This document shows, in pieces, positions 1-57,390 of a stretch of 57,390 nt of DNA; the stretch's first letter is position 1, and each line of letters begins with the position of its first letter. The stretch covers positions 1-57,390 of the forward strand of contig JBBTVF010000045.1 of assembly GCA_038063335.1 (NCBI GenBank). Reading direction: 5' to 3'. Under the pieces are notes generated by a model. It did not search any database, had not been told where the DNA came from, and was given only the letters and a program-made list of their open reading frames with translations. The position numbers and the translations under genes were made by a program. The DNA is from Patescibacteria group bacterium (GTDB lineage: Bacteria; Patescibacteriota; Minisyncoccia; UBA6257; UBA9933).

Positions 1-9477: not shown

Positions 9478-10251
9478 TTATTTAATTTTATAATATGCCC
9501 TATTCTCCACCCGAAAATCAACATATTCTATTTTATTCAATCCGTATTCTTTAATAGCCTGAATTGCTGGCATGGCAAACGCAGGGTCGAATCTCAAACT
9601 AAAATAAATTTTCGGCATCAAAATATTTACCGGTTCAACTGTTGCTTCCTGTAAGCTTAAATCTTTTATCTGTAATGTCCTGACATTTAAACCGCTTTGT
9701 TCAAGAATATTGAAAATTTTCAATAAATTAGCCAATAAATCTTCTTTAATAATTTTATTGCCGATTATTAATCGCCTTTCGGAAAAATCATCAACTTTAT
9801 AAATCATTTCTCCTTCCGTTTTGGGAGCGTGTTCAAACACCACGCCATTTTTATCAAACCACCAACAAATTTCGTTTTGCTGGCACCAAATGCCAAATCG
9901 TTCTCTTTTTTGAAAATCAACCTTAACTTCTCTGCGAAAATAATTTTTTTCAACCGATAAATTCATAATTTGGGGATTTTGTTTTAAAAAATCCCCAACA
10001 TTATTATTCCAAATTAATATATTATCTCTTCCCAAAAATTTCGCTATTTTTGAACGGCTACTGAAAAAATTTTTAAGCTCTTCTATATTCACGTCAGCAT
10101 TAATTCTCGTTATCCGAAATAACGGCGAATAAACAACGGCATAAAAAACTCCGACCAATAATAATAGAAAAACCGCCAATCCGATGTAAATTTTCAATTT
10201 AAAAATCTGGCGCCTTTTTCTATGCTGTTTTTCATCAACATAAAATTCCAT
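9478..10251 (-). CDS. ftsQ: FtsQ/DivIB-like cell division protein
   Basis: Single N-terminal TM helix followed by a POTRA-like region. Assigned by architecture, not strong motifs. Confidence 0.5.
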   Translation of the reverse strand: MEFYVDEKQHRKRRQIFKLKIYIGLAVFLLLLVGVFYAVVYSPLFRITRINADVNIEELKNFFSSRSKIAKFLGRDNILIWNNNVGDFLKQNPQIMNLSVEKNYFRREVKVDFQKRERFGIWCQQNEICWWFDKNGVVFEHAPKTEGEMIYKVDDFSERRLIIGNKIIKEDLLANLLKIFNILEQSGLNVRTLQIKDLSLQEATVEPVNILMPKIYFSLRFDPAFAMPAIQAIKEYGLNKIEYVDFRVENRAYYKIK

Positions 10252-10259
10252 AAAAATGA

Positions 10260-11519
10260 TTATTTATTTTCAATTACTGAAAAATTTAAATATTTCCTTA
10301 GAACTTCGGGAATAATCACACTGCCGTCTTTCTGCTGGTAATTTTCAAGAATAGCGATAATGGCGCGGGAAACCGCGATAGCGGTGCCGTTAAGCATATG
10401 CAAAAATTCCGCGGTACCATTTTTGCGCTTAACTTTAATATTGAGCCGGCGGGATTGATAAGTTGTCGTATCCGAAGTTGAAGTCACTTCTCCCCAGCCG
10501 TTTTTGGAAACCATCCACGCTTCCAAATCGTATTTTCGGTAAGCCGGTCCGCCCAAATCACCGGTGCAAATATCAATCACCCGAAACGGCAATCCCAAAT
10601 CTTTAAAAATTTCTATTTCAATATTTTTAAATTCCGTATGTATTTTTTCCGACTCTTCCGGCAAAACATAAGCGAACATTTCCACTTTTGAAAATTGATG
10701 TACGCGATATAAACCGGCGCTGTGTTTTCCGTATCCGCCGGCTTCAGTTCTGAAACAATGGGATAATGCCGCGTATTTTAAAGGCAATTTTTCTTCGGAA
10801 ATTATTTCATTCATATGATAACCGCCCATTGTGATTTCCGCGGTTCCAACCAAACTTAAATCCGAATTTTCAATTGAATACACCTGGGTTTCAGGACCGC
10901 GCGGATTAAAACCGATTCCTTCTAAAACAACGTCTTTCGCCAAATCTGGAGTGATAAAAGGAATAAATCCTTTAACAATTAATTTATCAAGCGCAAGCCT
11001 GATTAAGGCCAATTCCAGCAACACGCCTTCATTTTTAAGATAATAAAATTTTGAACCGCTCACTTTTGCCGCTCTTTCAAAATCGACCAAATCAAGATTT
11101 TTCATTAATTCCTCGTGTCCCTTCGGCTCAAAATCAAATTTTGGCAATTCGCCGTATTTTTCAATTTCCCCGCTTCCGGTTTCTTCTTTACTAATCGGAG
11201 CCGCGGGATGCGTTATATTGGGAATTTGCATCAAAAGTGTTTTCCATTCTTCTAATATTTTATCCAATTCCGGCTCGTTTTTTTCTAATTCACTTTTAAT
11301 TTGTTTGCCCTTCTCAATAATTTCATTTTTATTTCCGCCGGATTTTAAAATATCGTTTAATTTATTTTTTTCGGATTTTAAATCGTCAATTTTTATTATC
11401 AGCTCCCTTCTTTTATCGTCTAATTCCAAAAGCCGTTCAATATCGCATTGAAAATTGCGGTTTTCACAATTTTGCTTTACTAATTTTTCATTTTCTTTGA
11501 TAAATTTAATATCCAACAT
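10260..11519 (-). CDS. serS: seryl-tRNA synthetase
   Basis: N-terminal coiled-coil arm; class II motifs (CFRTEAG, GTAIAVSRAIIAILEN). Confidence 0.93.
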   Translation of the reverse strand: MLDIKFIKENEKLVKQNCENRNFQCDIERLLELDDKRRELIIKIDDLKSEKNKLNDILKSGGNKNEIIEKGKQIKSELEKNEPELDKILEEWKTLLMQIPNITHPAAPISKEETGSGEIEKYGELPKFDFEPKGHEELMKNLDLVDFERAAKVSGSKFYYLKNEGVLLELALIRLALDKLIVKGFIPFITPDLAKDVVLEGIGFNPRGPETQVYSIENSDLSLVGTAEITMGGYHMNEIISEEKLPLKYAALSHCFRTEAGGYGKHSAGLYRVHQFSKVEMFAYVLPEESEKIHTEFKNIEIEIFKDLGLPFRVIDICTGDLGGPAYRKYDLEAWMVSKNGWGEVTSTSDTTTYQSRRLNIKVKRKNGTAEFLHMLNGTAIAVSRAIIAILENYQQKDGSVIIPEVLRKYLNFSVIENK

Positions 11520-11560
11520 ATAACAATTTTAACCCAAAAATATCCAAAAAACAAATTAAA

Positions 11561-11592
11561 AATGGCAGAAAATAAATTAATTCTCTGCCATT
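11561..11592 (-). terminator. intrinsic terminator after the DHOD-like gene
   Basis: AATGGCAGA-13 nt-TCTGCCATT stem followed by a T-rich run on the minus strand. Confidence 0.6.
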
Positions 11593-11626
11593 AAAAATTA
11601 TCTTGTCTTTAATCTTGCGGCACTTT

Positions 11627-12490
11627 TTAATAAGAATTGCGCCGCTGTTGTTCTTCATATCTTCTCGCCCACAATGACGGAAGCATTGGCGCCCAGAGCC
11701 TCATAGGATGAGACATGGAAACAGAACCGAAATCTATTCCCGCCGCGCCCATTTTCAAAACGAAATCCATATCTTCATAATTCCAAATACTCGGGGCTAT
11801 GACAGGGGTTTTTGACGCTTCGAGCAGTTCTTCCATTATTAGCCAATTTTCCGGCTGAGCTATTTTACCCGACAGCGCGCCGCCGCCTTTTGCAGGAATG
11901 CTATTAATTCTTAGGGCTTTTACCATTCCCTCGGTTTCTTTAGCAATCATCTTGTAATGATTACTCGCCTTCCCCACCTTAAGGAAAAAATCAACGTTAT
12001 TAAAATTTCTTTTAAGAAATTCTGTATTTCTTATAGTCTCGTTTGCGCCAACACGAACTTCTTCACAATTTGAACATGCAACATCATACTCAAGAGCCAA
12101 AATATTTTTAAATTTTGAAAGCATAACATCTACCATTATCCGCAAATCATATCTTTTTTTTCCGGCGAACGAGATTATAATATTATTTTTCTTTTTTATC
12201 TCTTTACTATTCTCTAAAAGAAATTTATTAAGGCCGGGATTATCCAGCCCATAATTATTCCACCAGCCATTTTTTAACGGCTTTATCTGTTTAGGACCGG
12301 ATATTGGATGGAATGTTATGGTTTTAGTGGTAATGGCAAATAAAGACGGGTCATACAGTCCCATTTTAGACAATAGACAATAAAGATGTTTATGAGCTAC
12401 CGTTGCCCCATTTCCATCAAAACCCATCATTCCAGAAGCCATAAAAAATTGATATTCTTTATCATTTGAAAATCTTATCACACACCTCAC
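11627..12490 (-). CDS. dihydroorotate dehydrogenase-family TIM-barrel protein
   Basis: ASGMMGFDG, NNYGLDNPG and GGGALSG motifs resemble class 1 DHOD/DPD-like enzymes. The real start may be the internal MASGMM. Confidence 0.5.
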   Translation of the reverse strand: MRCVIRFSNDKEYQFFMASGMMGFDGNGATVAHKHLYCLLSKMGLYDPSLFAITTKTITFHPISGPKQIKPLKNGWWNNYGLDNPGLNKFLLENSKEIKKKNNIIISFAGKKRYDLRIMVDVMLSKFKNILALEYDVACSNCEEVRVGANETIRNTEFLKRNFNNVDFFLKVGKASNHYKMIAKETEGMVKALRINSIPAKGGGALSGKIAQPENWLIMEELLEASKTPVIAPSIWNYEDMDFVLKMGAAGIDFGSVSMSHPMRLWAPMLPSLWARRYEEQQRRNSY

Positions 12491-12573
12491 CTCCCCCTTA
12501 TTTTTTTATAAATTTTAAATTTAAAATTAGAGCTAATATAAGTTAACTATAAAAAATATGAAAAGTCAAATTT

Positions 12574-13086
12574 TTAAAATCCGGAAGAAATAAAAATAAT
12601 AAAAGCTATGATTAAAACTTGCGAAATAAATCCCCAAAACGACCTGTTTATAAAAATCCGTTTGCCGTGAATCGCAATATGGAATTTATGCAATGGTTCC
12701 AAAACGCGCCAATTTTTAATGGTATACAACGCCTCCAACGCATCCGGCAAAACAGAACCGAAAACAATCAAACCGAATAAAACAAATTCTAAAAAATTTT
12801 TTGGAAAACCAACGATAAAAACCGCGCCTGCCAATCCCGCAAGACCGTCCAAAATATTTTTAAATAAATCCTTTGCGAATAATTTTTTTTTAAAAATAAA
12901 TATTGTTTCCCCGTTTTCTTTCGGGAACGACAACATTTTATAGTCCCAATGCGGCAAAGCGTCAAGGAAAAAATGGCTTAAAAACGAAGCAAAAAAAATA
13001 AACGCCGTGTTAGCAAAATCCAAGGGCCTGCTTAATAACGGCGCCGCGACTGCCGAAGCGGCAATTATATGGGAAAATAAAATCAC
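12574..13086 (-). CDS. membrane-bound metal-dependent hydrolase-like protein (YdjM/DUF457-like)
   Basis: 170 aa, 4-5 TM helices, motif LSHFFLDALPHWDY. Confidence 0.4.
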   Translation of the reverse strand: MILFSHIIAASAVAAPLLSRPLDFANTAFIFFASFLSHFFLDALPHWDYKMLSFPKENGETIFIFKKKLFAKDLFKNILDGLAGLAGAVFIVGFPKNFLEFVLFGLIVFGSVLPDALEALYTIKNWRVLEPLHKFHIAIHGKRIFINRSFWGFISQVLIIAFIIFISSGF

Positions 13087-14573
13087 TTATTTTTTTCAAC
13101 CCTCATTAAGGGAAAAATTGTTGTTTCGCGCACCGGCTTATCCATCAAAACCGCGAAAAGCCGCTCCGAAACGCCGAATCCGGCCGCCGGCGGCATTCCA
13201 TATTCCAACGCTTCCAAAAAATTTTCATCCAAACGCTGTGCCTCTTTATCTCCTCCCTCGCGAAGCGCCATTTGCTCTTCAAAACGCTGACGCTGGTCAA
13301 TCGGGTCATTGGCTTCTGAAAATCCCTTGCCAAGCTCGGTGCCGCAAGCGACAATCTGAAAACGACAAACTAAATTTTTATTTTTCTCCTGCCTTTTCGC
13401 CAACGGCTCTATTTCCGCCGGCTGGTTTACAAGAAAAACCGGCTGAATTAAAGTCGGCCTTATTATTTTCTTAAATAATAAATCTATCAATCGTCCCTTA
13501 CCGAGTCCCGCTTCCGGTTTTAAACCCTCTTCTTTAGCTTTTTTAAACAATTCATCGCGCCCAACCTTACTGAAATCCAAACCGATTTTTTCCTTAAAAA
13601 TTTTTGAATAATCAATTTTAGGCCATTTCTTGCTCCAATTTATTTTTCTTGTCCCGTGGGAAGCTTGCTTTCCTTCGGGGTTACCCTGCCAATTTGTTTC
13701 CAATTTGCCGCAAGTTTTTTTAATGACTTCTTTATACATTTTCTCAACGAATTTCATCAGCGTATCCTGACTCTCATGAGCCCAATAGAATTCCAATTGC
13801 GTGTAATCCTGCAAATGTTCGGAGCTGATTCCCTCATTCCTGAAAATTCTGCCGATTTCAAAAATTTTTTCATAACCGCTTACCAATAATTTTTTCAAAG
13901 CGATTTCCAGGGAAATTCTCAAATAAAAATTCTGTCCCAAAGCATTATGATGTGTCATAAACGGCTCCGCGTCCGCGCCGCCGGGAACGGCTTCTAAAAC
14001 TGGAGTTTCTAATTCTAAAAATCCTTCTTTTTGCAAACATTCGCGAAACGTCCTCCAAAAAATATTTTTTTTGATAAAAATTTCTCTTGTCTCTGGATTA
14101 GTTAAAATATCCAAATATCTTTTCCGCAAACGCGTTTCAACGTTTTCTAATCCATACCATTGCGACGGTAAGGGTCTTAACGACTTTACCAAAAGCCGCA
14201 GACTTTTTATTTCAACGCTTTTTTCGCCGGTTTTTGTCGTGAATAAAAAACCGCCGACTTCAATAAAATCGCCCATATCCAAATTATCCTTAAATAACGC
14301 AAATTCCTTTTTTAAATTGTCTTTTTTGAGAACGCCCTGAATTTTGCCACTTTCATCGCGTAAATCGTAAAAAGCGATATTGCCCATCACGCGCATTCCG
14401 AAAATTCTTCCGCAAATAAATATTTTCTTTTTTGATTTTTGTAGAAATGAAAAATCAGCCAAAACTTCAAAAATTTTATGTGTCCGCTTGACTTTTTCCG
14501 GATACGGTTCAATTCCGGCTTTAATAAAATTTTCCAGCTTTTTTTTACGCTCGCCTATAATATCTTCAAGCAT
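13083..14573 (-). CDS. lysS: lysyl-tRNA synthetase, class II
   Basis: OB-fold N-domain; class II motifs (FRNEGIS..H, GMPPAAGFGVSERL). Confidence 0.93.
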   Translation of the reverse strand: MLEDIIGERKKKLENFIKAGIEPYPEKVKRTHKIFEVLADFSFLQKSKKKIFICGRIFGMRVMGNIAFYDLRDESGKIQGVLKKDNLKKEFALFKDNLDMGDFIEVGGFLFTTKTGEKSVEIKSLRLLVKSLRPLPSQWYGLENVETRLRKRYLDILTNPETREIFIKKNIFWRTFRECLQKEGFLELETPVLEAVPGGADAEPFMTHHNALGQNFYLRISLEIALKKLLVSGYEKIFEIGRIFRNEGISSEHLQDYTQLEFYWAHESQDTLMKFVEKMYKEVIKKTCGKLETNWQGNPEGKQASHGTRKINWSKKWPKIDYSKIFKEKIGLDFSKVGRDELFKKAKEEGLKPEAGLGKGRLIDLLFKKIIRPTLIQPVFLVNQPAEIEPLAKRQEKNKNLVCRFQIVACGTELGKGFSEANDPIDQRQRFEEQMALREGGDKEAQRLDENFLEALEYGMPPAAGFGVSERLFAVLMDKPVRETTIFPLMRVEKNK

Positions 14574-14582
14574 GATAAAATA

Positions 14583-15035
14583 TTACTCAATTTTCATTAT
14601 TTTATATTCAACTTTTCCTCCAGGAGTTTCTATTTTCACAACATCGCCTTTTTTCTTTCCTAAAAAAGCTTTTCCAAGCGGAGATTCATTGGAAATCAAA
14701 TTGGCTTCCGGCCGCGCCTCATTGGAACCGACAATGGTATATTTTAATTCTTTACTTCCTTTTTTAACTTCAATTGTGGAGCCTATTTGAATAATGTCTT
14801 TCCCGCCTGTTTTTTTGATAATACTGGCGTTTCTTAAAACATTTTCCAATTCAAAAATCCGGCTCTCAACGCGCGCCTGTTCTTCCTTGGCTTCGGAATA
14901 CTCGGCGTTTTCCGAAAGGTCGCCATATTCCTTGGCGCGCTTAAGACGCTCGGCAACTTCCTTACGAGCTTCTTTTTTCAACCTTTCCAATTCTATTTTT
15001 AATTCTTCGTATTTATCTTTTGAGAGATATTGCAT
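14583..15035 (-). CDS. greA: transcription elongation factor GreA
   Basis: Coiled-coil N-domain with AKEYGDLSENAEY, plus a C-terminal FKBP-like domain. Confidence 0.9.
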   Translation of the reverse strand: MQYLSKDKYEELKIELERLKKEARKEVAERLKRAKEYGDLSENAEYSEAKEEQARVESRIFELENVLRNASIIKKTGGKDIIQIGSTIEVKKGSKELKYTIVGSNEARPEANLISNESPLGKAFLGKKKGDVVKIETPGGKVEYKIMKIE

Positions 15036-15046
15036 AGTATAAATTT

Positions 15047-15790
15047 CTAATTTTTATATTTCCCCATTGTTATCCAGTACCGTATTTTAACTACTTCCCA
15101 TAAAACTTGAATATAAGCCGATGCTTTGACATGCGAAAACGGACTATTCACCCAAACAACGGGAATTTCTTTAATTTTATAGCCGAATTTTTTCGCCAAA
15201 GCCAAAATTTCAACGTCAAACCCCCAACGGTTAATTTTAATCAACGGAAAAATTTTTTCAGTCGCTTCTGCGGTGAAAGCCTTAAATCCGCATTGAGTAT
15301 CCCAAATACCCGGCAAAAGCATAAATTGAATAAATAAATTACCAAGATTACCCACCAACCTTTTATACCACGGTTGAGGCGGCACCAATTGCGCTCCTTT
15401 AACGTCGCGGGAACCGATTACAACGCCATATCCTTCTTTTCCGTCCTTAACGGAGAAATAAGGCATCATCTTGTCAAACTGGTCAATGGCAGTGGAATTG
15501 TCGGCATCCATAAATAATCTGATTTGTCCCTTTGCTTCCAACATTCCATTTTTTACCGCTCCGCCCTTACCGGTATTTTTTTGATTTATTAATCTCAAAT
15601 TTTCCATAATATGCGAAAATCTTGCAACCGCTTCGGCAGTTTCATCCGTTGAGCCGTCATTAACAATTAAAATTTCATAAGAAAAATCCGCCTTTTTCAA
15701 ATGTTTATTAATATCAATCAGAGTAAGCGGCAATCTTTTGGCTTCGTTATAAGCCGGAATTATGACGGATAAAAATGGTTTTGTATTCAT
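15047..15790 (-). CDS. family 2 glycosyltransferase (polyprenyl-phosphate sugar transferase-like)
   Basis: SVIIPAYNE..., NDGSTD and FMDADN (DxD) motifs. Confidence 0.8.
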   Translation of the reverse strand: MNTKPFLSVIIPAYNEAKRLPLTLIDINKHLKKADFSYEILIVNDGSTDETAEAVARFSHIMENLRLINQKNTGKGGAVKNGMLEAKGQIRLFMDADNSTAIDQFDKMMPYFSVKDGKEGYGVVIGSRDVKGAQLVPPQPWYKRLVGNLGNLFIQFMLLPGIWDTQCGFKAFTAEATEKIFPLIKINRWGFDVEILALAKKFGYKIKEIPVVWVNSPFSHVKASAYIQVLWEVVKIRYWITMGKYKN

Positions 15791-15815
15791 TGATTTGTTG
15801 TTATTTTACAGATTT

Positions 15816-16577
15816 TTACATCTGCGTCAACACTTTCGGCCCTTTATCGGTAATCGCAATAGTGTGTTCAAAATGAGCGGACAAGGAGCCGTCGGCCGTT
15901 GCCCAACTCTCGTCTTTTTTTTGAATAATTTTTTCGGTACCGATGGCAAACATCGGTTCAATCGCCAAAACCATTCCGGATTTTAATTCAATCCCCTTGC
16001 CTCTTTTCCCGAAATTATAAATAGTCGGGTCTTCATGAAGTTCGCGACCGATACCGTGCCCCGTAAGCTCTTTTATGGTTTTTACTCCGAATTTCTTGGC
16101 AACTTTTTCAATTACCCAGCCGATATCGCCTAAAAAATTTCCTGGCTTCGCCATTTTAATCGCTTCTTCCAGCGCCATTTTTGTCGCTTTTATCAATTTT
16201 CCGGCTTCCGGCAAAATTGTTCCAATGCCGACAGTTATGGCGGCATCCGAATAAAATCCCCGATGCTTAACGCCAGAATCAAGTTTTAAAACATCCCCGT
16301 TTTTTAATTGATAATTATCCGGCAAACCATGCACTATTACGTCATTAACCGAAGCGCAAATTGTCGCCGAATACGGCTTGAGCGCGCCACTGGGACGATA
16401 ATTTAAAAAAGCCGGCTCAGCGCCCAATTCTTTAATCAACTTGAAAGCCAATTTATCCAAATCTTTTAGAATCATTCCAACTCTCGCCTCTTTAGCCGTC
16501 TTTTCAAAAACTTCCGCTAAAATTGCTCCCGAATCAGCAATGGATTTTATTTCCGATGAAGAATAAATACAAATCAT
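15816..16577 (-). CDS. map: methionine aminopeptidase type I
   Basis: Metal ligand context DSGVKHRGFYSDAA, GHGIG, LAIEP, HFEHT. Confidence 0.93.
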   Translation of the reverse strand: MICIYSSSEIKSIADSGAILAEVFEKTAKEARVGMILKDLDKLAFKLIKELGAEPAFLNYRPSGALKPYSATICASVNDVIVHGLPDNYQLKNGDVLKLDSGVKHRGFYSDAAITVGIGTILPEAGKLIKATKMALEEAIKMAKPGNFLGDIGWVIEKVAKKFGVKTIKELTGHGIGRELHEDPTIYNFGKRGKGIELKSGMVLAIEPMFAIGTEKIIQKKDESWATADGSLSAHFEHTIAITDKGPKVLTQM

Positions 16578-17242
16578 TTTTTATCCAATGATTTTAAAAT
16601 ATCTCCGGCAACATTTTCTATTGATTGTTCTCCATTTATCGCAATAATCATATTTTTCTTTTTGTAATAAGCGACCACTGGCAAAACATCCGTTTTAAAC
16701 CATATTAATCTTTCTTTTACGCCTTTTAAATTATCGTCTACTCTCTTTTCTAAATTTCCCCCGCATTCATCACATTTTTTAAGTTTTCTGAATTTCTCGA
16801 AATAAGGAATTATCCTGCCGCATTTCTTGCACATCTTTCTTTTAGTAAGCCGATTTATAATTTCTTTGGACGGGATATCAATAAAAATAACTTTTTTATT
16901 TTTATTCCAACCATACCATTCAAGCGCCTGTTCCAACATTTCCGCCTCTGGAACCGTTCGAGGACTGCCGTCAATAACAAAACCTCTTAAATTCTTTTTA
17001 TTTTTAAAAGACTCTAACTTATCCATCCAAATTTTAAAAATTACCGGCGTTGGCGCTCGTTTTCCTTTGTCTATAACCTCTTTGATTTTTCCCCCGGTAT
17101 AATTTTTTATTTTTGCCCGATTTCTCAATAAATCGCCGCTACCGATATATTCATATCCAATTTTTTTTCGCAATAAAGCCGCTTGAGTTCCTTTTCCTGA
17201 ACCGGGAGGACCGAGAAAAATAATGACTTTAAATTTCTTCAT
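16574..17242 (-). CDS. adk: adenylate kinase (Zn-lid type)
   Basis: P-loop GPPGSGKGT; lid CKKCG...CDECG. Confidence 0.93.
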   Translation of the reverse strand: MKKFKVIIFLGPPGSGKGTQAALLRKKIGYEYIGSGDLLRNRAKIKNYTGGKIKEVIDKGKRAPTPVIFKIWMDKLESFKNKKNLRGFVIDGSPRTVPEAEMLEQALEWYGWNKNKKVIFIDIPSKEIINRLTKRKMCKKCGRIIPYFEKFRKLKKCDECGGNLEKRVDDNLKGVKERLIWFKTDVLPVVAYYKKKNMIIAINGEQSIENVAGDILKSLDKK

Positions 17243-18497
17243 ATTCTCGCATTGCTAATTGGGAATTTATCTGTTTCATCGTTTCTAAAGCCACGGAAAC
17301 AACAATAAGAAGCGCTGTGCCACCGATGGCAAATATCGTAATTCCGGTAATCATTTGGGTGATATTCGGTAAAATGGCGATTAACCCCAAGAAAAGAGCG
17401 CCGCTGAAAGTAAGACGGCTGATTATTTTTGATAAAATAGCGGACGTTGATTCACCCGGCCTGACTCCGGAGATAAAACCTCCGGCACGCTGAAGATTTT
17501 TAGAAATTTCTTTCGGGTCAAAAGTAACAGCAGTGTAAAAATAAGTGAAAACAACGACTAAAATAAAATAAAAAAGGGAATGAATATATTGGTTGCCAAA
17601 AAACATATTCACCCAATCATTGAGCTTTAAAGCGAAATCCTGGGAAAAAATAGAGGCAATTTGGGCAAAAAATTGGGGAAAAAGTAAAATGGAAATCGCA
17701 AAAATAATCGGAATTACGCCCGCTTGGTTGACTTTCAACGGTAAATAACTGGAAGCGCCGCCGTACATTTTCGTTCCCCTCACCCGCTTAGCGTAAACAA
17801 TCGGTATTTTTCTTTCGCCCTCCTGAATAAAAACCACGCCAGCGATAACCACCACCGCGACTGCCGCGAAAATAACATAAGTTAATAATTGCGAAGGGTC
17901 GTACGAGATAACGGCATTATAAATTATAGTCGGCAATCCACTTACGATGCCGGCAAAAATTATAAGAGAAATGCCGTTGCCGATTTTTTGTTCACTGATT
18001 AATTCTCCAAGCCAAACCACAATCATTGTTCCGGCCGTAACCAAAAGAACGTCAATTACAATATCAAACAGCCCGGATTGCGGAATCACCGCTTTTGAAC
18101 GCAAAATATTCAAGAATCCGTAAGCCTGTAAAAACGCCAATGGAACCGTTAAATATCTTGAATAACGGTTGAATTTCGCGCGACCAGCCGCCCCTTCTTC
18201 ATAATAAATTTCCTTTAAATGAGGAAAAATCATGGTCAAAAGCTGCATTATAATTGTTGCTGTGATGTACGGCGCGACACCGAGCATGGCAATTGACAAA
18301 TTTTCCAAACCGCCACCGGAAAACATGCTTAAAAAACCGAATAATTGATTTGACCCAAAAAATTCTTTCAATCTTAAAACATCAATATTCGGCAAAGGCA
18401 CCGCGGTTAAAACGCGAAAGCAAACCAATAAAAAAGCCACAATAAAAATCTTTTTGCGAAGGTCGCCTATTTTAAAAATTTGGAGGAAACTAGTCAT
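17229..18497 (-). CDS. secY: preprotein translocase SecY
   Basis: 10-TM protein in the conserved position after rplO. Confidence 0.95.
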   Translation of the reverse strand: MTSFLQIFKIGDLRKKIFIVAFLLVCFRVLTAVPLPNIDVLRLKEFFGSNQLFGFLSMFSGGGLENLSIAMLGVAPYITATIIMQLLTMIFPHLKEIYYEEGAAGRAKFNRYSRYLTVPLAFLQAYGFLNILRSKAVIPQSGLFDIVIDVLLVTAGTMIVVWLGELISEQKIGNGISLIIFAGIVSGLPTIIYNAVISYDPSQLLTYVIFAAVAVVVIAGVVFIQEGERKIPIVYAKRVRGTKMYGGASSYLPLKVNQAGVIPIIFAISILLFPQFFAQIASIFSQDFALKLNDWVNMFFGNQYIHSLFYFILVVVFTYFYTAVTFDPKEISKNLQRAGGFISGVRPGESTSAILSKIISRLTFSGALFLGLIAILPNITQMITGITIFAIGGTALLIVVSVALETMKQINSQLAMREYEEI

Positions 18498-18909
18498 TGA
18501 TTTTGCCGCCCGCGGATTCTATTTTTTTCTTGGCGTTTTCGGAAATTTCCAATCCCTCTATTTGAAAAGTTTTTTTAATTTCGCCATTGCCTAAAATTTT
18601 TATTTTTTTATCAGATTTTCTTATTAATCCGGATTTAATTAAAATCTCCCTATTTATCAATTCACCGTCAATTTTTAATAAATCTTTAATATTGATAACC
18701 GCCGATTTTTTATTAAGCGATTTATTTTTAAGACCCTTAAGTTTAGGCAAACGCTGAATCATTTCTCTCTCGGCCGGCTTAATACGATGCCCAGCCCTTG
18801 ATTTCTGGCCCTTTTGCCCTTTTCCGGAAGTAGTGCCGCGTTTGCCTCCACGCCCAACACGCTTCTTATTTTTCTTTTTAAATTGTGATTTTAATTCGTG
18901 AAGTTGCAT
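18490..18909 (-). CDS. rplO: ribosomal protein L15
   Basis: RVGRGGKRGTTSGKGQKGQKSRAG. Lies directly after rpsE, with no L30 gene between. Confidence 0.93.
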   Translation of the reverse strand: MQLHELKSQFKKKNKKRVGRGGKRGTTSGKGQKGQKSRAGHRIKPAEREMIQRLPKLKGLKNKSLNKKSAVINIKDLLKIDGELINREILIKSGLIRKSDKKIKILGNGEIKKTFQIEGLEISENAKKKIESAGGKIND

Positions 18910-18914
18910 AACTT

Positions 18915-19412
18915 TTAAACTTTTAATTTTTTCAACGCTTCTATCGTCGCCATCGCATTTGTTAACTTATTTTTAGTGCCGCCAAGGCATTTTGCGGTTG
19001 CGTCCCTGACTCCGACCAAAAGAAGCACAGTCCTAACCGAACCTCCGGCTTTTAATCCGTGACCCTCCTTTGCCGGTTTTATTAAAACTTTTGCGGCGCT
19101 GAATTTAGCTTCAATCTCATGCGGTATTGTTTTGCCTTTTAATTTCAGCGCGATTAAATGTTTTTTGGCGTCAGTTTTGGCTTTATCAACGGCTTGCATG
19201 ACATCCATCCCCTTGGCAATTCCTATGCCAACACTGCCTTTTTCATTTCCGATAACCACCGTTGCTCTGAATTTAAAACGTTTTCCGCCAGCCATAACTC
19301 TGGTAACACGCCGCAAATCAATAACCTTCTCCTTAAATTCAGAAGGCTGTCTCTTTATATCTCGCGATACTCTTGAAAATCTTTTTTCAGTTGTTTGTCC
19401 TTGTTGATTCAT
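18915..19412 (-). CDS. rpsE: ribosomal protein S5
   Basis: RVTRVMAGGKRFKFRATVVIGN. Confidence 0.95.
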   Translation of the reverse strand: MNQQGQTTEKRFSRVSRDIKRQPSEFKEKVIDLRRVTRVMAGGKRFKFRATVVIGNEKGSVGIGIAKGMDVMQAVDKAKTDAKKHLIALKLKGKTIPHEIEAKFSAAKVLIKPAKEGHGLKAGGSVRTVLLLVGVRDATAKCLGGTKNKLTNAMATIEALKKLKV

Positions 19413-19421
19413 TGTTTATGA

Positions 19422-19757
19422 TTAAATTTTTAATCCCGCTTTCCGCGCGGCATCGGCAATAACTTTAACGCGACCGTGATATTTATAATCACCCCTGTCA
19501 AAAATCGCGCTTTTTATTCCTTTTTCAGATGACTTTTTTCCAATAATTTCTCCCAATGATGCCGAAGCGTCTTTTGAAGAAACTTTTGACGCGCTAACCA
19601 ATGTTTTGCCGGTTGAATCATCAATTAATTGCGCGTAAATATAACGATTACTTTTAAAAATAGAAAATCTCGGCTTCTCCGGCGTTCCTTTAATTTTAGC
19701 GCGCACGCGCGTTTTTCTACGTTCTCTAATTTTATTTAATAATTTCTTTTTATTCAT
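19422..19757 (-). CDS. rplR: ribosomal protein L18
   Basis: [18 protein letters not shown]...[11 protein letters not shown]. Confidence 0.95.
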
Positions 19758-19905
19758 CCCTCACCCTTCAAAGATTTTATTATAAATTTTAATAAAATTT
19801 ATAATATATAATAATTGAAGTTTTTATTTATTGGTTTATTTATATTCTTTATTTTTATTATTAATCCCCGCCTTTCAAATTTTTTATCTTTGAAGGGTGA
19901 GGGAT
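19756..19905. mobile_element. F-family palindromic element F1 (putative MITE) at the rplF stop / rplR start
   Basis: ATCCCTCACCCTTCAAAGAT ... ATCTTTGAAGGGTGAGGGAT, 20/20 bp inverted termini. Near-identical to 32854-33003. Confidence 0.85.
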
Positions 19906-20450
19906 TATTTAGTCGCTCCGGCTGCTTTCTTACCTTCTTTTCTTTTTATTATTTCTCCTTGATATCTAATTCCTTTACCTTTATACGGTTCAGGCTTTTT
20001 AAAAGCTCTTATTTCAGCCGCCGTTTGTCCGACTAAAAATTTGTCAATTCCGGAAATTTTAATCGTATTTTTATCAACCACTATTTTTATTCCTTTTTGA
20101 GGAGCCACTTTAATAGGATGAGAAAAACCAAGATTCAACAATAAATTATTGCCGTCCATTGAAGCGCGGTAGCCGACTCCTTCAATTTCCAATATTTTTT
20201 CAAATCCTTCTTTCACTCCGATTATAGCATTATTCATCAACGCCCTCATAGTTCCCCAGTTGGCTTTTGATTGCTGAGATTCGTCCAAAATAGACACCAT
20301 AATCTTTTTATCTTGAATATCAACTTTAACGCCAGACATAATTTTTAATGAAAATTCCCCGTTTTTCCCCTTAAAATTAAAAACATCGCCGTTAATTTCA
20401 ACGTCAACATCCTCAGGTATAATTATTGGTCTTTTTCCTATTTTAGACAT
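19905..20450 (-). CDS. rplF: ribosomal protein L6
   Basis: MSKIGKRPIIIPEDVDV...; operon position. Confidence 0.95.
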   Translation of the reverse strand: MSKIGKRPIIIPEDVDVEINGDVFNFKGKNGEFSLKIMSGVKVDIQDKKIMVSILDESQQSKANWGTMRALMNNAIIGVKEGFEKILEIEGVGYRASMDGNNLLLNLGFSHPIKVAPQKGIKIVVDKNTIKISGIDKFLVGQTAAEIRAFKKPEPYKGKGIRYQGEIIKRKEGKKAAGATK

Positions 20451-20469
20451 ATTTTTTTAAACTTTTTTA

Positions 20470-20850
20470 TTACCAAATTTCAAACAGCGCCAATCCGCCT
20501 ATTTTCGCCTTTTTAGCTTCTTGACCGCCCATAATTCCTTTTGAAGTTGAAATTACCATTAATCCATAACCGTGCTTCACCGGCCTTATTTTTTCAAAAC
20601 CGATATAAATGCGGCGGGACGGTTTGCTGATTAATTTTATTCCGTTAATTGCCCCTTTATTCTCAACATATTTCAATTTAACATCAAAATAACGTTTGAT
20701 TTTTTGCCCTTTCTTTTCAAAATTCTCTATATAATTATTAGAAACTAAAATTTTCAAAATACCCTCATCAATTTTTGAATAAGGAATTTTTACATTTTCT
20801 TTCTTAACCGCCTGCGCATTTTTAAGTTGTGTCAGTAAATTAATATACAT
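20470..20850 (-). CDS. rpsH: ribosomal protein S8
   Basis: LTQLKNAQ... and the C-terminal GGLALFEIW-type end. Confidence 0.93.
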   Translation of the reverse strand: MYINLLTQLKNAQAVKKENVKIPYSKIDEGILKILVSNNYIENFEKKGQKIKRYFDVKLKYVENKGAINGIKLISKPSRRIYIGFEKIRPVKHGYGLMVISTSKGIMGGQEAKKAKIGGLALFEIW

Positions 20851-20855
20851 AAATA

Positions 20856-21041
20856 TTACCAGCTCGCTTTTTTAACGCCGGGTATTTCCCCCCTACTAGC
20901 CATTTCTCTGAAACAAATTCTACATAATCCAAAATCTCTAATATATCCTCTTTTTCTGCCACATTTAAAACAGCGAAGTACGCCTCGCGTTGAAAATTTC
21001 TGTTTCTTTTTTGCTCTTGCGATAACTGATGTTTTAGCCAT
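20856..21041 (-). CDS. rpsN: ribosomal protein S14, type Z (zinc form)
   Basis: 61 aa; CFKCGR...CRICFRE. Confidence 0.93.
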
Positions 21042-21570
21042 GTTTTTTCAATGGTACTCCTAATTTCCTGTACAATTCTATTGCTTCTTCTTTTATTTTA
21101 GCATTATTTACAATACTGATTTCCAATCCGAAGTCAAACTTCAAAAGCTCGGGGTTAATTTCCGGAAACACAACATTTTCTTTTAATCCGATTGTCAAAT
21201 TGCCGTTGCTGTCAATATTATTAAGGTTAATCCCCTTAAAATCCTTTACGCGAGGCAATGCTATTTTAACCAATCTTTCCAAGAAATCTCTCATTCGCTG
21301 GCGCCGCAAGGTTGCTTTCATTCCCACAACCTGTCCTTCCCTTGTTTTGAAGCCAGCAATTGATTTTTTAGCCGATGTTAACGCCGGCTTTTGTCCCGTT
21401 ATTGTGGCAAAATCCCTTATTATTTCCGGCAATATTTTTTCGGTAAAATTAGGCTGTTGACTCATTCTCCCAACTCCAACATTAATGACAATTTTTTCCA
21501 AACGCGGAACAGCTAAATCATTTTTACGTTCGGATTTTACTTTTGTTTTTTTAATAATTTTTTTATTCAT
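21034..21570 (-). CDS. rplE: ribosomal protein L5
   Basis: [12 protein letters not shown]...; operon position. Confidence 0.93.
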
Positions 21571-21582
21571 TTAATTAGCTTA

Positions 21583-21888
21583 TTAAATATTGGCTGAACA
21601 TCTTTTGCAAATTCTCGTCTTATTCCCTTTATCTATTTTATATCCGACTCTTGTTGTTTTTCCGCAAGATGAACAAAGAATCGCTGCGTTTGAAACATCA
21701 ATCGGCCTTGGAATGGAGATAATCTGTCCTTTTTCTCCTTGTTTCTTGGGACGAACATGCTTTTTAAAAATATTCAAATTCTCAACTAAAATTTTATTTT
21801 TAGTCGGAAAAACCTTTAAAACTTTGCCCGTTTTATTCTTATCTTTACCCGTCAATATTTTAATTGTATCGTTCTTTTTTATTTTCAT
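21583..21888 (-). CDS. rplX: ribosomal protein L24 (with CxxC...CxxC knuckle)
   Basis: [26 protein letters not shown] motif. The C-terminal part has CSSCG and CKRC. Confidence 0.93.
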
Positions 21889-22253
21889 ACTATTTCTTCC
21901 GCCATTGTAACAATTTTTTCAAATCCTTTTTCTTTTAATTCCCTTGGAACCGGACCGAAAATTCTTGTGGCTTTGGGTTCTTTTTTTTCATCAATCAACA
22001 CAACGGCATTTTCACTGAATCTGATGTAAGAGCCGTCACTGCGGCGCAAAGACTTTCTTTGCCGAACAATCACCACTCTCACAATATCTTTCTTTTTAAC
22101 GGCTTTTCTCGGCTCCGCTTCTTGAACAGATGCGACAACCACATCGCCTATTTCCGCATAATGACGTTTTGTCCCGCCAAGAATCCTAAAACAACGGACT
22201 ATTTTAGCGCCACTATTGTCTGCCACTTTTAAAATTGAACGTTCTTGTATCAT
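21885..22253 (-). CDS. rplN: ribosomal protein L14
   Basis: [17 protein letters not shown]. Confidence 0.96.
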
Positions 22254-22480
22254 ATAATTTTCTCAATTATTTTCCATCTTTTCTCTTTGCTCATCGGCCT
22301 TGTTTCTTCTATCACCACTTTATCTCCATTCTTATATTCATTTTTCTCGTCATGCGCCTTAAATCTTTCGGTAACTTTATAATATTTTTTGTAGCGCGGA
22401 TGCTGTTTAAGACGCGTTATCGCAATAACGCGCGTCTTGTCCATTTTATCCGATACGATTATGCCTTGTAATTTTCTCAT
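22250..22480 (-). CDS. rpsQ: ribosomal protein S17
   Basis: [15 protein letters not shown]...[16 protein letters not shown]. Confidence 0.93.
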
Positions 22481-22665
22481 TTGTTTATTATCGTTAATAT
22501 TCTCGCAATTGATTTTTTAACGTTTTTAATTTCTTTAATATTCTTGACTTTACCATAAAATAAATCAACTTTTAATTTCCTTAGTTTTCCCTGATATTCA
22601 GACAGATTTTTCTTAAGCTCCAATAACGACCAATTTTTCATTTGTTTAATTTCTTGTTTTTTCAT
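22477..22665 (-). CDS. rpmC: ribosomal protein L29
   Basis: 62 aa, helical, in the position between L16 and S17. Confidence 0.88.
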   Translation of the reverse strand: MKKQEIKQMKNWSLLELKKNLSEYQGKLRKLKVDLFYGKVKNIKEIKNVKKSIARILTIINK

Positions 22666-22807
22666 CCCTCACCCTTCAAAGATTGCTTGTAAATTTTATA
22701 AAAATTTACAAATTAAATCTTATGAATATTTAATTTATTTTATTTATATATAACATAAAAATATTTTATTTCCCCAAATTCTTCATTATCTTTGAAGGGT
22801 GAGGGAT
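22664..22807. mobile_element. F-family palindromic element F2 at the rplP stop / rpmC start
   Basis: Same 20-bp perfect termini. The interior resembles 24731-24875, including the hairpin CTTGTAAATTTT..AAATTTACAA. Confidence 0.85.
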
Positions 22808-23217
22808 TATTCTTCCACTATTCTTGTTTTAATCGGCAATTTATGGCCGGCCCTTCTCATGGCTTCTCTCGCTATTTCCTTGCTCACACCGTCCATTTCA
22901 AATAAAATCCTGCCTGGTCTTACCGGAAAAACATAATGGTCAACCGCCCCCTTACCGCCTCCCATCGTTACTTCCGGAGGCCTTTTTGTAATCGGTTTAT
23001 CGGGAAAAATTCTTATCCAAATTCTTCCTCCTCTTTTTGTAAAATGAGTGATCGCTTTCCTTGCGGCTTCTATCTGCCTTGAATTAATCCAGGCGCTTTC
23101 CATAGCTTGAATGCCAAAACTGCCGAAACTTAAATATATTCCTCTTGTTTCCGTTTGGCGTTTTCGCGACCTCCCCTTTTGCCATTTTCTATGTTTTACT
23201 TTTTTTGGCATTAACAT
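22807..23217 (-). CDS. rplP: ribosomal protein L16
   Basis: [16 protein letters not shown]. Confidence 0.95.
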
Positions 23218-23221
23218 ATTT

Positions 23222-23905
23222 TTATACTTTTAAATCTTTTTTATTAAATATCTCTCCTTTGTAAATCCATACTTTTACTCCCACTGTGCCAAAAGTGGTA
23301 AAAGCCGTGGCTTCACCGTAATCAATATCAGCTCTTAATGTTTGAAGCGGCAATCTGCCTTTTGCCAATTGTTCCGTTCTGGCAATTTCCGCTCCATCCA
23401 ATCTTCCGGACACTTTAATTTTCGCTCCTTTAACTTCTCTGTTTTGCGTTACCTGCTCAAGATATTTTTTAATTGTTCTCCTGAAAGGCATTCTTTTCTC
23501 TAAATCCCAAGCGATATTTTGAGCAATAATATTGGCTGAAATATCCGATCTTTTCAATTCTTCAATATTTAAACTTAAAGAAATTTTATTTTTATCGTCT
23601 TTTATTTCTCTTATTTTTTTCAAAGACGCTTCCAAGGCCTTCGTTAATTCTTCTATTCCCTTTCCTCCTCTGCCGATAATTAAACCAGGCCTTGCCGCCT
23701 TAACCGCAATTTTATATTTATTCCCCATTCTTTCTATCTCAACGCTGTCAATGCCGGCATTCTTAATTCTTTTATCAATAATTTTTCTAATTAAAACATC
23801 CTCTTCTAATAATTTTGCGAAATTAAATTTCTTCGGAAACCATCGAGATTTCCAATCCTTTGTTATTCCTATTCTAAATGATATTGGGTTAATTTTTTGA
23901 GCCAT
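23222..23905 (-). CDS. rpsC: ribosomal protein S3
   Basis: [14 protein letters not shown]...; KH domain. Confidence 0.95.
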
Positions 23906-23907
23906 AT

Positions 23908-24426
23908 TTATATTGATTTCCTTCTAAACATTCTTTTTGTAAAACCTATTTTTTCAACTGGTTTCACTTCCTTTATTATTTCTTCTTCTTTTGATTTTTC
24001 TTTTGCTTCAAATTTTTCTTTTTTGATTTTTTCCGCTACGCTTTTTTTGATTCTTTCCTGTTTGACTATTTTAAATCTCGGCTTTTTCGCCTTTTCAGAT
24101 TCAGCCAAAATTAAAGTGATGTGGCTTGTTTTCTTTTGAATCGGCGTGGCTCTTCCCTGCGCTCTCGGCATAAATCTTTTCAGCATCGGCCCCTGGTCAA
24201 CTCTTATTTCTTTGACAAATAAATTTTCCAATTGAATGTTTTTTTGCTTAGCATTGGCAATTGCCGAACGTAAAAGCTTTAAAATCGGTTCGCCTGCTTT
24301 TTTAGAATGCAACAAAAGCTGGGCTTCGGCTTCATTTGCCGATAATCCTTTAATCATATTGGCAACCAAACGCGTTTTACGCGGCGCCATTCTCAAATAA
24401 TTAAGTTTTGCTGTTGCTATATTCAT
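23908..24426 (-). CDS. rplV: ribosomal protein L22 (long Lys/Glu-rich C-terminal tail)
   Basis: AKLNYLRMAPRKTRLVANMIKG. Confidence 0.92.
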   Translation of the reverse strand: MNIATAKLNYLRMAPRKTRLVANMIKGLSANEAEAQLLLHSKKAGEPILKLLRSAIANAKQKNIQLENLFVKEIRVDQGPMLKRFMPRAQGRATPIQKKTSHITLILAESEKAKKPRFKIVKQERIKKSVAEKIKKEKFEAKEKSKEEEIIKEVKPVEKIGFTKRMFRRKSI

Positions 24427-24432
24427 AAACTT

Positions 24433-24732
24433 TTAAACTTTTTTATCCTCTGTTTTCTTTTCTAATTCCTTTTGCATTTTTCCGCCGTGTCTGATGAATT
24501 TTCTCGTTAAAGAGAATTCTCCTAGCCGATGGCCAATCATTTCTTCGGTTACTCTCACACTAATAAAATTCTTGCCATTATGAACGCCAAACGTAAAACC
24601 AACCATTTCTGGAGAAATTTCCGAATCGCGCGCCCAAGTTTTAATAATCGTCGGGTCGCCCGATTTCAATTTTGACATCTTTTTTAATAATTTTTGGTCA
24701 ACATAAGGACCTTTTTTTGAACTTCTACTCAT
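24433..24732 (-). CDS. rpsS: ribosomal protein S19
   Basis: [12 protein letters not shown]...GHRLGEF. Confidence 0.95.
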
Positions 24733-24875
24733 CCCTCACCCTTCAAAGATTGCTTGTAAATTTTTATAAAATTTACAAGTTAAACCTTATGAAGATTAAA
24801 TTAATTTATTTTATATATAACATAAATATTCTACCTCCCCCAACTCTTCTTAATTATCTTTGAAGGGTGAGGGAT
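24731..24875. mobile_element. F-family palindromic element F3 at the rplB stop / rpsS start
   Basis: Same 20-bp perfect termini. Confidence 0.85.
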
Positions 24876-25699
24876 TATTTTCTTCTTTTAACTATCATTT
24901 TATTGCTCCACTTCTTCTTATTCCTTGTTTTTCTTCCGCCGGTAATTTTACCCCATGCTGTTTTCGGCTTTCTTGTTCCACGCGGCTGTCTACCTTCGCC
25001 ACCGCCGTAAGGATGGTCGCAAGGATTCATCGCGGTTCCTCTAACTGTCGGCCGAATGCCCATTCCTCGCGAACGACCAGCTTTACCGATATTCGTCAAA
25101 CTCCATTCAGAATTGGAAACTTGTCCCAGAGAGGCAAAATTATCCCATTTTATCTTTCTTACTTCTCCCGAAGAAAGTTTTAAATTCGTCCAGCCGTTTT
25201 CCTGGGCTAAAACTTGCGCGTAAGATCCGGCCGATCTTGCCAACACCCCGCCCGCGCCTTTATTTAATTCAATATTGTAAATAGAATATCCAACTGGAAT
25301 ATTTTTCAACAATAAACGGTTTCCCTCTTTAAGTTCGGCGTTTTCCGAAACTAAAATCTCATCTCCGACTTTCATATTTTTATTGGCTAAAATATACGAA
25401 CGCTCTCCATCGCGATAAATAATTAAAGCAATAAAGGCCGTCCTGTACGGGTCGTATTCTATCGTTTCAATTTTAGCCGGAACATTCAGTTTATTTTGCT
25501 TGAAATCTATTATTCTGTAAAGTTTTTTATTGCCTCCGCCCTGGTGGCGAACCGTAATTCTTCCTTGATTATTTCTGCCCGAACAATTCGGCAATCTTTT
25601 TACAAGCGCCTTAAACGGTTCAACCATACTCAAAACTCCCCGATATGTCGGAACTGTCATATTTCGCCTTGATGGAGTTGTTGGTTTGTATTTCTTCAT
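24875..25699 (-). CDS. rplB: ribosomal protein L2
   Basis: MKKYKPTTPSRR start chosen. The track's 7 extra codons run into a heptamer repeat. GGGEGR..PRG motif present. Confidence 0.95.
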   Translation of the reverse strand: MKKYKPTTPSRRNMTVPTYRGVLSMVEPFKALVKRLPNCSGRNNQGRITVRHQGGGNKKLYRIIDFKQNKLNVPAKIETIEYDPYRTAFIALIIYRDGERSYILANKNMKVGDEILVSENAELKEGNRLLLKNIPVGYSIYNIELNKGAGGVLARSAGSYAQVLAQENGWTNLKLSSGEVRKIKWDNFASLGQVSNSEWSLTNIGKAGRSRGMGIRPTVRGTAMNPCDHPYGGGEGRQPRGTRKPKTAWGKITGGRKTRNKKKWSNKMIVKRRK

Positions 25700-25727
25700 G
25701 GAACATGGAACATGGAACATGAAACAT
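25697..25727. repeat. tandem heptamer CATGGAA x3 + CATGAAA + CAT (ATGTTCC on the mRNA strand) at the L2 start
   Basis: Read directly; four ATGs spaced 7 nt apart. Confidence 0.85.
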
Positions 25728-25764
25728 TGTTAATGATTCAAGCTTCATGCTTTATGATTTGTGA

Positions 25765-26175
25765 TTACGTGGGCATTACGTCAATTTTATGGCCTTCTTT
25801 TAACGTCACTATTGCTTTTTTATGTCCCGGGACCTTCCCCTTACTGCGCCCCAATGACTTAATTTTCCCTTTTTTATTAATTATATTCACCGATAAAACT
25901 TTCACTCCATAAATAGATTCTATCGCTTTTGCCACCTGCGGCTTATTGATTTTTTTATCAACCAAAAAAGCGTATTTTCTTAAATTAATCAAATGACCGA
26001 CTTTTTCGGTTATCCACGGATGTTTTATTTTCATTGCCTCCTGCGGATTAATAATCGCTTTTTCAACTTGCGCCGCAATTTGATTTTTTACCGATTCTGA
26101 TTTTTTTTCTCCCGACTTCACAGACAAATCTTTTTTTGATTGTGTTTTTTTAAAAATACCCATACTTTTAAACAT
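25765..26175 (-). CDS. rplW: ribosomal protein L23 (N-terminal extension)
   Basis: KYAFLVDKKINKPQVAKAIESIYGVKV. Confidence 0.9.
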   Translation of the reverse strand: MFKSMGIFKKTQSKKDLSVKSGEKKSESVKNQIAAQVEKAIINPQEAMKIKHPWITEKVGHLINLRKYAFLVDKKINKPQVAKAIESIYGVKVLSVNIINKKGKIKSLGRSKGKVPGHKKAIVTLKEGHKIDVMPT

Positions 26176-26797
26176 AATGCTTCTCTATCTCGCTTATCGC
26201 CTCTTTTTCAAAAATAATATTTTTATATTTAAGCAAATCATGGACATTTAATGATTGCGAACCAATAGCATTAACGTTTTTTATATTAGAAACGACTTTA
26301 TTTATATTGTTTTTTAAAGACGAAACCAAAAGAACGCTCTTTTTCCCGCCGAATAAATTATTTAAAAATTTTACCATTGCGGCTGTTTTAGCTTTTTTAA
26401 TGTCAAATTCAAATTTTTCAAAAATTTTTAAATCACCATCCTCCGCTTTCTTTGACAAAACGCTGAAAATAGCCAATCGGTTCATTTTTTTATTTATTTT
26501 TTTCGCAAATATCCTTTCTTTTGACGGACCAAATGTAACGCCGCCGCCTTTCCATATAGGTGAACGAATTGAACCATGCCTTGCCCGGCCGGTTCCTTTT
26601 TGGCGCCACGGTTTCTTGCCGCCGCCGGAAACTTCTCCCCTTCCCTTGGCATGCGCCAATGGCGAACGCTGATTGGCAATCTGCGCCAAAAGCGCCTGAT
26701 GTATTAAGGTAGAATTGAATTTAACTTTAAAAATCCGCTCTGGCAATTCCATCGTTTCCGTTTTTTTATTTTGTTTATCAAAAATATCTATAGTCAT
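26168..26797 (-). CDS. rplD: ribosomal protein L4
   Basis: GGGKKPWRQKGTGRARHGS. Confidence 0.95.
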   Translation of the reverse strand: MTIDIFDKQNKKTETMELPERIFKVKFNSTLIHQALLAQIANQRSPLAHAKGRGEVSGGGKKPWRQKGTGRARHGSIRSPIWKGGGVTFGPSKERIFAKKINKKMNRLAIFSVLSKKAEDGDLKIFEKFEFDIKKAKTAAMVKFLNNLFGGKKSVLLVSSLKNNINKVVSNIKNVNAIGSQSLNVHDLLKYKNIIFEKEAISEIEKHYV

Positions 26798-26829
26798 AAT
26801 TCATAATTCCTACTTCATACTTCTAATTT
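26795..26829. repeat. heptamer-periodic tract CATAATT CATAATT CCTACTT CATACTT CTAATTT across the rplC stop / rplD start
   Basis: Read directly; the same word family occurs at 9462-9482. Confidence 0.7.
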
Positions 26830-27418
26830 CCAATAATATCCCTTTCATCCCCGGAACCGCGCCTTTAAGCGTTAAAATATTGTTTTCCTTGTCAATTGAA
26901 ACAACTTTTAAATTTTTGACCGTCACTCTTTCTGTTCCCATATGACCAGCCATTCTTAATCCCGGCATAACTCTTTGCGGAGCCGTAGCACCGATTGAAC
27001 CCGGAGCCCTATGACGATTTTTTTGACCGTGTGTTTTTGGTCCGCCGGCAAATCCATGCCGCTTTACTCCTCCCTGAAATCCACGGCCCTTGTTCAAGCC
27101 GCCAACCTTCACTTTATCTCCTTCATTAAATTGTTCAACCGTAAAAACATCGCCAACTTTTAAGCTTTCCAACTCTGAAACCTTAAACTCTTTAAGGTGT
27201 CTAAAATTGCCCAAATCTTTTAAGTGACCTTTTTCCGGCTTGTTTATTTTTTTCTTTGTCGCGTCAAATCCAACCTGAGCCGCTTCATAGCCGTCTTTTT
27301 CTTTTGTCCTTATTTGCGTTATCGTTATCGGACCCGCTTGAATAAGCGTTACCGGAACAATTTTATCATCTTTCCAAATCTGGGACATTTTTAATTTTTT
27401 ACCCAATATGAATGCCAT
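26810..27418 (-). CDS. rplC: ribosomal protein L3
   Basis: GKKLKMSQIW...GRGFQGGVKRHGF. Confidence 0.95.
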   Translation of the reverse strand: MAFILGKKLKMSQIWKDDKIVPVTLIQAGPITITQIRTKEKDGYEAAQVGFDATKKKINKPEKGHLKDLGNFRHLKEFKVSELESLKVGDVFTVEQFNEGDKVKVGGLNKGRGFQGGVKRHGFAGGPKTHGQKNRHRAPGSIGATAPQRVMPGLRMAGHMGTERVTVKNLKVVSIDKENNILTLKGAVPGMKGILLEIRSMK

Positions 27419-27430
27419 AATAATTTTTAC

Positions 27431-27458
27431 AATAAAAACAGCCAGATTAGCCGGCTGC
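27431..27458 (-). terminator. terminator-like (attenuator?) hairpin in the rplC leader
   Basis: The minus strand reads CAGCCGG-ctaat-CTGGCTG followed by TTTTTATT, ~15 nt before the rplC ATG. Confidence 0.4.
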
Positions 27459-27510
27459 TTCGCAATTCCGTTATATTAAATAACGGTGGCTTAATCTGTA
27501 GAAAATATTT

Positions 27511-27532
27511 ATGTTAAATTAGAATTTAACAT
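27511..27532. promoter_or_regulatory. 22-bp perfect palindrome (operator-like or 5' hairpin)
   Basis: ATGTTAAATT-ag-AATTTAACAT, just downstream of the candidate rplC promoter. Confidence 0.4.
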
Positions 27533-27540
27533 TACCAATA

Positions 27541-27569
27541 AAGATAGCAAATGTGAAAATAAATGTCAA
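27541..27569 (-). promoter_or_regulatory. promoter candidate for rplC and downstream genes
   Basis: The minus strand reads TTGACA-17 nt-TATCTT. Confidence 0.45.
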
Positions 27570-27594
27570 TAATCTACTGGGACAACACGCGCTA

Positions 27595-27623
27595 TTGACA
27601 TTTCATAAAATTGGAGTTTAATT
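27595..27623 (+). promoter_or_regulatory. weak promoter candidate for ORF 27665-28123
   Basis: Consensus TTGACA, but only a poor -10 (TTAATT) at 17 nt. Back-to-back with the rplC -35 box. Confidence 0.3.
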
Positions 27624-27664
27624 AAATTCTAGTGAGCTAATTAACAAAAGAAAAAGGAGAGAAA

Positions 27665-28123
27665 ATGAGAAATATTTTAATTAAAGGCTCGGGTGATATA
27701 ACCGACAGCCAACAATTTTTTGATTTTGTCGTTCAAAAAGCGCAAAGTAATTATTATGTGGTTATTATTTGCGGAGGTGGAACAAAAATTAGCGCCGCGT
27801 TAAAAAAGGCTGGTTATGCTGTGGAGTTTGACCAACTCGGACGTCGCATCACAAAGACATGGGAAGAAATGATGGTTATATGGGACATCTTAGAACACGA
27901 GGAAAAAAGGCTCCGAGATAAGTTTGTGGAGAAAAATATTGTCATACTGCAACCAATTCTCTATGCCGGCTCAGTTTTATGCCCAATTAATGGAGACGAT
28001 CTCGTTAAGGCCTATTACCTTGGGCGATTTAATGAGATATGCGTTCTTACAAAAAAAGAGCGTGTTGAAAAGAAAAGAGTTATTTTTGAAGAATATCCAA
28101 AAGTTAAAGTTATCGGCATTTAA
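27665..28123 (+). CDS. minimal amino-acid-kinase-fold-like protein (island gene A)
   Basis: 152 aa behind a strong AAGGAGAG RBS. ILIKGSGD, VVIICGGGT and PINGDDLVKA resemble the K-GG / hGGG / N-D-D motifs of the AAK fold, but the protein is far shorter than typical members. Confidence 0.45.
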   Translation: MRNILIKGSGDITDSQQFFDFVVQKAQSNYYVVIICGGGTKISAALKKAGYAVEFDQLGRRITKTWEEMMVIWDILEHEEKRLRDKFVEKNIVILQPILYAGSVLCPINGDDLVKAYYLGRFNEICVLTKKERVEKKRVIFEEYPKVKVIGI

Positions 28124-28162
28124 AAAACACTTATTAGAACAAGGAAGGAGGTGATTAGATAT

Positions 28163-28198
28163 ATACCCCACATATACTTACTGTCGGGGTATTTTTTT
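28163..28198 (+). terminator. intrinsic terminator between the convergent island genes
   Basis: ATACCCC-16 nt-GGGGTAT followed by TTTTTTT. Confidence 0.65.
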
Positions 28199-28247
28199 AA
28201 AAAAATTCGGAAAACTCTATTAAAAATGAAAATGTTTTAACCCAATT

Positions 28248-28550
28248 TTATTCAAATTTAAAATTACCAAAATCGTAGCCGTTATCTCTTAAATAAAAAA
28301 GGATATCCTTATCTTCACATTCATGAGCATCATGAATTGCTCCAGCTTCTATTTCGTGTTTATATATCCTTTCCAAATAATCTGGTTTATTTTTGAGAAT
28401 TTCAAACGCTTCGGTATTCAACATTATCCCACCCGCTGGATCCATTTTTGCCACTGATTCTTTTGGCACAAAGTTATGCGTATAGACATTATGCCCTTTG
28501 TAAGTATCTATTTTATTAAATTGAGCGTTGGAATAATTTTCTTTTTTCAT
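28248..28550 (-). CDS. hypothetical protein (island gene B)
   Basis: 100-aa ORF with no family recognised; contains HEIEAGAIHDAHE. Confidence 0.4.
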   Translation of the reverse strand: MKKENYSNAQFNKIDTYKGHNVYTHNFVPKESVAKMDPAGGIMLNTEAFEILKNKPDYLERIYKHEIEAGAIHDAHECEDKDILFYLRDNGYDFGNFKFE

Positions 28551-28630
28551 AATAAAATTGAATTAAAATTTCGCCCAACTTGTTATTATATAAAGTATTT
28601 CCGCATATAATACAACAAATAATCATAAAT

Positions 28631-28658
28631 AAAAAGTCCCGCTATGATGGGACTTTTT
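28631..28658 (-). terminator. hairpin abutting the rpsJ stop codon (terminator-like)
   Basis: AAAAAGTCCC-8 nt-GGGACTTTTT (10-bp stem) next to the stop, followed by ATTTAT on the minus strand. Confidence 0.55.
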
Positions 28659-28659
28659 A

Positions 28660-29010
28660 TTACTTCATCTTTATTTCTATATCCACTCCTGCCGGAAGAT
28701 TTAAGCCGCCAAAAGATTCAATAATTTTCTGATTAGGATTAAGAATATCCACCAATCGTTTATGAACGCGAAGTTCAAACTGCTCGCGGCTAGTTTTATG
28801 GACAAAAGTTGAACGATTGACGGTATAACGTTTTATTTCCGTTGGTAGAGGAATCGGTCCGATAACTTCGGCGCCATTACGCAAAGCCATCTCAATAATT
28901 TGCTTGACAGAATTGTCAATCAGCCGATGATCATAGGACCTTATCCTTAACCTTATTTTTGATTGTAAAGATTCTTCTTTTGCCATAATTGTTGAAATTT
29001 TTAAGCTCAT
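28660..29010 (-). CDS. rpsJ: ribosomal protein S10
   Basis: KIRLRIRSYDHRLIDNSVKQI. The real start may be the internal MAKEES at 28986. Confidence 0.93.
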   Translation of the reverse strand: MSLKISTIMAKEESLQSKIRLRIRSYDHRLIDNSVKQIIEMALRNGAEVIGPIPLPTEIKRYTVNRSTFVHKTSREQFELRVHKRLVDILNPNQKIIESFGGLNLPAGVDIEIKMK

Positions 29011-29042
29011 ATTGCAGAGAAAAAAATTTCACTACAATTATG

Positions 29043-29094
29043 AGCACCCCGCCTTGGCAAAGTAAAGGTTTTGTAATCCCGCCTCTGGCGTGAA
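29043..29094. repeat. GC-rich mini-palindrome cluster in the tuf-rpsJ spacer
   Basis: AGCACCCCGCCTTGGC ... ATCCCGCCTCTGGCGTG; shares AGCACCCCGCC with 56363-56385. Confidence 0.5.
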
Positions 29095-29103
29095 CAAAGC
29101 CCT

Positions 29104-30303
29104 TTACTTAATTATCTTCGTCACCGCTCCCGCTCCCACAGTTTTACCTCCTTCACGAATAGCAAACCTTTGTTTTTCTTCAAGAGCCACTGGAGCAATT
29201 AATTTAACGTTGAGTTTCACGGTGTCGCCAGGCATAACCATTTCCATTCCTTCAGGTAAAAACGCTTCCCCAGTAACATCAGTCGTTCTGATGTAGAATT
29301 GCGGCTTGTATCCCTTAAAGAACGGAGTGTGGCGTCCGCCTTCTTCCTTGCTTAAAATATAAACTTCTGCTTCAAATTCAGTGTGCGGAGTAACGCTTCC
29401 GATTTTTGCCAAAACTTGTCCGCGTTCCACATCTTCTTTTTTAAGTCCGCGAAGCAAAACGCCGACGTTGTCTCCAGCCCGTCCTTCGTCAAGAAGTTTC
29501 TTAAACATTTCAATGCCGGTGACTACGGTTTTTGCAGTTGGTTTTATTCCAATAATTTCAATTTCATCATTAACTTTAACTATTCCTCTTTCAATTCTTC
29601 CCGTAACAACCGTACCGCGACCTTCAATTGAAAACACGTCTTCAACCGGCATTAAAAACGGCTTGTCGGTTTCGCGAACTGGCTCTGGAATAAAATCATC
29701 AAGAGCTTTAAGTAAATCCAATATCGGCTTAGCCGCTTCATCATCAGCCGAATTCGCAACTAAAGCCTTCACAGCCGAACCGCGGATAATTGGTGTTGTA
29801 TCGCCGGGGAATTGATACTTTTTCAAAAGTTCTCTTACTTCGGCTTCAACCAAATCAATAAGCTCCGGGTCGTCAACCATATCTGTTTTGTTCAAGAAAA
29901 CGACAATCGCCGGAACGCCGACTTGGCGCGCCAACAAAATGTGTTCGCGAGTCTGAGGCATCGGACCGTCAGCCGCGGAAACGACTAAAATCGCTCCATC
30001 CATTTGAGCGGCTCCGGTAATCATGTTTTTAATATAATCTGCGTGTCCCGGACAATCAACGTGCGCGTAATGCCTTTTTTCTGACTCATATTCGGAGTGG
30101 TGAATGGCAATGGTAATACCTCTCGCCTTTTCCTCAGGAGCATTGTCAATTTGGTCAATCGTTTCCTCTTTTTCGATAAGACCTTTTAATTTAAGGATGT
30201 GCGTCATCGCGGCAGTTAAAGTAGTTTTGCCGTGGTCAACGTGCCCAATCGTGCCGACATTCAAATGCGGCTTATTTCTTTCAAATTTTGCTTTTTCAGC
30301 CAT
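29104..30303 (-). CDS. tuf: elongation factor Tu
   Basis: [22 protein letters not shown]. Confidence 0.98.
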
Positions 30304-30314
30304 AATAATTTAAG

Positions 30315-30413
30315 TTAAAAGTTTATAAAGTTGAAAGTTATAAAGTTTAACTTTAAAAACTTTATGAACTTTATAACTTTACGAACCTTATAACTTTATG
30401 AACTTATTTATTT
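30315..30413. repeat. array of AACTTTATAACTTT words (3 direct ~17-nt units plus inverted copies) in the tuf leader
   Basis: ATGAACTTTATAACTTT / ACGAACCTTATAACTTT / ATGAACTTATTTATTT, and inverted AAAGTTATAAAGTT. Confidence 0.7.
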
Positions 30414-30445
30414 GCGACTTTTTATTTATTTTAATGACAATTAAT

Positions 30446-30474
30446 ATGATAGCCAATCAATTGCCACGTGTCAA
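30446..30474 (-). promoter_or_regulatory. promoter candidate for tuf
   Basis: The minus strand reads TTGACA-17 nt-TATCAT, just after the rplQ stop. Confidence 0.5.
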
Positions 30475-30481
30475 TCCCCCT

Positions 30482-30832
30482 TTACACAAACTCAATTATC
30501 GCCATCTTGGCGGCATCATTCTTTCTGACTTTTGCCAATTTGATTATTCTCAAATATCCCCCTTTTCTTTCGGTATATCGCGGCGCGATTTGATAATACA
30601 ATTTTTGTCCCGCTTTATTGCTTAATCTTGATAAAATAATCCTTAAAGACGCCACGCTTTGTTTCTTGGCAAGCGTGACTAATTTTTCCGTTGCCGATTT
30701 AATTTCTTTAGCTTTCGCTTCCGTAGTTTCAATTTTTTCCTTAATGATTAAATTGGCGATTAAACTTTTTAAAAGAGCCCGGCGCTGACCCCTTGCTCTA
30801 TGAAATTTTCTTCCCTTTTTAAGATGCTTCAC
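30482..30832 (-). CDS. rplQ: ribosomal protein L17 (GTG start created at the element boundary)
   Basis: (M)KHLKKGRKFHRARGQRRALL matches the L17 N-terminus. The GTG uses the terminal G of element E3. Confidence 0.9.
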   Translation of the reverse strand: MKHLKKGRKFHRARGQRRALLKSLIANLIIKEKIETTEAKAKEIKSATEKLVTLAKKQSVASLRIILSRLSNKAGQKLYYQIAPRYTERKGGYLRIIKLAKVRKNDAAKMAIIEFV

Positions 30833-30952
30833 CCCCACACCATAACGAGTTTATATCTATTACAATATTATATTTAATATGATAATAAAATTTCACTCTT
30901 ATTTTTATACTATTATTAATTTATTCTCCCCACAACTCGTTTGGTGTGGGGG
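30832..30952. mobile_element. E-family palindromic element E3 (121 bp) between rpoA and rplQ
   Basis: CCCCCACACCATAACGAGTT ... AACTCGTTTGGTGTGGGGG termini, AT-rich interior, direct TTCA/TTCA flanks. Confidence 0.85.
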
Positions 30953-30956
30953 TTCA

Positions 30957-31742
30957 TTATTTTTTCTTTTTCTTTTTTTCTTCTTTTTCCTTGACCGCTT
31001 TTTTTCCCTTTTTTCCGGCAAATAAAGTTTTCTCCGATTCAATCTCTTTAACTTCAATCAGCACCACTTTTTCAATATGGTCTTTTAAAATATTCGCGGA
31101 TTTATGAAGCGCTTTTGACGGCGTTATACTTCCATCCGTCTTAATAAAAATTCTTAACCTGTTATAATCCGTTCTTTCTCCAACGCGCATATTCTCAACG
31201 ACAAAATTCACGCTGATAATCGGACTAAAAAACGAATCAATGGCAATCACGCCCACCGGCAATTTATCGGCTTTTCTATTCTCTGCCGCCATATACCCCA
31301 ATCCTTTTTCAACGGTTAATTCCATTTCAATTTCGGCATTTTTTCCGGTTAATGAAAGAATATGAGCGGAAGAACTGACTATTTCAACTTCTGGATTAAC
31401 TTCAATGTCTCGGGCTAAAACTTTTTTCTCCCCTTTCGCCTTTAAAGAAAGAACTTGTGGTTCATCGGAATAAAGCTTAAAGCGAATTTTTTTAAGATTT
31501 AAAATAATTTCTACAATATCCTCTTTTACGCCCGCTATGGTTGAAAATTCATGTTTTACGCCCTTAATTTTTATCTGAGTGATGGCGGCGCCGGGCAAAG
31601 AAGACAAAAGCGCTCTTCGCAAAGCATTGCCCAAAGTGAGGCCGTAACCGGCATAAAGCCCCTCAACTTCAAAAACTCCCTCAACGTTTGTTTCCGAAAC
31701 TTTTTTAATTTTTACTGTTTCGCTAAGATATTGGTATTGCAT
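30957..31742 (-). CDS. rpoA: RNA polymerase alpha subunit, N-terminal domain only plus a Lys-rich tail
   Basis: LGNALRRALLSSLPGAAI and the rest of the alpha-NTD. The protein ends at 261 aa in ...KEKEEKKKKKK. Confidence 0.92.
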   Translation of the reverse strand: MQYQYLSETVKIKKVSETNVEGVFEVEGLYAGYGLTLGNALRRALLSSLPGAAITQIKIKGVKHEFSTIAGVKEDIVEIILNLKKIRFKLYSDEPQVLSLKAKGEKKVLARDIEVNPEVEIVSSSAHILSLTGKNAEIEMELTVEKGLGYMAAENRKADKLPVGVIAIDSFFSPIISVNFVVENMRVGERTDYNRLRIFIKTDGSITPSKALHKSANILKDHIEKVVLIEVKEIESEKTLFAGKKGKKAVKEKEEKKKKKK

Positions 31743-31747
31743 AATTT

Positions 31748-32371
31748 TTATCTAGAATAATAATCCACAACCAAATTTATATCAAATAATAATTCTTCTA
31801 AAATGCTTGTTGGCAATGATTTTATTTTTGCCTCCAATTTATCGCCGTCAACTTGAAACCATTCGGGCGCGTCGTGTTTTTTAATAATATTCTGCAAATC
31901 TTTAAAAATCAATAGATTTTTAGATAATGGATTTATTGATATAACATCACCTGCTTTTACCAAATACGAAGGAATGGTTACTTTTTTATTGTTGACGAAA
32001 ATATGGCCGTGGTTCACTAATTGTCTGGCAATAATTCTTGATGCCGCCAATCTAATCCTAAAAGCCGCGTTATCAAGACGGCGTTCCAAAAGAACGATAA
32101 TTCTCTGGCTTGGCAATCCTTTTTTCATTATTTCTTTCACGATTTTTTTCAATTGCGATTCTTTTAAGCCGTAGATTATCTTCATTTTTTGCTTTTCAAG
32201 AAGCTGTTGGCTGTATTCCGAAGCTGATTTGCGGCGACGACTCTTGCCGTGCATGCCCGGTTTATAAGGACGCCTAATCATCGCGCATTTTGGCGAATCA
32301 CAACGCTCGGCTTTTAAACCAAGCTTAACCCCCAACGCGCGTTCTTTTTTTTCTTTGGATTTTAACAACAT
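31748..32371 (-). CDS. rpsD: ribosomal protein S4
   Basis: RLDNAAFRIRLAASRIIARQLVNHGHI (S4 domain). Confidence 0.95.
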   Translation of the reverse strand: MLLKSKEKKERALGVKLGLKAERCDSPKCAMIRRPYKPGMHGKSRRRKSASEYSQQLLEKQKMKIIYGLKESQLKKIVKEIMKKGLPSQRIIVLLERRLDNAAFRIRLAASRIIARQLVNHGHIFVNNKKVTIPSYLVKAGDVISINPLSKNLLIFKDLQNIIKKHDAPEWFQVDGDKLEAKIKSLPTSILEELLFDINLVVDYYSR

Positions 32372-32390
32372 AACTTTTAAACTTTTTATA

Positions 32391-32855
32391 TTATACTCTT
32401 CTCTTTTTTGGCGGACGCGGACCGTTGTGCGGAATCGGCGTCACGTCTTTTATTGATAAAATGCTGAATCCCTGACCCGCTAAAGATTTCAAAGCGGAAT
32501 CTCTGGCGCTACCAACTCCTTTCATCACCACTTCAATTTCGGAAAAACCGAATTTCTTTAATTTTTCAGAGATAGCGGCTACCATTTTTGAAACCGCAAA
32601 CGGCGTGGCCTTTTTAGGCCCTGAAAAGCCCAAAGAGCCGGCGGAAATCCACGCAACCACATTGCCTTTTTTATCGGTTGCCGTAAGCATTGTGTTGTTA
32701 TAGCTAAAATTAACGTAAATCACGCCAATGCCTATTTTCCCAACCCCTTGTCCGCTTTTTTTGACGGAAGATTTTTTTACCATCGTTTCTTCCAATTTCT
32801 TGCCTTCTTCCAAAATATCTTTTTCAGTTTTTTCTATAACTTTTTTTTGTCCCAT
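32391..32855 (-). CDS. rpsK: ribosomal protein S11
   Basis: NNTMLTATDKKGNVVAWISAGSLGFSG. Confidence 0.95.
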   Translation of the reverse strand: MGQKKVIEKTEKDILEEGKKLEETMVKKSSVKKSGQGVGKIGIGVIYVNFSYNNTMLTATDKKGNVVAWISAGSLGFSGPKKATPFAVSKMVAAISEKLKKFGFSEIEVVMKGVGSARDSALKSLAGQGFSILSIKDVTPIPHNGPRPPKKRRV

Positions 32856-33003
32856 CCCTCACCCTTCAAAGATTTTATTATAAATTTTAATAAAATTTAT
32901 AATATAGAATAATTGAAGTTTTTATTTATTGGTTTATTTATATTCTTTATTTTTATTATTTATCCCTGCCTTCCAGATTTTTTATCTTTGAAGGGTGAGG
33001 GAT
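32854..33003. mobile_element. F-family palindromic element F4 at the rpsM stop / rpsK start
   Basis: Same 20-bp perfect termini. Differs from 19756-19905 at only ~6 positions. Confidence 0.85.
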
Positions 33004-33386
33004 TACTTTAGATCCACTTTTCTTTTTCCGCTGCCGACTGTTTTTCTAACATTACCGCGAATTGTCCGAGAATTTGTTTTTGTTCTTTGTCCCCTAACCG
33101 GCAATTTTCTTTCATGCCTCGAGCCTCTGTAACACTTTATTTCTTTAAGCCTCACGATATTGCCCTTAATAACTTGGCGCAATTCGCCTTCTATCTTATG
33201 ATTTTTTTCAATTAATTGTTTGATTTTATTAGTTTCTTCGGAAGTCAAATCCTTCGTTTTTTTCTCCGGGTCAACTCCGGCCCCCGTTAAAATATTAACA
33301 GCCGAAAAACGGCCTATGCCATAAACATGAGTTAAGGCTATTTTTATTTTTTTATTGTCCGGAATATTGATACCTAATAAACGCAT
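33003..33386 (-). CDS. rpsM: ribosomal protein S13
   Basis: MRLLGINIPDNKKIKIALTHVYGIG. Confidence 0.95.
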   Translation of the reverse strand: MRLLGINIPDNKKIKIALTHVYGIGRFSAVNILTGAGVDPEKKTKDLTSEETNKIKQLIEKNHKIEGELRQVIKGNIVRLKEIKCYRGSRHERKLPVRGQRTKTNSRTIRGNVRKTVGSGKRKVDLK

Positions 33387-33413
33387 AACTTTAAAACTTT
33401 TAAACTTTTTAAT

Positions 33414-33530
33414 TTATCCTTGTCTTTGTTTATGTTTCGGATTTTTTTTGCAAATCACATAAATCCGGCCTTGACGCCGGACAGTTTTACAATCTTTACA
33501 AATTTTTTTTACAGAACTTTGTACTTTCAT
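33414..33530 (-). CDS. rpmJ: ribosomal protein L36 (zinc form)
   Basis: Hand translation gives [38 protein letters not shown]. It is not in the ORF track because it is under 60 aa. Confidence 0.9.
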
Positions 33531-33571
33531 TTATAATTAAACTTTTAAACATTGAAACTCTTAAACTCATT

Positions 33572-33787
33572 CTACATTCTCCTAACTATCCTTCCTCTTT
33601 TGCCGTCCGGACTTAATTCCAAAAGAACTCTATCCCCAGGCAAAACCTTAATATAATGTAATCTCATTTTTCCGGCAAGATAAGCCAAGACTTCTTCTCC
33701 ATTGCCAATTTTTATTTTAAACGTCAAAGACGGCAACGCTTCCATGACAATTCCCTCAATCGGTTTTTCTTTTTTTGGATCTCGCAT
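33572..33787 (-). CDS. infA: translation initiation factor IF-1
   Basis: [32 protein letters not shown]... Confidence 0.93.
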
Positions 33788-33832
33788 TATAAAAAGAAAT
33801 AATAAGCCATGACTTAATAAATGTCAACTATT

Positions 33833-34663
33833 TTAAACTAAAACCATATCAAGCAGAACTTCTTCATAATCCATTTTGCCTGATTTTACGGCAACGTCAT
33901 AATCAGCGAATTTTTCTATTAAATCGGGTGGGTTGGAAGAAAAACTCGCCAAAAAATTGAAGATTTTTGCCGGCTCTTCGCGGCTAAACAAAATTTCCAA
34001 ATTAACCAATCTTTCTTCGAAAGAACGGCTGAACGACAAAACGTTTATTTTTTTAAAAAAATCGTTGGAATTTGTCGGTTTGTCATAATCAATAATCTCT
34101 ATCAGCCGATTAGCGTTAAAATTTTTATCGTTAAACAGCGACAATTTTTCAATTTCATTAATTAATCCCCATGCGTCTTCATTAAAATTATCGGCTAAAA
34201 ATTCAATCGCATCAGCGGTTAATCTTAACCCCCTTTCTTCCGCTTCTTTTTTGATAAAAAATTCAAATTGATTCGCGCTAAAATGTTTAAATTCTTGCGC
34301 TAAGACCGGCTTTTTCAGCAAAAAATCAAAAGTCTTAAGCGGCGTTTTGCTTTCGGAAATTAAAACCGTTAGTTCTTTGTTTTCAAGATTAGCTTTTAAA
34401 AAATTAATGGTCGCTTTTTGGCTTTTCTTATCTTCGGATTTCGCGAAATCCGCCAAAATATTTTCAATAACTGCCAGCTTCACGTTTTCAAAAAGCGAAT
34501 GGCTCGCGCAAAATTCGCGCAACCGATTAAATTCTTCGTCAAGATTTTTTATACTGAAATCAAAATAGCCGACCGATTGGCGGTCTTTCCTGTATTTAAT
34601 AATGATTTCTTTTAATTTTTCTTGCCTGCGATAAGAATCGGGGCCGTATAAAAAAATTAACAT
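33833..34663 (-). CDS. holA: DNA polymerase III delta subunit-like
   Basis: LIFLYGPDSYRRQEKL start and helical C-terminal domains. Assigned by architecture. Confidence 0.55.
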   Translation of the reverse strand: MLIFLYGPDSYRRQEKLKEIIIKYRKDRQSVGYFDFSIKNLDEEFNRLREFCASHSLFENVKLAVIENILADFAKSEDKKSQKATINFLKANLENKELTVLISESKTPLKTFDFLLKKPVLAQEFKHFSANQFEFFIKKEAEERGLRLTADAIEFLADNFNEDAWGLINEIEKLSLFNDKNFNANRLIEIIDYDKPTNSNDFFKKINVLSFSRSFEERLVNLEILFSREEPAKIFNFLASFSSNPPDLIEKFADYDVAVKSGKMDYEEVLLDMVLV

Positions 34664-34665
34664 AT

Positions 34666-36495
34666 TTATATAACTTCACTCTGATAACACTTCTCGCAAT
34701 ATACAATCTCTTTTCTGTCAGGTGAATAAGTAGTTTCAAACTCATTGGGACAGGGTTCTGTTCCATGAGCATGGGTAATGGTGTTTTGATAGATATTGGG
34801 GTTGTTTGAATTATTGCCTGTTTGTCCTTGGCATTGGCATTGCCTATGCCAAAGTTTCAAGGGGTTTCTTTGTTTGAGTCTCTGGTAATGACGGCAGTTG
34901 GGGCATAATCTGGGTAAAGGAAGGTTCATTTTACGGTAGAATTCTAATTCTTGAGGGATGATTTTGAAGGCGGTGGTGCATTGTTCGTTGCATTCGCCCT
35001 TATGCGCGCATTCAATAATTTCTTTTATGATTGTATCGGAAACATCTTTAATATGGTCAGGGAGTTGATCTGATGTTATTGTGGGTTTGATATTCCTTTC
35101 TTCAGGGTCTTTCCAGCTATAACCTTGTTGTTCTGCTTGTTCTTTGGTTAATGGGAAGTATTCTTGAGCTATTGTTTCGTTATAGGCGAAAGGAGAGAGT
35201 TCTGCGGGGAAGAATTCTCCGTATTTATATACTCTACCCTTTTTATCTATATACGGCATATTATTCATATGTTCTATAATCTTGGGGACTAATTGTTCAT
35301 ATTCTTCTTTGGTGTATTGTTTGTTGAGGATGCAGTATTGCTTGTTGCGGAGACCTATGCAGGCAAAGAGGTTGGAGGAATTTTTACAAAATTGAGAATA
35401 ATAAACATCAAAATTATTGTGCCAAACAAAATTAGAGAATAAAATTTTACTACAATTAAACCCACAACTTATAGAATCATAAAAAAGACTAGCATTAGTA
35501 CCAACATTATAAGCGTCATAACTATCTTTTAATCCTAACCCCGCATAAACGATATATTTACTATTTTCAATGCCACTTTCAATATCAAAACAATTAAAGC
35601 AGTTTTTGCTATGACGCACGTTATTGCCAAAAACATTTTGACAATTAGTTAATAAGGCATATTTATGAGGAAAATCAAATTTTATTTTCTTAAATAATCC
35701 TTGAGCTTCAAGAATTATTTTATAACTTCTAAAATCAAATTCTTTTAATTTCTTTTCATATTCTTCTTTTGTATATTGCTTATTAAAAATATTATATTGT
35801 TTATTTCTTAAACCAACGCAACCGAAACAATTCTGACAATTTTTGCAATCAAAAAGAAAGACAGAATCTATACATTTATCAATGTTTTGTCCAAAAAAAA
35901 CTTTATAAGAATCATAACAATCTATACATCTATAACAATTTTCGCTTCTCACCAACCAAGTAGAATCTACTGAATCCCTTGACGAAATACCAACATCGCA
36001 ATACATTAAATTTTCCGCTTTTTCTCCTACGGTTACGCAAAGATAACAATTTTTCGCATCCCAACTATCATTGCAATAATTGCAATTTATTAAAGTATCA
36101 ATATTATCATTCTCTAGGCTAATTCTAGGAAATTCATTAAATAATGATTTTAACTGCTTAAAAAATGGCTGGCTCAAATCATAATCTCTGCCGTATTCCA
36201 TTGGGTCCCAGTTGTCAGACCACCAGTATTTTTGATCGTAGACTTTCAAGGGTTTATCTTGTGAATAAATAGAAATAATATCTTTACCAGTGGCATCGCA
36301 TTTCCTTTTATATAAAGCCCGCTCATTCCTCCATAACATTCTTCTAACCATCCTGCACTCCGGACAAAAAGTCGGCGCCGGGACTTTTATTTTTTCGTAA
36401 AACGCGAAGTCTTCGGGCTCAATTACGAAGTTTTGTTTACAATTTTGACAAGCTTGCACTGAGCTTGTCGAAGTGTGTTTGGTTTCTTGATTCAT
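34666..36495 (-). CDS. Cys-rich repeat protein with terminal zinc-ribbon modules (function unknown)
   Basis: 609 aa with dozens of CxxC pairs. Duplicated modules include GLRNKQY.I.NKQYTKEEYE (x2) and C..C..F.I..E..FY.K...P.P..CP.CR (N- and C-terminal). Confidence 0.75.
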   Translation of the reverse strand: MNQETKHTSTSSVQACQNCKQNFVIEPEDFAFYEKIKVPAPTFCPECRMVRRMLWRNERALYKRKCDATGKDIISIYSQDKPLKVYDQKYWWSDNWDPMEYGRDYDLSQPFFKQLKSLFNEFPRISLENDNIDTLINCNYCNDSWDAKNCYLCVTVGEKAENLMYCDVGISSRDSVDSTWLVRSENCYRCIDCYDSYKVFFGQNIDKCIDSVFLFDCKNCQNCFGCVGLRNKQYNIFNKQYTKEEYEKKLKEFDFRSYKIILEAQGLFKKIKFDFPHKYALLTNCQNVFGNNVRHSKNCFNCFDIESGIENSKYIVYAGLGLKDSYDAYNVGTNASLFYDSISCGFNCSKILFSNFVWHNNFDVYYSQFCKNSSNLFACIGLRNKQYCILNKQYTKEEYEQLVPKIIEHMNNMPYIDKKGRVYKYGEFFPAELSPFAYNETIAQEYFPLTKEQAEQQGYSWKDPEERNIKPTITSDQLPDHIKDVSDTIIKEIIECAHKGECNEQCTTAFKIIPQELEFYRKMNLPLPRLCPNCRHYQRLKQRNPLKLWHRQCQCQGQTGNNSNNPNIYQNTITHAHGTEPCPNEFETTYSPDRKEIVYCEKCYQSEVI

Positions 36496-38168
36496 AAATT
36501 ATTTTTTTTATTAATTGCCGCTCTTACAAATTCCCTAAACAACGGATGCGGTTTAAATGGCCGCGATTTTAATTCAGGATGAAATTGACTGGCAACGAAA
36601 AAAGGATGCTTTTCTTTCGGCAATTCAATAATTTCCATCAATCGGCGATTAGGAGAAAAACCGGAAAAAACTAACCCCTTCTTTTCAATTTTTTCAATAT
36701 ATTCGGGATTAACTTCATAACGATGGCGATGACGTTCTGAAATCAACGACTCCTTGTAAGCGTTGTAAACAATTGTTTTTTTCTTGATAGCCGCGGGATA
36801 CGCGCCCAACCGCATCGTGGCGCCGTAATTTTTATCCGCCAAATGCTTTTTTTGCTCCGGCAAAATATCAATTACCGGATGCGGCGTTTCCGGATTAACT
36901 TCCGTTGTATGAGCATTTTTTAAACCGACAACCGAACGGCTGTATTCTATCACCGACAATTGCATCCCATAGCAAAGTCCTAAAAACGGAATTTTATTCA
37001 AACGCAGATATTTAATAACCGCGATTTTCCCTTCCACTCCGCGACTACCAAAACCACCCGGAATAATAATGCCTTGATATTTTGACAATTCCTTGAGCTT
37101 GCGCGGACTTCGCCTCGCCGAAGGCAGGCTCCGTCCTGCCAAAGGCGGATTTTTTTCAAATTCTTCGGCGTCAATCCATTCAATTATCGGCTTAACTTTG
37201 TAAAAATATGCCGCGTGCTTTATCGCTTCAATTACCGAAATATAAGAATCCGTTAAAATAAAATTGCCTGTGCCGAAATATTTCCCCACAATGCCGATTT
37301 TCACGGTTTTTTTAGCGGTGTTCACCAGATTGGCAAGTTGTCTCCATTTTTTCAAATCCCGACTTTTCGGCCTTAACTTCAATTTATCCAAAATATTCCG
37401 ACTTAAATCGTCTTTTTCAAAATTCACTGGCACTTCGTAAATATTGCTTACATCCGGAGCGGAAATAACGTCTTGCTCGTGGATATTGCAATTAAAAGCG
37501 ATTTTAGCTTTCCTTTTTTTATCCAAAGACACGGTCGCCCGAGCAATAATAATATCCGGTTGAAGACCGGCGGAATTTAAAGTCCGAACAGCGTATTGAG
37601 TAGGTTTAGTTTTTAATTCACTGCCATCACTCAAAGACGGCAAATGGCTCACTAAAACTAAAACCACGTCATTCGGCTTTTTCAATTTAAGCATTCTAAT
37701 GGCTTCCAAAAATAAAATGTTTTGGTATTCGCCGACTGTGCCACCGATTTCCGTAATGGCGATTTCCGCTTTGTTTTTCGCGAGCGCCTTATCAATTCTA
37801 CTAATGACTTCAAGCGGAATATGCGGCACAACCTCAACGCATTTGCCGCCGTATTCAAGATTGCGTTCTTTATTGATAACCGACAAATAAATACTGCCGG
37901 TAGTCATATAATTATCGCCAGTCAAATCACGGTCCAAAAATCTTTCATAATTTCCCATATCTTGGTCGCATTCCGTTCCGTCGTTTAAAACAAAAACTTC
38001 GCCGTGTTCAGTGGGATTCATCGTGCCGGCATCAACATTCACATAAGGGTCTATTTTCAAAGCCGTCACTTCAAAACCGCGGGATTGCAAAATGCGGCCG
38101 ATTGAAGCCACTGCCACGCCCTTTCCCACTCCGGACATCACTCCACCGACGATAAAAATATATTTCAT
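36492..38168 (-). CDS. pyrG: CTP synthase
   Basis: GGVMSGVGKG, GLCYGMQ and HRHRYEVN motifs. Confidence 0.95.
   Translation of the reverse strand: MKYIFIVGGVMSGVGKGVAVASIGRILQSRGFEVTALKIDPYVNVDAGTMNPTEHGEVFVLNDGTECDQDMGNYERFLDRDLTGDNYMTTGSIYLSVINKERNLEYGGKCVEVVPHIPLEVISRIDKALAKNKAEIAITEIGGTVGEYQNILFLEAIRMLKLKKPNDVVLVLVSHLPSLSDGSELKTKPTQYAVRTLNSAGLQPDIIIARATVSLDKKRKAKIAFNCNIHEQDVISAPDVSNIYEVPVNFEKDDLSRNILDKLKLRPKSRDLKKWRQLANLVNTAKKTVKIGIVGKYFGTGNFILTDSYISVIEAIKHAAYFYKVKPIIEWIDAEEFEKNPPLAGRSLPSARRSPRKLKELSKYQGIIIPGGFGSRGVEGKIAVIKYLRLNKIPFLGLCYGMQLSVIEYSRSVVGLKNAHTTEVNPETPHPVIDILPEQKKHLADKNYGATMRLGAYPAAIKKKTIVYNAYKESLISERHRHRYEVNPEYIEKIEKKGLVFSGFSPNRRLMEIIELPKEKHPFFVASQFHPELKSRPFKPHPLFREFVRAAINKKNNL
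37099..37150. repeat. GC-rich palindromic patch in-frame in pyrG
   Basis: CGCCTCGCCGAAGGCAGG-ctccgt-CCTGCCAAAGGCGG encodes PPLAGRSLPSARRSPR in the linker before the GATase GGFG motif. Confidence 0.5.
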
Positions 38169-38255
38169 AATAGTATTCGCTAATAATGCGAATTTTTAAC
38201 AAATAATGCTAATTTATTCGCGTTATTAAATTTATATTCGCGTTATTCGCGATTA
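38169..38255. repeat. ATTCGC-rich spacer element (H family, copy 1) between fpg and pyrG
   Basis: AATAGTATTCGC...AATAATGCTAATTTATTCGCGTTATT...ATTCGCGTTATTCGCGATTA. Its end supplies the last codons and stop of fpg. Confidence 0.7.
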
Positions 38256-39223
38256 CTCTGGCATTTGGGACAATAATGTGCCGACCTTCCTCCTATTCTA
38301 ATTCTTTTTATCATACTCCCGCAACGTGGACAAGGTTCGCCTTCATGCTGATAAACCCCCACACCATAACGAGAATAATTATTTTTTTGCATAGAAAACA
38401 CCGATTCTCGTTTGGTGTGGGGGTAAACTTTTAACATTTTAGCATACCCGCCCAATTTTCCAAAAGCGTCGCGAAAATCGCTTATTGAAGTTCCGCGCAA
38501 TTTCACGGCCTTTTCTAAAATTTCTTTCATCGCCTTGTATAAGTTTTTAAGTTCGTAAGTTTTAAGTTTATAAGTTTGCCTTAGCGGATTAATTTTCGCC
38601 TGCCATAAAATCTCATCGGAATAAATATTGCCAATACCAGCGATTATTTCTTGGTCCATTAAAACCTGCTTAATCTTGCGTTTTTGCGACTTTATTAACT
38701 TTACAAACTTTATAACATTAAAACTTTTGTCCAGCGGCTCCGGTCCCAAATTTTTTAATTCCGGTAAATTTTCAATTTCATCTTTTGGTCCGAATAAAAT
38801 CTTGGCGAATTTTCGCAAATCCGAAAGTCCAACTTGCCAGCCATTGTCTAAATAAAGAATAAAATGAATATAATTATTAACTTTTTCTTCTAACGCGCCC
38901 TTGATTAAACTTCTCACTATTACTTTTTGTTTATCCTGAGCTTTGCCGAAGGACCATTTTCCATACAGCAAATGCCCTGTCATTTTTTGGTGAATTAATA
39001 ATAAAAAATTGTTAGTTAAATAAATAAGTATATTTTTCCCGCGGCGTTTTACGTCAATAATCTTCAATCCCTTAATTTGCTTTTCCAATTTATTGGGTTT
39101 TGTCCGCCAGCTGACGGATTTTATAAGTTTCGGCGCATTAAACCAAACGCCGACAATTTTTCTGCCGACGATTTTTTTCTTTAAGTCGTTTACAATTGTC
39201 TCAACTTCTGGCAACTCCGGCAT
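38243..39223 (-). CDS. mutM: formamidopyrimidine-DNA glycosylase (carries a 24-codon element-derived insert)
   Basis: MPELPEVE N-terminus (start chosen at 39223), H2TH region, C-terminal zinc finger CPRCG...CPKC. Confidence 0.9.
   Translation of the reverse strand: MPELPEVETIVNDLKKKIVGRKIVGVWFNAPKLIKSVSWRTKPNKLEKQIKGLKIIDVKRRGKNILIYLTNNFLLLIHQKMTGHLLYGKWSFGKAQDKQKVIVRSLIKGALEEKVNNYIHFILYLDNGWQVGLSDLRKFAKILFGPKDEIENLPELKNLGPEPLDKSFNVIKFVKLIKSQKRKIKQVLMDQEIIAGIGNIYSDEILWQAKINPLRQTYKLKTYELKNLYKAMKEILEKAVKLRGTSISDFRDAFGKLGGYAKMLKVYPHTKRESVFSMQKNNYSRYGVGVYQHEGEPCPRCGSMIKRIRIGGRSAHYCPKCQSNRE
38356..38423. mobile_element. E-family palindromic element E4 (68 bp) inside fpg, in frame
   Basis: CCCCCACACCATAACGAGAA ... 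TTCTCGTTTGGTGTGGGGG with direct TAAA/TAAA flanks. 68+4 = 72 nt = 24 codons. Confidence 0.85.
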
Positions 39224-39224
39224 A

Positions 39225-40928
39225 TTATTCAACCGCCACTCTTAAAACCTCTTCCAAAGTGGTTTGTCCTGATTCTATCTTTTCTAACCCGTCTTCAAAC
39301 ATAAGTCTCATTCCCTCCTGTCGCGCCTTATTTTTAATGATGTTCGTCCCTGATTTGGCGATAATCAATTCACGAATAGCGTCAGAAACATAAAGAATTT
39401 CAAAAAGCCCTATTTGTCCGCGATAACCGGAAAATCCGCAAACGCCGCATCCTTCGCCCTGGTAAATCATTTCCGGCATTTTCGCTTTAATATCCATACT
39501 TTTTAGATGACTTTGTAAAACGTTTAATAATTCTTTACCGGGCTTTATTGAATGAACGCACGCAGTGCAAATTTTACGCACCAAACGCTGAGCAATAACC
39601 ACGTTAAGCGTTGAAGAAATTAAAAACGGCTGTACGTTTAAATCAAGAAGTCGGGGAATCGCGGTTGGCGCATCATTGGTATGAAGAGTTGAAAGTAAAC
39701 GATGTCCGGTTAAAGAAGCGTTTACCGCAATATCTGCCGTTTCTCCGTCGCGGATTTCACCAACCATAATAATATCCGGATTCTGACGCACAAACGAACG
39801 TAATCCCGAAGAGAAAGTAAGCCCAGCCTTGACATTGACCTGCGTTTGATTCACTCCCGGAATATCATATTCTATCGGGTCTTCAACGGAAACAATATTA
39901 ACTTTTGGCGTATTAAGAATCCCCAAAATGGCGTAAAGCGTGGTTGTTTTTCCGGAGCCGGTCGGGCCGGTCACTAAAATCATTCCGCGCGGTTTTTTAA
40001 TAGCCATTTCTATTTTAGGCAATTCGCTTTGCGAAAAACCAAGTTCGTAAAGTGTAAGCGGTCGCAAAGAACCTTTTAATAAACGCATTTCCCCTTTTTC
40101 GCCGTGAAAAGTCGGAATTACCGAAACGCGAACATCGACAAATTGGTCTTCAATCGGAAATCTAAAACGGCCATCTTGCGGTGCGTTGTGAATGTCTATC
40201 TGCAAATTCGACAAAACTTTTATCCTCGCTATTAAAATCGGCGCGATAACCGGCGGCAAATTCAAAATTTCCTGCAAAATCCCGTCTATGCGATAACGCA
40301 CTATCAATTTATTTTCAAAAGTTTCGAAATGAATATCAGACGCTCCCGAAGTGGCGGCGTGCTCTATAATTGTATTGACGATATTCACAATCGGCACCGC
40401 TTCTATCATTTTTGACATATCCAGCGCTCCGGCAATGCCTATGGATTCTTTAAGATTTTCTTCAATAACTTTTCCGAATTCTTCGTTAATTTTCTTTTTA
40501 TATTGTCTCAAGCCGAATTTTAAATCGGATTGCGACATTAAGTAAATGTCCAACCAGACGTTAAGCAAAGTCCGAAGATAATTAATGGTATAAAAATCTT
40601 CCGGGTCAAGCATCGCCAATTTTCCGCGTTTTTCTTTCGGATTAAATTCAAAAAGAATCACGCCGCGGCTTTTAGCAAAAGCTTCGGGAATTAATTTTAA
40701 AACGTCTTGAGAAATATTAACCGTGGAAAGATTAATTTGCGAAACATTAAAAAATTTGGCAATGCTTCCGGCAAGATATTTTTCATCAATAAATCCCTTG
40801 CCAATAAGAATATCCAAAACCAAACGATTACTACGAACCGCTTCTTCTTCGGCCGCCTGATAATCATGTTCGCTCGCCAATCCGGTAGATTCAACTATTT
40901 TTTTGATGTCCTCGGATAATAAATGCAT
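39225..40928 (-). CDS. pilB: type IV pilus / type II secretion assembly ATPase (PilB/GspE family)
   Basis: Walker A GPTGSGKTTT, VGEIRD, tetra-Cys CTAC...CGVCGFSGY. Confidence 0.9.
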   Translation of the reverse strand: MHLLSEDIKKIVESTGLASEHDYQAAEEEAVRSNRLVLDILIGKGFIDEKYLAGSIAKFFNVSQINLSTVNISQDVLKLIPEAFAKSRGVILFEFNPKEKRGKLAMLDPEDFYTINYLRTLLNVWLDIYLMSQSDLKFGLRQYKKKINEEFGKVIEENLKESIGIAGALDMSKMIEAVPIVNIVNTIIEHAATSGASDIHFETFENKLIVRYRIDGILQEILNLPPVIAPILIARIKVLSNLQIDIHNAPQDGRFRFPIEDQFVDVRVSVIPTFHGEKGEMRLLKGSLRPLTLYELGFSQSELPKIEMAIKKPRGMILVTGPTGSGKTTTLYAILGILNTPKVNIVSVEDPIEYDIPGVNQTQVNVKAGLTFSSGLRSFVRQNPDIIMVGEIRDGETADIAVNASLTGHRLLSTLHTNDAPTAIPRLLDLNVQPFLISSTLNVVIAQRLVRKICTACVHSIKPGKELLNVLQSHLKSMDIKAKMPEMIYQGEGCGVCGFSGYRGQIGLFEILYVSDAIRELIIAKSGTNIIKNKARQEGMRLMFEDGLEKIESGQTTLEEVLRVAVE

Positions 40929-40985
40929 AAAAAAATAATTTTAAATTCTGAATTTCAATTAAATTTTAATTGACTAAATTTTAAA

Positions 40986-43586
40986 TTAACCACACAATCC
41001 CCAACCGCAACTCGGGCACTTAATACAACCCTCCTGCTTCGCAAGCGCGACATTGCAAGAAGGGCATATTTTAAAAGAATTTTCGCTTTGCGGTTCATCG
41101 CCATTATCAACCGGCGATAACCCCAAATTGCTGAACGGAGTCAAAGAAATATTGGCGCTAGCTTCGGCATAAACAGCCATTCCTTTTGTTTTTTCATCTT
41201 TTTTAATAAGTGTTAAATGCTGTAAAGAATCTTTTTCTTTTAATTTCTTTTTAATGCTCCCGCCGATTAAAACCTGATTTTTTAAAGATTTATCGCGATA
41301 AACAGTTACACCCTTACATCCCAATTCATAAGCCAACAAATAAGCTTTTTTAATGTCATCAACCGAGGCATCCGAAGGGAAATTGTTCGTTTTTGAAATT
41401 GACGAATCCGTCCATTTCTGAAAAGCCGCCAAAACTTTAATATGGTCAACCGGAGAAATATCCATCGCGGTCAAAAAAATCTTTTTAATGTTCGCGGGGA
41501 TGTAAGTAATGTTTTTGATACTGCCGTTCAACGCCGAGGCGTCTTTTATTAAATCTTCATCCATTAATCCTTCTTTTCTCATTCTTTCTTCAAATACCGG
41601 ATCAACATAATAAAAATTTCCGATTGCCACGCTTTTTTCAAAAACCAAACTGAATATCGGTTCAATGCCGCTGGAAGTTCCGGCAATCATTGAAATTGAA
41701 CCGGTTGGAGCAATAACAGTGTTAAATCCGTTTCTAATTCCGTATTTTTTTATTTTTTTCACGATTCCATTCCAATCAAGATGCCATGATTTCTTGTCTT
41801 TAAATCCGGCAAACGGCAATTTCCCGTCTTTATAAAATGATTTATCAAAATACGGCATTCTTCCCCTTTCCTTCGCAAGCTCAATGGAAGCCGATTTAGT
41901 GTGATAATTAATGAATTCCATCAAGCGTTCCATAAATTCCAGACACTGTTTAGAAGCGTAAGGAATTTCAAGTTCGTAAAACAAATCGGCAACGCCCATC
42001 ACACCCAACCCGAGCTTACGCGTATTTAAACTTATTTCTTCAATTTCCGGCAAAGGATATTTATTGATATCCACCACATTATCCAAAAATCTTGTGGCGA
42101 TTTTAACATCGCGTTCAAGCGCCTGCCAGTCAAAGTGCGGTTTTTTGCCGCCGTTTTTCTTTAAATATTCCCAAATGTTTATTGAACCGAGATTGCAAGA
42201 TTCAAAAGGATAAAGTAAAACTTCACCGCATGGATTAGTACATTCAATCGGCCCCAGATATTTCGCGAAGGGATTATATTCATTTATTCGGTCATAAAAT
42301 AAAATTCCCGGCTCAGCCGATTCCCAAACTTGGTAAGTAATCATATCAAAAAGCTGTTTCGGGTCTATTTCCTTGACAACCTTTCCATTCCTCGGATTTA
42401 TTAAGGGATACATTTTTCCTTCTTTTAAACATTGCCAAAATTCCGGCTTAACCATTATGGAAATATTAAAATTTCTTAAGGCCTTATTCCCTTCTTTAGC
42501 TTTAATGAATTTATCAATATCCGGATGGTCGCTGTTTAAAATTCCCATATTGGCGCCGCGCCTGATTCCGCCCTGTTTAATTGCATCCGTCATATTGTCA
42601 AACATAGACATAAAACTGATTGGACCGGATGAACTGCCGCCGGTGGTTTTTATAAAATCACCCTCGGGTCTTAAATGGGCAAAATTATATCCCACTCCGC
42701 CGCCTGACTTAAAAATAATCGCCGCGGCTTTTAAAGAATTCATTATTGATTCTATAGAATCTTCTACGCCAAGAACAAAGCAAGCCGAACCCATGCCTAA
42801 GTAATTACCGAAATTAGCCAAAGCCGGAGTGTTGGGCATAAAACGACGATCCACCATCAAATTATAATAAGCGTCAATTTCGGATTCATACTTATTAAAA
42901 TATCCTTTTTTAAAAAGTTCCAGAAAACTCTGCCAGGAAATTTTTATTTTTTTATCTTTTGCCAATCGGTCATACATCCTCTTCATTCCTTCTAAGTGGA
43001 ATTGATTAAGTTTATATTTGCCGATTGAAAACTTGCCTGCGAATTTTATCGGGTCAAATTCTTCAAAACGACGTTCTGAAACTCCGCCTACTTTTTTATA
43101 AATTTTAGAATCGTAAAAAAGAGAAGAAATCGCCGTATGCGTCGCCACTCTTTCAAAAAGCTGTTTGGGCGATTCTATTATTTTTCCGTCATCGTTTTTT
43201 CTCAAATAACGCGACGCCAAAACTCTTAGGGCGTTAATGTCAAATTTTTTATCAACTTCATCCACCTCTTCCTTATTTAAAACCTGCTCTTTTTCTTTTC
43301 TTATTTCCGCCCGATGTTGGCGGTATAAAATATAAGCCTTGGCAATGCGAGGGTGGACTTTTTCAATCAAAACTTGTTCCACAACATCTTGAACTTCTTC
43401 AACTGTGGGAATCGCGCCTTTTTTTATTTTTTTCTGCAAACGACGAAGCACTTCTTTTGAAAATTCCGTCGCCAACTGCCAATTCGGCTCTCCAACCGCC
43501 ACCGAAGCCTTGTAAATGGCATTTGTTACTTTTTCAATTTTGAACGGCGCTGTTTGGCCGTTACGTTTGCGGATAAGTTTGAACAT
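40986..43586 (-). CDS. nrdJ: ribonucleotide reductase, class II (B12-dependent) with ATP-cone
   Basis: ATP-cone N-terminus, TNPCGEVLL active-site motif, C-terminal CPSC..CIKCPSCG. Confidence 0.85.
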   Translation of the reverse strand: MFKLIRKRNGQTAPFKIEKVTNAIYKASVAVGEPNWQLATEFSKEVLRRLQKKIKKGAIPTVEEVQDVVEQVLIEKVHPRIAKAYILYRQHRAEIRKEKEQVLNKEEVDEVDKKFDINALRVLASRYLRKNDDGKIIESPKQLFERVATHTAISSLFYDSKIYKKVGGVSERRFEEFDPIKFAGKFSIGKYKLNQFHLEGMKRMYDRLAKDKKIKISWQSFLELFKKGYFNKYESEIDAYYNLMVDRRFMPNTPALANFGNYLGMGSACFVLGVEDSIESIMNSLKAAAIIFKSGGGVGYNFAHLRPEGDFIKTTGGSSSGPISFMSMFDNMTDAIKQGGIRRGANMGILNSDHPDIDKFIKAKEGNKALRNFNISIMVKPEFWQCLKEGKMYPLINPRNGKVVKEIDPKQLFDMITYQVWESAEPGILFYDRINEYNPFAKYLGPIECTNPCGEVLLYPFESCNLGSINIWEYLKKNGGKKPHFDWQALERDVKIATRFLDNVVDINKYPLPEIEEISLNTRKLGLGVMGVADLFYELEIPYASKQCLEFMERLMEFINYHTKSASIELAKERGRMPYFDKSFYKDGKLPFAGFKDKKSWHLDWNGIVKKIKKYGIRNGFNTVIAPTGSISMIAGTSSGIEPIFSLVFEKSVAIGNFYYVDPVFEERMRKEGLMDEDLIKDASALNGSIKNITYIPANIKKIFLTAMDISPVDHIKVLAAFQKWTDSSISKTNNFPSDASVDDIKKAYLLAYELGCKGVTVYRDKSLKNQVLIGGSIKKKLKEKDSLQHLTLIKKDEKTKGMAVYAEASANISLTPFSNLGLSPVDNGDEPQSENSFKICPSCNVALAKQEGCIKCPSCGWGLCG

Positions 43587-43654
43587 AAATAGTGTTCGCG
43601 AATAATGCTAATTATTTATTCGCATTATTAAATTTTAATTCGCATTATTCGTGA
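43587..43654. repeat. ATTCGC-rich spacer element (H family, copy 2) between ftsZ and nrdJ
   Basis: AAATAGTGTTCGCGAATAATGCTAATTATTTATTCGCATTATT...ATTCGCATTATTCGTGATTA fills the spacer from stop to start. Confidence 0.7.
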
Positions 43655-44839
43655 TTACTTTCTTTTTTTCCTCAAAAACGCCGGAATATCATACACGTCG
43701 TCCCAATTTCCGTTTTTTTCTTCGTTTATCATTTCTTCTTTTTCTTTTTTTTTTACGTCTTTGATGCCGCTTATCGCCGACATTTCAATTTTCTCTTTTA
43801 AATCTTTATTGGATGAAGGAATAATTTCTTCCGAAATAAAAAGATTCGGCAAAATTCCGTTGTTTGAAGATTTTACCACATCTCCGTTAAAATCCGCGGC
43901 TATTAAGGTAACTTTTAGCTGTCCTTTTTTAAGTTTGCGGTCATGATGGGCTCCAAAAATTATTTTTGCCGACGAATTGGCGTGTTCGGCAATCATTCTT
44001 GCCACGTCATTTATTTCGCTCATCTTCAAATCACGATGACCGGAAACGCTGAATAAAATTCTTTTTGCTCCATCAATGGAAATTTCCAAAAGAGGAGAAT
44101 TAATCGCCAAGTGAGCAGCCGTTGTGGCGCGCTCAGCCCCGCTGGAATAACCGATGCCGATAATTGCCGAACCGGCATTCTGAATTATGGCTTTTACGTC
44201 GGCAAAATCAACGTTAATAATTCCGGCAGTGGTAATCAAATCAGCCACTCCAATAACGGAATTTTTAAGAATCTCATCAACCGCTTCAAAGGCTTTCGTT
44301 AAAGAAGTATTTTGATTAATTACCGAAAATATTCGGTCATTAGGGATGGTAATTAAAGCGTCAACCTTGTCTTTTATTCTTGTTATTCCTTCTTCGGCTA
44401 TTCTTCGGCGTTCAAATCCTTCAAAAACAAAAGGTTTTGTGACCACGGCAACCGTTAAAATTCCCAAATCTTTGGCGATTTCCGCAACCACCGGTAAAGC
44501 GCCTGTTCCCGTTCCGCCGCCGAACCCGGCTGTTAAAAAAACCATATCCGCTCCGCTTAATACTTCGGCGATTTCCGCTTGATTTTCTTCGGCTGCCTGA
44601 CGACCCAAATCCGGATTCATTCCGGTCCCCAATCCCTTAGTAAGATTTTTCCCGATATAAACTTTCTTTCTGGAAATGCAAAAATTCAAATCTTGGACAT
44701 CCGTGTTAATAACAACGGAATCCGTGCCGCGAGGAAGTTCATCGCTCATTCTCGTTACGGCATTGCCGCCGGCCCCCCCGACACCGACGATTCTTATTTT
44801 TGCCAGATTGATATTTTTTGGTTTTTTTCTTTTTGCCAT
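43655..44839 (-). CDS. ftsZ: cell division protein FtsZ
   Basis: GVGGAGGNAV and GFGGGTGTGALPVVAEIAK. Confidence 0.96.
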   Translation of the reverse strand: MAKRKKPKNINLAKIRIVGVGGAGGNAVTRMSDELPRGTDSVVINTDVQDLNFCISRKKVYIGKNLTKGLGTGMNPDLGRQAAEENQAEIAEVLSGADMVFLTAGFGGGTGTGALPVVAEIAKDLGILTVAVVTKPFVFEGFERRRIAEEGITRIKDKVDALITIPNDRIFSVINQNTSLTKAFEAVDEILKNSVIGVADLITTAGIINVDFADVKAIIQNAGSAIIGIGYSSGAERATTAAHLAINSPLLEISIDGAKRILFSVSGHRDLKMSEINDVARMIAEHANSSAKIIFGAHHDRKLKKGQLKVTLIAADFNGDVVKSSNNGILPNLFISEEIIPSSNKDLKEKIEMSAISGIKDVKKKEKEEMINEEKNGNWDDVYDIPAFLRKKRK

Positions 44840-44977
44840 CCCTCACCTTTCGATGATTTTATTTATTTTTATATAAAAATAAATATTAATCAATCGAATT
44901 ATGTTAATTTATTTATATTTCTCATCCCATGTCCTCCAATTATAATTTTTAAAAATTATCCTCGAAGGGTGAGGGAT
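44838..44977. mobile_element. F-family element F5 (divergent) upstream of the ftsZ start
   Basis: ATCCCTCACCTTTCGATGAT ... ATCCTCGAAGGGTGAGGGAT (18/20 pairable). The interior is unrelated and holds two perfect AT palindromes. Confidence 0.75.
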
Positions 44978-44983
44978 TAAAAT

Positions 44984-46249
44984 TTAAGGCGTAAAATATT
45001 TAAAAATCTTCTTTAAATTTATAAAAGAAAACTTGTCTGAAATCGGCCATTCATTATTTCTCATCCATTGGTCTTTTGCCAATAAAAGCAATCCCAAAGA
45101 AACGGCGAATTCCGGGTCATTGACTTCGTTGTTTACATCCTGGTCAATAATTTCCATTTCACCAGCATCGGGAAATCCAATTTCAGCGGGAAGTTTTAAT
45201 TCTTCTTTAACAAGGTCAACGATTGACGGCATTTTCGCTCCGCCGCCGCAAAGTATTACCCCTGCCGGCAACCGGCCGTTCTTACCGATTAATTTTAACT
45301 CATTATTAACAAATTCAAAAATTTCCGTCAACCGGCTTTCAATAATTTCCGCGACTTCTCGGCGAGAAACAACAGATTTAAAATTTTTGTCAAGTTCGGA
45401 AATTTTCATACCGACTTTTTCTTCAATATCATCCGGTGATATTTTTTCCTTACTTGAAATTTCTTTAGCCAAGGCGTTTCCAAAAAAAATTTTAAACGTT
45501 TCCGCCAATTTAACCGAACATTTAAGGCCAATCGCCAAATCATTGGTAATGTGACCGGAACCAATCGGAAAACCGGCCGTATGCAATAGTTTCCCCTCTT
45601 CATAAACACTCATTGTGGTGGAGCCGCCGCCAATATCAATTAAAACCGCGCCTAAATCTTTTTTAATTTTTGTAAGAGTTGAACGGGAAGCCGCCAAAGG
45701 CCCGTAAATCAATCCGCTTATTTTACCGTCAAGCGTTTCAACTAATCTGGAAATATTTTTATAATTCTGCGAAGGAGCGTCTATAACCGCGCTATTGACT
45801 TCCAGCCGCGCGCCGAACATTCCCAATGGCTCTCGCGCGTCGCCGACGCCGTCAATAATAAATTCCCTGGTAATGGTATGAATAATCATTCTGTTCGGCG
45901 ACAGCTTAACGGCTTGAGACGCCTTAATCACCCTGTCAATATCGTCTTGGGAAATTTCGTTGTCAGCGCGCGAAACCGCCACTATCCCTTTTGAATTATG
46001 AGATTTAACGTTCGCTCCGCCGATATTTACGAAAATATTTTTTAACGCCGATTTATTAAGTGAAAATAAATTTTCAAAAATGCTTTTTAAAGAAAAAGAT
46101 GACTCGTTAATGTCGCTCACTTCCCCCTTGCGAATGCCGCTTGACGGACATTTAAAAGCGGCAATCAAAGATAATCTGCCGCCCTTCCCCGCTTCGGCAA
46201 CTAAAGCTTTAATTTTCGAAGTTCCTATGTCTAAAGAGGTGATGTACAT
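44984..46249 (-). CDS. ftsA: cell division protein FtsA
   Basis: Actin-fold: LDIGTSKIKALVAE, IDIGGGSTT. Confidence 0.88.
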   Translation of the reverse strand: MYITSLDIGTSKIKALVAEAGKGGRLSLIAAFKCPSSGIRKGEVSDINESSFSLKSIFENLFSLNKSALKNIFVNIGGANVKSHNSKGIVAVSRADNEISQDDIDRVIKASQAVKLSPNRMIIHTITREFIIDGVGDAREPLGMFGARLEVNSAVIDAPSQNYKNISRLVETLDGKISGLIYGPLAASRSTLTKIKKDLGAVLIDIGGGSTTMSVYEEGKLLHTAGFPIGSGHITNDLAIGLKCSVKLAETFKIFFGNALAKEISSKEKISPDDIEEKVGMKISELDKNFKSVVSRREVAEIIESRLTEIFEFVNNELKLIGKNGRLPAGVILCGGGAKMPSIVDLVKEELKLPAEIGFPDAGEMEIIDQDVNNEVNDPEFAVSLGLLLLAKDQWMRNNEWPISDKFSFINLKKIFKYFTP

Positions 46250-46640
46250 AATTTTCCTTTTTTTCCATTTTTATTCTATCACTTTTTCTTTTATGCGTAT
46301 AGCCAAATAAATGAAGAAGGGCGTGAATTAATAATATTGAATCTTGAAGCATAAAACATGAAGCATTAAGGTAAATTTCGCCCAAAAAACGCGTTTTCGT
46401 TTCAGGATGAGGAAAATTTATCGGCTCCACAAAACTTAAAACATTCGCAACCTTATCCTTGCCGCGATATTCTTTGTTTAATCGCCGCATCAACGCATTG
46501 CCGGTTAAATAAATATCAACCGCAACATTATCCTTGTTTAGAATTTTTAAAATCGCCAACGCAATCCTCTTAATGTCTTTTTCCAATTTTCCATTCGCCG
46601 GCTGGCGGACCAAACCAACAACTGTAATTCTATTTGCCAT
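46209..46640 (-). CDS. ybeY: rRNA maturation endoribonuclease YbeY
   Basis: ANVLSF and HALLHLFGYTH zinc motif. The 3' end overlaps the ftsA start. Confidence 0.75.
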   Translation of the reverse strand: MANRITVVGLVRQPANGKLEKDIKRIALAILKILNKDNVAVDIYLTGNALMRRLNKEYRGKDKVANVLSFVEPINFPHPETKTRFLGEIYLNASCFMLQDSILLIHALLHLFGYTHKRKSDRIKMEKKENYVHHLFRHRNFEN

Positions 46641-47094
46641 TCTCCAATTTTTTCTTAATCATCGCGCCGACTGCCGACATATCGGCTCGGCCCTTTAATT
46701 CTTTCATCGCTTCCGCCATTGTCTTTCCAATATCTTTTATATTTGTTGCGCCAACCGCAGCCATCGCCTTGTCAACAATTTTTTCAATTTCTTCCGCGCT
46801 TAATTCTTCCGGCAAATATTTCTTAATGATTTCTAATTCTTTAATTTCTTTTTCAGCTAAATCCTCCCTATTTCCTTTTTTATAAATATCCGCCGCTTCT
46901 TTTCTTTTTTTCGCTTCTTTCATCAAAAGATCAATGATTTCTTCATCGGCGAGCATCGCTTCCTGCCCCTTGCCTCTTTTTTCAATTTCTTTATTTTTAA
47001 AAACCGAAAATATTAAACGCAAAACGCCGGCTTCAAAACTTTTGCCGGCTTTCAAAAAAATATTTAAATCTTCTTTTATTTTTTGTTGAATCAT
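46630..47094 (-). CDS. GatB/YqeY domain protein
   Basis: IQQKIKEDLNIFLKAGKSFEAGVLRL... is typical of YqeY. Confidence 0.7.
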   Translation of the reverse strand: MIQQKIKEDLNIFLKAGKSFEAGVLRLIFSVFKNKEIEKRGKGQEAMLADEEIIDLLMKEAKKRKEAADIYKKGNREDLAEKEIKELEIIKKYLPEELSAEEIEKIVDKAMAAVGATNIKDIGKTMAEAMKELKGRADMSAVGAMIKKKLENGK

Positions 47095-47108
47095 CCCCTT
47101 CCAATTTA

Positions 47109-47312
47109 TCAGCTTTTCTTTGCCGCTTCAAATTCTTTCTGTTTTACCGCCCGATGGATTGCCGAACGCTTTATTTTAGCCTTACTTACCGGACGGTCTT
47201 TATAACGGCGCCTTTTGGATTCCATCAAAATTCCGCTTTGTTTCATTTTAGTTGAAAATCTGTGTAAAAAAACGCTTATTGATTCTCCTTGCCTTCGTTT
47301 TAGTTCAATCAT
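47109..47312 (-). CDS. rpsU: ribosomal protein S21
   Basis: 67 aa; ESISVFLHRFSTKMKQSGIL..RRRYKDRPS-type sequence. Confidence 0.85.
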   Translation of the reverse strand: MIELKRRQGESISVFLHRFSTKMKQSGILMESKRRRYKDRPVSKAKIKRSAIHRAVKQKEFEAAKKS

Positions 47313-47332
47313 AAGTTTATTATATTAATTTA

Positions 47333-48208
47333 TTATTGTTTGTCCAGTTTACTGAATAATTTCATTCTTTTTTCAACTATTTTTTTAATTTCTTCGATTG
47401 TTGTCGGCAAAATTTTGTAGGGCGTAATTTCTTCGGGATTTTCCGCCAGCGCTTTTTCCATCCCCTGTCGCCAGGCTAATCTTATTTCCGTATTGATATG
47501 AATAATGGATATTCCGGCATCAATAGCTTTTAAAAATTCCTCGTCGCGAATACCCGAACCGCCATGAAGAACCAACGGTACTCCGGCCGATTCTCTTATT
47601 TTCCCAATTTTCGCTGAATCAATATGAGGATTAGGCGCGTTTTTAAACATTCCGTGGATATTGCCGACCGCCGGCGCCAATAAATCAACACCTGTTTCTT
47701 TCACAAATTGAGCGGCTTGTTCCGGCTTTGTTAAATCTTCTTCTTTAATCGCGGCGTCTTTGGGAATTTCTTTTAAAATTATTGAACTGGCGCCCAGATA
47801 CCCAAGCTCCGCTTCCACTAAAATGTCGGGGTTGACGCTTTTTACATACTCAACGACTTCTTTGGTTTTTTTAATGTTTTCTTCAAAAGATAATTTGCCG
47901 CCGTCAAAATGAACCGAATCAAATCCGGCCTCAACCGCTTCTTTTATTCTTTCCAATGATTTCGTATGGTCGGAATTGATAAAAATCGGCCAATTAAATT
48001 CCTCGCGTAAATTTTTTACCATCAACGCCGCATTTTTTGTCCCCAAAAAATTCTGCTCGCCTTCGGAAAGGCCGATAATCACCGGCAGATTCAATTTCTG
48101 CGCCGCTTCAAAAATTCCTTTTAACGCCGCAATTTCGGAAATATTGAAATGCCCGATGGCGACTTTATTCTGTTCCGCTTCTTGAATTATTTGTAGTATA
48201 TTTTTCAT
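47333..48208 (-). CDS. fba: class II fructose-bisphosphate aldolase
   Basis: VAIGHFN, SDH..S, LVLHGGSG. Confidence 0.88.
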   Translation of the reverse strand: MKNILQIIQEAEQNKVAIGHFNISEIAALKGIFEAAQKLNLPVIIGLSEGEQNFLGTKNAALMVKNLREEFNWPIFINSDHTKSLERIKEAVEAGFDSVHFDGGKLSFEENIKKTKEVVEYVKSVNPDILVEAELGYLGASSIILKEIPKDAAIKEEDLTKPEQAAQFVKETGVDLLAPAVGNIHGMFKNAPNPHIDSAKIGKIRESAGVPLVLHGGSGIRDEEFLKAIDAGISIIHINTEIRLAWRQGMEKALAENPEEITPYKILPTTIEEIKKIVEKRMKLFSKLDKQ

Positions 48209-49467
48209 ATTTCAAAATATCCTTTAATTATATTCTCTTTCATTTTTTCTTCCATCTCCGCTTCGCTGAAATATTCCGAAAAAATTTTATTCCAAAGCGA
48301 CTCCTGATGGTGGTAAAGATATTTTATCATTTCTTTTTCTTTTACCAAAGACATTGTTGTATCTATCAAATTAAAACTCGCCAAAACGTCTATGCCGGTA
48401 TCACTTTTAAAATAATCGCCAACCCAATTTAAATTCTCCCAAAAACACAAATCTCGCGAAAATCCGTCAAATAAATCTCCTGTTCTAACGAGCATTCTTT
48501 CAGCCCGTTCCCAATGAAGCGCTTCGGGATTCAAATGCGGTTCAAACAAACGCCAGTCATTTTCATCATCTTTCGCCAAATATCTTTGAATGACAAGCCA
48601 TCGCGATTTATCAGATTTTTGAAGTCGCTCATCAATGACATCGCCCCTTAACAAAGAAATTATATTTGAAACGAAAGTTTTTTCATCCCTCGCAAACCGT
48701 TTGAATAAATCCGAATAAAAAGGAACCTCATTAAGATAATGCAAAATCAATATAAACATCCTCATTAATTCTCCGGAAATTCCCAAAGTAATCGGGATAA
48801 CAAACACCACGCCCATTTCTTTCAAATGCGAGACATTGTGATATTTTTTCTTTACAAACGCTTCGGCGGCCACAACCCATTTTTTATCCAAAGTTTTTAA
48901 AATAATTTCCCGCTCTTCAAAATCGTCCGGCTTCAAATTCTCATACTGTTTGAAAAAAATCTCATTGAGCCATTGCGGGTCCTCCAAAAAACGAAGCGCG
49001 CTGAAAATTTCAAAAATATCTTCTTTTGCCAGCACTTCGTCAATATTTTTATATCCCAATGAACGGATAATTTTTTGTGGCGGCTTATTTCGCAATAATT
49101 CAACCGCTTTTTCTTTTTTAAGAAAAAATCCTTTGGGCGAACCGGAAACTTCTTTAGCCGCTTTCAGCGCGCGCTCACAATGGCTGAAACAATCTTTAAT
49201 ATCCATCACATTTATTTCCAATCCTTTTGCGAGCAAATCATTGTCATAATTGATTTTATGGATTAAAGAATTATAGATTTCTCTGGCGCTGACATCTTTG
49301 CCCAAACCAAGAACATCAAGCCGATTTTTAATCATCGCCTCGTTCTCTTCAACTATTTTTTCAATTACGTTTTTTCTGCCGGTCACCGCCGAAAGCCGCT
49401 CATCTATAAGACGGATATTGTCTTTGTCAGTGCGCAATATTTGAGCGATTTTTTGATAAGATTGCAT
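48205..49467 (-). CDS. conserved hypothetical protein, translationally coupled to fba
   Basis: 420-aa ORF with a 4-nt overlap onto the fba start. No family recognised. Confidence 0.6.
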   Translation of the reverse strand: MQSYQKIAQILRTDKDNIRLIDERLSAVTGRKNVIEKIVEENEAMIKNRLDVLGLGKDVSAREIYNSLIHKINYDNDLLAKGLEINVMDIKDCFSHCERALKAAKEVSGSPKGFFLKKEKAVELLRNKPPQKIIRSLGYKNIDEVLAKEDIFEIFSALRFLEDPQWLNEIFFKQYENLKPDDFEEREIILKTLDKKWVVAAEAFVKKKYHNVSHLKEMGVVFVIPITLGISGELMRMFILILHYLNEVPFYSDLFKRFARDEKTFVSNIISLLRGDVIDERLQKSDKSRWLVIQRYLAKDDENDWRLFEPHLNPEALHWERAERMLVRTGDLFDGFSRDLCFWENLNWVGDYFKSDTGIDVLASFNLIDTTMSLVKEKEMIKYLYHHQESLWNKIFSEYFSEAEMEEKMKENIIKGYFEI

Positions 49468-49474
49468 AATAAAT

Positions 49475-49505
49475 TAGCCACTAGCCACTAGGATTTAGCC
49501 ACTAG
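49475..49505. repeat. heptamer tract TAGCCAC TAGCCAC TAGGATT TAGCCAC TAG spanning the pfkB stop
   Basis: Read directly. Confidence 0.75.
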
Positions 49506-50600
49506 ATTTTTAATCGGTAATTTTTTCCATCTTTTATTTTTCTGAAATTCTTTTTTTGTCAAAATTCCGGCTTTCGCGCCAATTTGTTCTATCACAGAAG
49601 TGGCGTTAGCCGAACCAAGACGAATCGCGTATTCAATATTATTAATTCCGCATAAACCTTTTTTGCATTTTTCGCGCGTTTGAATCAAACCCGCCACGAA
49701 TCCGCTGCCGAAAGCATCGCCAGCGCCGGTACGGTCAATCGCTTTTTCTTCTTTAAAAACTCTGGCTTTGTAAATACGGCAACAATCGGAAACCAAAACG
49801 CCGCTTGGCCCATCAGTCATCACGGCAATGCCGTTAACCGATTCATCAAGTTTTTTAAAAATTTCTTTTTCTTTGTGATAATCAACTCCCGTTAAATAAG
49901 ACGCTTCCTCACGATTAAGAATAAATACTTTTGTTTTCTCTAAAAACGGCTTCAATTTTTTTAATCCCATTTCAATAAAATACTTTGAAGGATTAAACGC
50001 GATAAAAGTTTTGTTTTTATAAAAATGATTGAAAATTTTACTGATTGTTTCAAGCGGCATTTTACCGGGCGAAATATAAACCCATTTTGATTTTAATTCG
50101 TTAAAAGGAATTTCTTTGGACGTTAAATCTTCGGACGCGCCGCGATAAACTAAAATTGTCCTTTCGCCGCCGGATGCAAGAAGAACGGTTGAATAAGCAG
50201 TGCCATTGTTATTGGAATTTGGAATTTGAAATTTGAAATTAAGCGGCAATACCTTAACTTTTTCTTTTTTTAATTCTTCTAAAATATCTTTTCCGGCCTG
50301 ATCTTCGCCGATTTTTATCAATACGGCTGTTTTTAATCCTTGACGGCTGAATGTTGCCGCGGAGTTAGTGGCGCCGCCGCCCGTGGCAAGCACCGGTTTG
50401 CCGATTTCTATTTTCCCTCCCAAAGCGAAACACTGAGCCTCGCCGGTCGCAAATCCGATTTTTTTCAAATGGCTTTTATCGCGCAACACTTTTCCGCCCG
50501 AGGCGGATCCGCCTTTGGCGGAAAAAAGCAAGCTGGTTAAAAACACATCCCGCGTCGCCGTACCAATTGTAATAATGTCATAATTCTTACTGCTTGGCAT
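49488..50600 (-). CDS. PfkB-family carbohydrate kinase
   Basis: DIITIGTATRDVF start and DRTGAGDAFGSGF signature. Carries several in-frame inserts. Confidence 0.8.
   Translation of the reverse strand: MPSSKNYDIITIGTATRDVFLTSLLFSAKGGSASGGKVLRDKSHLKKIGFATGEAQCFALGGKIEIGKPVLATGGGATNSAATFSRQGLKTAVLIKIGEDQAGKDILEELKKEKVKVLPLNFKFQIPNSNNNGTAYSTVLLASGGERTILVYRGASEDLTSKEIPFNELKSKWVYISPGKMPLETISKIFNHFYKNKTFIAFNPSKYFIEMGLKKLKPFLEKTKVFILNREEASYLTGVDYHKEKEIFKKLDESVNGIAVMTDGPSGVLVSDCCRIYKARVFKEEKAIDRTGAGDAFGSGFVAGLIQTREKCKKGLCGINNIEYAIRLGSANATSVIEQIGAKAGILTKKEFQKNKRWKKLPIKNLVAKS
50490..50525. repeat. two tandem GC mini-palindromes in-frame in the kinase
   Basis: TCCGCC-cga-GGCGGA TCCGCC-ttt-GGCGGA within TTTTCCGCC...GGCGGAAAA; encodes SAKGG-SASGG. 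Confidence 0.6.
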
Positions 50601-50647
50601 AAAATGATTTTAATCCATTTTTAAAAAAAATAAAATGGTGATTATTA

Positions 50648-51073
50648 CTATACTTTTTTAAAACGTTCTTGAATGCGATAAATAAATATAAAAACGAATG
50701 CTCCCAAGAGGTCAAAAAACAAATCCGCAATCGTATCCGCGGCGCCTAATTGCAAGAATCCCGAATATCCCCGTGAAGAAATAAAAATATCGTAAAGAAA
50801 TTCAACAAATTCCAAAAAAACTCCGATAAAAATAACAAAAGATAAAATTACGATTGTAAAACGCAGAAAGTTTTGATTCAAAAATTCTTTTTGAATGGGA
50901 AATTGAAAATTGGAAATTAAAAAAATAATCGCCATCGCCGCCCAAAAACCGCCTAAAAAATGCATCGGAATATCAAGCCACTGATAAGTCCAATACCAGT
51001 AATTATTAAGAGCAAGGATATGAACTAATAAGATAATAAGTAAAAGAGATGCGATTGTCTTAAAAGATGTCAT
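50648..51073 (-). CDS. small polytopic membrane protein
   Basis: 141 aa, 4 hydrophobic helices. Confidence 0.5.
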   Translation of the reverse strand: MTSFKTIASLLLIILLVHILALNNYWYWTYQWLDIPMHFLGGFWAAMAIIFLISNFQFPIQKEFLNQNFLRFTIVILSFVIFIGVFLEFVEFLYDIFISSRGYSGFLQLGAADTIADLFFDLLGAFVFIFIYRIQERFKKV

Positions 51074-51128
51074 TTAAGTTTAGCTAAAACTTTTCAGCTT
51101 TTTAGCTTATTAGCTTTTCAGCTTTAAA

Positions 51129-51623
51129 TTATCTCTTTCTCCATTGATGGCTCCTGCGCGCCTTGTGGCGTCCGTATTTTTTGCGTTCCACCATTCTGGG
51201 ATCGCGAGTAAGATAACCGGCGCGACGCAAACGTTTGTTAAATTCCGCGTTAAATTTAACCAAAGCTCTGGAAATGCCATGGCGAACCGCTTCGGCTTGG
51301 GAAGAAAGCCCGCCGCCTTTCACTTTCGCGACAGCGCCTAATTTGTCTCCGATTTTCATTTTTTCAAAAGGAGCCATTATTTCTTTTTGCAAACGAAATA
51401 ACGAAAAATAATCGGCGTAATCTTTTTCATTGACGACAACTCCCTGTTTTTTTGTATAAAGCCTCACGCGAGCAACAGCCGTTTTCCTGCGTCCAATTGC
51501 CTCAAAATAACGCTCCCTTTTCACGGGCACGATTTTTTTAACGTCGGCTTTAACAACTTTTTCTTCTTTATCTTCTTTTTTCTTAACAACTTTTTTAATT
51601 TTTGGTTTTACTATTTTTTCCAT
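51129..51623 (-). CDS. rpsI: ribosomal protein S9 (Lys-rich N-terminal extension)
   Basis: YFEAIGRRKTAVARVRL ... ARRSHQWRKR. Confidence 0.93.
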   Translation of the reverse strand: MEKIVKPKIKKVVKKKEDKEEKVVKADVKKIVPVKRERYFEAIGRRKTAVARVRLYTKKQGVVVNEKDYADYFSLFRLQKEIMAPFEKMKIGDKLGAVAKVKGGGLSSQAEAVRHGISRALVKFNAEFNKRLRRAGYLTRDPRMVERKKYGRHKARRSHQWRKR

Positions 51624-51733
51624 AAAATATGATGCTAATCCGCGAATTTTATGCGAATGCCGCGAATTGCTAATTATTTATATTCGCAATTTGCAGATTG
51701 GCATTACATTCGCATTATTGGCATCTTTTATAT
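51624..51733. repeat. ATTCGC-rich spacer element (H family, copy 3) between rplM and rpsI
   Basis: Shares GCTAATTATTTAT(A)TTCGCA and ATTCGCATTATT with copies 1 and 2. Confidence 0.6.
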
Positions 51734-52075
51734 TTACTCTATAATAAGTTTCTTTATTCTTTTTATTCTCAATCTGTTTTTCGGCAACATGCCCATTACC
51801 ATTTTCCGCAATGCCGCCGCTGGGCCCTTTTTTTCTATAAGCATTTCCAATGATTGTTCTTTCAAATGACCGATTTGGGTGGTGTGGCGATAATAAATTC
51901 TTTGCTTTGTTTTTTTGGAACTAATTTCCGCTTTAGAAATATTTTTGACGATAACATTATCATCTCCCTCCAAACGCGGTTCATATTTCGGATTTTTTTT
52001 GCCTTGCAAAATAACGGCTATCTCAGAAGCCAATCGCCCGAATTTTTTATTTGTGGCGTCAATGGTATATTCCAT
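51734..52075 (-). CDS. rplM: ribosomal protein L13
   Basis: The MEYTIDATNKKFGRLASEIA start was chosen; the track's longer ORF overlaps the fusA 3' end. Confidence 0.92.
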   Translation of the reverse strand: MEYTIDATNKKFGRLASEIAVILQGKKNPKYEPRLEGDDNVIVKNISKAEISSKKTKQRIYYRHTTQIGHLKEQSLEMLIEKKGPAAALRKMVMGMLPKNRLRIKRIKKLIIE

Positions 52076-52076
52076 A

Positions 52077-54248
52077 TTATTTTTTACCTTCAATAATTTG
52101 CTGTTCAACGCTCTTCGGCACTTCTTCGTATCTGTCAAATTCCATAGTGAAGCTTCCCCTACCCTGTGTCATTGAACGCAATTTAGTGGCATAACCGAAC
52201 ATTTCCGAAAGAGGAACTTTAGCGTCTATAACTTTCATATTTGTCCTTTCTCCTAAAGCTTCTATTCTGCCGCGTTTGCTCTGTAAATCTCCGGTAACGT
52301 CTCCAAGAAAATCCTGCGACACCAATATTTGAATTTTCATTATTGGCTCAAGAATAACGGGCTTGGCTTTTTTCGCCGCTTCCTGAAAAGCCATGGAGCC
52401 GGCGATTTTAAACGCCGCTTCCGAAGAATCAACTTCATGGAAAGAACCGTCATACAGCGTCACTTCAACGTCAATCACAGGATAACCCGCTAAAATTCCT
52501 TTGTCCAGAGATTCCTTAACTCCTTTTTCGGTCGCCGGAATATATTCCTGCGGAATGACTCCTCCCTTGATTCCATTGACGAAAACAAAACCTTTGCCGC
52601 GTTCCAGCGCCCTTACTTTCAATTTAACATGGCCGTATTGTCCGCGTCCGCCGGACTGCCTGATATATTTTCCTTCAGCTTCCGACTCTCCTTTGACGGT
52701 TTCCTTATAAGCAACCTGAGGGCGACCGACATTCGCTTCAACTCCAAATTCACGCTTCATTCTTTCAACCAAAATTTCAAGGTGAAGTTCTCCCATTCCG
52801 GAAATAATTGTTTCGCCGGTTTCCGAATCTCCGCTGACTTTAAACGTCGGGTCTTCTTCCGCAAGCCGATGCATCGCAATGCCGATTTTTTCCTGGTCTA
52901 CTTTTGTTTTCGGCTCTATTCTAATGGAAATAACCGGTTCCGGAAAAATTATTTTTTCCAAAATAATCGGATTTTCCGGGTCGCAAAGAGTGTCGCCGGT
53001 GGTCGTATTTTTTAATCCGACAATGGCGCCAATATCGCCGGCGTAAAACTCATCAACTTCTTCCCTCTTATTGGAATGCATACGCACAATTCTACTGATG
53101 CGTTCCTGATTGTCTTTTACGGAATTCAAAACATAACTCCCCTTTTTTAAAACACCACTGTAAATTCTGAAGTAAGTGAGACTGCCGACATAAGGGTCGG
53201 TCGCGATTTTAAAAGCCAATGCCGTAAACGGTTCATTGTCATTAGGCTGACGAATAATTTCTTCACCGGTTTTTAAACTACTGCCCTTAATCGGTTTAAT
53301 CTCCGCCAAATCAACGGGTGACGGCAAATAATCCAAAACAGCGTCAAGCATAAACTGAACTCCTTTATTTTTTAAAGCCGAACCGCAAAGAACCGGCACA
53401 AAATCGCTATTAATTGTCGCTTTTCTGATAATGTCGCGTATTTCGTCTTCTGAAAGATTGCCGTCGCTAAGATATTTTTCCATTAAAACATCATCATATT
53501 CGGCAATTTTTTCCACAAGTTGAGCTCTTGTTTTTACAGCTAATTCTTTCATATCCGCCGGAATTTCTTTTTCAACCATTTTTTCTCCGTGTTCTCCTTC
53601 AAAACCAAACGCTTTCATTCTTATTAAATCAATCACGCCTTCAAAAGCCGATTCCAATCCTATCGGCAATTGTAAAGGATGCGCGTTCGGCGTCAAACGT
53701 TCTCTAATAGAATCAAGGGAGCGTTCAAAACTGGCGCCCATTCTATCCAATTTATTTATAAAACAGATTCTTGGAACTTTATATTTATCCGCCTGATGCC
53801 AAACGGTTTCCGACTGCGGTTCAACGCCGGCAACGCCGTCAAAAACAACCACTCCGCCGTCAAGTACGCGCAAAGACCTCTCCACTTCAACCGTAAAATC
53901 AACATGACCGGGAGTATCAATAATATTTATGCAGTGTTCATCGGTTTCGCGAATTTTTTGTTTTTCTTTTTCACTCGCCTCGCTGGAGCTATGGCGAAGC
54001 AGGTCGGAAATTTCTTGTAATTTCCGCGTTGATGTCCAAAAACAAGTGGTGGCGGCCGATGTGATAGTGATGCCGCGCTCTCTTTCTTGTTCCATCCAAT
54101 CCATTACCGCCGCTCCTTCATGAACTTCGCCGATTTTATGGGAAATGCCCGTATAAAAAAGAACCCGTTCTGAAACGGTTGTTTTACCGGCGTCAATATG
54201 GGCGATAATGCCGATATTTCTATATTTCTCTAATGGATAAGCTCTCAT
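52077..54248 (-). CDS. fusA: elongation factor G (with a ~23-aa insert in the G domain)
   Basis: [21 protein letters not shown]. Confidence 0.97.
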
Positions 54249-54349
54249 AATTTAAAATTTCTAATTTTAAATTTTAAATAAATGATTTAATTTTAAATTT
54301 AAAATTCAGCCAATTAAAATTTAATTAAAATTCACAATTTAAAATTAAT

Positions 54350-54817
54350 TTATCTGGCAAAATGCGCAAAGGCTCTATTCGCTTCCGCCATTCGGTGCAT
54401 ATCTTGTTTCTTTTTAATCGCCGAACCTTCATTTTTAGAAGCGGCTATTATTTCTTCCGTTAATTTTTGCGTCATTGATTTCCCTTTTTTCGCGTTAGCG
54501 GAATTGATAATCCAATTACAAGCTAAAAAAAATTTTCTTTCCGGCCTTACTTCACGCGGAACCTGATAATTTGCTCCTCCCACTCTTTTTGAAATAACTT
54601 CCAAGAGAGGCGAAGCGTTCGAAATGGCTTTGTCAAAAATCGCGAGCGGCTCTTGCTTTGTTTCTTTTTGAATATTTTCAAAACATTTGTAAAAAACTTT
54701 TTCAGCGACTGATTTTTTTCCATCCATCATTAAATAATTGATAAAACGACTGGCCGCAATACTGCCGTGCTTAATATCCGCTTTATGATTTTTTTTGTAT
54801 TTTTTCGGTTTCCTCAT
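54350..54817 (-). CDS. rpsG: ribosomal protein S7
   Basis: VSKRVGGANYQVP; ends ...ANRAFAHFAR. Confidence 0.95.
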   Translation of the reverse strand: MRKPKKYKKNHKADIKHGSIAASRFINYLMMDGKKSVAEKVFYKCFENIQKETKQEPLAIFDKAISNASPLLEVISKRVGGANYQVPREVRPERKFFLACNWIINSANAKKGKSMTQKLTEEIIAASKNEGSAIKKKQDMHRMAEANRAFAHFAR

Positions 54818-54842
54818 TTTAAACTTTGAAACTTTTAAACTT

Positions 54843-55253
54843 TTATTTAGGTCTCTTTACTCCGTATTTGCTTCTTTCTTGTTTTCTTCCGTCAACGCCC
54901 GTGGCGTCCAAAACTCCCCTCACTATATGATATCTTACTCCCGGCAAATCTTTTACTCTTCCGCCTCTCAACACAACGACCGAATGCTCTTGAAGATTAT
55001 GCCCAACGCCCGGAATATAAGCGCTCACTTCCATCCCATTGCTAAGCCGCACTCTCGCCACTTTGCGTAAAGCCGAATTCGGCTTTTTTGGAGTCGTTGT
55101 AAAAACTTTCAAACAAACTCCGCGTTTAAACGGCGAATTGGAAAGCTTCGGTTTATTCAAAATCGTATTAAAATAAAAACCCATCGCCGGCGATTTGGAT
55201 TTCTTCTTGGTGCTTTTTCTTCCTTTTTTAATTAATTGTCTGATTGTCGGCAT
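54843..55253 (-). CDS. rpsL: ribosomal protein S12
   Basis: [13 protein letters not shown] start chosen; [10 protein letters not shown] motif. Confidence 0.95.
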
Positions 55254-55314
55254 AAAAAATGACTTTTTAAAGTCATTACACAGAATAACAAAAATAATCA
55301 AAGATTGTCAACTA

Positions 55315-55941
55315 TTACAACGCCCCGCTGCCTAAGAATCCGTAAAGCCAGAAAATTATCGGAGTTATAAATTGAAATCCGAAAAAGATAAAAAATAACA
55401 AAATAAACATTCCGTATTGTTCCAACGCCGCCATATATTTTTCCGCTGACTTCGGCAAAAGCGCGAAAAGTATTTTTGAGCCGTCAAGCGGCGGAATGGG
55501 AACCAAATTAAAAACTCCCAACGCGACGTTTATTAAAATTATGATGTTTATAAAAAAAATAAACGGCTGACTGGCAAATCCGACGAAAATTAAAATTTTT
55601 AAAATTAAACTGAAAATAATCGCGATGGAAAAATTGCTCACTGGACCGGACAAGCCGATTAAACCGCTGTCCCTTTTCGGATTTTTTAAATACAAAGGAT
55701 TAAACGGCACCGGTTTTGCCCAGCCGAATAAAATCGGACTTTTAATCAGAAAAAGAGTGAATGGCAATAAAAACGAACCGAAAAATTCCAGATGTTTAAG
55801 CGGATTTAAAGTAAGCCGTCCCGCATTTTTAGCGGTCGGGTCGCCCAAACGATAAGCCATTATGCCGTGAGAAACTTCATGAATTATCACGGAAAATAAA
55901 AGCGCGATAAGTTGAAAAATTAAAACAATAAAATTATCCAT
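55315..55941 (-). CDS. site-2 protease family zinc metalloprotease (M50-like)
   Basis: HEVSHG plus NLVPIPPLDGSK; polytopic. Start chosen at MDNFIV because the track's extension reads through a tRNA. Confidence 0.8.
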   Translation of the reverse strand: MDNFIVLIFQLIALLFSVIIHEVSHGIMAYRLGDPTAKNAGRLTLNPLKHLEFFGSFLLPFTLFLIKSPILFGWAKPVPFNPLYLKNPKRDSGLIGLSGPVSNFSIAIIFSLILKILIFVGFASQPFIFFINIIILINVALGVFNLVPIPPLDGSKILFALLPKSAEKYMAALEQYGMFILLFFIFFGFQFITPIIFWLYGFLGSGAL

Positions 55942-55963
55942 AATCGGGTCGTCGGGAATTTCA

Positions 55964-56071
55964 CCCCCACACCAATTGGTCGGGATGCCGAGAATCGAAC
56001 TCGGGCAGCATGCACCCCATGCATGCATACTACCATTATATTACATCCCGTTTTGTATATTGGTGTGGGGG
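55964..56071. mobile_element. E-family element E5 (108 bp) carrying a complete tRNA-Pro
   Basis: CCCCCACACCAAT ... ATTGGTGTGGGGG termini enclose the tRNA at 55977-56050. Confidence 0.7.
55977..56050 (-). tRNA. tRNA-Pro (GGG), CCA encoded
   Basis: Cloverleaf: acceptor CGGGATG/CATCCCG, anticodon loop ATGGGGT, T-arm CCGAG-TTCGATT-CTCGG, then ACCA. Confidence 0.88.
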
Positions 56072-56126
56072 CGTGCCCGGGCCACACGCACCCCATGCGC
56101 GCACACTGCCATTATGCTACAGCCCG
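56072..56126 (-). pseudogene. 5' two-thirds of a second tRNA-Pro (GGG), truncated in the T-arm by element E5
   Basis: CGGGCTG-TA-GCAT-AATGGCA-GTGT-G-CGCGC-ATGGGGT-GCGTG-TGGC-CCGGG, then the element. A decayed 3' remnant (TGAAATT-CCCGA-CGACCCG-A) lies at 55942-55963. Confidence 0.6.
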
Positions 56127-56308
56127 CGCTTTGCTTGCGTTTTAATGCATTTCGTGCAAGCTAAAACACGCCCCGCCCCGGCGGGGTTCTTGGTAAATTG
56201 AAGATTTGGGTATTTTCTTTTTTTGGAAGTCGGATTGTAATTACCGCGAAGTTTTTTTCTCGTTCCGCGAATAATTGAACCCTTCTCGCAAATTTTACAT
56301 TGTCTCAT
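56117..56308 (-). CDS. rpmB: ribosomal protein L28 (zinc form)
   Basis: MRQCKICEKG...PNLQ...CTKCIK. Confidence 0.8.
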   Translation of the reverse strand: MRQCKICEKGSIIRGTRKKLRGNYNPTSKKRKYPNLQFTKNPAGAGRVLACTKCIKTQAKRGL

Positions 56309-56360
56309 GCGAATTTTATATAAATTTTTAAACGAAGTGATGAAAATTTATCTATAAAAT

Positions 56361-56633
56361 TCAGCACCCCGCCAAAGGCGTGGGTAGAATTTTATTATTT
56401 AATAATTTTTTAAACGCTTCGCCGGATTTATAACTTTTAATTTGTTTTTCTCTTTTTCTTGCTTCTTCTAATATCTTATATTCTTCCACTAAAATAATTT
56501 CAAGGGGTATATGCCTTATTAATGATTTAGTTTTACCGCTATTATGTTCTTTTAATCTTCTTTGAAGATTATCCGTATAGCCAATATAATGCCTACTTGT
56601 TTTTTTAGATTTTAGAATATAAACAAAATACAT
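56361..56633 (-). CDS. small GIY-YIG domain protein
   Basis: MYFVYILKS..RHYIGYTDNLQRRLKEHN. Start chosen at the internal Met. Confidence 0.8.
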   Translation of the reverse strand: MYFVYILKSKKTSRHYIGYTDNLQRRLKEHNSGKTKSLIRHIPLEIILVEEYKILEEARKREKQIKSYKSGEAFKKLLNNKILPTPLAGC

Positions 56634-56862
56634 ATTGCAGCCCCGCTTTCGCCTTGCTTCTTCGGGGCAAATTTTTTCTTTTAGAAAAAATTTGAGCCCC
56701 GATTGTTGGATTATCCCGGCAAAAGCCAAGTGGGTAAGCTCAATTTCAACCCGAAGATTAAAATACTGTTGCCTTCCCTTTTATAAATCCTTGATCCGAG
56801 AATCACAACCAAGGCTCATTATTATGATAAACAATTAAAGAAAAAAATCAATGTCAAACTTA

Positions 56863-57390
56863 TTATTTGCCGCCGGTCTTCAAATAATTTTTCAAAAAAT
56901 CAATAACTGAATTATCTTGAAATTTAATCCTTTCTACGATTGGCATATTTCTTAAAATTTTTCCGATTTTATCCTGTAATTCTAATTTCTCTTTTGCCTC
57001 CCACCACTGCGGACTTCCCCATTCCGGCGTCGCTGTTGTGTACGCTTCAACCCCTTGCGGCTTGGCAAAACCGCTGTCCATCACCTCTTTAATTTTTAAT
57101 TTTCCCAAAGATTTTTCATTCAACCATGAAGATTTTTCAACATCAATTTTTGCCTTATTTTCAAGCCAATTTTGAACATTAGAATAAGGAATTTCTTTTG
57201 TTCCGGGTTGAATCGAATCAGCGGGATATTTCTTATTCAACCTTTCTATGTCTTCCTCATAAAGCATTTTCTTGCTTCCGTCAAAATATTCCGGAGGTAC
57301 TTTTATTGGTTGAGCTTGTTCAATGGGCGATACATCGGGAACAATCCGCGCTTTTAAATATTCCGTATCATTTACTAAATCAATCTTCCC
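56863..57390 (-). CDS. hypothetical protein, 5'-partial (frame open to the right edge)
   Basis: Hand translation upstream of the track's Met at 57267 finds no stop codon up to position 57390. Confidence 0.45.
   Translation of the reverse strand, partial: GKIDLVNDTEYLKARIVPDVSPIEQAQPIKVPPEYFDGSKKMLYEEDIERLNKKYPADSIQPGTKEIPYSNVQNWLENKAKIDVEKSSWLNEKSLGKLKIKEVMDSGFAKPQGVEAYTTATPEWGSPQWWEAKEKLELQDKIGKILRNMPIVERIKFQDNSVIDFLKNYLKTGGK

Follow-up and report, generated by a model that had tools for sequence, protein, structure and literature searches.

A repeated hairpin of about 145 bases, placed base-precisely between the stop and start codons of neighbouring essential genes in a Patescibacteria genome

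The Correia elements (NEMIS) of Neisseria are MITEs that duplicate TA, occur in both orientations and show no codon-precise placement, and to our knowledge they are confined to that genus. The repeated element analysed here (family 1) resembles them in being non-coding and ca. 100-155 nt long, in having many copies with terminal inverted repeats of at least 20 bp, and in its fold as a long hairpin near gene starts, where it is predicted to be co-transcribed with its neighbours. Unlike Correia elements, it has a fixed orientation and a 3′ end that, in 85 of 91 elements, restores the start codon, and no TA duplication was seen in family 1; nor did the comparison reveal any similarity in sequence or any match in Rfam. 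The proteobacterial REP/BIME and ERIC sequences, which can affect the mRNA stability and translation of adjacent cistrons, are likewise repeated palindromes within operons just past stop codons. However, REPs measure 20-40 nt, have a GTAG head and are associated with RAYT transposases; family 1 shares none of these traits, and we know of no REP that abuts or re-creates a start codon. Rickettsia palindromic elements (RPE) are in-frame insertions that are translated within the host protein; they share with the present elements a palindromic, mobile character, a reduced host genome and survival only where essential frames are unbroken, whereas family-1 copies lie between genes.

A second group of comparisons concerns translation. 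Coupling through hairpins at ribosome-binding sites is known from the phage MS2 coat-replicase pair and from rpmI-rplT, where the end of the upstream cistron pairs with the start site and hides it until upstream translation opens it, as is proposed here. All coupling hairpins known to us are unique, locus-specific structures, in contrast to family 1, a repeated and portable module in which the arms are invariant and ca. 100 nt of loop is dispensable. In the shunt of the plant pararetroviruses CaMV and RTBV, a short ORF ends before a stable helix (take-off) and translation resumes on its 3′ side (landing) (PMC5902531). Family 1 similarly places a stop codon and an AUG at the foot of one helix, although the analogy is functional only: the viral process is eukaryotic and involves cap-dependent scanning 40S subunits in a viral leader, whereas family 1 would involve bacterial 70S/30S reinitiation between full-length cellular genes, at a repeated element.

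The window, that is, the whole stretch of DNA analysed, comprises 57,390 nt of the forward strand of contig JBBTVF010000045.1 from a Patescibacteria group bacterium (GCA_038063335.1). A preliminary description had placed four copies of the element between ribosomal-protein genes; all four (c1-c4) were recovered at the same coordinates, and a fifth full copy (c5), between ftsA and ftsZ, had been overlooked. These five copies lie on the minus strand, as do their parts described below, and their arms are designated 5′ and 3′ in mRNA sense. Copy c1 (150 nt, 19756-19905; 5′ arm 19886-19905, 3′ arm 19756-19775) is found between rplF (L6, 19905-20450) and rplR (L18, 19422-19757), c2 (144 nt, 22664-22807; arms 22788-22807 and 22664-22683) between rplP (L16) and rpmC (L29), c3 (145 nt, 24731-24875; arms 24856-24875 and 24731-24750) between rplB (L2) and rpsS (S19), c4 (150 nt, 32854-33003; arms 32984-33003 and 32854-32873) between rpsM (S13) and rpsK (S11), and c5 (140 nt, 44838-44977) between ftsA (44984-46249) and ftsZ (43655-44839). 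Pfam matches confirmed the flanks of c1-c4 as minus-strand genes for L6/L18, L16/L29, L2/S19 and S13/S11. In mRNA sense, c1-c4 all read TAA-TCCCTC...GAGGGA-TG, as first described, and it follows by plain arithmetic that deletion of the element leaves TAATG. In c1 the last A of the rplF TAA is common to gene and element, and the rplR ATG consists of the last two bases of the element and position 19755, while at c5 the 3′ arm directly abuts the ftsZ ATG and 6 nt separate the ftsA TAA from the 5′ arm downstream of it. Between c1 and c4 there are 5 differences in 150 positions (96.7% identity), close to the six or so estimated earlier, and c2 and c3, rightly called more diverged, are 87% identical to each other.

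All eight arms of c1-c4 match the exact 20-mer ATCCCTCACCCTTCAAAGAT or its reverse complement (none would be expected in shuffled sequence), in agreement with the perfect 20-bp terminal helix (P1) originally reported, and these four copies are the only perfect 20-nt inverted repeats in the window at 104-110 nt spacing; the arms of c5 carry 2-3 substitutions. The computed energy of the P1 duplex is -35.3 kcal/mol. Whole-element folding z-scores range from -5.6 to -9.0 (c1 -7.8, with a minimum free energy of -40.3 kcal/mol; c2 -8.0; c3 -8.9; c4 -9.0; c5 -5.6). Compensatory changes are found in the inner P1 stem at positions 14, 15 and 17, and the outer 10 bp are almost invariant, including across distant genomes. 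The second small hairpin of the interior (P2), also part of the original account, ends 2 nt ahead of the 3′ arm in every copy, comprising 13 bp in c1 (AU-rich, 19778-19806), 12 bp in c2 (22686-22712), 12 bp in c3 (24753-24779) and 13 bp in c4 (32876-32904), and it is kept as an 11-bp structure in c5 (44860-44885), where its sequence is unlike that of the other copies. Across the family, 77 of 85 elements have a P2 whose end falls 0-5 nt short of the 3′ arm, with unrelated sequences, and the 3′-proximal interior is more stable than the 5′-proximal interior in 80 of 85 (p = 5e-13). The orientation of the element relative to transcription is fixed, as had been noted for the first four copies: P2 precedes the 3′ arm in every copy, and on the minus strand the covariance-model score exceeds that on the plus strand by 26-36 bits (101.6 versus 67.7 bits for c1, 107.6 versus 74.1 for c2, 113.9 versus 80.5 for c3 and 89.3 versus 63.6 for c5).

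The 20-nt terminus, scanned across 185,579 species genomes, is nearly confined to Patescibacteria, and the family is peculiar neither to the window genome nor to ribosomal operons. Among 91 paired family-1 elements, 86 of them from other genomes, 85 end, at one side and one side only, on the AT of an ATG (a GTG in one case) that begins an ORF of 40 codons or more. In 56 of these 85 the 5′ end is flush with the stop codon of a preceding ORF of 50 codons or more, TAA in 51 of them; of the 29 that are not flush, 8 have an upstream stop 4-12 nt away and 21 have none within 12 nt. The downstream genes belong to 107 Pfam families and have housekeeping, often essential, functions (r-proteins, ftsZ, rpoC, tRNA synthetases). 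Thus, instead of lying at random sites in both orientations, the 86 copies from other genomes keep the context and orientation seen in the window, which is consistent with the earlier view of a MITE-like, multi-copy, non-autonomous element tied to stop/start junctions. A family with this behaviour was found neither in Rfam nor in the literature libraries searched, and the preliminary description likewise knew of none.

Orthologous junctions without the element do exist: the L16/L29 junction, which holds c2 in the window, is empty in the relative L011, and the L23/L2 junction is empty in the relative L061. These empty sites do not support the suggestion that the element targets TAATG, as empty junctions of the closest relatives read TAA-N4-6-ATG, TAA-N1-6-ATG or ATGA predominate elsewhere, and TAATG is rare (ca. 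2% of ORF ends). The flush stop/start arrangement is a property of filled sites, and it may stem from the way in which the element inserts instead of from selection. Filled and empty junctions alternate among relatives at 88-99% protein identity, and those at about 90-97% show no phylogenetic order in this alternation; closely related genomes fill different junctions, and the element has therefore been gained and lost. The S13/S11 junction, occupied by c4 in the window, is filled in five divergent lineages with unrelated interiors, and interiors are swapped at one junction also between close relatives. A cis-regulatory RNA of ancient, vertical descent at every junction, immobile and kept alike through constraint and gene conversion, would accommodate the recurrent filling of S13/S11, the invariant outer 10 bp of both arms and, as conversion predicts, the differing interiors of close relatives. 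We nevertheless consider this highly improbable in view of the disordered alternation of filled and empty sites, the wide differences between genomes in the junctions occupied, the occurrence of nested insertions, a recent sister-family insertion within one population (below), and the absence of family 1 from 80 other r-protein operon loci examined.

Twelve family-1 copies have ATG-initiated flanking repeats of 4-8 nt and seven have perfect TGAN duplications, but flanking repeats as a whole range from 2 to 8 nt in length, a spread not typical of a transposase. Sister families, in comparison, show ordinary 4-bp duplications (TGAA, TGAA, TTTA). One such copy in the window (30832-30952, minus strand; arms CCCCCACACCAAACGAGT and ACTCGTTATGGTGTGGGGG; 34 bits, E 2e-4) lies between rpoA and rplQ (L17) with TGAA on both flanks; its excision restores a TAATG overlap, and the L17 start is now a GTG formed by the last G of the copy and TG. 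A short copy (38354-38425, minus strand), with TTTA on both flanks, lies in frame within the linker of the fpg gene, which resembles the behaviour of RPE and indicates that insertion is not confined to junctions. A near-isogenic filled/empty pair of a related family, from one groundwater population, records an insertion into an ATGAA overlap in which a GTG start was re-created. Contigs also break at copies, for example in L007, L018, L043 and L066.

These duplications, the in-frame fpg copy, the near-isogenic insertion and the contig breaks would all suit a purely selfish MITE without host function, as would the multi-copy, gained-and-lost character of the family and its subfamilies, nested mini-hairpins and decaying half-elements. 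Such an element would insert at or near start codons, and the survivors would be those in which both essential ORFs stay intact, the last A of the element re-making ATG with TG and the stop being kept. We regard this explanation as rather unlikely: all but 6 of the 91 elements are found at a start codon, although insertions should be better tolerated in ordinary intergenic DNA, and the 51 TAA-flush copies show no duplication beyond the palindromic AT. Furthermore, no autonomous element with family-1 termini was found in ca. 0.7 Mb of flanking DNA or in viral contigs.

The reading that we prefer, with about even confidence, is that family 1 is a Patescibacteria-restricted, small, non-autonomous palindromic (MITE/REP-like) element whose RNA helix locks the AUG, making downstream translation dependent on upstream ribosomes. 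The last bases of the element (...GAGGGA, then TG) re-create the downstream start codon, and its first base usually abuts the upstream stop. Once transcribed as part of the operon, the two invariant arms of 20 nt would pair in a helix of about -35 kcal/mol, at the foot of which UAA would lie on one strand and AUG with the adjoining GGGUGA purine tract on the other. Held in this way, the start codon would be closed to free ribosomes, while a ribosome terminating at the foot would cover and melt the outer 5′ arm and free the adjacent AUG. The essential downstream gene would then be translated only in step with the upstream gene, an enforced translational coupling or shunt-like reinitiation. Formation of the helix in cells and its action as a gate on translation are our inference. 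A GGAGG-type Shine-Dalgarno sequence is missing from most of the window's genes, and the accessibility of the start codon should therefore matter. Coupling is not the whole story, because the 21 copies described above have no close upstream stop, and the AT-rich ones among them have no uORF either. A further point against this reading is that no transposase was found in the 30 window ORFs scanned, as already reported, nor any autonomous partner.

Two types of family-1 element, AT-rich (those of the window) and GC-richer, differ in features that may bear on the opening of the helix. A significant internal partner of the 5′ arm is present in 88% of AT-rich elements versus 2% of the GC-richer type. 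In c1 this pseudo-3′-arm, TTTGAAAGGCGGGGAT in mRNA sense (19864-19879), can pair with the 5′ arm in an alternative hairpin, P1′ (duplex -15.1 kcal/mol, z -5.3; the first 75 nt fold at -13.7 kcal/mol), and its counterparts are TGAAGAATTTGGGGA in c2 (22771-22785, z -3.7), GAAGAGTTGGGGGA in c3 (24836-24849, z -4.8), TCTGGAAGGCAGGGAT in c4 (32962-32977, z -9.3) and TTGGAGGACATGGGAT in c5 (44924-44939, z -5.1). By capturing the 5′ arm, this degenerate copy of the 3′ arm would leave the AUG transiently open. Just 3 of 33 AT-rich elements contain a uORF, compared with an ATG-initiated uORF in 48 of 52 GC-richer elements (median 27 codons in the 46 tabulated), ending on a TGA three bases ahead of the downstream ATG. 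Of 50 elements, 42 have no stop codon in the frame that ends at this arm TGA, versus 17 and 7 in the two remaining frames. In the proposed mechanism the uORF would lead ribosomes from the unstructured loop through the 3′ arm to the UGA; no correlation was found between its presence and a missing abutting stop. Both the P1′ hairpin and the relay uORF may act on helix opening, and they strengthen the idea of a reinitiation gate. For a selfish MITE, the helix, P2 and pseudo-arm would be transposition signals or relics of nested copies, but the stop-free uORF frame is hard to explain without selection on RNA, and so is the persistence of G-rich pseudo-arms when the interior has a GC content of ca. 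12%.

Perfect helices of 20 bp also make ideal substrates for RNase III, which cuts the Correia elements of Neisseria once they are transcribed. Cleavage by this or another double-strand nuclease would remove the element and split the operon mRNA, the downstream piece beginning with a short GGGUGAGGGAUG leader, and insertion would be harmless or would set relative mRNA stabilities. Such processing would be indifferent to the upstream stop and so cover the 21 non-abutting copies, and other palindromic spacer families occur at r-protein junctions in other Patescibacteria. We think it unlikely, however, that the elements are processing sites: in the GC-richer type, cleavage of the stem would part the conserved uORF from its stop codon, and the flush stops and the alternative partner of the 5′ arm would be left unexplained. 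Related hairpins in the 23S rRNA leader, a usual RNase III site, do fit such a role. The window holds one of these, a diverged relative (c6, 816-960; arms ATCCTGTCACCCTTGAAAGAT and ATCTTTCAAGGGTACGGGAT) some 220 nt upstream of the 23S rRNA 5′ end, where there is no start codon and the orientation is ambiguous (48.4 bits on the minus strand, 46.1 on the plus).

The family-1 element, a hairpin of about 145 nt between one stop codon and the next start codon, is present exactly where the preliminary description had placed its four copies (19756-19905, 22664-22807, 24731-24875 and 32854-33003), and the ribosomal-protein genes flanking them, respectively L6|L18, L16|L29, L2|S19 and S13|S11, are confirmed by Pfam, on the minus strand throughout. 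The eight arms are one identical 20-mer, ATCCCTCACCCTTCAAAGAT, or its reverse complement, which found 0 matches in dinucleotide-preserving shuffles, and they form the only perfect 20-nt inverted repeats of the window at a spacing of about 105 nt. The mRNA-strand reading TAA-TCCCTC...GAGGGA-TG holds in all four copies, as does the division into two subfamilies, the copies at 19756 and 32854 differing at 5 of 150 positions (about 6 in the earlier count) and the remaining two being 87% identical. In addition, a fifth copy that the first reading had overlooked is found at ftsA|ftsZ (44838-44977, minus strand), with the ATG flush with its 3' arm and the ftsA stop codon 6 nt upstream of its 5' arm, and a diverged relative lies at 816-960, inside the 23S rRNA leader. 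A covariance model trained on 29 copies of the AT-rich type gives the five copies 89-114 bits on the minus strand and 26-36 bits fewer on the plus strand; a sister family with other arms (CCCCCACACC.../...GGTGTGGGGG) is weakly picked up by this model at 30832-30952, between rpoA and rplQ, and at 38354-38425, inside fpg. An internal promoter was considered and dropped, a sigma-70 scan having returned one weak site, in the 19756 copy, without enrichment.

When arms from the window and from other genomes were paired, allowing at most 4 arm mismatches, 91 elements of 85-178 nt were obtained, all bounded by 20-bp terminal inverted repeats. In 85 of them the last two bases of the element, together with the next base, form, at one end and not the other, an ATG (one GTG) from which an ORF of 40 or more codons begins, and the orientation relative to the downstream gene is identical in all 85, so that the context and direction seen in the window extend to the family and are not a random intergenic scatter. 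The element is flush with the stop codon that closes an upstream ORF of 50 codons or more in 56 of these 85 copies (TAA with its last A common to the element in 51, TGA or TAG in 5); the stop lies 4-12 nt upstream in 8 more, giving 64/85 within 12 nt, and is farther off or absent in 21. Ordinary housekeeping genes lie downstream, the 80 proteins representing 107 Pfam families; among them are genes for S11, L18, L29, S15, S2, type IV pilus ATPases, NusB, tRNA synthetases, RpoC, FtsH and MreB.

All ATG-oriented elements follow one plan: 5' arm, variable interior, a second hairpin (P2), a short spacer (0-5 nt in 77/85) and 3' arm. The sequence of P2 is unrelated between subfamilies (TTGTAAATTT..AAATTTACAA, CGCTTC..GAAGCG and ATCCAGCACATAAA..TTATGTGCTGGAT), and it was assessed by folding each sequence separately, since the MAFFT alignment is not structure-aware and hence was not used for covariation; the stability of the 40 nt of interior next to the 3' arm exceeds that of the 40 nt next to the 5' arm in 80 of 85 elements (p = 5e-13). 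Within the helix of the two arms (P1), for which a free energy of -35.3 kcal/mol is computed, the outer 10 bp are almost invariant, and the inner positions 14, 15 and 17 show exchanges of A-U for G-C or C-G.

Occupancy varies among genomes with ribosomal proteins 88-99% identical to those of the window, and empty orthologous junctions do exist in relatives. The L16|L29 junction is filled in the window and in L061 and empty in L011 (TAATTTTTTATG; three-digit L numbers denote comparison loci from other genomes or strains), the L23|L2 junction is filled in L011 and empty in L061 (TAAAAATATG), and S13|S11 is filled in five divergent lineages and empty or different in L092, L020 and L034. At S13|S11, three close relatives carry three unrelated interiors, and at L6|L18 the window copy resembles that at 32854, the copies of L011 and L026 being of the type found at 22664; these swaps of interior and type point to re-insertion or to conversion between copies. 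Decaying forms are also seen, namely solo 5' arms, or half-elements (L006, L056, L063), followed directly by ATG in L006 and L063, and a remnant spacer (L034). Five arms-only mini-hairpins are nested in full elements. A vertically inherited regulatory RNA, contradicted by such patchy occupancy, is very improbable. The empty junctions of relatives are mostly TAA-N1-6-ATG or ATGA overlaps, and TAATG occurs at about 2% of ORF ends, so that the earlier proposal of TAATG as the target is not borne out; because empty junctions are seldom TAATG, the flush stop/start geometry is a property of the filled state rather than a legacy of such a target. In one assembly (CAYOSD01, L061:2016-3931) no S19 gene stands between L2 and L22, the element occupies its place and the L2 ORF is 397 codons long; the element may explain this absence, which could be due to assembly collapse or to recombination between two of its copies. 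The L23|L2 junction is a hot spot of variation: the spacer of the window strain (25720-25765; L173:7453-7558) holds three CATGTTC repeats within an additional insert of about 65 nt, and a strain from well H41 (L177:1879-1921) has a 2-nt spacer where L011 carries the family-1 element.

The ends of the insertions are heterogeneous. In 61 of 85 copies the palindromic AT alone is common to both ends, and this AT may be either duplicated target or a portion of the repeat itself; 12 copies show direct repeats of 4-8 nt starting with the downstream ATG (ATGAA seven times, ATGAG, ATGGA, ATGGGA, ATGA and ATGAATAA). In 9 of these 12 (not L062, L078:4545 or L089:4542) a stop codon is kept directly beside the 5' arm in addition to the ATG, as would be seen after insertion into an ATGA or 8-nt overlap; the L14|L24 junction, for example, reads GTATGAAA when empty and GTATGA-element-ATGAAG when filled in L078. 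Models of a single fixed target duplication of 2, 3 or 4 bp each fail on some copies, and a fixed-duplication transposase does not fit the range of 0/2 to 8 nt in family 1; selection on rare events, or microhomology-guided copying at stop and start codons, is a possibility.

In the sister families the behaviour is that of a conventional transposon, with 4 bp duplicated. TGAA stands on either side of the rpoA|rplQ copy, without which the junction would again read TAATGAAG, and the L17 start codon is now a GTG made of the last G of the copy plus TG; the fpg copy, 66 nt that are read in frame, has TTTA on both sides. Arms of this second palindromic family also read CCCCCACACCAAACGAG and CTCGTT(A)TGGTGTGGGGG. 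An L16 look-up places the window population in Hainich groundwater (wells H41, H51 and H52), and in strains of well H41 with the L16 protein of the window a third family, with arms CCCCGTTAGAAGTC and GACTTCTAACGGGG, occupies the ATGAA overlap of L14|L24 (L177:5696-5827, L178:5553-5684, L179:3058-3189), with TGAA on either side and a GTG start re-created. This site is empty in the window (21885-21888) and in the H51 and H52 strains, which is direct evidence of recent mobility in the population, and the insert illustrates how, as a rule, the start codon is rebuilt by the last base of the element. The family-1 copies are filled in all Hainich strains, among which no family-1 polymorphism was seen.

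A scan for the degenerate terminus in 185,579 species, one genome each, returned 92 stretches, nearly all matches being in Patescibacteria assemblies (labelled Saccharibacteria, Jorgensen-, Wolfe-, Lipton- and Brennerbacteria, Minisyncoccia and Paceibacterota), one of them the complete 804-kb chromosome OY970216.1, with up to about 17 loci per genome. Single arms in high-GC genomes of other phyla were discarded as chance matches, their number being close to the chance expectation. The terminus gave 0 matches in viral contigs, with no sign of a phage vector, and neither a regular expression nor the covariance model found the element in any of 80 metagenome ribosomal-protein operons (L16 57-76% identical to that of the window), which served as the negative control for the model. 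Other Patescibacteria have their own, unrelated palindromic spacers between ribosomal-protein genes, of about 80-120 nt at eight junctions in L106 and about 75-215 nt at S17|L14, L14|L24, L18|S5 and SecY|Adk in L026 and L061 (types GCCATAAGC..GCTTACAGC and GTATCGATACGAATATAC), and hairpin invasion of these operons seems general across the phylum.

The preliminary description knew of no family with this behaviour, and none has emerged: a full-text literature search gave no description of the element, and Rfam had no match at gathering score over the window, none at E values up to 5 over 19700-25000 (the first three copies) and none at E up to 1 for three loci of the other type. By its terminal inverted repeats and its many copies with presence/absence polymorphism it is classed as a MITE-like palindromic repeat. 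No transposase between the same termini was found in the DNA flanking the copies, where no gene lies between arms spaced 200-3000 nt and one 298-nt variant is the only longer form, and a domain search of 30 window ORFs agrees with the earlier statement that the window holds no transposase. Correia, REP, ERIC and RPE repeats are alike in kind, but their defining features (TA duplication, GTAG head, in-frame translation) are absent. REP/BIME units are RAYT-associated, imperfect palindromes of 20-40 nt with a conserved GTAG head, whereas the present element is longer, at 99-178 nt in this comparison, has ATCCCTC termini and lacks GTAG; Correia/NEMIS elements duplicate TA and occur in both orientations, whereas this element is flanked by TA...G, never TA...TA, in one orientation. 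Integron attC sites, compared with these termini, have R''/R' core sites (RYYYAAC / GTTRRRY) with a GTT core that is lacking here, and lie between mobile cassettes rather than ribosomal-protein genes in universal order. What is unusual is the codon-precise bridging of stop and start, the regeneration of the start codon, the fixed orientation and the termini conserved across the phylum.

The ATG-oriented elements fall into two types, 52 with a GC-richer interior (at least 0.24) and 33 with an AT-rich interior, among them all window copies. In the GC-richer type the frame that leads to the TGA of the 3' arm (GGG TGA GGG ATG) contains no stop codon in its last 66 nt in 42 of 50 elements (a slightly different classification from the 52), as against 17/50 and 7/50 for the other two frames; the AT-rich type has no long open frame. 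An ATG-initiated upstream ORF (uORF) is found in 48/52 GC-richer and 3/33 AT-rich elements. The 46 tabulated uORFs of the GC-richer type have a median of 27 codons, start near position 47 in A/U-rich sequence, and end at the arm TGA (39), at a TGA overlapping the ATG (5) or at the upstream arm TGA (2); their peptides are not conserved between subfamilies, which suggests that the act of translation matters and not its product. The window copies have no ATG-initiated ORF ending at the arm TGA, merely ORFs of 5-8 codons in the copies at 22664 and 24731, and the uORF is thus not a feature of the window type. A degenerate version of the 3' arm, with complementarity to the 5' arm, occurs internally, about 16 nt into the interior, in 88% of AT-rich and 2% of GC-richer elements; its duplex with the 5' arm averages -14 kcal/mol (z -5) in the AT-rich type, and the first 75 nt of each window copy are predicted to fold as this alternative hairpin, P1', at -10 to -20 kcal/mol. 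A purely selfish element, filtered by selection, would account for the mobility but would leave unexplained both the stop-free frame and a G-rich pseudo-arm within an interior of about 12% GC, and this reading is rather unlikely. A role of the uORF as a stand-in for a missing upstream stop was rejected, no correlation having been found.

Tentatively, the element may be a transposable 'translational coupler', a mobile RNA module that fits between any two cistrons, re-creates the start codon and hands ribosomes across a 20-bp helix. In the predicted fold the AU of the AUG and the preceding GGGUGAGGG tract lie within P1, as in a sequestering structure, with the stop flush in 56/85. Most window genes lack a GGAGG-type Shine-Dalgarno sequence and have A/U-rich leaders, and the AUG within P1 should therefore be closed to free ribosomes. 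It is known from ribosome footprints and from ribosomal helicase activity that, with a stop codon in the A site, about the next 9-10 nt are covered. A ribosome terminating at the foot of the helix would thus cover the outer half of the 5' arm. Precisely the AUG and its preceding tract would be released, the two ends staying joined by the inner half of the helix, and the outcome would be obligatory coupling or reinitiation. P1' would serve one clade, and a relay uORF the other, as two ways of opening or bypassing the same helix, and that the devices differ is the best comparative support for a translational role. The 21 copies without a nearby upstream stop are a weak point of the coupling reading. 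Processing of the helix by RNase III is unlikely: the perfect 20 bp, in length about two turns of uninterrupted double-stranded RNA, and the related hairpins in the 23S leader fit it, but a cut would separate the conserved uORF from its own stop codon. Were coupling correct, the layout of stop, helix and AUG would be analogous to the ribosome shunt of plant pararetroviruses, where ribosomes that have finished a short ORF in front of a stable helix take up translation again immediately beyond it (PMC5902531), and the element a possible bacterial counterpart of viral shunting, peculiar to the small-genome, largely Shine-Dalgarno-poor Patescibacteria.

The element is a conserved and easily recognised mark of dozens of cistron junctions in a genome, within the most essential operons, those for ribosomal proteins, ftsAZ, rpoC and secretion genes. 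Much of bacterial diversity belongs to the Patescibacteria, whose genomes are tiny and which can hardly be approached by experiment, and to our knowledge little is established about the way they initiate translation and keep it in balance. If translation is gated by the helix, the element is a portable coupling device and a natural experiment on reinitiation across RNA structure; if it is only selfish, it shows a mobile element invading essential, overlapping genes by rebuilding their stop and start codons. The element also explains contig breaks in assemblies of these genomes, and gene callers ought to expect it.

Several further features of the window were noted. The 23S rRNA begins at about 599 (minus strand), its leader (600-1130) is packed with palindromes, and mini-hairpins of the sister family at 1091-1135 and 633-667 flank it; the 57 kb contain no 16S gene, and the rRNA genes thus appear unlinked. 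A 16S 3' end is likewise missing from the comparison DNA. The S10 operon is interrupted by an 829-nt gap (27419-28247) between L3 and an ORF provisionally labelled S10 (28248-28550), although Pfam places the S10 domain at 28660-29010 and not in that ORF; the gap holds a plus-strand ORF of 152 aa (27665-28123) that has a good AGGAG site and for which Pfam records no match. Upstream of a ribonucleotide reductase gene, of pyrG and of one more gene (43582-43668, upstream of 38168 and upstream of 51623) there is a recurrent palindromic motif around TTCGCGAATAATGCTAAT that may be an operator. Finally, the motif AAAGTTTAAAAGTT, often as tandem 8-mers, stands directly against the ATG of hisS, L15, L22, S4, S13 and another gene (5053-5082, 18910-18931, 24428-24441, 32372-32385, 33387-33408 and 54822-54843, all minus strand); with 26 matches at 2 or fewer mismatches against 6.3 expected, it may be an A/U-rich initiation signal of the lineage.

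What the first reader, a model, noticed from the sequence alone, without database searches (positions are those of the whole stretch)
30828..30956. Second palindromic family (E): the insertion split the L17 start codon, and the element's terminal G rebuilt it as GTG
The 121-bp element at 30832-30952 has termini CCCCCACACCA(T)AACGAGTT / AACTCGTTTGGTGTGGGGG and is flanked by direct TTCA (30828-31 and 30953-56). Removing the element plus one TTCA gives AAAAAATAATGAAGCATCTTAAAAAGGG on the coding strand. That is the rpoA TAA overlapping ATG-AAG-CAT-CTT (MKHLKKGRKF, the canonical L17 N-terminus). In the present sequence the A of that ATG stays with the upstream copy. The only in-frame start at the right place is G(element)-TG(duplicated target) = GTG-AAG-CAT. 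This is direct evidence for transposition with a 4-bp target duplication. It also shows the element end providing both a start-codon base and a G-rich tract.
Basis: partly seen in the sequence, partly recalled or inferred. Interest (0 to 1): 0.8.

Follow-up and report, generated by a model that had tools for sequence, protein, structure and literature searches.

The report
Mobile hairpin rebuilds L17 start codon
A 121-bp mobile hairpin landed exactly on the start codon of ribosomal protein L17 in a tiny groundwater bacterium and its last base recreated a start codon; it belongs to a widespread family, for which I found no description, that habitually sits on start codons and whose 303-bp members encode only a small GIY-YIG nuclease.

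Summary
Confirmed. Window 30832-30952 is a 121-bp hairpin-forming element with 19/20-nt terminal inverted repeats, flanked by a duplicated TTCA. Close relatives (93-95% rplQ DNA identity, one in the same aquifer sample) carry the uninterrupted junction ...AATAATGAAGCATCTT, as predicted. It is therefore an insertion into the overlapping rpoA stop / rplQ start, with a 4-bp target duplication. The old ATG stays upstream. Element G + TG gives an in-frame GTG at the canonical L17 N-terminus.

Two corrections:
- A second in-frame GTG lies two codons upstream inside the repeat, so which GTG is used is open.
- The G-tract is not a plausible Shine-Dalgarno.

The case is not isolated. Among 104 distinct copies from Patescibacteria genomes and metagenomes:
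- All 16 copies with an A|TGAA duplication sit exactly on start codons (L24, L35, TopA and others).
- About 19 short copies (length+4 divisible by 3) are read in frame inside genes. Fpg in this window is a further case.
- The 303-bp members encode an intact 85-aa GIY-YIG nuclease (UPF0213/Slx1-like). It is the only protein in the family and the candidate mobility enzyme.

No DDE transposase partner was found, and I found no description in the searchable literature.

The parts
30832..30952 (-). 121-bp non-coding member (MITE) of the family, inserted between rpoA and rplQ. On the mRNA strand it reads CCCCCACACCAAACGAG...CTCGTTATGGTGTGGGGG.
   Evidence: An identical copy lies at the same site in independent assemblies from Hainich wells H41, H51 and H52.
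30934..30952 (-). Terminal inverted repeat, 5' arm on the mRNA (CCCCCACACCAAACGAGTT).
   Evidence: Family consensus: 11-nt core + AACGAG.
30832..30851 (-). Terminal inverted repeat, 3' arm on the mRNA (AACTCGTTATGGTGTGGGGG), with the conserved 1-nt bulge. It holds GTG at -6 and at -8, and ATG at -11, from its last base.
30953..30956 (-). Upstream copy of the 4-bp target duplication (TGAA on the mRNA strand). It keeps the old ATG together with base 30957.
   Evidence: The empty sites hold a single TGAA.
30828..30831 (-). Downstream copy of the target duplication (TGAA). Its TG completes the rebuilt GTG, and its AA starts codon 2 (AAG, Lys).
30830..30832 (-). Rebuilt start codon GTG (element G + target TG), at the position of the ancestral ATG.
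   Evidence: JGI members written VKHLKK and the 116-aa NCBI gene call in GCA_002791355.1, which starts at the junction, use this codon.
30836..30838 (-). Alternative in-frame GTG inside the repeat. It would give MGV-KHLKK, a 118-aa L17.
30916..30957 (-). Short ORF left behind at the old start: ATG AAC CCC CAC ACC ... TAA = MNPHTKRVVGRIN*. It overlaps the rpoA stop as the L17 ATG used to.
   Evidence: A short ORF of 8-30 codons beginning (M/V)(N/S)PHT runs from the old start at the start-codon insertions listed there.
30482..30832 (-). rplQ (ribosomal protein L17), 116 codons counted from the junction GTG.
30957..31742 (-). rpoA (RNA polymerase alpha). Its stop TAA is at 30957-30959.
   Evidence: Pfam annotation of the orthologues.
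38356..38423 (-). Family copy D: 68 nt + TAAA duplication = 72 nt = 24 codons, read in frame inside fpg/mutM between the H2TH domain and the zinc finger.
   Evidence: The relative L005 lacks it.
1093..1124 (.). Family copy B: 32-nt mini-hairpin (the two repeats fused), with a TCAA duplication.
634..665 (.). Family copy A: degenerate 32-nt mini-hairpin with a TTTA duplication, 35 nt upstream of the 23S rRNA 5' end.
55964..56071 (.). Family copy E: a repeat pair enclosing tRNA-Pro(GGG). Flanks are TTCA / CGTG, with no duplication.

Best explanation
The 121-bp segment is a non-coding copy (MITE) of a family of small terminal-inverted-repeat elements that is widespread in Patescibacteria. Its coding members are 303 bp long and carry a single 85-aa GIY-YIG nuclease gene.

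Shown:
- The element integrated into the TGAA of the overlapping rpoA-stop/rplQ-start TAATGAAG and duplicated TGAA.
- The A of the old ATG stayed with the upstream copy.
- The element ends in G and the duplication begins with TG, so a GTG is recreated in frame at the ancestral first codon. A further GTG lies two codons upstream in the repeat.
- L17 has stayed under purifying selection in lineages that carry the insertion.
- The same geometry recurs at about two dozen other start codons.

Inferred:
- L17 is still translated from one of the two GTGs.
- The strong hairpin hides that GTG until a ribosome finishing rpoA, or translating the leftover 13-codon ORF, melts the 5' arm. The stem also keeps the rpoA stop and the new start physically adjacent, so the original stop/start coupling is preserved.
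- Mobility is provided in trans by the family's GIY-YIG nuclease, acting on the repeat hairpin/cruciform and on T-N-N-A targets with a strong preference for A|TGAA at gene starts.
For: Insertion and duplication
- Empty sites have exactly the predicted sequence in three lineages at 93-95% rplQ DNA identity. One of them occurs in the same assembly (ERZ1292625) as the occupied allele.
- Outgroups are empty.

L17 N-terminus and constraint
- The N-terminus is conserved as M(K/R)HLK.
- L17 differs by about 27 nt but only 6 aa between the two occupied lineages.

Family properties
- 104 distinct copies; 62 have a perfect 4-nt duplication against 0.6% expected per copy.
- 152 of 202 flanks are T-N-N-A.
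- 80 of 103 copies keep the same 1-nt bulge.

Start-codon habit
- Long ORFs read outward from the element ends: 54 with the terminal G as codon position 1, against 13 and 13 in the other two frames (chi-square p = 7e-10).
- 16 of 16 A|TGAA sites are gene starts, while 3 of 3 G|TGAA sites are not. From tolerated sites alone, 15-37% would be expected (p = 3e-11 and 1e-7).
- Pfam domains begin at residues 1-5 of these ORFs.

Coding members
- Every 303-bp copy has an intact 85-codon ORF.
- The ORF matches Pfam GIY-YIG at E = 4.5e-15.
- Differences per pair by codon position are 16.2, 10.8 and 36.9.
- 26 residues are invariant, including the catalytic Tyr, Arg and Glu (the catalytic assignment is from my own knowledge of the fold).
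- The model has pLDDT 95.8, and its nearest solved structures are UPF0213 and Slx1.
- Genes found by protein search alone carry the same repeats and ATGAA|..|TGAA flanks. One identical protein sits in three or more different contexts.

Hairpin and coupling
- P(unpaired) around the GTG is 0.22 in the free mRNA and 0.49 with a ribosome placed on the rpoA stop.
- There is no terminator-like U-tract after the hairpin.
Against: - No experiment shows which codon starts L17, or that L17 is made at normal level. The GTG is buried in a -40.9 kcal/mol stem.
- No 303-bp coding copy lies in this window. The window holds only a 45%-identical GIY-YIG paralogue without these repeats.
- GIY-YIG enzymes are not known transposases, and the characterised ones leave short 3' overhangs rather than a 4-nt stagger (my own knowledge).
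- 40% of copies lack a perfect duplication.
- Occupied lineages are not obviously monophyletic, so two gains or two or more precise losses are needed.
- The elements were found by searching for the repeat itself, so the invariance of the repeat is partly ascertainment.
Confidence: 0.85

Rival explanations
1. L17 does not use the rebuilt junction GTG. It starts at the GTG two codons upstream inside the repeat (30836-30838), giving MGV-KHLKK. The element would then donate a whole start codon rather than one base.
For: - This GTG is in frame, with the nearest in-frame upstream stop four codons before it.
- The mechanical ORF list starts there, and the 118-aa MGVKHL/VGVKHL members in ENA, NCBI and JGI correspond to that start.
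- At some other insertions the junction codon is GTA or GTT, so only this internal GTG could serve, for example L174 RNase HII.
Against: - The junction GTG reproduces the ancestral N-terminus exactly.
- The 116-aa NCBI gene call in GCA_002791355.1 starts at the junction, and JGI members written VKHLKK do too.
- Both codons lie in the same stem, so structure does not discriminate between them.
Confidence: 0.35
2. The family is an ordinary MITE moved by an unidentified DDE transposase. The GIY-YIG gene in the 303-bp members is cargo, like the tRNA genes found inside two copies.
For: - Terminal inverted repeats plus a fixed-length target duplication are the hallmark of DDE transposition.
- Cargo does occur: tRNA genes lie inside window copy E and inside L020.
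- The CC... termini and the 4-bp duplication recall IS1380/piggyBac-type elements (my own knowledge, not tested).
Against: - No transposase-sized element with these repeats was found in about 340 loci. The two long pairs seen, L074 and L185, were chance matches inside unrelated genes.
- The GIY-YIG ORF has a fixed length and position and is under purifying selection. In the 85-aa clade (at least 61% identity) every complete copy carries these repeats. A 53%-identical homologue has a decayed left repeat, and homologues at 41-48% identity lack the repeats.
Confidence: 0.3
3. There is no targeting of start codons. Insertion is random at TGAA-like sites, and the pattern is what purifying selection leaves in a gene-dense genome.
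For: - Coding density in the window is 89%.
- An insertion that regenerates a start codon is one of the few harmless outcomes.
- The in-frame intragenic copies show the same kind of filter.
Against: - The window holds 76 intergenic TGAA/TTCA sites and 22 intergenic ATGAA sites against 13 ATGAA gene starts. Yet 16 of 19 perfect TGAA insertions, and 16 of 16 ATGAA insertions, are at starts.
- The same start codons are occupied by different-sized members in different genomes, for example L35 and PilC.
- Not all intergenic sites are neutral, so the test is indicative only.
Confidence: 0.25
4. The hairpin is an ancestral regulatory leader of rplQ that relatives have lost, or it is an assembly artefact.
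For: Ribosomal-protein operons often carry structured regulatory leaders (general knowledge).
Against: - The same repeats occur at four other places in the window and in about 100 unrelated contexts.
- Outgroups at 78-82% rplQ DNA identity have tight overlaps or a short plain spacer.
- There is no Rfam match.
- An identical insertion appears in independent ENA and Logan assemblies, and the related 158-nt version at the same site in ENA and NCBI assemblies.
Confidence: 0.02

Closest known systems
Bacterial MITEs (e.g. Correia/NEMIS of Neisseria, ERIC, MITEAba12)
   Same: Short, AT-rich interior, terminal inverted repeats, target-site duplication, many dispersed copies, presence/absence polymorphism, co-transcription with neighbouring genes.
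   Different: - The duplication is 4 bp (T-N-N-A), not the TA of Correia.
- A quarter of copies sit exactly on start codons and regenerate them.
- The only coding relative is a 303-bp GIY-YIG element, not an IS with a DDE transposase.
- A 2024 review of prokaryotic MITEs does not contain the phrase 'start codon' or the word Patescibacteria.
Rickettsia palindromic elements (RPE)
   Same: Palindromic repeats inserted in frame into unrelated housekeeping genes and translated as a conserved peptide module (here xPHTKR...RYGVGV). The RPE behaviour is summarised in PMC10969869.
   Different: Different host phylum and a shorter element (68-77 nt against about 100-150). The family here has clear target duplications, start-codon insertions and a coding member. 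Sequence similarity to RPEs was not tested.
Free-standing GIY-YIG homing endonuclease genes (T4 seg genes) and I-TevI
   Same: A GIY-YIG nuclease gene wedged between host genes and co-oriented with them, behaving as selfish DNA. The I-TevI catalytic domain is a weak fold match.
   Different: - Only 85 aa, with no DNA-binding domain.
- Bounded by inverted repeats with target duplications.
- Found at many different loci rather than one homing site.
- Has non-coding derivatives.
The Seg comparison is from my own knowledge.
UPF0213 / YhbQ-type small GIY-YIG proteins and eukaryotic Slx1
   Same: Best sequence matches among solved structures are BH0048 (1zg2) and EF2693 (1ywl). Best fold matches are 1zg2 and the Slx1 nuclease domain (TM 0.60-0.64, 24-35% identity). 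Slx1 cuts branched and stem-loop DNA, which is what the repeats could form.
   Different: UPF0213 proteins have no assigned function or mobility. Slx1 needs Slx4 and has a RING domain. No activity was tested here.
piggyBac / IS1380-type cut-and-paste elements
   Same: 4-bp T..A-type duplication, termini beginning CC, and empty sites that look like precise restoration.
   Different: No DDE transposase is present. The resemblance is recalled from memory and is a lead only.
Non-intron insertion sequences encoding GIY-YIG proteins in CPR rRNA genes (PMC11270868)
   Same: Same phylum. Small GIY-YIG ORFs lie in insertions that are not introns and do not look like homing, and many short ORF-less insertions accompany them.
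   Different: That paper does not mention inverted repeats or palindromes. Identity with this family was not tested.

Membership tests
MITE (miniature inverted-repeat transposable element) | Short (under about 500 bp) and without coding capacity | tested here: met
   121 bp. The only ORF is the 13-codon remnant of the old start.
MITE | Terminal inverted repeats | tested here: met
   19/20-nt arms with one bulge. Family consensus.
MITE | Target-site duplication of fixed length, verified against an empty site | tested here: met
   TGAA is duplicated, and empty sites hold one TGAA. 62 of 104 copies have a perfect 4-nt duplication.
MITE | Multiple dispersed copies and presence/absence polymorphism | tested here: met
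   5 copies in the window. 104 distinct copies elsewhere. Occupied and empty alleles occur in the same assembly.
MITE | A cognate autonomous element sharing the repeats | tested here: inconclusive
   No transposase-bearing IS was found. 303-bp elements with the same repeats encode a GIY-YIG nuclease, but its role in mobility is untested.
Rickettsia palindromic elements | In-frame insertion into protein-coding genes, translated with the host protein | tested here: met
   Applies to other copies of the family: Fpg in the window and about 19 further cases. It does not apply to the rplQ copy itself (121+4 is not a multiple of 3).
Rickettsia palindromic elements | Sequence membership in RPE-1 to RPE-10 of Rickettsia | not tested
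   No RPE sequences were compared. The host is Patescibacteria.
REP / REPIN-RAYT and IS200/IS605-derived palindromic elements | No target-site duplication; association with a Y1 (HUH) transposase | tested here: not met
   A genuine 4-bp duplication that co-varies between the two flanks. No HUH gene was seen near the copies examined.
Correia / NEMIS elements | TA duplication and 26-bp repeats | tested here: not met
   4-bp T-N-N-A duplication and 17-18-nt conserved repeat.
Intrinsic transcription terminator | GC-rich hairpin followed by a U-tract on the transcribed strand | tested here: not met
   The hairpin is followed by GAAGCAUCUU, and no terminator-like site was found on the coding strand.
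Known structured RNA families (Rfam 15) | Covariance-model match | tested here: not met
   No match at gathering score in the window, nor at E<=1 in 30700-31100.
GIY-YIG nuclease superfamily (for the 303-bp members' protein) | GIY-YIG domain with conserved Tyr...Tyr-x-Gly, Arg and Glu | tested here: met
   PF01541 E = 4.5e-15, above the cutoff. Invariant Y5, Y16, R26, H30, N31, E62, N64. Confident model with UPF0213/Slx1 fold.
Homing endonuclease gene | Single conserved homing site, with spread by repair from an occupied allele | tested here: not met
   An identical protein is found in three or more unrelated contexts, with target duplications.

The most novel reading that the evidence does not exclude
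The family is a new class of bacterial transposable element. Its autonomous form is only 303 bp: two 17-18-nt inverted repeats around a single 85-aa Slx1/UPF0213-like GIY-YIG nuclease.

The element would seek out translation start codons (A|TGAA), plug itself co-directionally into the host transcript, and keep the host gene alive because its terminal G plus the duplicated TG is a start codon. Its stop lies 17 nt before that codon.

A restriction-enzyme-like 4-nt staggered cut at both element ends and at the target would give both the duplication and precise excision. The 121-bp copy at rplQ would be a non-autonomous derivative of this system, using essential-gene start codons as safe havens.
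Probability: 0.4. Interest if true: 0.92.

Novelty: new variant of a known kind. Interest (0 to 1): 0.78.

Why it matters
- It shows, with empty-site proof, how a selfish element can sit on the start codon of an essential ribosomal-protein gene without killing it: the last base of the element plus the duplicated target regenerates the codon.
- It is a rule, not an accident. Two dozen genes in many Patescibacteria carry the same arrangement, and short relatives are translated inside enzymes. This affects gene calling, since N-termini are annotated inconsistently as MKHL, VKHL or MGVKHL. It also affects protein annotation, through 24-26-aa PHTKR...GVGV inserts.
- The only protein the family encodes is a minimal GIY-YIG nuclease. 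If that protein moves the elements, this would be the smallest autonomous transposon known and a nuclease family not previously tied to cut-and-paste transposition. It would also give a function to part of the UPF0213 family.
- These genomes almost lack Shine-Dalgarno sites. How a start codon buried in a 20-bp stem is used becomes a directly testable question about translation initiation and coupling in CPR bacteria.

Tried and rejected
1. Long repeat pairs as candidate autonomous elements. L074 (4.8 kb) lies inside Myxococcota ORFs, and L185 (2.7 kb) lies in a contig dominated by a 717-aa ankyrin-repeat-like ORF (probably eukaryotic). Both are chance matches.
2. A generic search of all low-GC loci for 600-3500-bp units with inverted repeats of at least 15 nt plus a duplication found nothing with these termini.
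3. A viral-contig scan for the repeat gave 63 single, unpaired hits, consistent with chance.
4. Rfam gave nothing, at gathering score and at E<=1.
5. An alternative parse, with the element one base longer at each end and a 2-bp duplication, was rejected. It predicts perfect 4-nt flank identity in only about 10% of copies, against 60% observed.
6. Independent insertion in L001 was rejected. L001 is a mosaic, window-like on the 5' side and L314-like on the 3' side, so it is a recombinant or a chimeric low-coverage contig.
7. Excising copy E does not rebuild a tRNA from the adjacent truncated tRNA-Pro.
8. The leftover short ORF does not end consistently at the new start codon, and element length mod 3 is not constrained in start-codon copies. 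A simple overlapping stop/start relay through the non-coding copies is therefore not supported.
9. A promoter-like site inside the element (GTGAAA-18-TATAAT, 30896-30867) is not above what AT-rich sequence gives: 7 found against 3.1±1.9 expected.
10. Literature searches for MITEs in Patescibacteria, for MITEs that rebuild start codons, and for GIY-YIG with terminal inverted repeats found no prior description.
Full report
**The observation**

- On the + strand, TTCA (30828-30831) precedes CCCCCACACCATAACGAGTT. The element ends AACTCGTTTGGTGTGGGGG (30934-30952) and is followed by TTCA (30953-30956).
- On the coding (-) strand this reads AAAAAATAA-TGAA|element|TGAA-GCATCTT.
- rpoA ends with TAA at 30957-30959. 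The old ATG (30955-30957) overlaps that stop. The first in-frame codons after the element are G|TG AAG CAT CTT.

The arms are far beyond chance:
- The 19-mer has 0 expected matches in shuffles.
- The 11-nt core occurs 9 times in the window against 0.21 expected.
- The mRNA-strand fold is a single long hairpin of -40.9 kcal/mol, z = -6.5.

One detail is wrong. GTG GGG GTG AAG places a second in-frame GTG at 30836-30838. The mechanical ORF list starts there, and the 118-aa MGVKHL/VGVKHL members in public collections correspond to that start.

**The decisive test: empty sites**

L17 homologues identify the organism as a Candidatus Wolfebacteria-like member of the Patescibacteria. Relatives of 116 aa start M(K/R)HLK(K/S)GRKF.

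The 90%-identity cluster around the window's L17 contains both 118-aa and 116-aa members. Fetching their contigs gave three empty lineages:
- L005-007 (GCA_964642155.1)
- L314-316 (Hainich well H41)
- L317-319

All read ...GAAA(A)ATAATGAAGCATCTTAAAAAAGG, with rpoA TAA overlapping ATG by one base and a single TGAA. Their rplQ DNA is 93-95% identical to the window's.

Occupied and empty alleles occur in the same assembly, ERZ1292625. More distant relatives (78-82% rplQ DNA identity) have AAAAAATGAGGCAT or a plain 18-nt spacer. The empty state is therefore ancestral and the element is an insertion.

The same site is also occupied by a 158-nt version in a second lineage, including a Crystal Geyser genome. 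That version has about 80% interior identity and an extra 37-nt mini-element-like piece.

Occupied lineages are not obviously monophyletic in rplQ identity, so two gains or at least two precise losses are required. L001, which seemed to break the pattern, is a mosaic contig.

L17 remains constrained in occupied lineages, with about 27 nt differences but only 6 aa differences.

**The family**

The window holds four more copies:

| Copy | Position | Description |
|---|---|---|
| A | 634-665 | 32-nt mini-hairpin, TTTA duplication |
| B | 1093-1124 | 32-nt mini-hairpin, TCAA duplication |
| D | 38356-38423 | 68-nt copy, TAAA duplication |
| E | 55964-56071 | repeat pair around tRNA-Pro |

Pattern scans of species-representative genomes and JGI metagenomes, followed by pairing of the arms, gave 104 distinct elements in low-GC Patescibacteria contigs.
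- Only about 17-18 nt at each end are conserved: CCCCCACACCA, an optional single base, then AACGAG. In 80 of 103 elements one arm has the extra base and the other does not, which is a conserved bulge.
- Interiors fall into size classes of 32, 68, 74, about 118-158 and 303 nt.
- 62 of 104 copies have a perfect 4-nt duplication, against 0.6% expected per copy. The spectrum is TGAA/TTCA 22, TAAA/TTTA 17 and TCAA/TTGA 12.
- 152 of 202 flanks fit T-N-N-A.

**Start codons are the family's habit**

I read outward from every element end and counted ORFs of at least 60 codons. There are 54 with the terminal G as codon position 1, against 13 and 13 in the other two frames (p = 7e-10).

All 16 perfect-duplication sites with A|TGAA open a long ORF at G|TGAA. 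The three G|TGAA sites do not. Further start-codon cases have imperfect flanks.

Genes whose start is split in this way include L17, L24, L35 (twice), L29, SSB, topoisomerase I, PilC (twice), IspH, the Pol I 5'-exonuclease and epimerases. L9 and SHMT were found later through the protein route. Pfam domains begin at residues 1-5 of the ten ORFs tested.

Both element orientations occur among the non-coding copies.

The window has 76 intergenic TGAA/TTCA sites and 22 intergenic ATGAA sites, against 13 genes starting ATGAA. Tolerance alone therefore predicts 15-37% of such insertions at start codons, not 84-100% (p = 3e-11 and 1e-7). This points to targeting or preferential retention, with the caveat that intergenic sites are not all neutral.

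Four copies have A-TTCA|element|TGAA. The upstream duplicate has become the reverse complement of the downstream one, which extends the stem and destroys the old ATG. I interpret this as quasipalindrome template-switch correction. That is an inference.

**In-frame copies**

Copy D plus its duplication is 72 nt. It adds 24 codons (PHTKRESVFSMQKNNYSRYGVGVY) to Fpg, between the H2TH domain and the zinc finger. The relative L005 reads KIYRREGELCQRCG without the insert.

About 19 further elements, nearly all 68-77 nt and all with length+4 divisible by 3, are open through the whole element inside long ORFs. Hosts include NifS/IscS, PGK, FolD, an aminoacyl-tRNA synthetase and a UvrA-like protein. Most encode xPHTKR...RYGVGV. 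This is the behaviour known from Rickettsia palindromic elements (PMC10969869).

**A coding member**

Aligning the 303-nt class showed fixed length with 20-30% sequence divergence.
- Every copy has an intact 85-codon ORF at nt 28-285.
- Pfam assigns it to GIY-YIG, E = 4.5e-15.
- The nearest solved sequences are the UPF0213 proteins 1zg2 and 1ywl.
- Differences between copies fall 16.2, 10.8 and 36.9 per pair on codon positions 1, 2 and 3.
- 26 residues are invariant among 27 homologues, including Y5, Y16, R26, H30, N31 and E62.
- An AlphaFold model (pLDDT 95.8) matches UPF0213 and the Slx1 nuclease domain best, ahead of I-TevI and UvrC.
- At least 319 90%-identity clusters exist, nearly all exactly 85 aa, annotated as GIY-YIG nuclease in Parcubacteria and Patescibacteria. 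The wider small GIY-YIG family has 585 representatives at E<=1e-10.

Genes retrieved through the protein alone carry the same repeats and ATGAA|..|TGAA flanks. One identical protein lies before three different host genes.

In every complete coding copy examined that abuts a gene start, the ORF is co-directional with the host gene whose start it split. Its ATG lies 32 nt after the old ATG, and its stop lies 17 nt before the rebuilt GTG. One MAG (CAYNVZ01) holds both a 303-nt element and short non-coding copies.

No DDE-type partner was found. The window itself has no 303-bp copy. It has only a 45%-identical GIY-YIG paralogue without these repeats, at 56361-56632.

**How it most likely works**

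Shown:
- Insertion with a 4-bp duplication into TAATGAAG.
- Retention of the old ATG upstream as a 13-codon ORF (MNPHTKRVVGRIN*).
- An in-frame GTG at the ancestral position and another two codons upstream.
- Continued constraint on L17.

Inferred, translation:
- In the free mRNA the GTG region is mostly paired (mean P(unpaired) 0.22). With a ribosome footprint placed on the rpoA stop the outer stem opens (0.49), while the inner hairpin persists and holds the stop and the new start together.
- No U-tract follows the stem, so read-through transcription is expected.
- The genome has almost no Shine-Dalgarno sites: 4 of 53 genes, and all four are ends of another element family. The G-tract touches the start codon, so an SD role is unlikely.
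- I therefore favour preserved termination-reinitiation coupling, helped by the palindrome looping itself out.

Inferred, mobility: the GIY-YIG protein acts in trans on the repeats. The Slx1-like fold makes action on a hairpin or cruciform plausible, but nothing here tests it. Characterised GIY-YIG enzymes are not known to make 4-nt staggered cuts (my own knowledge).

**Comparison and novelty**

The rplQ copy meets every structural criterion of a MITE except a proven autonomous partner. It fails the criteria for REP/REPIN, IS200/IS605-type elements, Correia elements, terminators and Rfam families.

Searches of the held literature found no paper on MITEs in Patescibacteria, on MITEs that rebuild start codons, or on GIY-YIG genes bounded by inverted repeats. 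The nearest report is a study of CPR rRNA-gene insertions. It notes GIY-YIG ORFs in non-intron insertions that do not look like homing, and does not mention repeats.

I rate the finding a new variant of a known kind. If the nuclease proves to be the transposase, the family would be categorically new.

Noticed in passing
window 38356-38423 (in ORF 38243-39232, - strand): A 68-nt family copy plus its TAAA duplication (72 nt) is read in frame inside fpg/mutM. It adds 24 residues between the H2TH domain and the zinc finger, and a close relative lacks it.
   Followed up: yes
window 55964-56130; L020 7309-7423: Two repeat pairs enclose a complete tRNA gene (tRNA-Pro GGG in the window; a tRNA with anticodon loop TTCGCAT in L020). 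Both have TTCA on one side and no matching duplication on the other. In the window the element abuts a GC-rich truncated tRNA-Pro(GGG) pseudogene (56072-56130), and removing the element does not rebuild a tRNA.
   Followed up: partly
window 19758-19903, 22666-22805, 24733-24873, 32856-33001, about 44840-44975: A second palindromic family (CCCTCACCCTTCAAAGAT...ATCTTTGAAGGGTGAGGG, about 140 nt). The four copies examined sit as TAAT|element|ATG, that is, inserted in a TAATG stop/start overlap with AT duplicated, so both the stop and the ATG survive (the copy at 22666-22805 was not checked in the same detail). Its termini resemble those of the family studied here.
   Followed up: partly
window, upstream of most genes (e.g. 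18910-18925, 32372-32390, 33387-33410, 54818-54840): Only 4 of 53 genes have a Shine-Dalgarno-like motif, and all four are ends of the second element family. A recurrent AAAGTTTAAAAGTT motif lies directly upstream of many ATGs.
   Followed up: no
window 56361-56632 (- strand): A resident small GIY-YIG gene (about 90 aa from its ATG) is 45% identical to the nuclease of the 303-bp elements. It lacks the family's repeats and lies 300 nt from copy E.
   Followed up: partly
window 634-665 and 1093-1124: Two 32-nt mini-copies (just the two repeats fused), with TTTA and TCAA duplications, lie 35 and about 500 nt upstream of the 23S rRNA 5' end. Published GIY-YIG-bearing and short ORF-less insertions in CPR rRNA genes (PMC11270868) may be the same family.
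   Followed up: no
L134 155-295, L162 1730-1832, L191 1600-1667, L244 3129-3265: In these copies the flanks are A-TTCA|element|TGAA. The upstream duplicate has become the reverse complement of the downstream one, which lengthens the stem by 4 bp and removes the old ATG. In L162 (SSB) and L244 (L29) an AGGAG sits at normal distance from the destroyed ATG.
   Followed up: partly
L062 vs L161 (rpmI/L35), L181 vs L220 (PilC), L133 vs L194 (same 700-aa gene): The same start codon is occupied in different genomes by members of different size (131 vs 303 nt, 137 vs 125 nt, 136 vs 303 nt). This suggests repeated hits on the same site, or swapping of interiors between copies.
   Followed up: no
L308-L313, L320, 158-nt element at the rpoA-rplQ junction: The second occupied lineage carries the window-type element plus an internal 37-nt piece. 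That piece looks like a degenerate mini-copy (CTCACACCAAAC..TGGTGTAGGGG) bracketed by ACGAGTT repeats.
   Followed up: partly
L001 (ENA Hain_H41 contig, coverage 3): Mosaic contig. The rpoA end, the element and the first 150 nt of rplQ are window-like (121/121 in the element). The rest is 149-150/150 identical to the empty-site strain L314. It is a recombinant or a chimeric assembly.
   Followed up: yes
L237 2896-3596: An unrelated 701-nt unit with 17-nt inverted repeats (CCCCGTTAGAAGTCC...) and a TATG duplication. It may be another small mobile element.
   Followed up: no
window 30867-30896 (- strand): A sigma-70-like match (GTGAAA-18-TATAAT, 10/12) lies inside the element and points towards rplQ. 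It is not above the background of this AT-rich region.
   Followed up: partly

What the first reader, a model, noticed from the sequence alone, without database searches (positions are those of the whole stretch)
38352..38427. E element inserted in-frame inside fpg/mutM, adding exactly 24 codons before the zinc finger
The 68-bp element at 38356-38423 is flanked by direct TAAA/TAAA. 68 + 4 = 72 nt, so the frame is kept and there is no stop. The protein reads ...KMLKV-YPHTKRESVFSMQKNNYSRYGVGV-YQHEGEPCPRCG. Excising the element and one duplication restores KVYQHEGEPC, which matches the conserved ..VYGRxGEPC context preceding the Fpg zinc finger. Palindromic repeats living in-frame inside protein genes are known from Rickettsia palindromic elements. 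Here the same family also sits in intergenic junctions, an rRNA leader and a tRNA locus.
Basis: partly seen in the sequence, partly recalled or inferred. Interest (0 to 1): 0.75.

Follow-up and report, generated by a model that had tools for sequence, protein, structure and literature searches.

The report
Mobile hairpin inserted in-frame in Fpg
A 68-bp mobile DNA hairpin has landed inside the DNA-repair gene fpg of a groundwater Patescibacteria (CPR) bacterium without breaking the reading frame, and it belongs to a widespread family whose ~300-bp full-length members carry only a tiny GIY-YIG nuclease gene.

Summary
A 68-bp palindrome (38356-38423), flanked by TAAA/TAAA, adds 24 codons to an otherwise complete fpg/mutM gene on the minus strand.

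It is a true insertion. 117 of 121 orthologues lack anything at this site, and syntenic empty sites carry a single TTTA. Three relatives have 41-bp, 32-bp or unrelated 47-bp palindromes at the same TTTA, and each addition is a multiple of three. fpg stays under purifying selection. In an AlphaFold model (pLDDT 83.5) the insert is the only disordered segment.

New here: the same termini (CCCCCACACCA...TGGTGTGGGGG) occur across Patescibacteria. 27 of 49 copies have identical 4-nt flanks, against 4.8 expected. Copies also sit in-frame in GatB, PolX, a Mur ligase and a glycosyltransferase. The ~300-bp copies carry one gene, an 85-aa GIY-YIG nuclease under purifying selection. Terminus type co-varies with nuclease sequence.

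My reading is that the fpg insert is a non-autonomous derivative of a GIY-YIG mini-element. It behaves like a Rickettsia palindromic element and resembles Ssn/SRM systems in architecture. Mobilisation by the nuclease is inferred, not shown.

The parts
38243..39223 (-). fpg/mutM gene (326 aa from the ATG; the mechanical ORF listing starts 3 codons upstream at TTG 39232)
   Evidence: Pfam N-terminal, H2TH and zinc-finger domains. PDB Fpg E 1e-39. AF2 model matches MutM-DNA complexes, TM 0.86. dN/dS 0.1-0.26.
38356..38423 (.). E element, 68-bp imperfect palindrome (non-autonomous copy)
   Evidence: Absent from empty sites in L008, L010 and L012.
38352..38355 (.). Target-site duplication, copy 1 (TAAA on +, TTTA on the coding strand)
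   Evidence: Empty sites carry one TTTA; filled sites carry two.
38424..38427 (.). Target-site duplication, copy 2
38356..38376 (.). Left arm, 21 nt with one bulged T (CCCCCACACCA-T-AACGAGAAT). The first 18 nt are identical to the left terminus of full-length GIY-YIG elements.
38404..38423 (.). Right arm, 20 nt (ATTCTCGTTTGGTGTGGGGG). The last 17 nt are identical to the right terminus of full-length elements.
38377..38403 (.). 27-nt loop. It is missing precisely in the 41-bp copy of the closest relative (L001).
38261..38332 (-). Zinc-finger coding region (CPRC...CPKC), 7 codons downstream of the insert
   Evidence: pLDDT 80-91.
30832..30952 (.). E copy, 121 bp, TTCA/TTCA, filling a junction between two minus-strand genes
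1093..1124 (.). Minimal 32-bp E hairpin, TCAA/TCAA, upstream of the 23S rRNA
634..665 (.). Degenerate 32-bp E hairpin, TTTA/TTTA, 35 nt upstream of the 23S 5' end
55964..56071 (.). E-terminated unit that encloses a complete tRNA-Pro(GGG); no flank duplication
56361..56636 (-). Single-domain GIY-YIG nuclease gene of the window (91 aa). It is homologous to the element-borne nucleases but is not bracketed by GC-rich termini.
   Evidence: tblastn. hhalign 99%, 45% identity. No TIR.

Best explanation
The 68-bp block is a non-autonomous, MITE-like copy of a mobile-element family of Patescibacteria. The family is defined by termini of about 18 nt (CCCCCACACCA[Y]AACGAG ... CTCGTTTGGTGTGGGGG) and a 4-bp target duplication at T-N-N-A sites.

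Shown:
- It inserted at a TTTA inside fpg, duplicating TTTA.
- Element plus duplication is 72 nt and stop-free in the fpg frame, so the gene stays open.
- fpg remains under purifying selection.
- The extra 24 residues are modelled as the only disordered segment. They lie between the end of the lesion-capping-loop region and the strand that leads into the zinc finger.
- Full-length family members (about 270-310 bp) consist of the same termini around a single 85-aa GIY-YIG nuclease gene.

Inferred:
- That nuclease, supplied in trans, recognises the hairpin or panhandle formed by the termini and drives excision and insertion. This is by analogy with Ssn GIY-YIG ssDNA nucleases and their hairpin repeats.
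- The 68-, 41- and 32-bp versions at the fpg site are related by deletions at the palindrome centre. Alternatively the site was hit repeatedly, with selection keeping only frame-preserving versions.
- The insert is transcribed and translated as a tolerated surface loop, not removed.
For: Insertion:
- Empty versus filled sites at the DNA level in syntenic loci.
- 117 of 121 orthologues are empty at this site.
- PDB alignments break at the block.

Family and mobility:
- 49 non-redundant copies were found. 27 have identical 4-nt flanks, against 4.8 +/- 2.0 expected from re-pairing flanks.
- Termini are invariant over 18 and 17 nt between short and full-length copies.

GIY-YIG link:
- 303-bp copies with flank duplications carry an 85-aa GIY-YIG ORF.
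- Of 76 homologous genes from metagenomes, 35 have the same terminus class at both ends, across 8 classes.
- A nuclease's nearest neighbour shares its terminus class in 31 of 35 cases, against 5.0 expected.
- Nuclease dN/dS is 0.04-0.35 and the catalytic residues are invariant. The termini stay unchanged although synonymous sites are near saturation.
- No other coding unit is bounded by E termini in 1.24 Mb of held DNA.
- The foreign palindrome at the same fpg site (L005) matches another GIY-YIG terminus class, CCCGTTAGA.

Tolerance:
- dN/dS is 0.18-0.26 among filled alleles.
- The AF2 model has pLDDT 83.5, and only residues 269-290 fall below 50.
- The fold matches MutM at TM 0.86.

Frame selection:
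- 7 of 7 intragenic copies are multiples of three, against 9 of 25 intergenic copies.
- No in-silico excision uncovers a disrupted gene.

Recurrence:
- In-frame copies occur in GatB, PolX, a Mur ligase and a GT2 glycosyltransferase, and solved-structure alignments break exactly at the E-derived peptide.
Against: - No experiment or transcript data shows that the GIY-YIG protein moves anything. GIY-YIG enzymes are hydrolytic nucleases with no known strand-transfer activity, so a host ligase or repair step must be assumed.
- A 4-bp duplication with inverted termini is also the signature of DDE transposases.
- The 57-kb window holds no E-bounded nuclease gene. Its one GIY-YIG gene has no such termini.
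- About half of the copies lack identical flanks.
- 29 of 76 GIY-YIG loci matched none of my eight terminus classes.
- Translation of the insert is inferred only from frame preservation.
Confidence: 0.72

Rival explanations
1. The E family is an ordinary MITE moved by a classical DDE transposase (for example an IS5-, IS1380- or IS701-type element, which also make about 4-bp duplications). That transposase would lie elsewhere in the genome. The GIY-YIG gene would be only a passenger, or a selfish gene that has colonised the MITE interior.
For: - The family has terminal inverted repeats and a 4-bp duplication.
- E units demonstrably accept cargo. One in the window and one in L041 each enclose a whole tRNA gene.
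- Co-variation of termini and nuclease would also arise from simple co-inheritance.
Against: - No longer E-bounded unit and no transposase gene was seen in 1.24 Mb of held DNA.
- The same minimal architecture (terminus, 9 nt, 85-aa ORF, terminus) recurs in at least 8 terminus classes.
- The nuclease is under purifying selection with an intact active site.
- The bulged arm always lies 5' of the gene, in 6 of 6 cases.
Confidence: 0.18
2. The insert is removed before the protein is made or matures (intron-like RNA excision, RNase processing followed by ligation, or intein-like splicing). Fpg would then be unaffected.
For: - The RNA would form a very stable stem that brings the two flanks together.
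- E copies also sit inside tRNA-like genes, where an insertion would have to be removed for the tRNA to function.
Against: - If the insert were removed there would be no need for multiples of three. Yet all four fpg-site inserts (72, 45, 36 and 51 nt) and 7 of 7 intragenic copies preserve the frame, against 36% of intergenic copies.
- There is no Rfam intron match in the window.
- There is no intein or other extra domain in Pfam.
- The tRNA hosts look dead.
Confidence: 0.05
3. The 24 residues are an ancestral or adaptive Fpg loop that most relatives lost. The palindromic DNA would be incidental.
For: Four related alleles carry something at this exact position.
Against: - 117 of 121 orthologues are empty.
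- The filled state is not monophyletic: L003 pairs with empty L008 at 87% bootstrap.
- One filled allele carries an unrelated palindrome.
- The DNA is a dispersed repeat with a flank duplication, also found in intergenic DNA.
- The segment is modelled as disordered.
Confidence: 0.02
4. fpg is a decaying pseudogene in this lineage, and the intact frame is a coincidence.
For: dN/dS is slightly higher among filled alleles (0.18-0.26) than among empty ones (0.09-0.16).
Against: - The ORF is intact in three diverged filled lineages.
- The catalytic N-terminus (PELPEV), the H2TH domain and the four zinc-finger cysteines are all conserved.
- dN/dS is well below 1.
Confidence: 0.03

Closest known systems
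Rickettsia palindromic elements (RPEs; Ogata et al. 2000, as summarised in PMC10969869)
   Same: - Short palindromic dispersed repeats, found both between genes and in-frame inside unrelated housekeeping genes.
- They add a peptide segment at positions compatible with the protein fold.
- The host is a reduced-genome, host-dependent bacterium.
   Different: - There is no sequence relationship.
- E copies are shorter (29-167 bp, against about 100-150 bp).
- E interiors are unrelated between copies and only the ~18-nt termini are conserved.
- E has a clear 4-bp duplication.
- E is read in all three frames (PHTK..GVGV, PPHQ..VWCGG, TPTPK..VWG), whereas RPEs encode one conserved peptide.
- A candidate autonomous partner (a GIY-YIG unit) is identified here.
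Ssn/SRM systems (SsnA GIY-YIG ssDNA nuclease with NTS/dRS3-type hairpin repeats; Chenal et al. 2025, PMC11893778)
   Same: - A single-domain GIY-YIG nuclease of about 85-94 aa whose gene is bracketed by the repeat that is dispersed through the genome.
- Repeat type co-varies with the nuclease.
- The architecture was noted there as 'identical to IS'.
- SRM-rich genomes include Rickettsia and Wolbachia.
   Different: - The published SRM motif is absent from E elements.
- SRMs are self-contained hairpins on each side of the gene, whereas E ends are the two halves of one long-range inverted repeat.
- NTS copies are rarely inside genes (2%).
- That paper reports no target duplication.
- The closest solved relatives of the E nuclease are UPF0213 (YazA/YhbQ-type) proteins. 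Membership of cd10448 could not be tested.
- The paper does not cover Patescibacteria.
Bacterial MITEs in general (Correia, ERIC, Nezha, QMITE and others; review PMC10969869)
   Same: Small and non-coding, with terminal inverted repeats, a target-site duplication and many copies. They share ends with a longer coding element and occasionally fuse in-frame with host genes.
   Different: The coding partner is about 300 bp and encodes a GIY-YIG nuclease, not a DDE, serine or tyrosine transposase. The copies share only their ends, not an internal consensus.
REP/BIME elements with RAYT (IS200/IS605-like Y1 transposases)
   Same: A dispersed GC-rich hairpin paired with a small, possibly domesticated nuclease gene flanked by the repeats. 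ssDNA hairpin recognition is a plausible mechanism in both.
   Different: - E has no GTAG or CGTC head.
- No Y1 transposase is present.
- IS200/IS605-type elements make no target duplication, whereas E makes 4 bp.
GIY-YIG-encoding and short ORF-less insertions in CPR rRNA genes (PMC11270868)
   Same: Same phylum. GIY-YIG genes lie in insertions that are not introns and do not fit homing, alongside many insertions under 200 bp that remain uncharacterised.
   Different: That work did not describe termini, duplications or protein-gene insertions. Whether those rRNA insertions are E-type elements was not tested here.

Membership tests
MITE (non-autonomous TIR element) | Small size and no coding capacity of its own | tested here: met
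   68 bp. Family copies are 29-167 bp.
MITE (non-autonomous TIR element) | Terminal inverted repeats | tested here: met
   20/21-nt arms in the fpg copy. The outer 18 and 17 nt are invariant across the family.
MITE (non-autonomous TIR element) | Target-site duplication, verified against an empty site | tested here: met
   One TTTA at empty sites and two at filled sites. 27 of 49 copies have identical 4-nt flanks, against 4.8 expected.
MITE (non-autonomous TIR element) | Multiple dispersed copies | tested here: met
   5 copies in the window (9 terminus matches against 0.21 expected). 49 non-redundant copies in held loci.
MITE (non-autonomous TIR element) | A longer coding element with the same ends that encodes a transposase | tested here: inconclusive
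   Longer units with identical ends exist (about 300 bp). Their only gene is a GIY-YIG nuclease, which is not an established transposase class.
Rickettsia palindromic elements | Palindromic repeat found in-frame in diverse protein genes | tested here: met
   Fpg, GatB, PolX, a Mur ligase and a GT2 glycosyltransferase.
Rickettsia palindromic elements | Sequence membership in an RPE family consensus, in a Rickettsia host | not tested
   No RPE consensus was available in the tools. The host is Patescibacteria, and the E termini were not compared with any RPE sequence.
Ssn / SRM system | Single-domain GIY-YIG protein of about 90 aa | tested here: met
   85 aa, with Pfam PF01541 covering residues 1-71.
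Ssn / SRM system | Protein belongs to CDD cd10448 | not testable with these tools
   CDD is not available. The nearest solved proteins are UPF0213 BH0048/EF2693 (E 4e-12 and 5e-7), then SLX1. NCBIfam has no specific model.
Ssn / SRM system | Gene flanked by repeats that match the SRM motif HGTCWYN(0-2)YYVSBRHN(0-5)WNVSBRGN(0-2)RNCYNB | tested here: not met
   0 matches in 9 full-length E elements +/- 60 nt, and 0 in the window.
Ssn / SRM system | Site-specific cleavage of ssDNA next to the hairpin | not testable with these tools
   This needs a biochemical assay.
REP / RAYT | GTAG- or CGTC-headed 20-40-bp palindrome with an associated Y1 transposase | tested here: not met
   The termini begin CCCCC. 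The only associated gene is GIY-YIG.
IS200/IS605-type (peel and paste) | No terminal inverted repeats and no target duplication | tested here: not met
   Both are present.
Intron or intein | Recognisable ribozyme or splicing domain | tested here: not met
   No Rfam family at the site. Pfam finds only Fpg domains.
Fpg/MutM (host gene) | N-terminal PELPEV catalytic motif, H2TH domain and C4 zinc finger | tested here: met

The most novel reading that the evidence does not exclude
E elements and their sibling families could be a previously unrecognised class of prokaryotic transposon. The autonomous units would be only about 270-310 bp, with an 85-aa GIY-YIG nuclease as their sole gene. That nuclease would act as the mobilising enzyme on the hairpin formed by the termini and produce 4-bp duplications. 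These would be the smallest autonomous DNA transposons known. Their non-autonomous offspring would remodel Patescibacteria genomes, inserting peptide loops into housekeeping proteins and landing in tRNA and rRNA loci. This would also give a concrete model for how Ssn-type nuclease/repeat pairs, and possibly RPEs, spread.
Probability: 0.4. Interest if true: 0.9.

Novelty: new variant of a known kind. Interest (0 to 1): 0.72.

Why it matters
In-frame 'selfish DNA in proteins' has been a curiosity largely tied to Rickettsia, with no known mobilising enzyme.

Here the same behaviour appears in the Candidate Phyla Radiation. There is clean empty-site evidence, recurrence in several essential genes, and a specific candidate engine: a ~300-bp unit made of two termini and a GIY-YIG nuclease gene.

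That makes three long-standing questions testable:
- How do palindromic repeats of this kind spread?
- Are single-domain GIY-YIG nucleases (Ssn- or UPF0213-like) mobile-element enzymes?
- How much of the unusual protein and rRNA 'insertion' load of CPR genomes is due to such elements?

It also matters for annotation. Extra loops in CPR proteins may be element scars rather than adaptations.

Tried and rejected
- **Genome scan.** I scanned the genome collection with the 14-mer CCCCCACACCAAAC. It was too short for 596 Gb, so most of the ~120 loci were chance hits. About 20 real elements were recovered by requiring both arms.
- **First AF2 model.** With 25 sequences the model was poor (pLDDT 67). 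I repeated it with 121 sequences.
- **Ssn membership.** NCBIfam has no model, the paper's supplements are not held, and the SRM motif gave 0 hits. Membership is left open.
- **Transposase partner.** I looked for a longer E-bounded unit of 0.4-4.5 kb. The only hits were chance pairs in Streptomyces and Ardenticatenaceae loci.
- **Strain polymorphism.** I looked for presence/absence differences among 21 contigs carrying the identical Fpg. The apparent differences are scaffold N-gaps.
- **Interrupted tRNAs.** I tried to restore them by in-silico excision. A cloverleaf returns in L041 but without an Ala anticodon, and nothing is restored in the window.
- **Other Fpg inserts.** At the DNA level some are palindromic and one is a direct repeat, so not all variable segments are E-like.
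- **Window GIY-YIG gene.** I checked it for bracketing GC-rich termini and found none.
- **Rejected readings.** Ancestral loop, pseudogene, intron or intein, and assembly artefact.

Full report
**1. The observation**

Window 38356-38423 is a 68-bp imperfect palindrome. It has a left arm CCCCCACACCA-T-AACGAGAAT, a 27-nt loop, and a right arm ATTCTCGTTTGGTGTGGGGG. TAAA lies directly on each side, at 38352-38355 and 38424-38427.

The element sits inside a minus-strand ORF, 38243..39232. The true ATG start is at 39223. The ORF has the N-terminal, H2TH and zinc-finger domains of Fpg/MutM and matches solved Fpg proteins at E 1e-39.

Element plus one duplication is 72 nt, or 24 codons.

As single-stranded DNA the block folds at -22.4 kcal/mol (z = -7.6). 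The 11-nt terminus occurs 9 times in the window, against 0.21 expected.

The exact insert-bearing protein is encoded on 21 contigs from independent Hainich groundwater assemblies. One of them (L218) is 100% identical to the window over 5 kb. The feature is real.

**2. It is an insertion**

Among 121 close orthologues, all Patescibacteria, 117 have nothing at this position.

I fetched syntenic loci with the same gene order: ribonucleotide reductase, T2SS-type ATPase, fpg, CTP synthase. They give a base-level picture.

| Locus | State at the site | Sequence on the coding strand |
|---|---|---|
| L008 | empty | AAAGTTTATCAA |
| L010 | empty | AAGGTTTACCGG |
| L012 | empty | AAAATTTACCAG |
| window | E copy, 68 bp | ...G TTTA [element] TTTA T... 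|
| L001 | E copy, 41 bp (both arms, no loop) | same TTTA flanks |
| L003 | E copy, 32 bp | same TTTA flanks |
| L005 | unrelated 47-bp palindrome, CCCCGTTAGAAAT...ATTTCTAACGGGG | same TTTA flanks |

The additions at the filled sites are 72, 45, 36 and 51 nt. All are multiples of three.

A bootstrap tree of the seven genes gives these groupings:
- window with L001: 100%;
- L003 (filled) with L008 (empty): 87%;
- window and L001 with L005 (the other palindrome family): 75%.

So occupancy of this site is not monophyletic. Either the same TTTA was hit more than once, or elements were lost precisely, or alleles were exchanged between lineages. I cannot tell these apart. Selection for the few permissive positions in Fpg would make repeated recovery of one site unsurprising.

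**3. The gene still works as a gene**

dN/dS is 0.18-0.26 between filled alleles and 0.09-0.16 between empty ones. The catalytic N-terminus, the H2TH domain and the four zinc-finger cysteines are conserved.

With a 121-sequence alignment, AlphaFold gives mean pLDDT 83.5 and pTM 0.82. The only segment below pLDDT 50 is residues 269-290, which is the insert. The model superposes on MutM/Fpg-DNA complexes at TM 0.86, normalised to the target.

By alignment to L. lactis Fpg, the insertion falls after the V-Y that follows the lesion-capping-loop region, immediately before the strand that leads into the zinc finger. The duplicated TTTA re-creates the V-Y on both sides.

That the insert is a tolerated flexible excursion is an inference from the model. 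Any effect on substrate choice is untested.

**4. What the element is**

*Distribution and duplication.* The same termini occur in Saccharibacteria, Nealsonbacteria and other Patescibacteria MAGs and in groundwater metagenomes. There are 49 non-redundant copies in the DNA I hold. 27 of them have identical 4-nt flanks, against 4.8 +/- 2.0 expected when flanks are re-paired at random, with a maximum of 13 in 2000 trials. The targets are mostly TTTA/TAAA, TTCA/TGAA and TTGA/TCAA.

*What is conserved.* Interiors range from 7 to about 280 nt and are mostly unrelated between copies. Only the outer 18 nt (left) and 17 nt (right) are invariant.

*Full-length copies.* The 270-310-bp copies have a very compact layout: terminus, about 9 nt, a 258-nt ORF, terminus. 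The ORF is an 85-aa single-domain GIY-YIG nuclease (Pfam E 1e-15 to 1e-17).

*Link between nuclease and termini.* A metagenome search with these proteins returned 80 loci.
- In 35 of the 76 usable loci, the gene is bracketed at both ends by the same terminus class. There are 8 classes.
- One class is CCCGTTAGAG, which matches the foreign palindrome in L005 fpg. Another is CCCCCTCACT, which resembles the window's second repeat family.
- A nuclease's nearest sequence neighbour has the same terminus class in 31 of 35 cases, against 5.0 expected.
- The nuclease genes have dN/dS of 0.04-0.35, with the GIY-YIG catalytic residues invariant.
- Synonymous sites are close to saturation, yet the termini are unchanged. 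This argues for direct functional constraint on the termini.
- The arm with the single bulged base is always on the 5' side of the gene, in 6 of 6 cases.
- No other coding unit bounded by E termini was found in 1.24 Mb of held DNA.

**5. Frame preservation is selected and the phenomenon is general**

Besides fpg, E copies lie in long ORFs for four other proteins: a Mur ligase (L034), GatB (L037), a GT2 glycosyltransferase (L048) and PolX (L088). They are read in different frames, giving PHTK...GVGV, PPHQ...VWCGG and TPTPK...VWG.

Alignments to solved GatB (3AL0) and PolX (3AU2) break exactly at the E-derived peptide.

All 7 intragenic copies add a multiple of three, against 9 of 25 intergenic copies. 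Excising the remaining copies in silico never reveals a long ORF that they had disrupted. Gene-breaking copies are evidently purged.

**6. Mechanism**

Shown:
- insertion with a 4-bp duplication;
- shared ends between short copies and GIY-YIG-coding units;
- a unit-like association of nuclease and termini;
- purifying selection on the nuclease, on the termini and on the host gene.

Inferred:
- The nuclease acts in trans on the hairpin or panhandle formed by the termini, with host repair or ligation completing the move.
- The 68, 41 and 32-bp series arose by deletions at the palindrome centre.
- The insert is translated.

The main rival is a conventional DDE-mobilised MITE in which the GIY-YIG gene is cargo. 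E units can carry cargo, namely tRNA genes. I rate this rival at about 0.18.

RNA- or protein-level removal is unlikely given the frame statistics, but it is not excluded without transcript data.

**7. Comparison with what is known**

*RPEs.* In behaviour this is the Patescibacteria counterpart of Rickettsia palindromic elements (PMC10969869). It is not a sequence member of that family.

*Ssn/SRM.* In architecture it is closest to Ssn/SRM systems (PMC11893778). Those authors noted the IS-like layout and raised the possibility that such elements were domesticated. They reported no duplications and found few intragenic copies. Three things keep E apart from Ssn/SRM here:
- The published SRM motif is absent.
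- The E ends are half-arms of one long-range inverted repeat, not self-contained hairpins.
- The nearest solved proteins are UPF0213 (YazA/YhbQ-type), followed by SLX1.

So this works like an Ssn system, but membership is unproven.

*CPR rRNA insertions.* A CPR rRNA study had already recorded GIY-YIG-encoding and short ORF-less insertions that are not introns and do not fit homing (PMC11270868). These may be the same elements.

*Prior descriptions.* Full-text searches found no description of GIY-YIG-encoding TIR/TSD elements in bacteria, of MITEs in CPR, or of in-frame palindromes in Patescibacteria. The library does not cover all journals.

**8. Verdict**

On its own it is a new member of a known kind, an in-frame MITE. 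The link to a ~300-bp GIY-YIG unit, with duplication and empty-site evidence, makes it a new variant of a known kind. There is a substantial chance (about 0.4) that it represents a new transposon class.

Noticed in passing
window 55964-56130 (minus strand); also L041 7270-7470: In the window, an E-terminated unit encloses a complete tRNA-Pro(GGG) and sits inside a truncated tRNA-Pro-like gene. In L041, an E unit enclosing a complete tRNA-Ala(CGC) splits a tRNA-Ala-like gene in its anticodon loop. Neither has a flank duplication. The same amino-acid identity is nested twice, independently. One possible reading is that a cargo tRNA compensates for the gene the element destroyed.
   Followed up: partly
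L104 5881-6263: A full-length GIY-YIG E element (CACG/CACG) is inserted at the very 5' end of a tRNA-Tyr gene. The element's terminal CCC supplies the first GGG of the tRNA acceptor stem, so the tRNA is still called as intact.
   Followed up: partly
window 19756-19905, 22664-22807, 24731-24875, 32854-33003, 44838-44977: A second repeat family of 140-150 bp has termini ATCCCTCACCCTTCAAAGA...TCTTTGAAGGGTGAGGGAT. There are five copies, each filling a junction between two minus-strand genes exactly. The termini resemble the CCCCCTCACT class that brackets other GIY-YIG genes.
   Followed up: partly
window 634-665 and 1093-1124: Two minimal 32-bp E hairpins, one of them degenerate, lie 35 and about 500 nt upstream of the 5' end of the 23S rRNA (23S at 1-599, minus strand). 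Whether they are processed with the rRNA leader is unknown.
   Followed up: no
window 56361-56636 (minus strand): A stand-alone GIY-YIG nuclease gene, 45% identical to the E-type nucleases, lies about 300 bp from the tRNA-Pro/E locus and has no GC-rich termini. Its last codons (PTPLAGC) are encoded by a small GC-rich hairpin, CCCACGCCTTTGGCGGGGTG. That hairpin may itself be an element remnant.
   Followed up: partly
Fpg homologues P0023, P0035, P0057, P0069, P0089, P0093 and others; L214 1501-2526: Fpg in this clade has at least six other positions with lineage-specific inserts (for example ITLRMPQGYGEPSRT, SIILGADKRGTIRGTTRK, QPRIVDSPAGESLRG). In L214, two of them are palindromic at the DNA level (ATAACCCTTCGAATGCCTCAGGGTTAT and GATTCGCCAGCTGGCGAATC). 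One in L213 is a direct ACGCGGAAC repeat.
   Followed up: partly
window 40932-40987 and 54296-54351: A 56-nt AT-rich inverted repeat pair, 91% complementary, lies 13.3 kb apart in intergenic DNA.
   Followed up: no
L110 6536-6762: Tandem, partly nested E copies lie directly beside a GIY-YIG gene that is not itself enclosed by E termini. This suggests rearrangement between copies.
   Followed up: no
L059 4893-5059: A 167-bp E copy contains a second small hairpin, CCCCACACCTATACATATGTGTGGGG, nested in its interior.
   Followed up: no

Follow-up and report, generated by a model that had tools for sequence, protein, structure and literature searches.

Introduction

Bacterial MITEs such as Correia/CREE, ERIC and RUP are small, dispersed elements with terminal inverted repeats and short target duplications, which contain no open reading frame and whose transcripts form hairpins. 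Transposon ends can also capture adjacent host DNA, as in the ISEcp1/IS1380-type units and the Pack-MULEs of plants; within the IS1380 family, the ends start with CC and the target duplications are 4–5 bp long. tRNA genes are frequent targets of integration by phages and genomic islands, often at the anticodon or T loop, where the attP sequence restores the gene and the integrases have sublocation preferences. Intervening sequences of tRNA genes include the bacterial group I introns, located in the anticodon loop, and the multi-intron, split and permuted genes of archaea and red algae.

The DNA analysed here (the window) is a contig of 57,390 nucleotides from a Wolfebacteria genome. At positions 55964–56071, the window contains a 108-bp element with inverted termini and no ORF inside, which sits in the T loop of an older tRNA-Pro(GGG) gene. 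It is very probable, in our judgement, that a MITE-like element carrying a tRNA split the T loop of an ancestral tRNA-Pro(GGG) gene, which stood as a single copy between rpmB and the gene for an M50 protease, and that this element represents a recurrent, pre-formed cassette. A full-text literature search found no description of such nesting of a tRNA gene within a broken tRNA gene.

Architecture of the Nested Locus

The element is bounded by two 13-nt termini. The terminus at 55964–55976 reads CCCCCACACCAAT on the forward strand (ATTGGTGTGGGGG in the tRNA sense) and directly adjoins the CCA of the inner tRNA; the terminus at 56059–56071 reads ATTGGTGTGGGGG on the forward strand and CCCCCACACCAAT in the tRNA sense. 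CCCCCACACCAAT and ATTGGTGTGGGGG form a perfect inverted repeat, and both termini lie where an earlier note on this DNA had placed them. Between the second terminus and the inner tRNA there is an A/T-rich spacer of 8 nt, ATACAAAA (56051–56058, minus strand), which is of insufficient length for a promoter.

The inner tRNA-Pro(GGG) occupies positions 55977–56050 on the minus strand, in the orientation of the gene that it splits. ARAGORN calls a complete gene with an encoded CCA, in agreement with the earlier reading, and the Rfam model RF00005 gives it 57.9 bits against a gathering score of 29. All stems are Watson-Crick paired, with C1-G72 and A73, and the four assemblies of the window species do not differ in the sequence of this gene. 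The inner tRNA is presumed to be the functional gene. The nested arrangement is not an assembly artefact, because the other three of these assemblies (L001, L002 and L007), which are independent of the window, have it as well. The species also occurs in the Hainich groundwater samples from which L002 and L214 derive. In the predicted RNA fold, the inner tRNA is enclosed by a terminal helix of 15 bp (z = −5.1), beside which part of the outer T stem is retained.

The 5' part of the outer, broken tRNA-Pro(GGG) gene (56076–56126, minus strand) comprises 51 nt that correspond to standard positions 1–53, and holds the 5' strand of the acceptor, the D arm, the anticodon arm with its ATGGGGT loop, the variable region and the 5' strand of the T stem. 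The earlier note had drawn this fragment at 56072–56126; its identification with positions 1–53 of tRNA-Pro(GGG) stands, but its extent is reduced, since the bases CACG at 56072–56075 belong to the junction. The fragment is identical at 51 of 51 positions to an intact gene of a relative (L003:2423–2473). With the general Rfam tRNA model, the fragment alone scores 16.6 bits (E = 1.8), which is below threshold, as expected for a truncated pseudogene, and an nhmmer search with an HMM specific for tRNA-Pro(GGG) aligns it to model positions 1–51 with an E-value of 7.8e-10. This match and the identity to L003 are not independent, because the training set of the HMM included the L003 gene.

The 3' remnant of the outer gene (55944–55959, minus strand) consists of the last three T-loop bases (ATT), the T-stem strand CCCGA, the acceptor strand CGACCCG and the discriminator A, so that the strand reads TGAA ATT CCCGA CGACCCG A from 55963 to 55944. 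It differs from the intact sequence CCCGG CAGCCCG A by three transitions. In the strains of the window species, the 5' strand of the outer T stem varies at two positions (CCGGG, TCGGG and TCAGG). The outer gene is a drifting pseudogene; the gene that it encloses is conserved. The changes are unevenly distributed with respect to L003, with 0 of 51 positions in the 5' fragment and 3 of 13 in the 3' remnant.

The locus is flanked by rpmB, the gene for ribosomal protein L28 (56117–56308, minus strand), and by a gene of the M50/site-2-protease family (55315–55941, minus strand), whose homologues belong to PF02163 and come from Candidatus Wolfebacteria; no integrase gene adjoins it. The last codons and the stop of rpmB overlap the outer tRNA fragment, and nucleotides 8–10 of the fragment (TAG) now form the stop codon. 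The M50 gene starts 2 nt past the outer tRNA remnant. No promoter-like sites were detected in 55800–56450, a region that includes the stretch from rpmB to the inner tRNA, and rpmB is a probable source of read-through transcription.

The Insertion Site in Related Genomes

In relatives, synteny was anchored on the M50 protease gene. Directly upstream of this gene, L003 has the GC-rich tRNA-Pro(GGG) without interruption that the earlier note had proposed to seek; the M50 proteases of the two genomes are 92% identical. The first 51 nt of the L003 gene are those of the outer fragment in the window, and the gene continues with the T loop TTCGATT and the 3' end CCCGG-CAGCCCG-A. L004, L005, L006, L010 and L011 have one intact tRNA-Pro(GGG) each and lack the termini. 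The site is therefore polymorphic: the element is present in the window species and in the L008/L037 lineage, and is absent, with an intact target, from L003, L004, L005, L006, L010 and L011. No relative examined has the inner tRNA in place without termini, an arrangement that the earlier note had named as contrary to its reading.

In L008/L037, the same insertion is accompanied by an undecayed 3' remnant. The interpretation of 55944–55959 as a decayed T-loop, T-stem and acceptor segment is thereby confirmed, as the predicted sequence CCCGG CAGCCCG A is found in both L003 and L008/L037. The insertion predates the window species, because it is common to L008/L037, where the 3' end of rpmB is likewise fused to the tRNA. 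The outer gene of L008/L037 has received further insertions in the D arm and the anticodon loop. Taken with the intact gene in L003, the drifting halves in the window support the earlier proposal that the element split a resident tRNA-Pro(GGG) and probably carries its replacement. L003 was also considered as a healed former carrier, and this possibility was rejected: its upstream spacer has no significant similarity to the outer fragment joined to the element end, and 165 of 500 shuffles score equally.

A Family of Small Elements with Shared Termini

The element is one copy of a family with the termini CCCCCACACC...GGTGTGGGGG. Allowing up to 2 mismatches, the 13-nt motif occurs 8 times in the window, in four pairs, against 0.68 expected occurrences, and none of 100 shuffles reaches 8. 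The other three pairs delimit copies flanked by perfect 4-nt direct repeats: E1 (1093–1124) is a minimal hairpin of 32 nt between TCAA and TCAA, E2 (30832–30952) has 121 nt with an unrelated A/T-rich interior and lies between rpoA and rplQ with flanks TTCA/TTCA, and E3 (38356–38423) has 68 nt and flanks TAAA/TAAA. The interiors of these and other copies without cargo are all unrelated to one another. Every contig of the same species that reaches the E2 site either carries E2 or breaks there.

A scan of species-representative genomes identified at least 119 loci with the family, mostly in Patescibacteria among the matches listed. Identical flanks of 4 nt are found in 44 of 139 copies among these matches, compared to 4 copies with flanks of length 3 and 2 with flanks of length 5, and the target duplication of the cargo-less copies has the consensus T-N-N-A over 4 bp. 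The family is large, and its members are small, MITE-like and palindrome-ended. Among the loci examined, none yielded an autonomous element or a transposase associated with these termini; terminus pairs 0.7–4 kb apart hold ordinary genes, as judged by reading the translated longest ORFs.

Several possible relations between the cargo-less copies and tRNA genes or other DNA were considered and rejected. The elements of about 100 nt do not behave as decayed cassettes, since relaxed ARAGORN thresholds gave no excess over shuffled controls. General capture of neighbouring DNA was not observed, the only instances being tandem partial copies at two Margulisiibacteriota loci. A preference for the vicinity of tRNA genes is unconvincing, with 4 of 146 copies within 50 nt of a tRNA against about 2.5 by a rough hand estimate. 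Viral contigs gave 7 matches, mostly GC-rich and unrelated, and were dismissed as carriers.

Same-Anticodon Nesting and Its Junctions

The copies that carry a tRNA represent 11 anticodons among the matches listed, and all of them lie in a loop of a broken tRNA gene with the same anticodon, in the same orientation; none among these matches lies outside such a gene. In addition to the window locus, they comprise L089 (Arg-TCT), L171 (Arg-TCG), L149 (Arg-CCG), L135 (Gln-CTG), L145 (Lys-CTT), L196 (Val-CAC), L099, L136 and L148 (Ala-CGC), L129 (Gly-CCC) and L130 (Thr-CGT), where three layers are nested and a cassette has the perfect flanks TAAA/TAAA. Co-orientation holds for 11 of 11 anticodon classes (P = 5e-4). 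The homology between flanks and cargo is significant in 13 of 17 cases, with 0 of 300 shuffles matching the observed score, and cargo-less copies interrupt a tRNA in 0 of 146 instances among the matches listed. Nesting is thus a recurrent process in Patescibacteria that has affected at least 11 different tRNAs.

The cargo is exactly one tRNA gene with 0–13 nt of flank, and the insertion sites are located in D loops, anticodon loops and T loops. The Ala and Gly insertions have destroyed the outer anticodon. The inner and outer tRNAs of the window, L130, L135, L136 and L171 are of different sequence types with compensated stem changes; in L145, a young nest, they differ at 2 of 52 and 0 of 19 positions. 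Other repeat families show the same nesting, namely a second element in L008, the elements of L035/L047 and that of L090 (Pro-CGG).

A target-site duplication is absent from the copy in the window. CACG on one side (56072–56075, minus strand) and TGAA on the other (55960–55963, minus strand) stand in place of TTCG, the four bases with which the T loop of the old gene began. L008/L037 have CTTG in place of CACG, and TGAA is the same in L008/L037 and in most tRNA-carrying copies elsewhere. Nearly all tRNA-carrying copies, across genomes and tRNAs, have TGAA on one side and CACG or CTTG on the other, and this pair is constant in insertions into D, anticodon and T loops. Plain transposition with a 4-bp stagger fails to explain the junctions, because the unequal pair is constant and is present even in the young L145. 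The earlier note had seen a fit to a 4-bp duplication in the joined loop and had named recombination between two element copies as a possibility; the unequal flanks are no evidence for such a local event, given that the pair recurs in other genomes and tRNAs. Flanks derived by decay from a duplicated TTCG were discarded, because the pair also flanks D-loop and anticodon-loop insertions and the young L145 nest. A 2-bp duplication in a CTTGAA target, shifted boundaries, a TCGA/TGGA target, Campbell-type integration of a cassette circle, long staggered cuts, and inside-out or composite transposition were also tried, and none of them yields all junctions.

Comparison with Described Systems

The family resembles the MITEs in that its copies are dispersed, measure 32–125 bp, have terminal inverted repeats and short target duplications, lack ORFs and have hairpin-forming transcripts. 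By contrast, its interiors are unrelated, and a subset of copies holds a complete tRNA and occurs only inside a gene for the same tRNA. The tRNA-carrying copies show the constant unequal flank pair rather than a duplication, and the cognate transposase was not found in the loci examined. The presence of host DNA between transposon termini is shared with the ISEcp1/IS1380 units and Pack-MULEs, and the CC ends together with the 4-bp duplication might, by analogy, recall IS1380. Here, however, the cargo is a single tRNA gene, and among the matches listed the destination is in each case the gene that this cargo can replace.

As with the integrative elements of tRNA genes, the target is a tRNA gene and the damage is compensated by the incoming DNA. 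The insert differs in being about 100 bp long and devoid of an integrase, in bringing a whole new tRNA instead of a 3' segment, and in entering D loops as well. The old gene is left as dead outer halves, with non-overlapping 5' and 3' parts and without a direct repeat of the 3' segment. The interruption of a tRNA in the D, anticodon or T loop by a helix-closed insert is also reminiscent of tRNA introns. Here, the interrupted outer gene decays, apparently without being spliced, and the functional gene would be the one within the insert. No intron family was found among matches up to E = 10 in 55700–56400, and the insert has 108 nt and lies in the T loop, so a group I intron is not indicated. 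A bulge-helix-bulge geometry is absent as well, the junctions being single strands of 4 nt and 7 nt that flank an uninterrupted helix of 13–15 bp, with exons that drift.

A functional analogy may be drawn with homing endonucleases and toxin-antidote elements, as the cassette would become indispensable by occupying and disabling the one gene that otherwise supplies an essential or useful function. One site is invaded repeatedly, as in homing elements, with three layers in L130 and two cassettes in L008. Unlike homing elements, the cassettes lack a nuclease and are not known to show drive or biased conversion, and dependence would arise through the replacement of an RNA gene.

Origin of the Nested tRNA Genes

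The element would have arrived as a pre-formed cassette, because the tRNA that it carries and the resident tRNA belong to different sequence types, with compensated stem differences. Its movement might be due to a transposase acting in trans, to homologous exchange between related genomes that transfers the nested allele as a whole, or to both. The CC ends and the 4-bp T-N-N-A sites would make IS1380-, IS5-, IS701- or piggyBac-like enzymes candidates for the transposase. A promoter would not fit into the cassette. Transcription of the inner tRNA therefore probably starts at the upstream promoter of the old gene, in the rpmB operon, and reads through. Release of the tRNA would require ordinary RNase P and 3' processing, for which the leader-trailer helix of 13–15 bp formed by the termini is a possible aid. 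Only sense insertions in the gene for the same tRNA would have their cargo expressed and become indispensable, which would be the reason why only such copies persist. Selection alone may nevertheless be insufficient to account for the absence of cargo copies outside same-anticodon genes, and a targeting step, or an inner copy that was generated in place, may have a part in it. We put forward only tentatively, as a possibility rather than an expectation, that selfish tRNA cassettes of about 100 bp invade the loops of genes for the same tRNA in sense orientation, take over the promoter and make the host dependent, by a homology-dependent or RNA/DNA-guided targeting whose unconventional chemistry of integration would have left the constant CTTG(CACG)/TGAA pair as its signature.

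Generation in place, which we regard as unlikely, supposes that the resident tRNA, or a sister, was copied into an element that already occupied the loop, perhaps through a template switch while a break at the palindrome centre was being repaired, and that later exchange with relatives produced the divergence between inner and outer genes. The confinement of cargo to same-anticodon genes among the matches listed, where decaying stray cargo was not seen, and the near identity of inner and outer tRNAs in L145 (50 of 52 and 19 of 19 positions) agree with such an origin. The same outcome in several unrelated repeat families suggests a host-level process, and the interiors of cargo-less copies all differ, as though filled secondarily. 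Import is nevertheless the better fit for the different sequence types with compensated stems in the window, L130, L135, L136 and L171. The cargo boundaries, moreover, coincide with the tRNA ends, to which a copying accident at the DNA level would be blind; neighbouring DNA is not generally captured by the elements, and no concrete repair pathway could be constructed that gives an intact copy within the repeats.

A history without any mobile element is very improbable. It would consist of a tandem duplication of tRNA-Pro(GGG) and later deletions, with the repeats as the leader-trailer processing stem of the surviving gene, and would accord with the pairing of the termini in the predicted RNA fold and with the private inverted repeats that flank some tRNAs lacking outer halves, such as the tRNA-Ala(TGC) of L177. 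The repeats are, however, conserved termini of a dispersed family that includes cargo-less copies with target duplications. The two outer pieces, 5' and 3', complement each other exactly to make up one gene with a single split point in a loop, and this topology is repeated in nests of 11 anticodons, the break coinciding each time with the ends of the element. Still less probable is an intron-like arrangement, in which the outer tRNA is functional, the element is removed as RNA, and one transcript gives two tRNA-Pro(GGG) molecules. Insertions that are always in loops and co-oriented, a fully paired outer T stem in L001 and L002 (TCGGG/CCCGA) and the partial retention of that stem in the predicted fold would be in keeping with splicing. 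Yet removal of the element leaves a T loop of 11 nt without the T-Psi-C bases, and ARAGORN finds no outer tRNA in the window after such removal in silico. The outer acceptor has a C-A mismatch in the window, the T stem is broken in L007, the outer genes of L008/L037 carry the extra D-arm and anticodon-loop insertions, the outer anticodon is lost in the Ala and Gly cases, and group I intron models gave no match.

Implications

Through the insertion of pre-formed cassettes, tRNA genes would be replaced horizontally and one by one in bacteria whose genomes are the most streamlined. Puzzling tRNA gene phylogenies may have their origin here, as may the "extra" tRNA fragments of Candidate Phyla Radiation (CPR) genomes. 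In metagenome-assembled genomes, tRNA counts and pseudogene calls will be confused by tRNA genes that are nested or layered and by the dead halves around them. If selfish cassettes exist, repeated invasion would result in layered nests, and the class would perhaps extend beyond Patescibacteria to other phyla. It is rare for the cargo and the target of a miniature transposon to share identity, and this makes homology- or RNA-guided target choice a testable question. A compact, promoter-less cassette closed by a leader-trailer helix could also serve as an engineering part.

As a minor observation on the composition of the nested set, C34 (redundant) isoacceptors account for 8 of the 11 nested tRNAs against a background of 43%, a weak excess (P = 0.047).

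Organization of the nested tRNA locus

On the minus strand of the window, the end of the gene for ribosomal protein L28 (rpmB, 56308–56117) overlaps a 51-nt fragment of a tRNA-Pro(GGG) gene (56126–56076), with the TAG stop of rpmB falling within it. The fragment runs from the 5′ strand of the acceptor stem to the 5′ strand of the T stem, and is followed by the 4-mer CACG (56075–56072) and by an element that consists of a terminus CCCCCACACCAAT (56071–56059), a spacer ATACAAAA (56058–56051), a complete tRNA-Pro(GGG) with an encoded CCA (56050–55977) and the opposite terminus ATTGGTGTGGGGG (55976–55964). Beyond the element lie the 4-mer TGAA (55963–55960) and the 3′ remnant of the outer tRNA, ATT CCCGA CGACCCG A (55959–55944). 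The start codon of an M50-family protease gene (55941, minus), whose homologues carry the name Candidatus Wolfebacteria, is found two bases past this remnant. The nesting of one tRNA-Pro(GGG) in another, described in an earlier note, is confirmed, and the inner tRNA is called by both ARAGORN and Rfam (57.9 bits). The outer 5′ fragment is recovered by an HMM specific for tRNA-Pro(GGG) (E = 7.8e-10, model positions 1–51), trained on a set that included the gene of the related locus L003, and draws only 16.6 bits from the general tRNA model.

A small GIY-YIG (T5orf172-like) ORF (56361–56630, minus) lies between rpmB and a conserved RNA-like motif. It is found in the species of the window, including L001, L002 and L007, and is missing in L003, L004 and L006; judged by sequence, a homing-endonuclease-like gene seems to have been inserted separately beside the nested tRNA locus.

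The insertion in related genomes

Three other assemblies of the same species (L001, L002 and L007) show the nested arrangement too, so an assembly artefact is excluded. They share one inner tRNA sequence with the window, and within the species the outer fragment takes three forms in the 5′ strand of its T stem (CCGGG, TCGGG and TCAGG). In L001, a gene for a 482-aa ParB_N/HTH_ParB protein (5094–6542) is inserted between the protease gene and rpsL, and is absent from the window. An uninterrupted gene, which the earlier note proposed to look for in relatives, was found in L003, where the protease is 92% identical to that of the window and is directly preceded by a single tRNA-Pro(GGG). The first 51 nt of this gene are identical to the outer fragment and continue as TTCGATT CCCGG CAGCCCG A, and the spacer upstream of it bears no trace of an earlier insertion. 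The more distant L004, L005, L006, L010 and L011 each contain a single intact tRNA-Pro(GGG) without termini; the inner tRNA was never seen without termini in these relatives. The comparison supports the interpretation that an element broke an old tRNA-Pro(GGG) gene and brought its replacement.

In L008 and L037, whose proteases are 88–90% identical to that of the window, the same element sits at this T-loop position, again flanked by TGAA. The 5′ flank is CTTG, and the 3′ remnant, TGAA ATT CCCGG CAGCCCG A, retains the undecayed end that had been predicted and that is also seen in L003. Both lineages have the end of rpmB fused to the tRNA. Since the insertion is shared, its age by sequence comparison is greater than that of their split, after which three transitions have accumulated in the 3′ remnant of the window. 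The cargo differs by lineage: the inner tRNA of the window has fully paired stems that are richer in A/T, and that of L008 and L037 has a G5–G68 mismatch and is identical in its 3′ half to the tRNA of the resident type, which suggests, from sequence, that nested copies recombined with each other in the latter lineage. The dead outer gene of L008 and L037 carries an extra 53-nt palindrome-ended insert in its D arm, and its anticodon loop in L008 holds a second cassette, with termini CCCCGTTAGAAAT...ATTTCTAATGGGG, that contains a third tRNA-Pro(GGG).

Further short palindrome-ended inserts build up in dead outer tRNA halves (TCCYGACGC...GCGTCGGAA, CCCTGT...ACAGG, CCTGCCTACCGGTAGGCAGG and TCCGCCAATTGGCGGA; located at L008:1150–1205, L037:1262–1315, L035:705–740, two sites in L047, and L090:1925–1945). 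These lineages therefore harbour very small hairpin elements of several families.

Distribution of the repeat family

The terminus motif has eight hits in the window (0.68 expected), which form four inverted pairs. The three other copies, of 32 nt (1093–1124), 121 nt (30832–30952) and 68 nt (38356–38423), have unrelated interiors and are flanked by perfect 4-nt direct repeats (TCAA, TTCA and TAAA, respectively). The 68-nt copy lies within the 3′ part of a called ORF (38243–39232, minus), and so may have changed or lengthened the C-terminus of the predicted product. Between ribosomal-protein genes lie five copies of a second MITE-like family, about 180 nt long and bounded by ATCCCTCACCCTTCAAAGAT...ATCTTTGAAGGGTGAGGGAT (19743–19928, 22651–22830, 24718–24898, 32841–33026 and 44825–45000).

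A scan of species-representative genomes for the pattern CCCCCACACC-N(75–105)-GGTGTGGGGG gave at least 119 loci. Those among the matches listed are overwhelmingly from Patescibacteria (Saccharibacteria, Moranbacteria, Doudnabacteria, Paceibacterota and Wolfebacteria), with some loci in Planctomycetota, Omnitrophota, Margulisiibacteriota and other phyla. Identical flanks of 4 nt border 44 of 139 copies in this set, compared with 4 at a length of 3 nt and 2 at 5 nt, and the flank consensus is T-N-N-A. Two Margulisiibacteriota loci (L112:2714–2913 and L115:6558–6762) show a tandem partial duplicate, with a terminus and interior followed by a full copy, that recalls the layered half-copies of L130.

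tRNA genes nested in tRNA genes of the same anticodon

The matches listed include 14 distinct elements with an intact tRNA. From its flanks, each such copy interrupts, in one of the loops, a tRNA gene of the same anticodon and is co-oriented with it; the orientation agrees in all 11 anticodon classes (P = 5e-4). The loop hit is the D-loop in Arg-TCT (L089), Gln-CTG (L135) and Arg-TCG (L171), the T-loop in Lys-CTT (L145), Arg-CCG (L149) and Val-CAC (L196), and the anticodon loop in Ala-CGC (L099, L136 and L148), Gly-CCC (L129) and Thr-CGT (L130), the last being a nest of three layers with a perfect TAAA duplication. When the element was removed in silico, ARAGORN found a junction-spanning tRNA in six tRNA-carrying cases, with the anticodon of the cargo in four; the other two are Ala cases in which the outer anticodon is destroyed. 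Flank and cargo are significantly homologous in 13 of 17 cases, and the homology typically ends 4 nt short of the element on either side. An element with the family termini has split the old gene in a loop; the old gene decays, the carried gene stays conserved, and such replacement recurs and can layer.

Among the matches listed, none of the 146 cargo-less copies splits a tRNA, and their interiors have no excess of decayed tRNAs. One cargo-less copy (L177:1971–2139) lies between nucleotides 3 and 4 of a tRNA-Ile(GAT), with the displaced GGGCG(TG) still upstream; the tRNA is still called by ARAGORN because the terminal GGG of the copy restores the 5′ end of the acceptor.

The tRNAs of the fetched loci were also scanned for inverted repeats on either side. 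This revealed in L035 and L047, with proteases of about 52% identity, a decaying tRNA-Pro(GGG) that is interrupted at the anticodon stem/loop by a second tRNA-Pro(GGG), itself enclosed by CCCCGCAC(Y)AAATTT repeats. In the Saccharibacteria genome L090, termini of the window's second repeat family (TCCCTCACCC) enclose a tRNA-Pro(CGG) that likewise lies within a broken gene for tRNA-Pro(CGG).

Junctions and possible targeting

The unequal 4-nt flanks of the element in the window, CACG and TGAA, had been taken in the earlier note as the mark of a more complex local history, possibly recombination between element copies. This reading is not borne out, as nearly all tRNA-carrying family copies combine CTTG or CACG next to one terminus with TGAA, or rarely TAAA, next to the opposite one, whichever loop is hit and whichever way the cargo faces with respect to the pair. 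The junction lacks two to four bases of the native loop, and the net change of length in T-loop and anticodon-loop cases equals that of a 4-bp duplication. The pair already surrounds the young nest of L145 and was, therefore, made at integration; it also surrounds two cargo-less copies in non-tRNA contexts. Among the matches listed, 28 cargo-less copies have T-N-N-A on both sides with differing inner bases, which hints that flanks may be partly inherited from the donor site, a conjecture drawn by analogy with overhang-carrying cut-and-paste transposons. Stray cassettes, with a tRNA outside a matching tRNA gene, are wholly absent from the matches listed, and this suggests that selection may be only part of the cause of the identity between cargo and target. 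No transposase for the family was found in the loci examined.

The family behaves as MITEs do: its termini are inverted, its copies are dispersed and make 4-bp duplications, and its insertions are polymorphic; to our knowledge, the subset with tRNA cargo is unlike any known MITE. The likeness to tRNA-targeting integrative elements is in logic only, in that a tRNA gene is hit and then compensated. A group I intron and a bulge-helix-bulge intron were rejected as identities of the element. In the part of the literature that was searched in full text, neither the nesting of tRNA genes within others of the same anticodon nor the family termini are described, and the wider nesting pattern is, as far as can be told, undescribed. 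We rate the element as a cargo-bearing miniature transposon that breaks a tRNA gene and makes good the loss. The integration mechanism could prove more novel than the element type.

Proposed entry and expression of the cassette

We infer that the cassette comes in pre-formed, because inner and outer tRNAs are different sequence types with compensated stem changes (the window, L130, L135, L136 and L171). It may enter by transposition in trans, or the whole nested allele may be moved from a relative by recombination. The spacer between terminus and tRNA is 0–13 nt and no promoter-like site was found between rpmB and the inner tRNA, so the cargo is probably transcribed from the upstream promoter of the host gene. 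In the predicted RNA, the termini pair as a 15-bp helix around the inner cloverleaf (z = −5.1), which could plausibly help the processing of the inner tRNA. A promoter-less cassette would be expressed and indispensable only if it were inserted in the sense direction into a transcribed gene and its cargo made good the loss of that gene; this would explain the matching anticodon and orientation of surviving copies.

Upstream of rpmB, a conserved, structured-looking sequence of about 125 nt, GAGCCTTGGTTGTGATTCTCGGATCAAGG...CCAACAATCGGGGCTC (56693–56817, minus), may represent a leader of rpmB or an ncRNA not yet described. Rfam gives no hit at the gathering score for the window, and none up to E = 1 for the L003 copy. 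The motif is preceded by a promoter-like pair read by eye, TTGACA and CATAAT with a 17-nt spacer, and is also found at L003:2027–2150 and in L004, L006 and L037.
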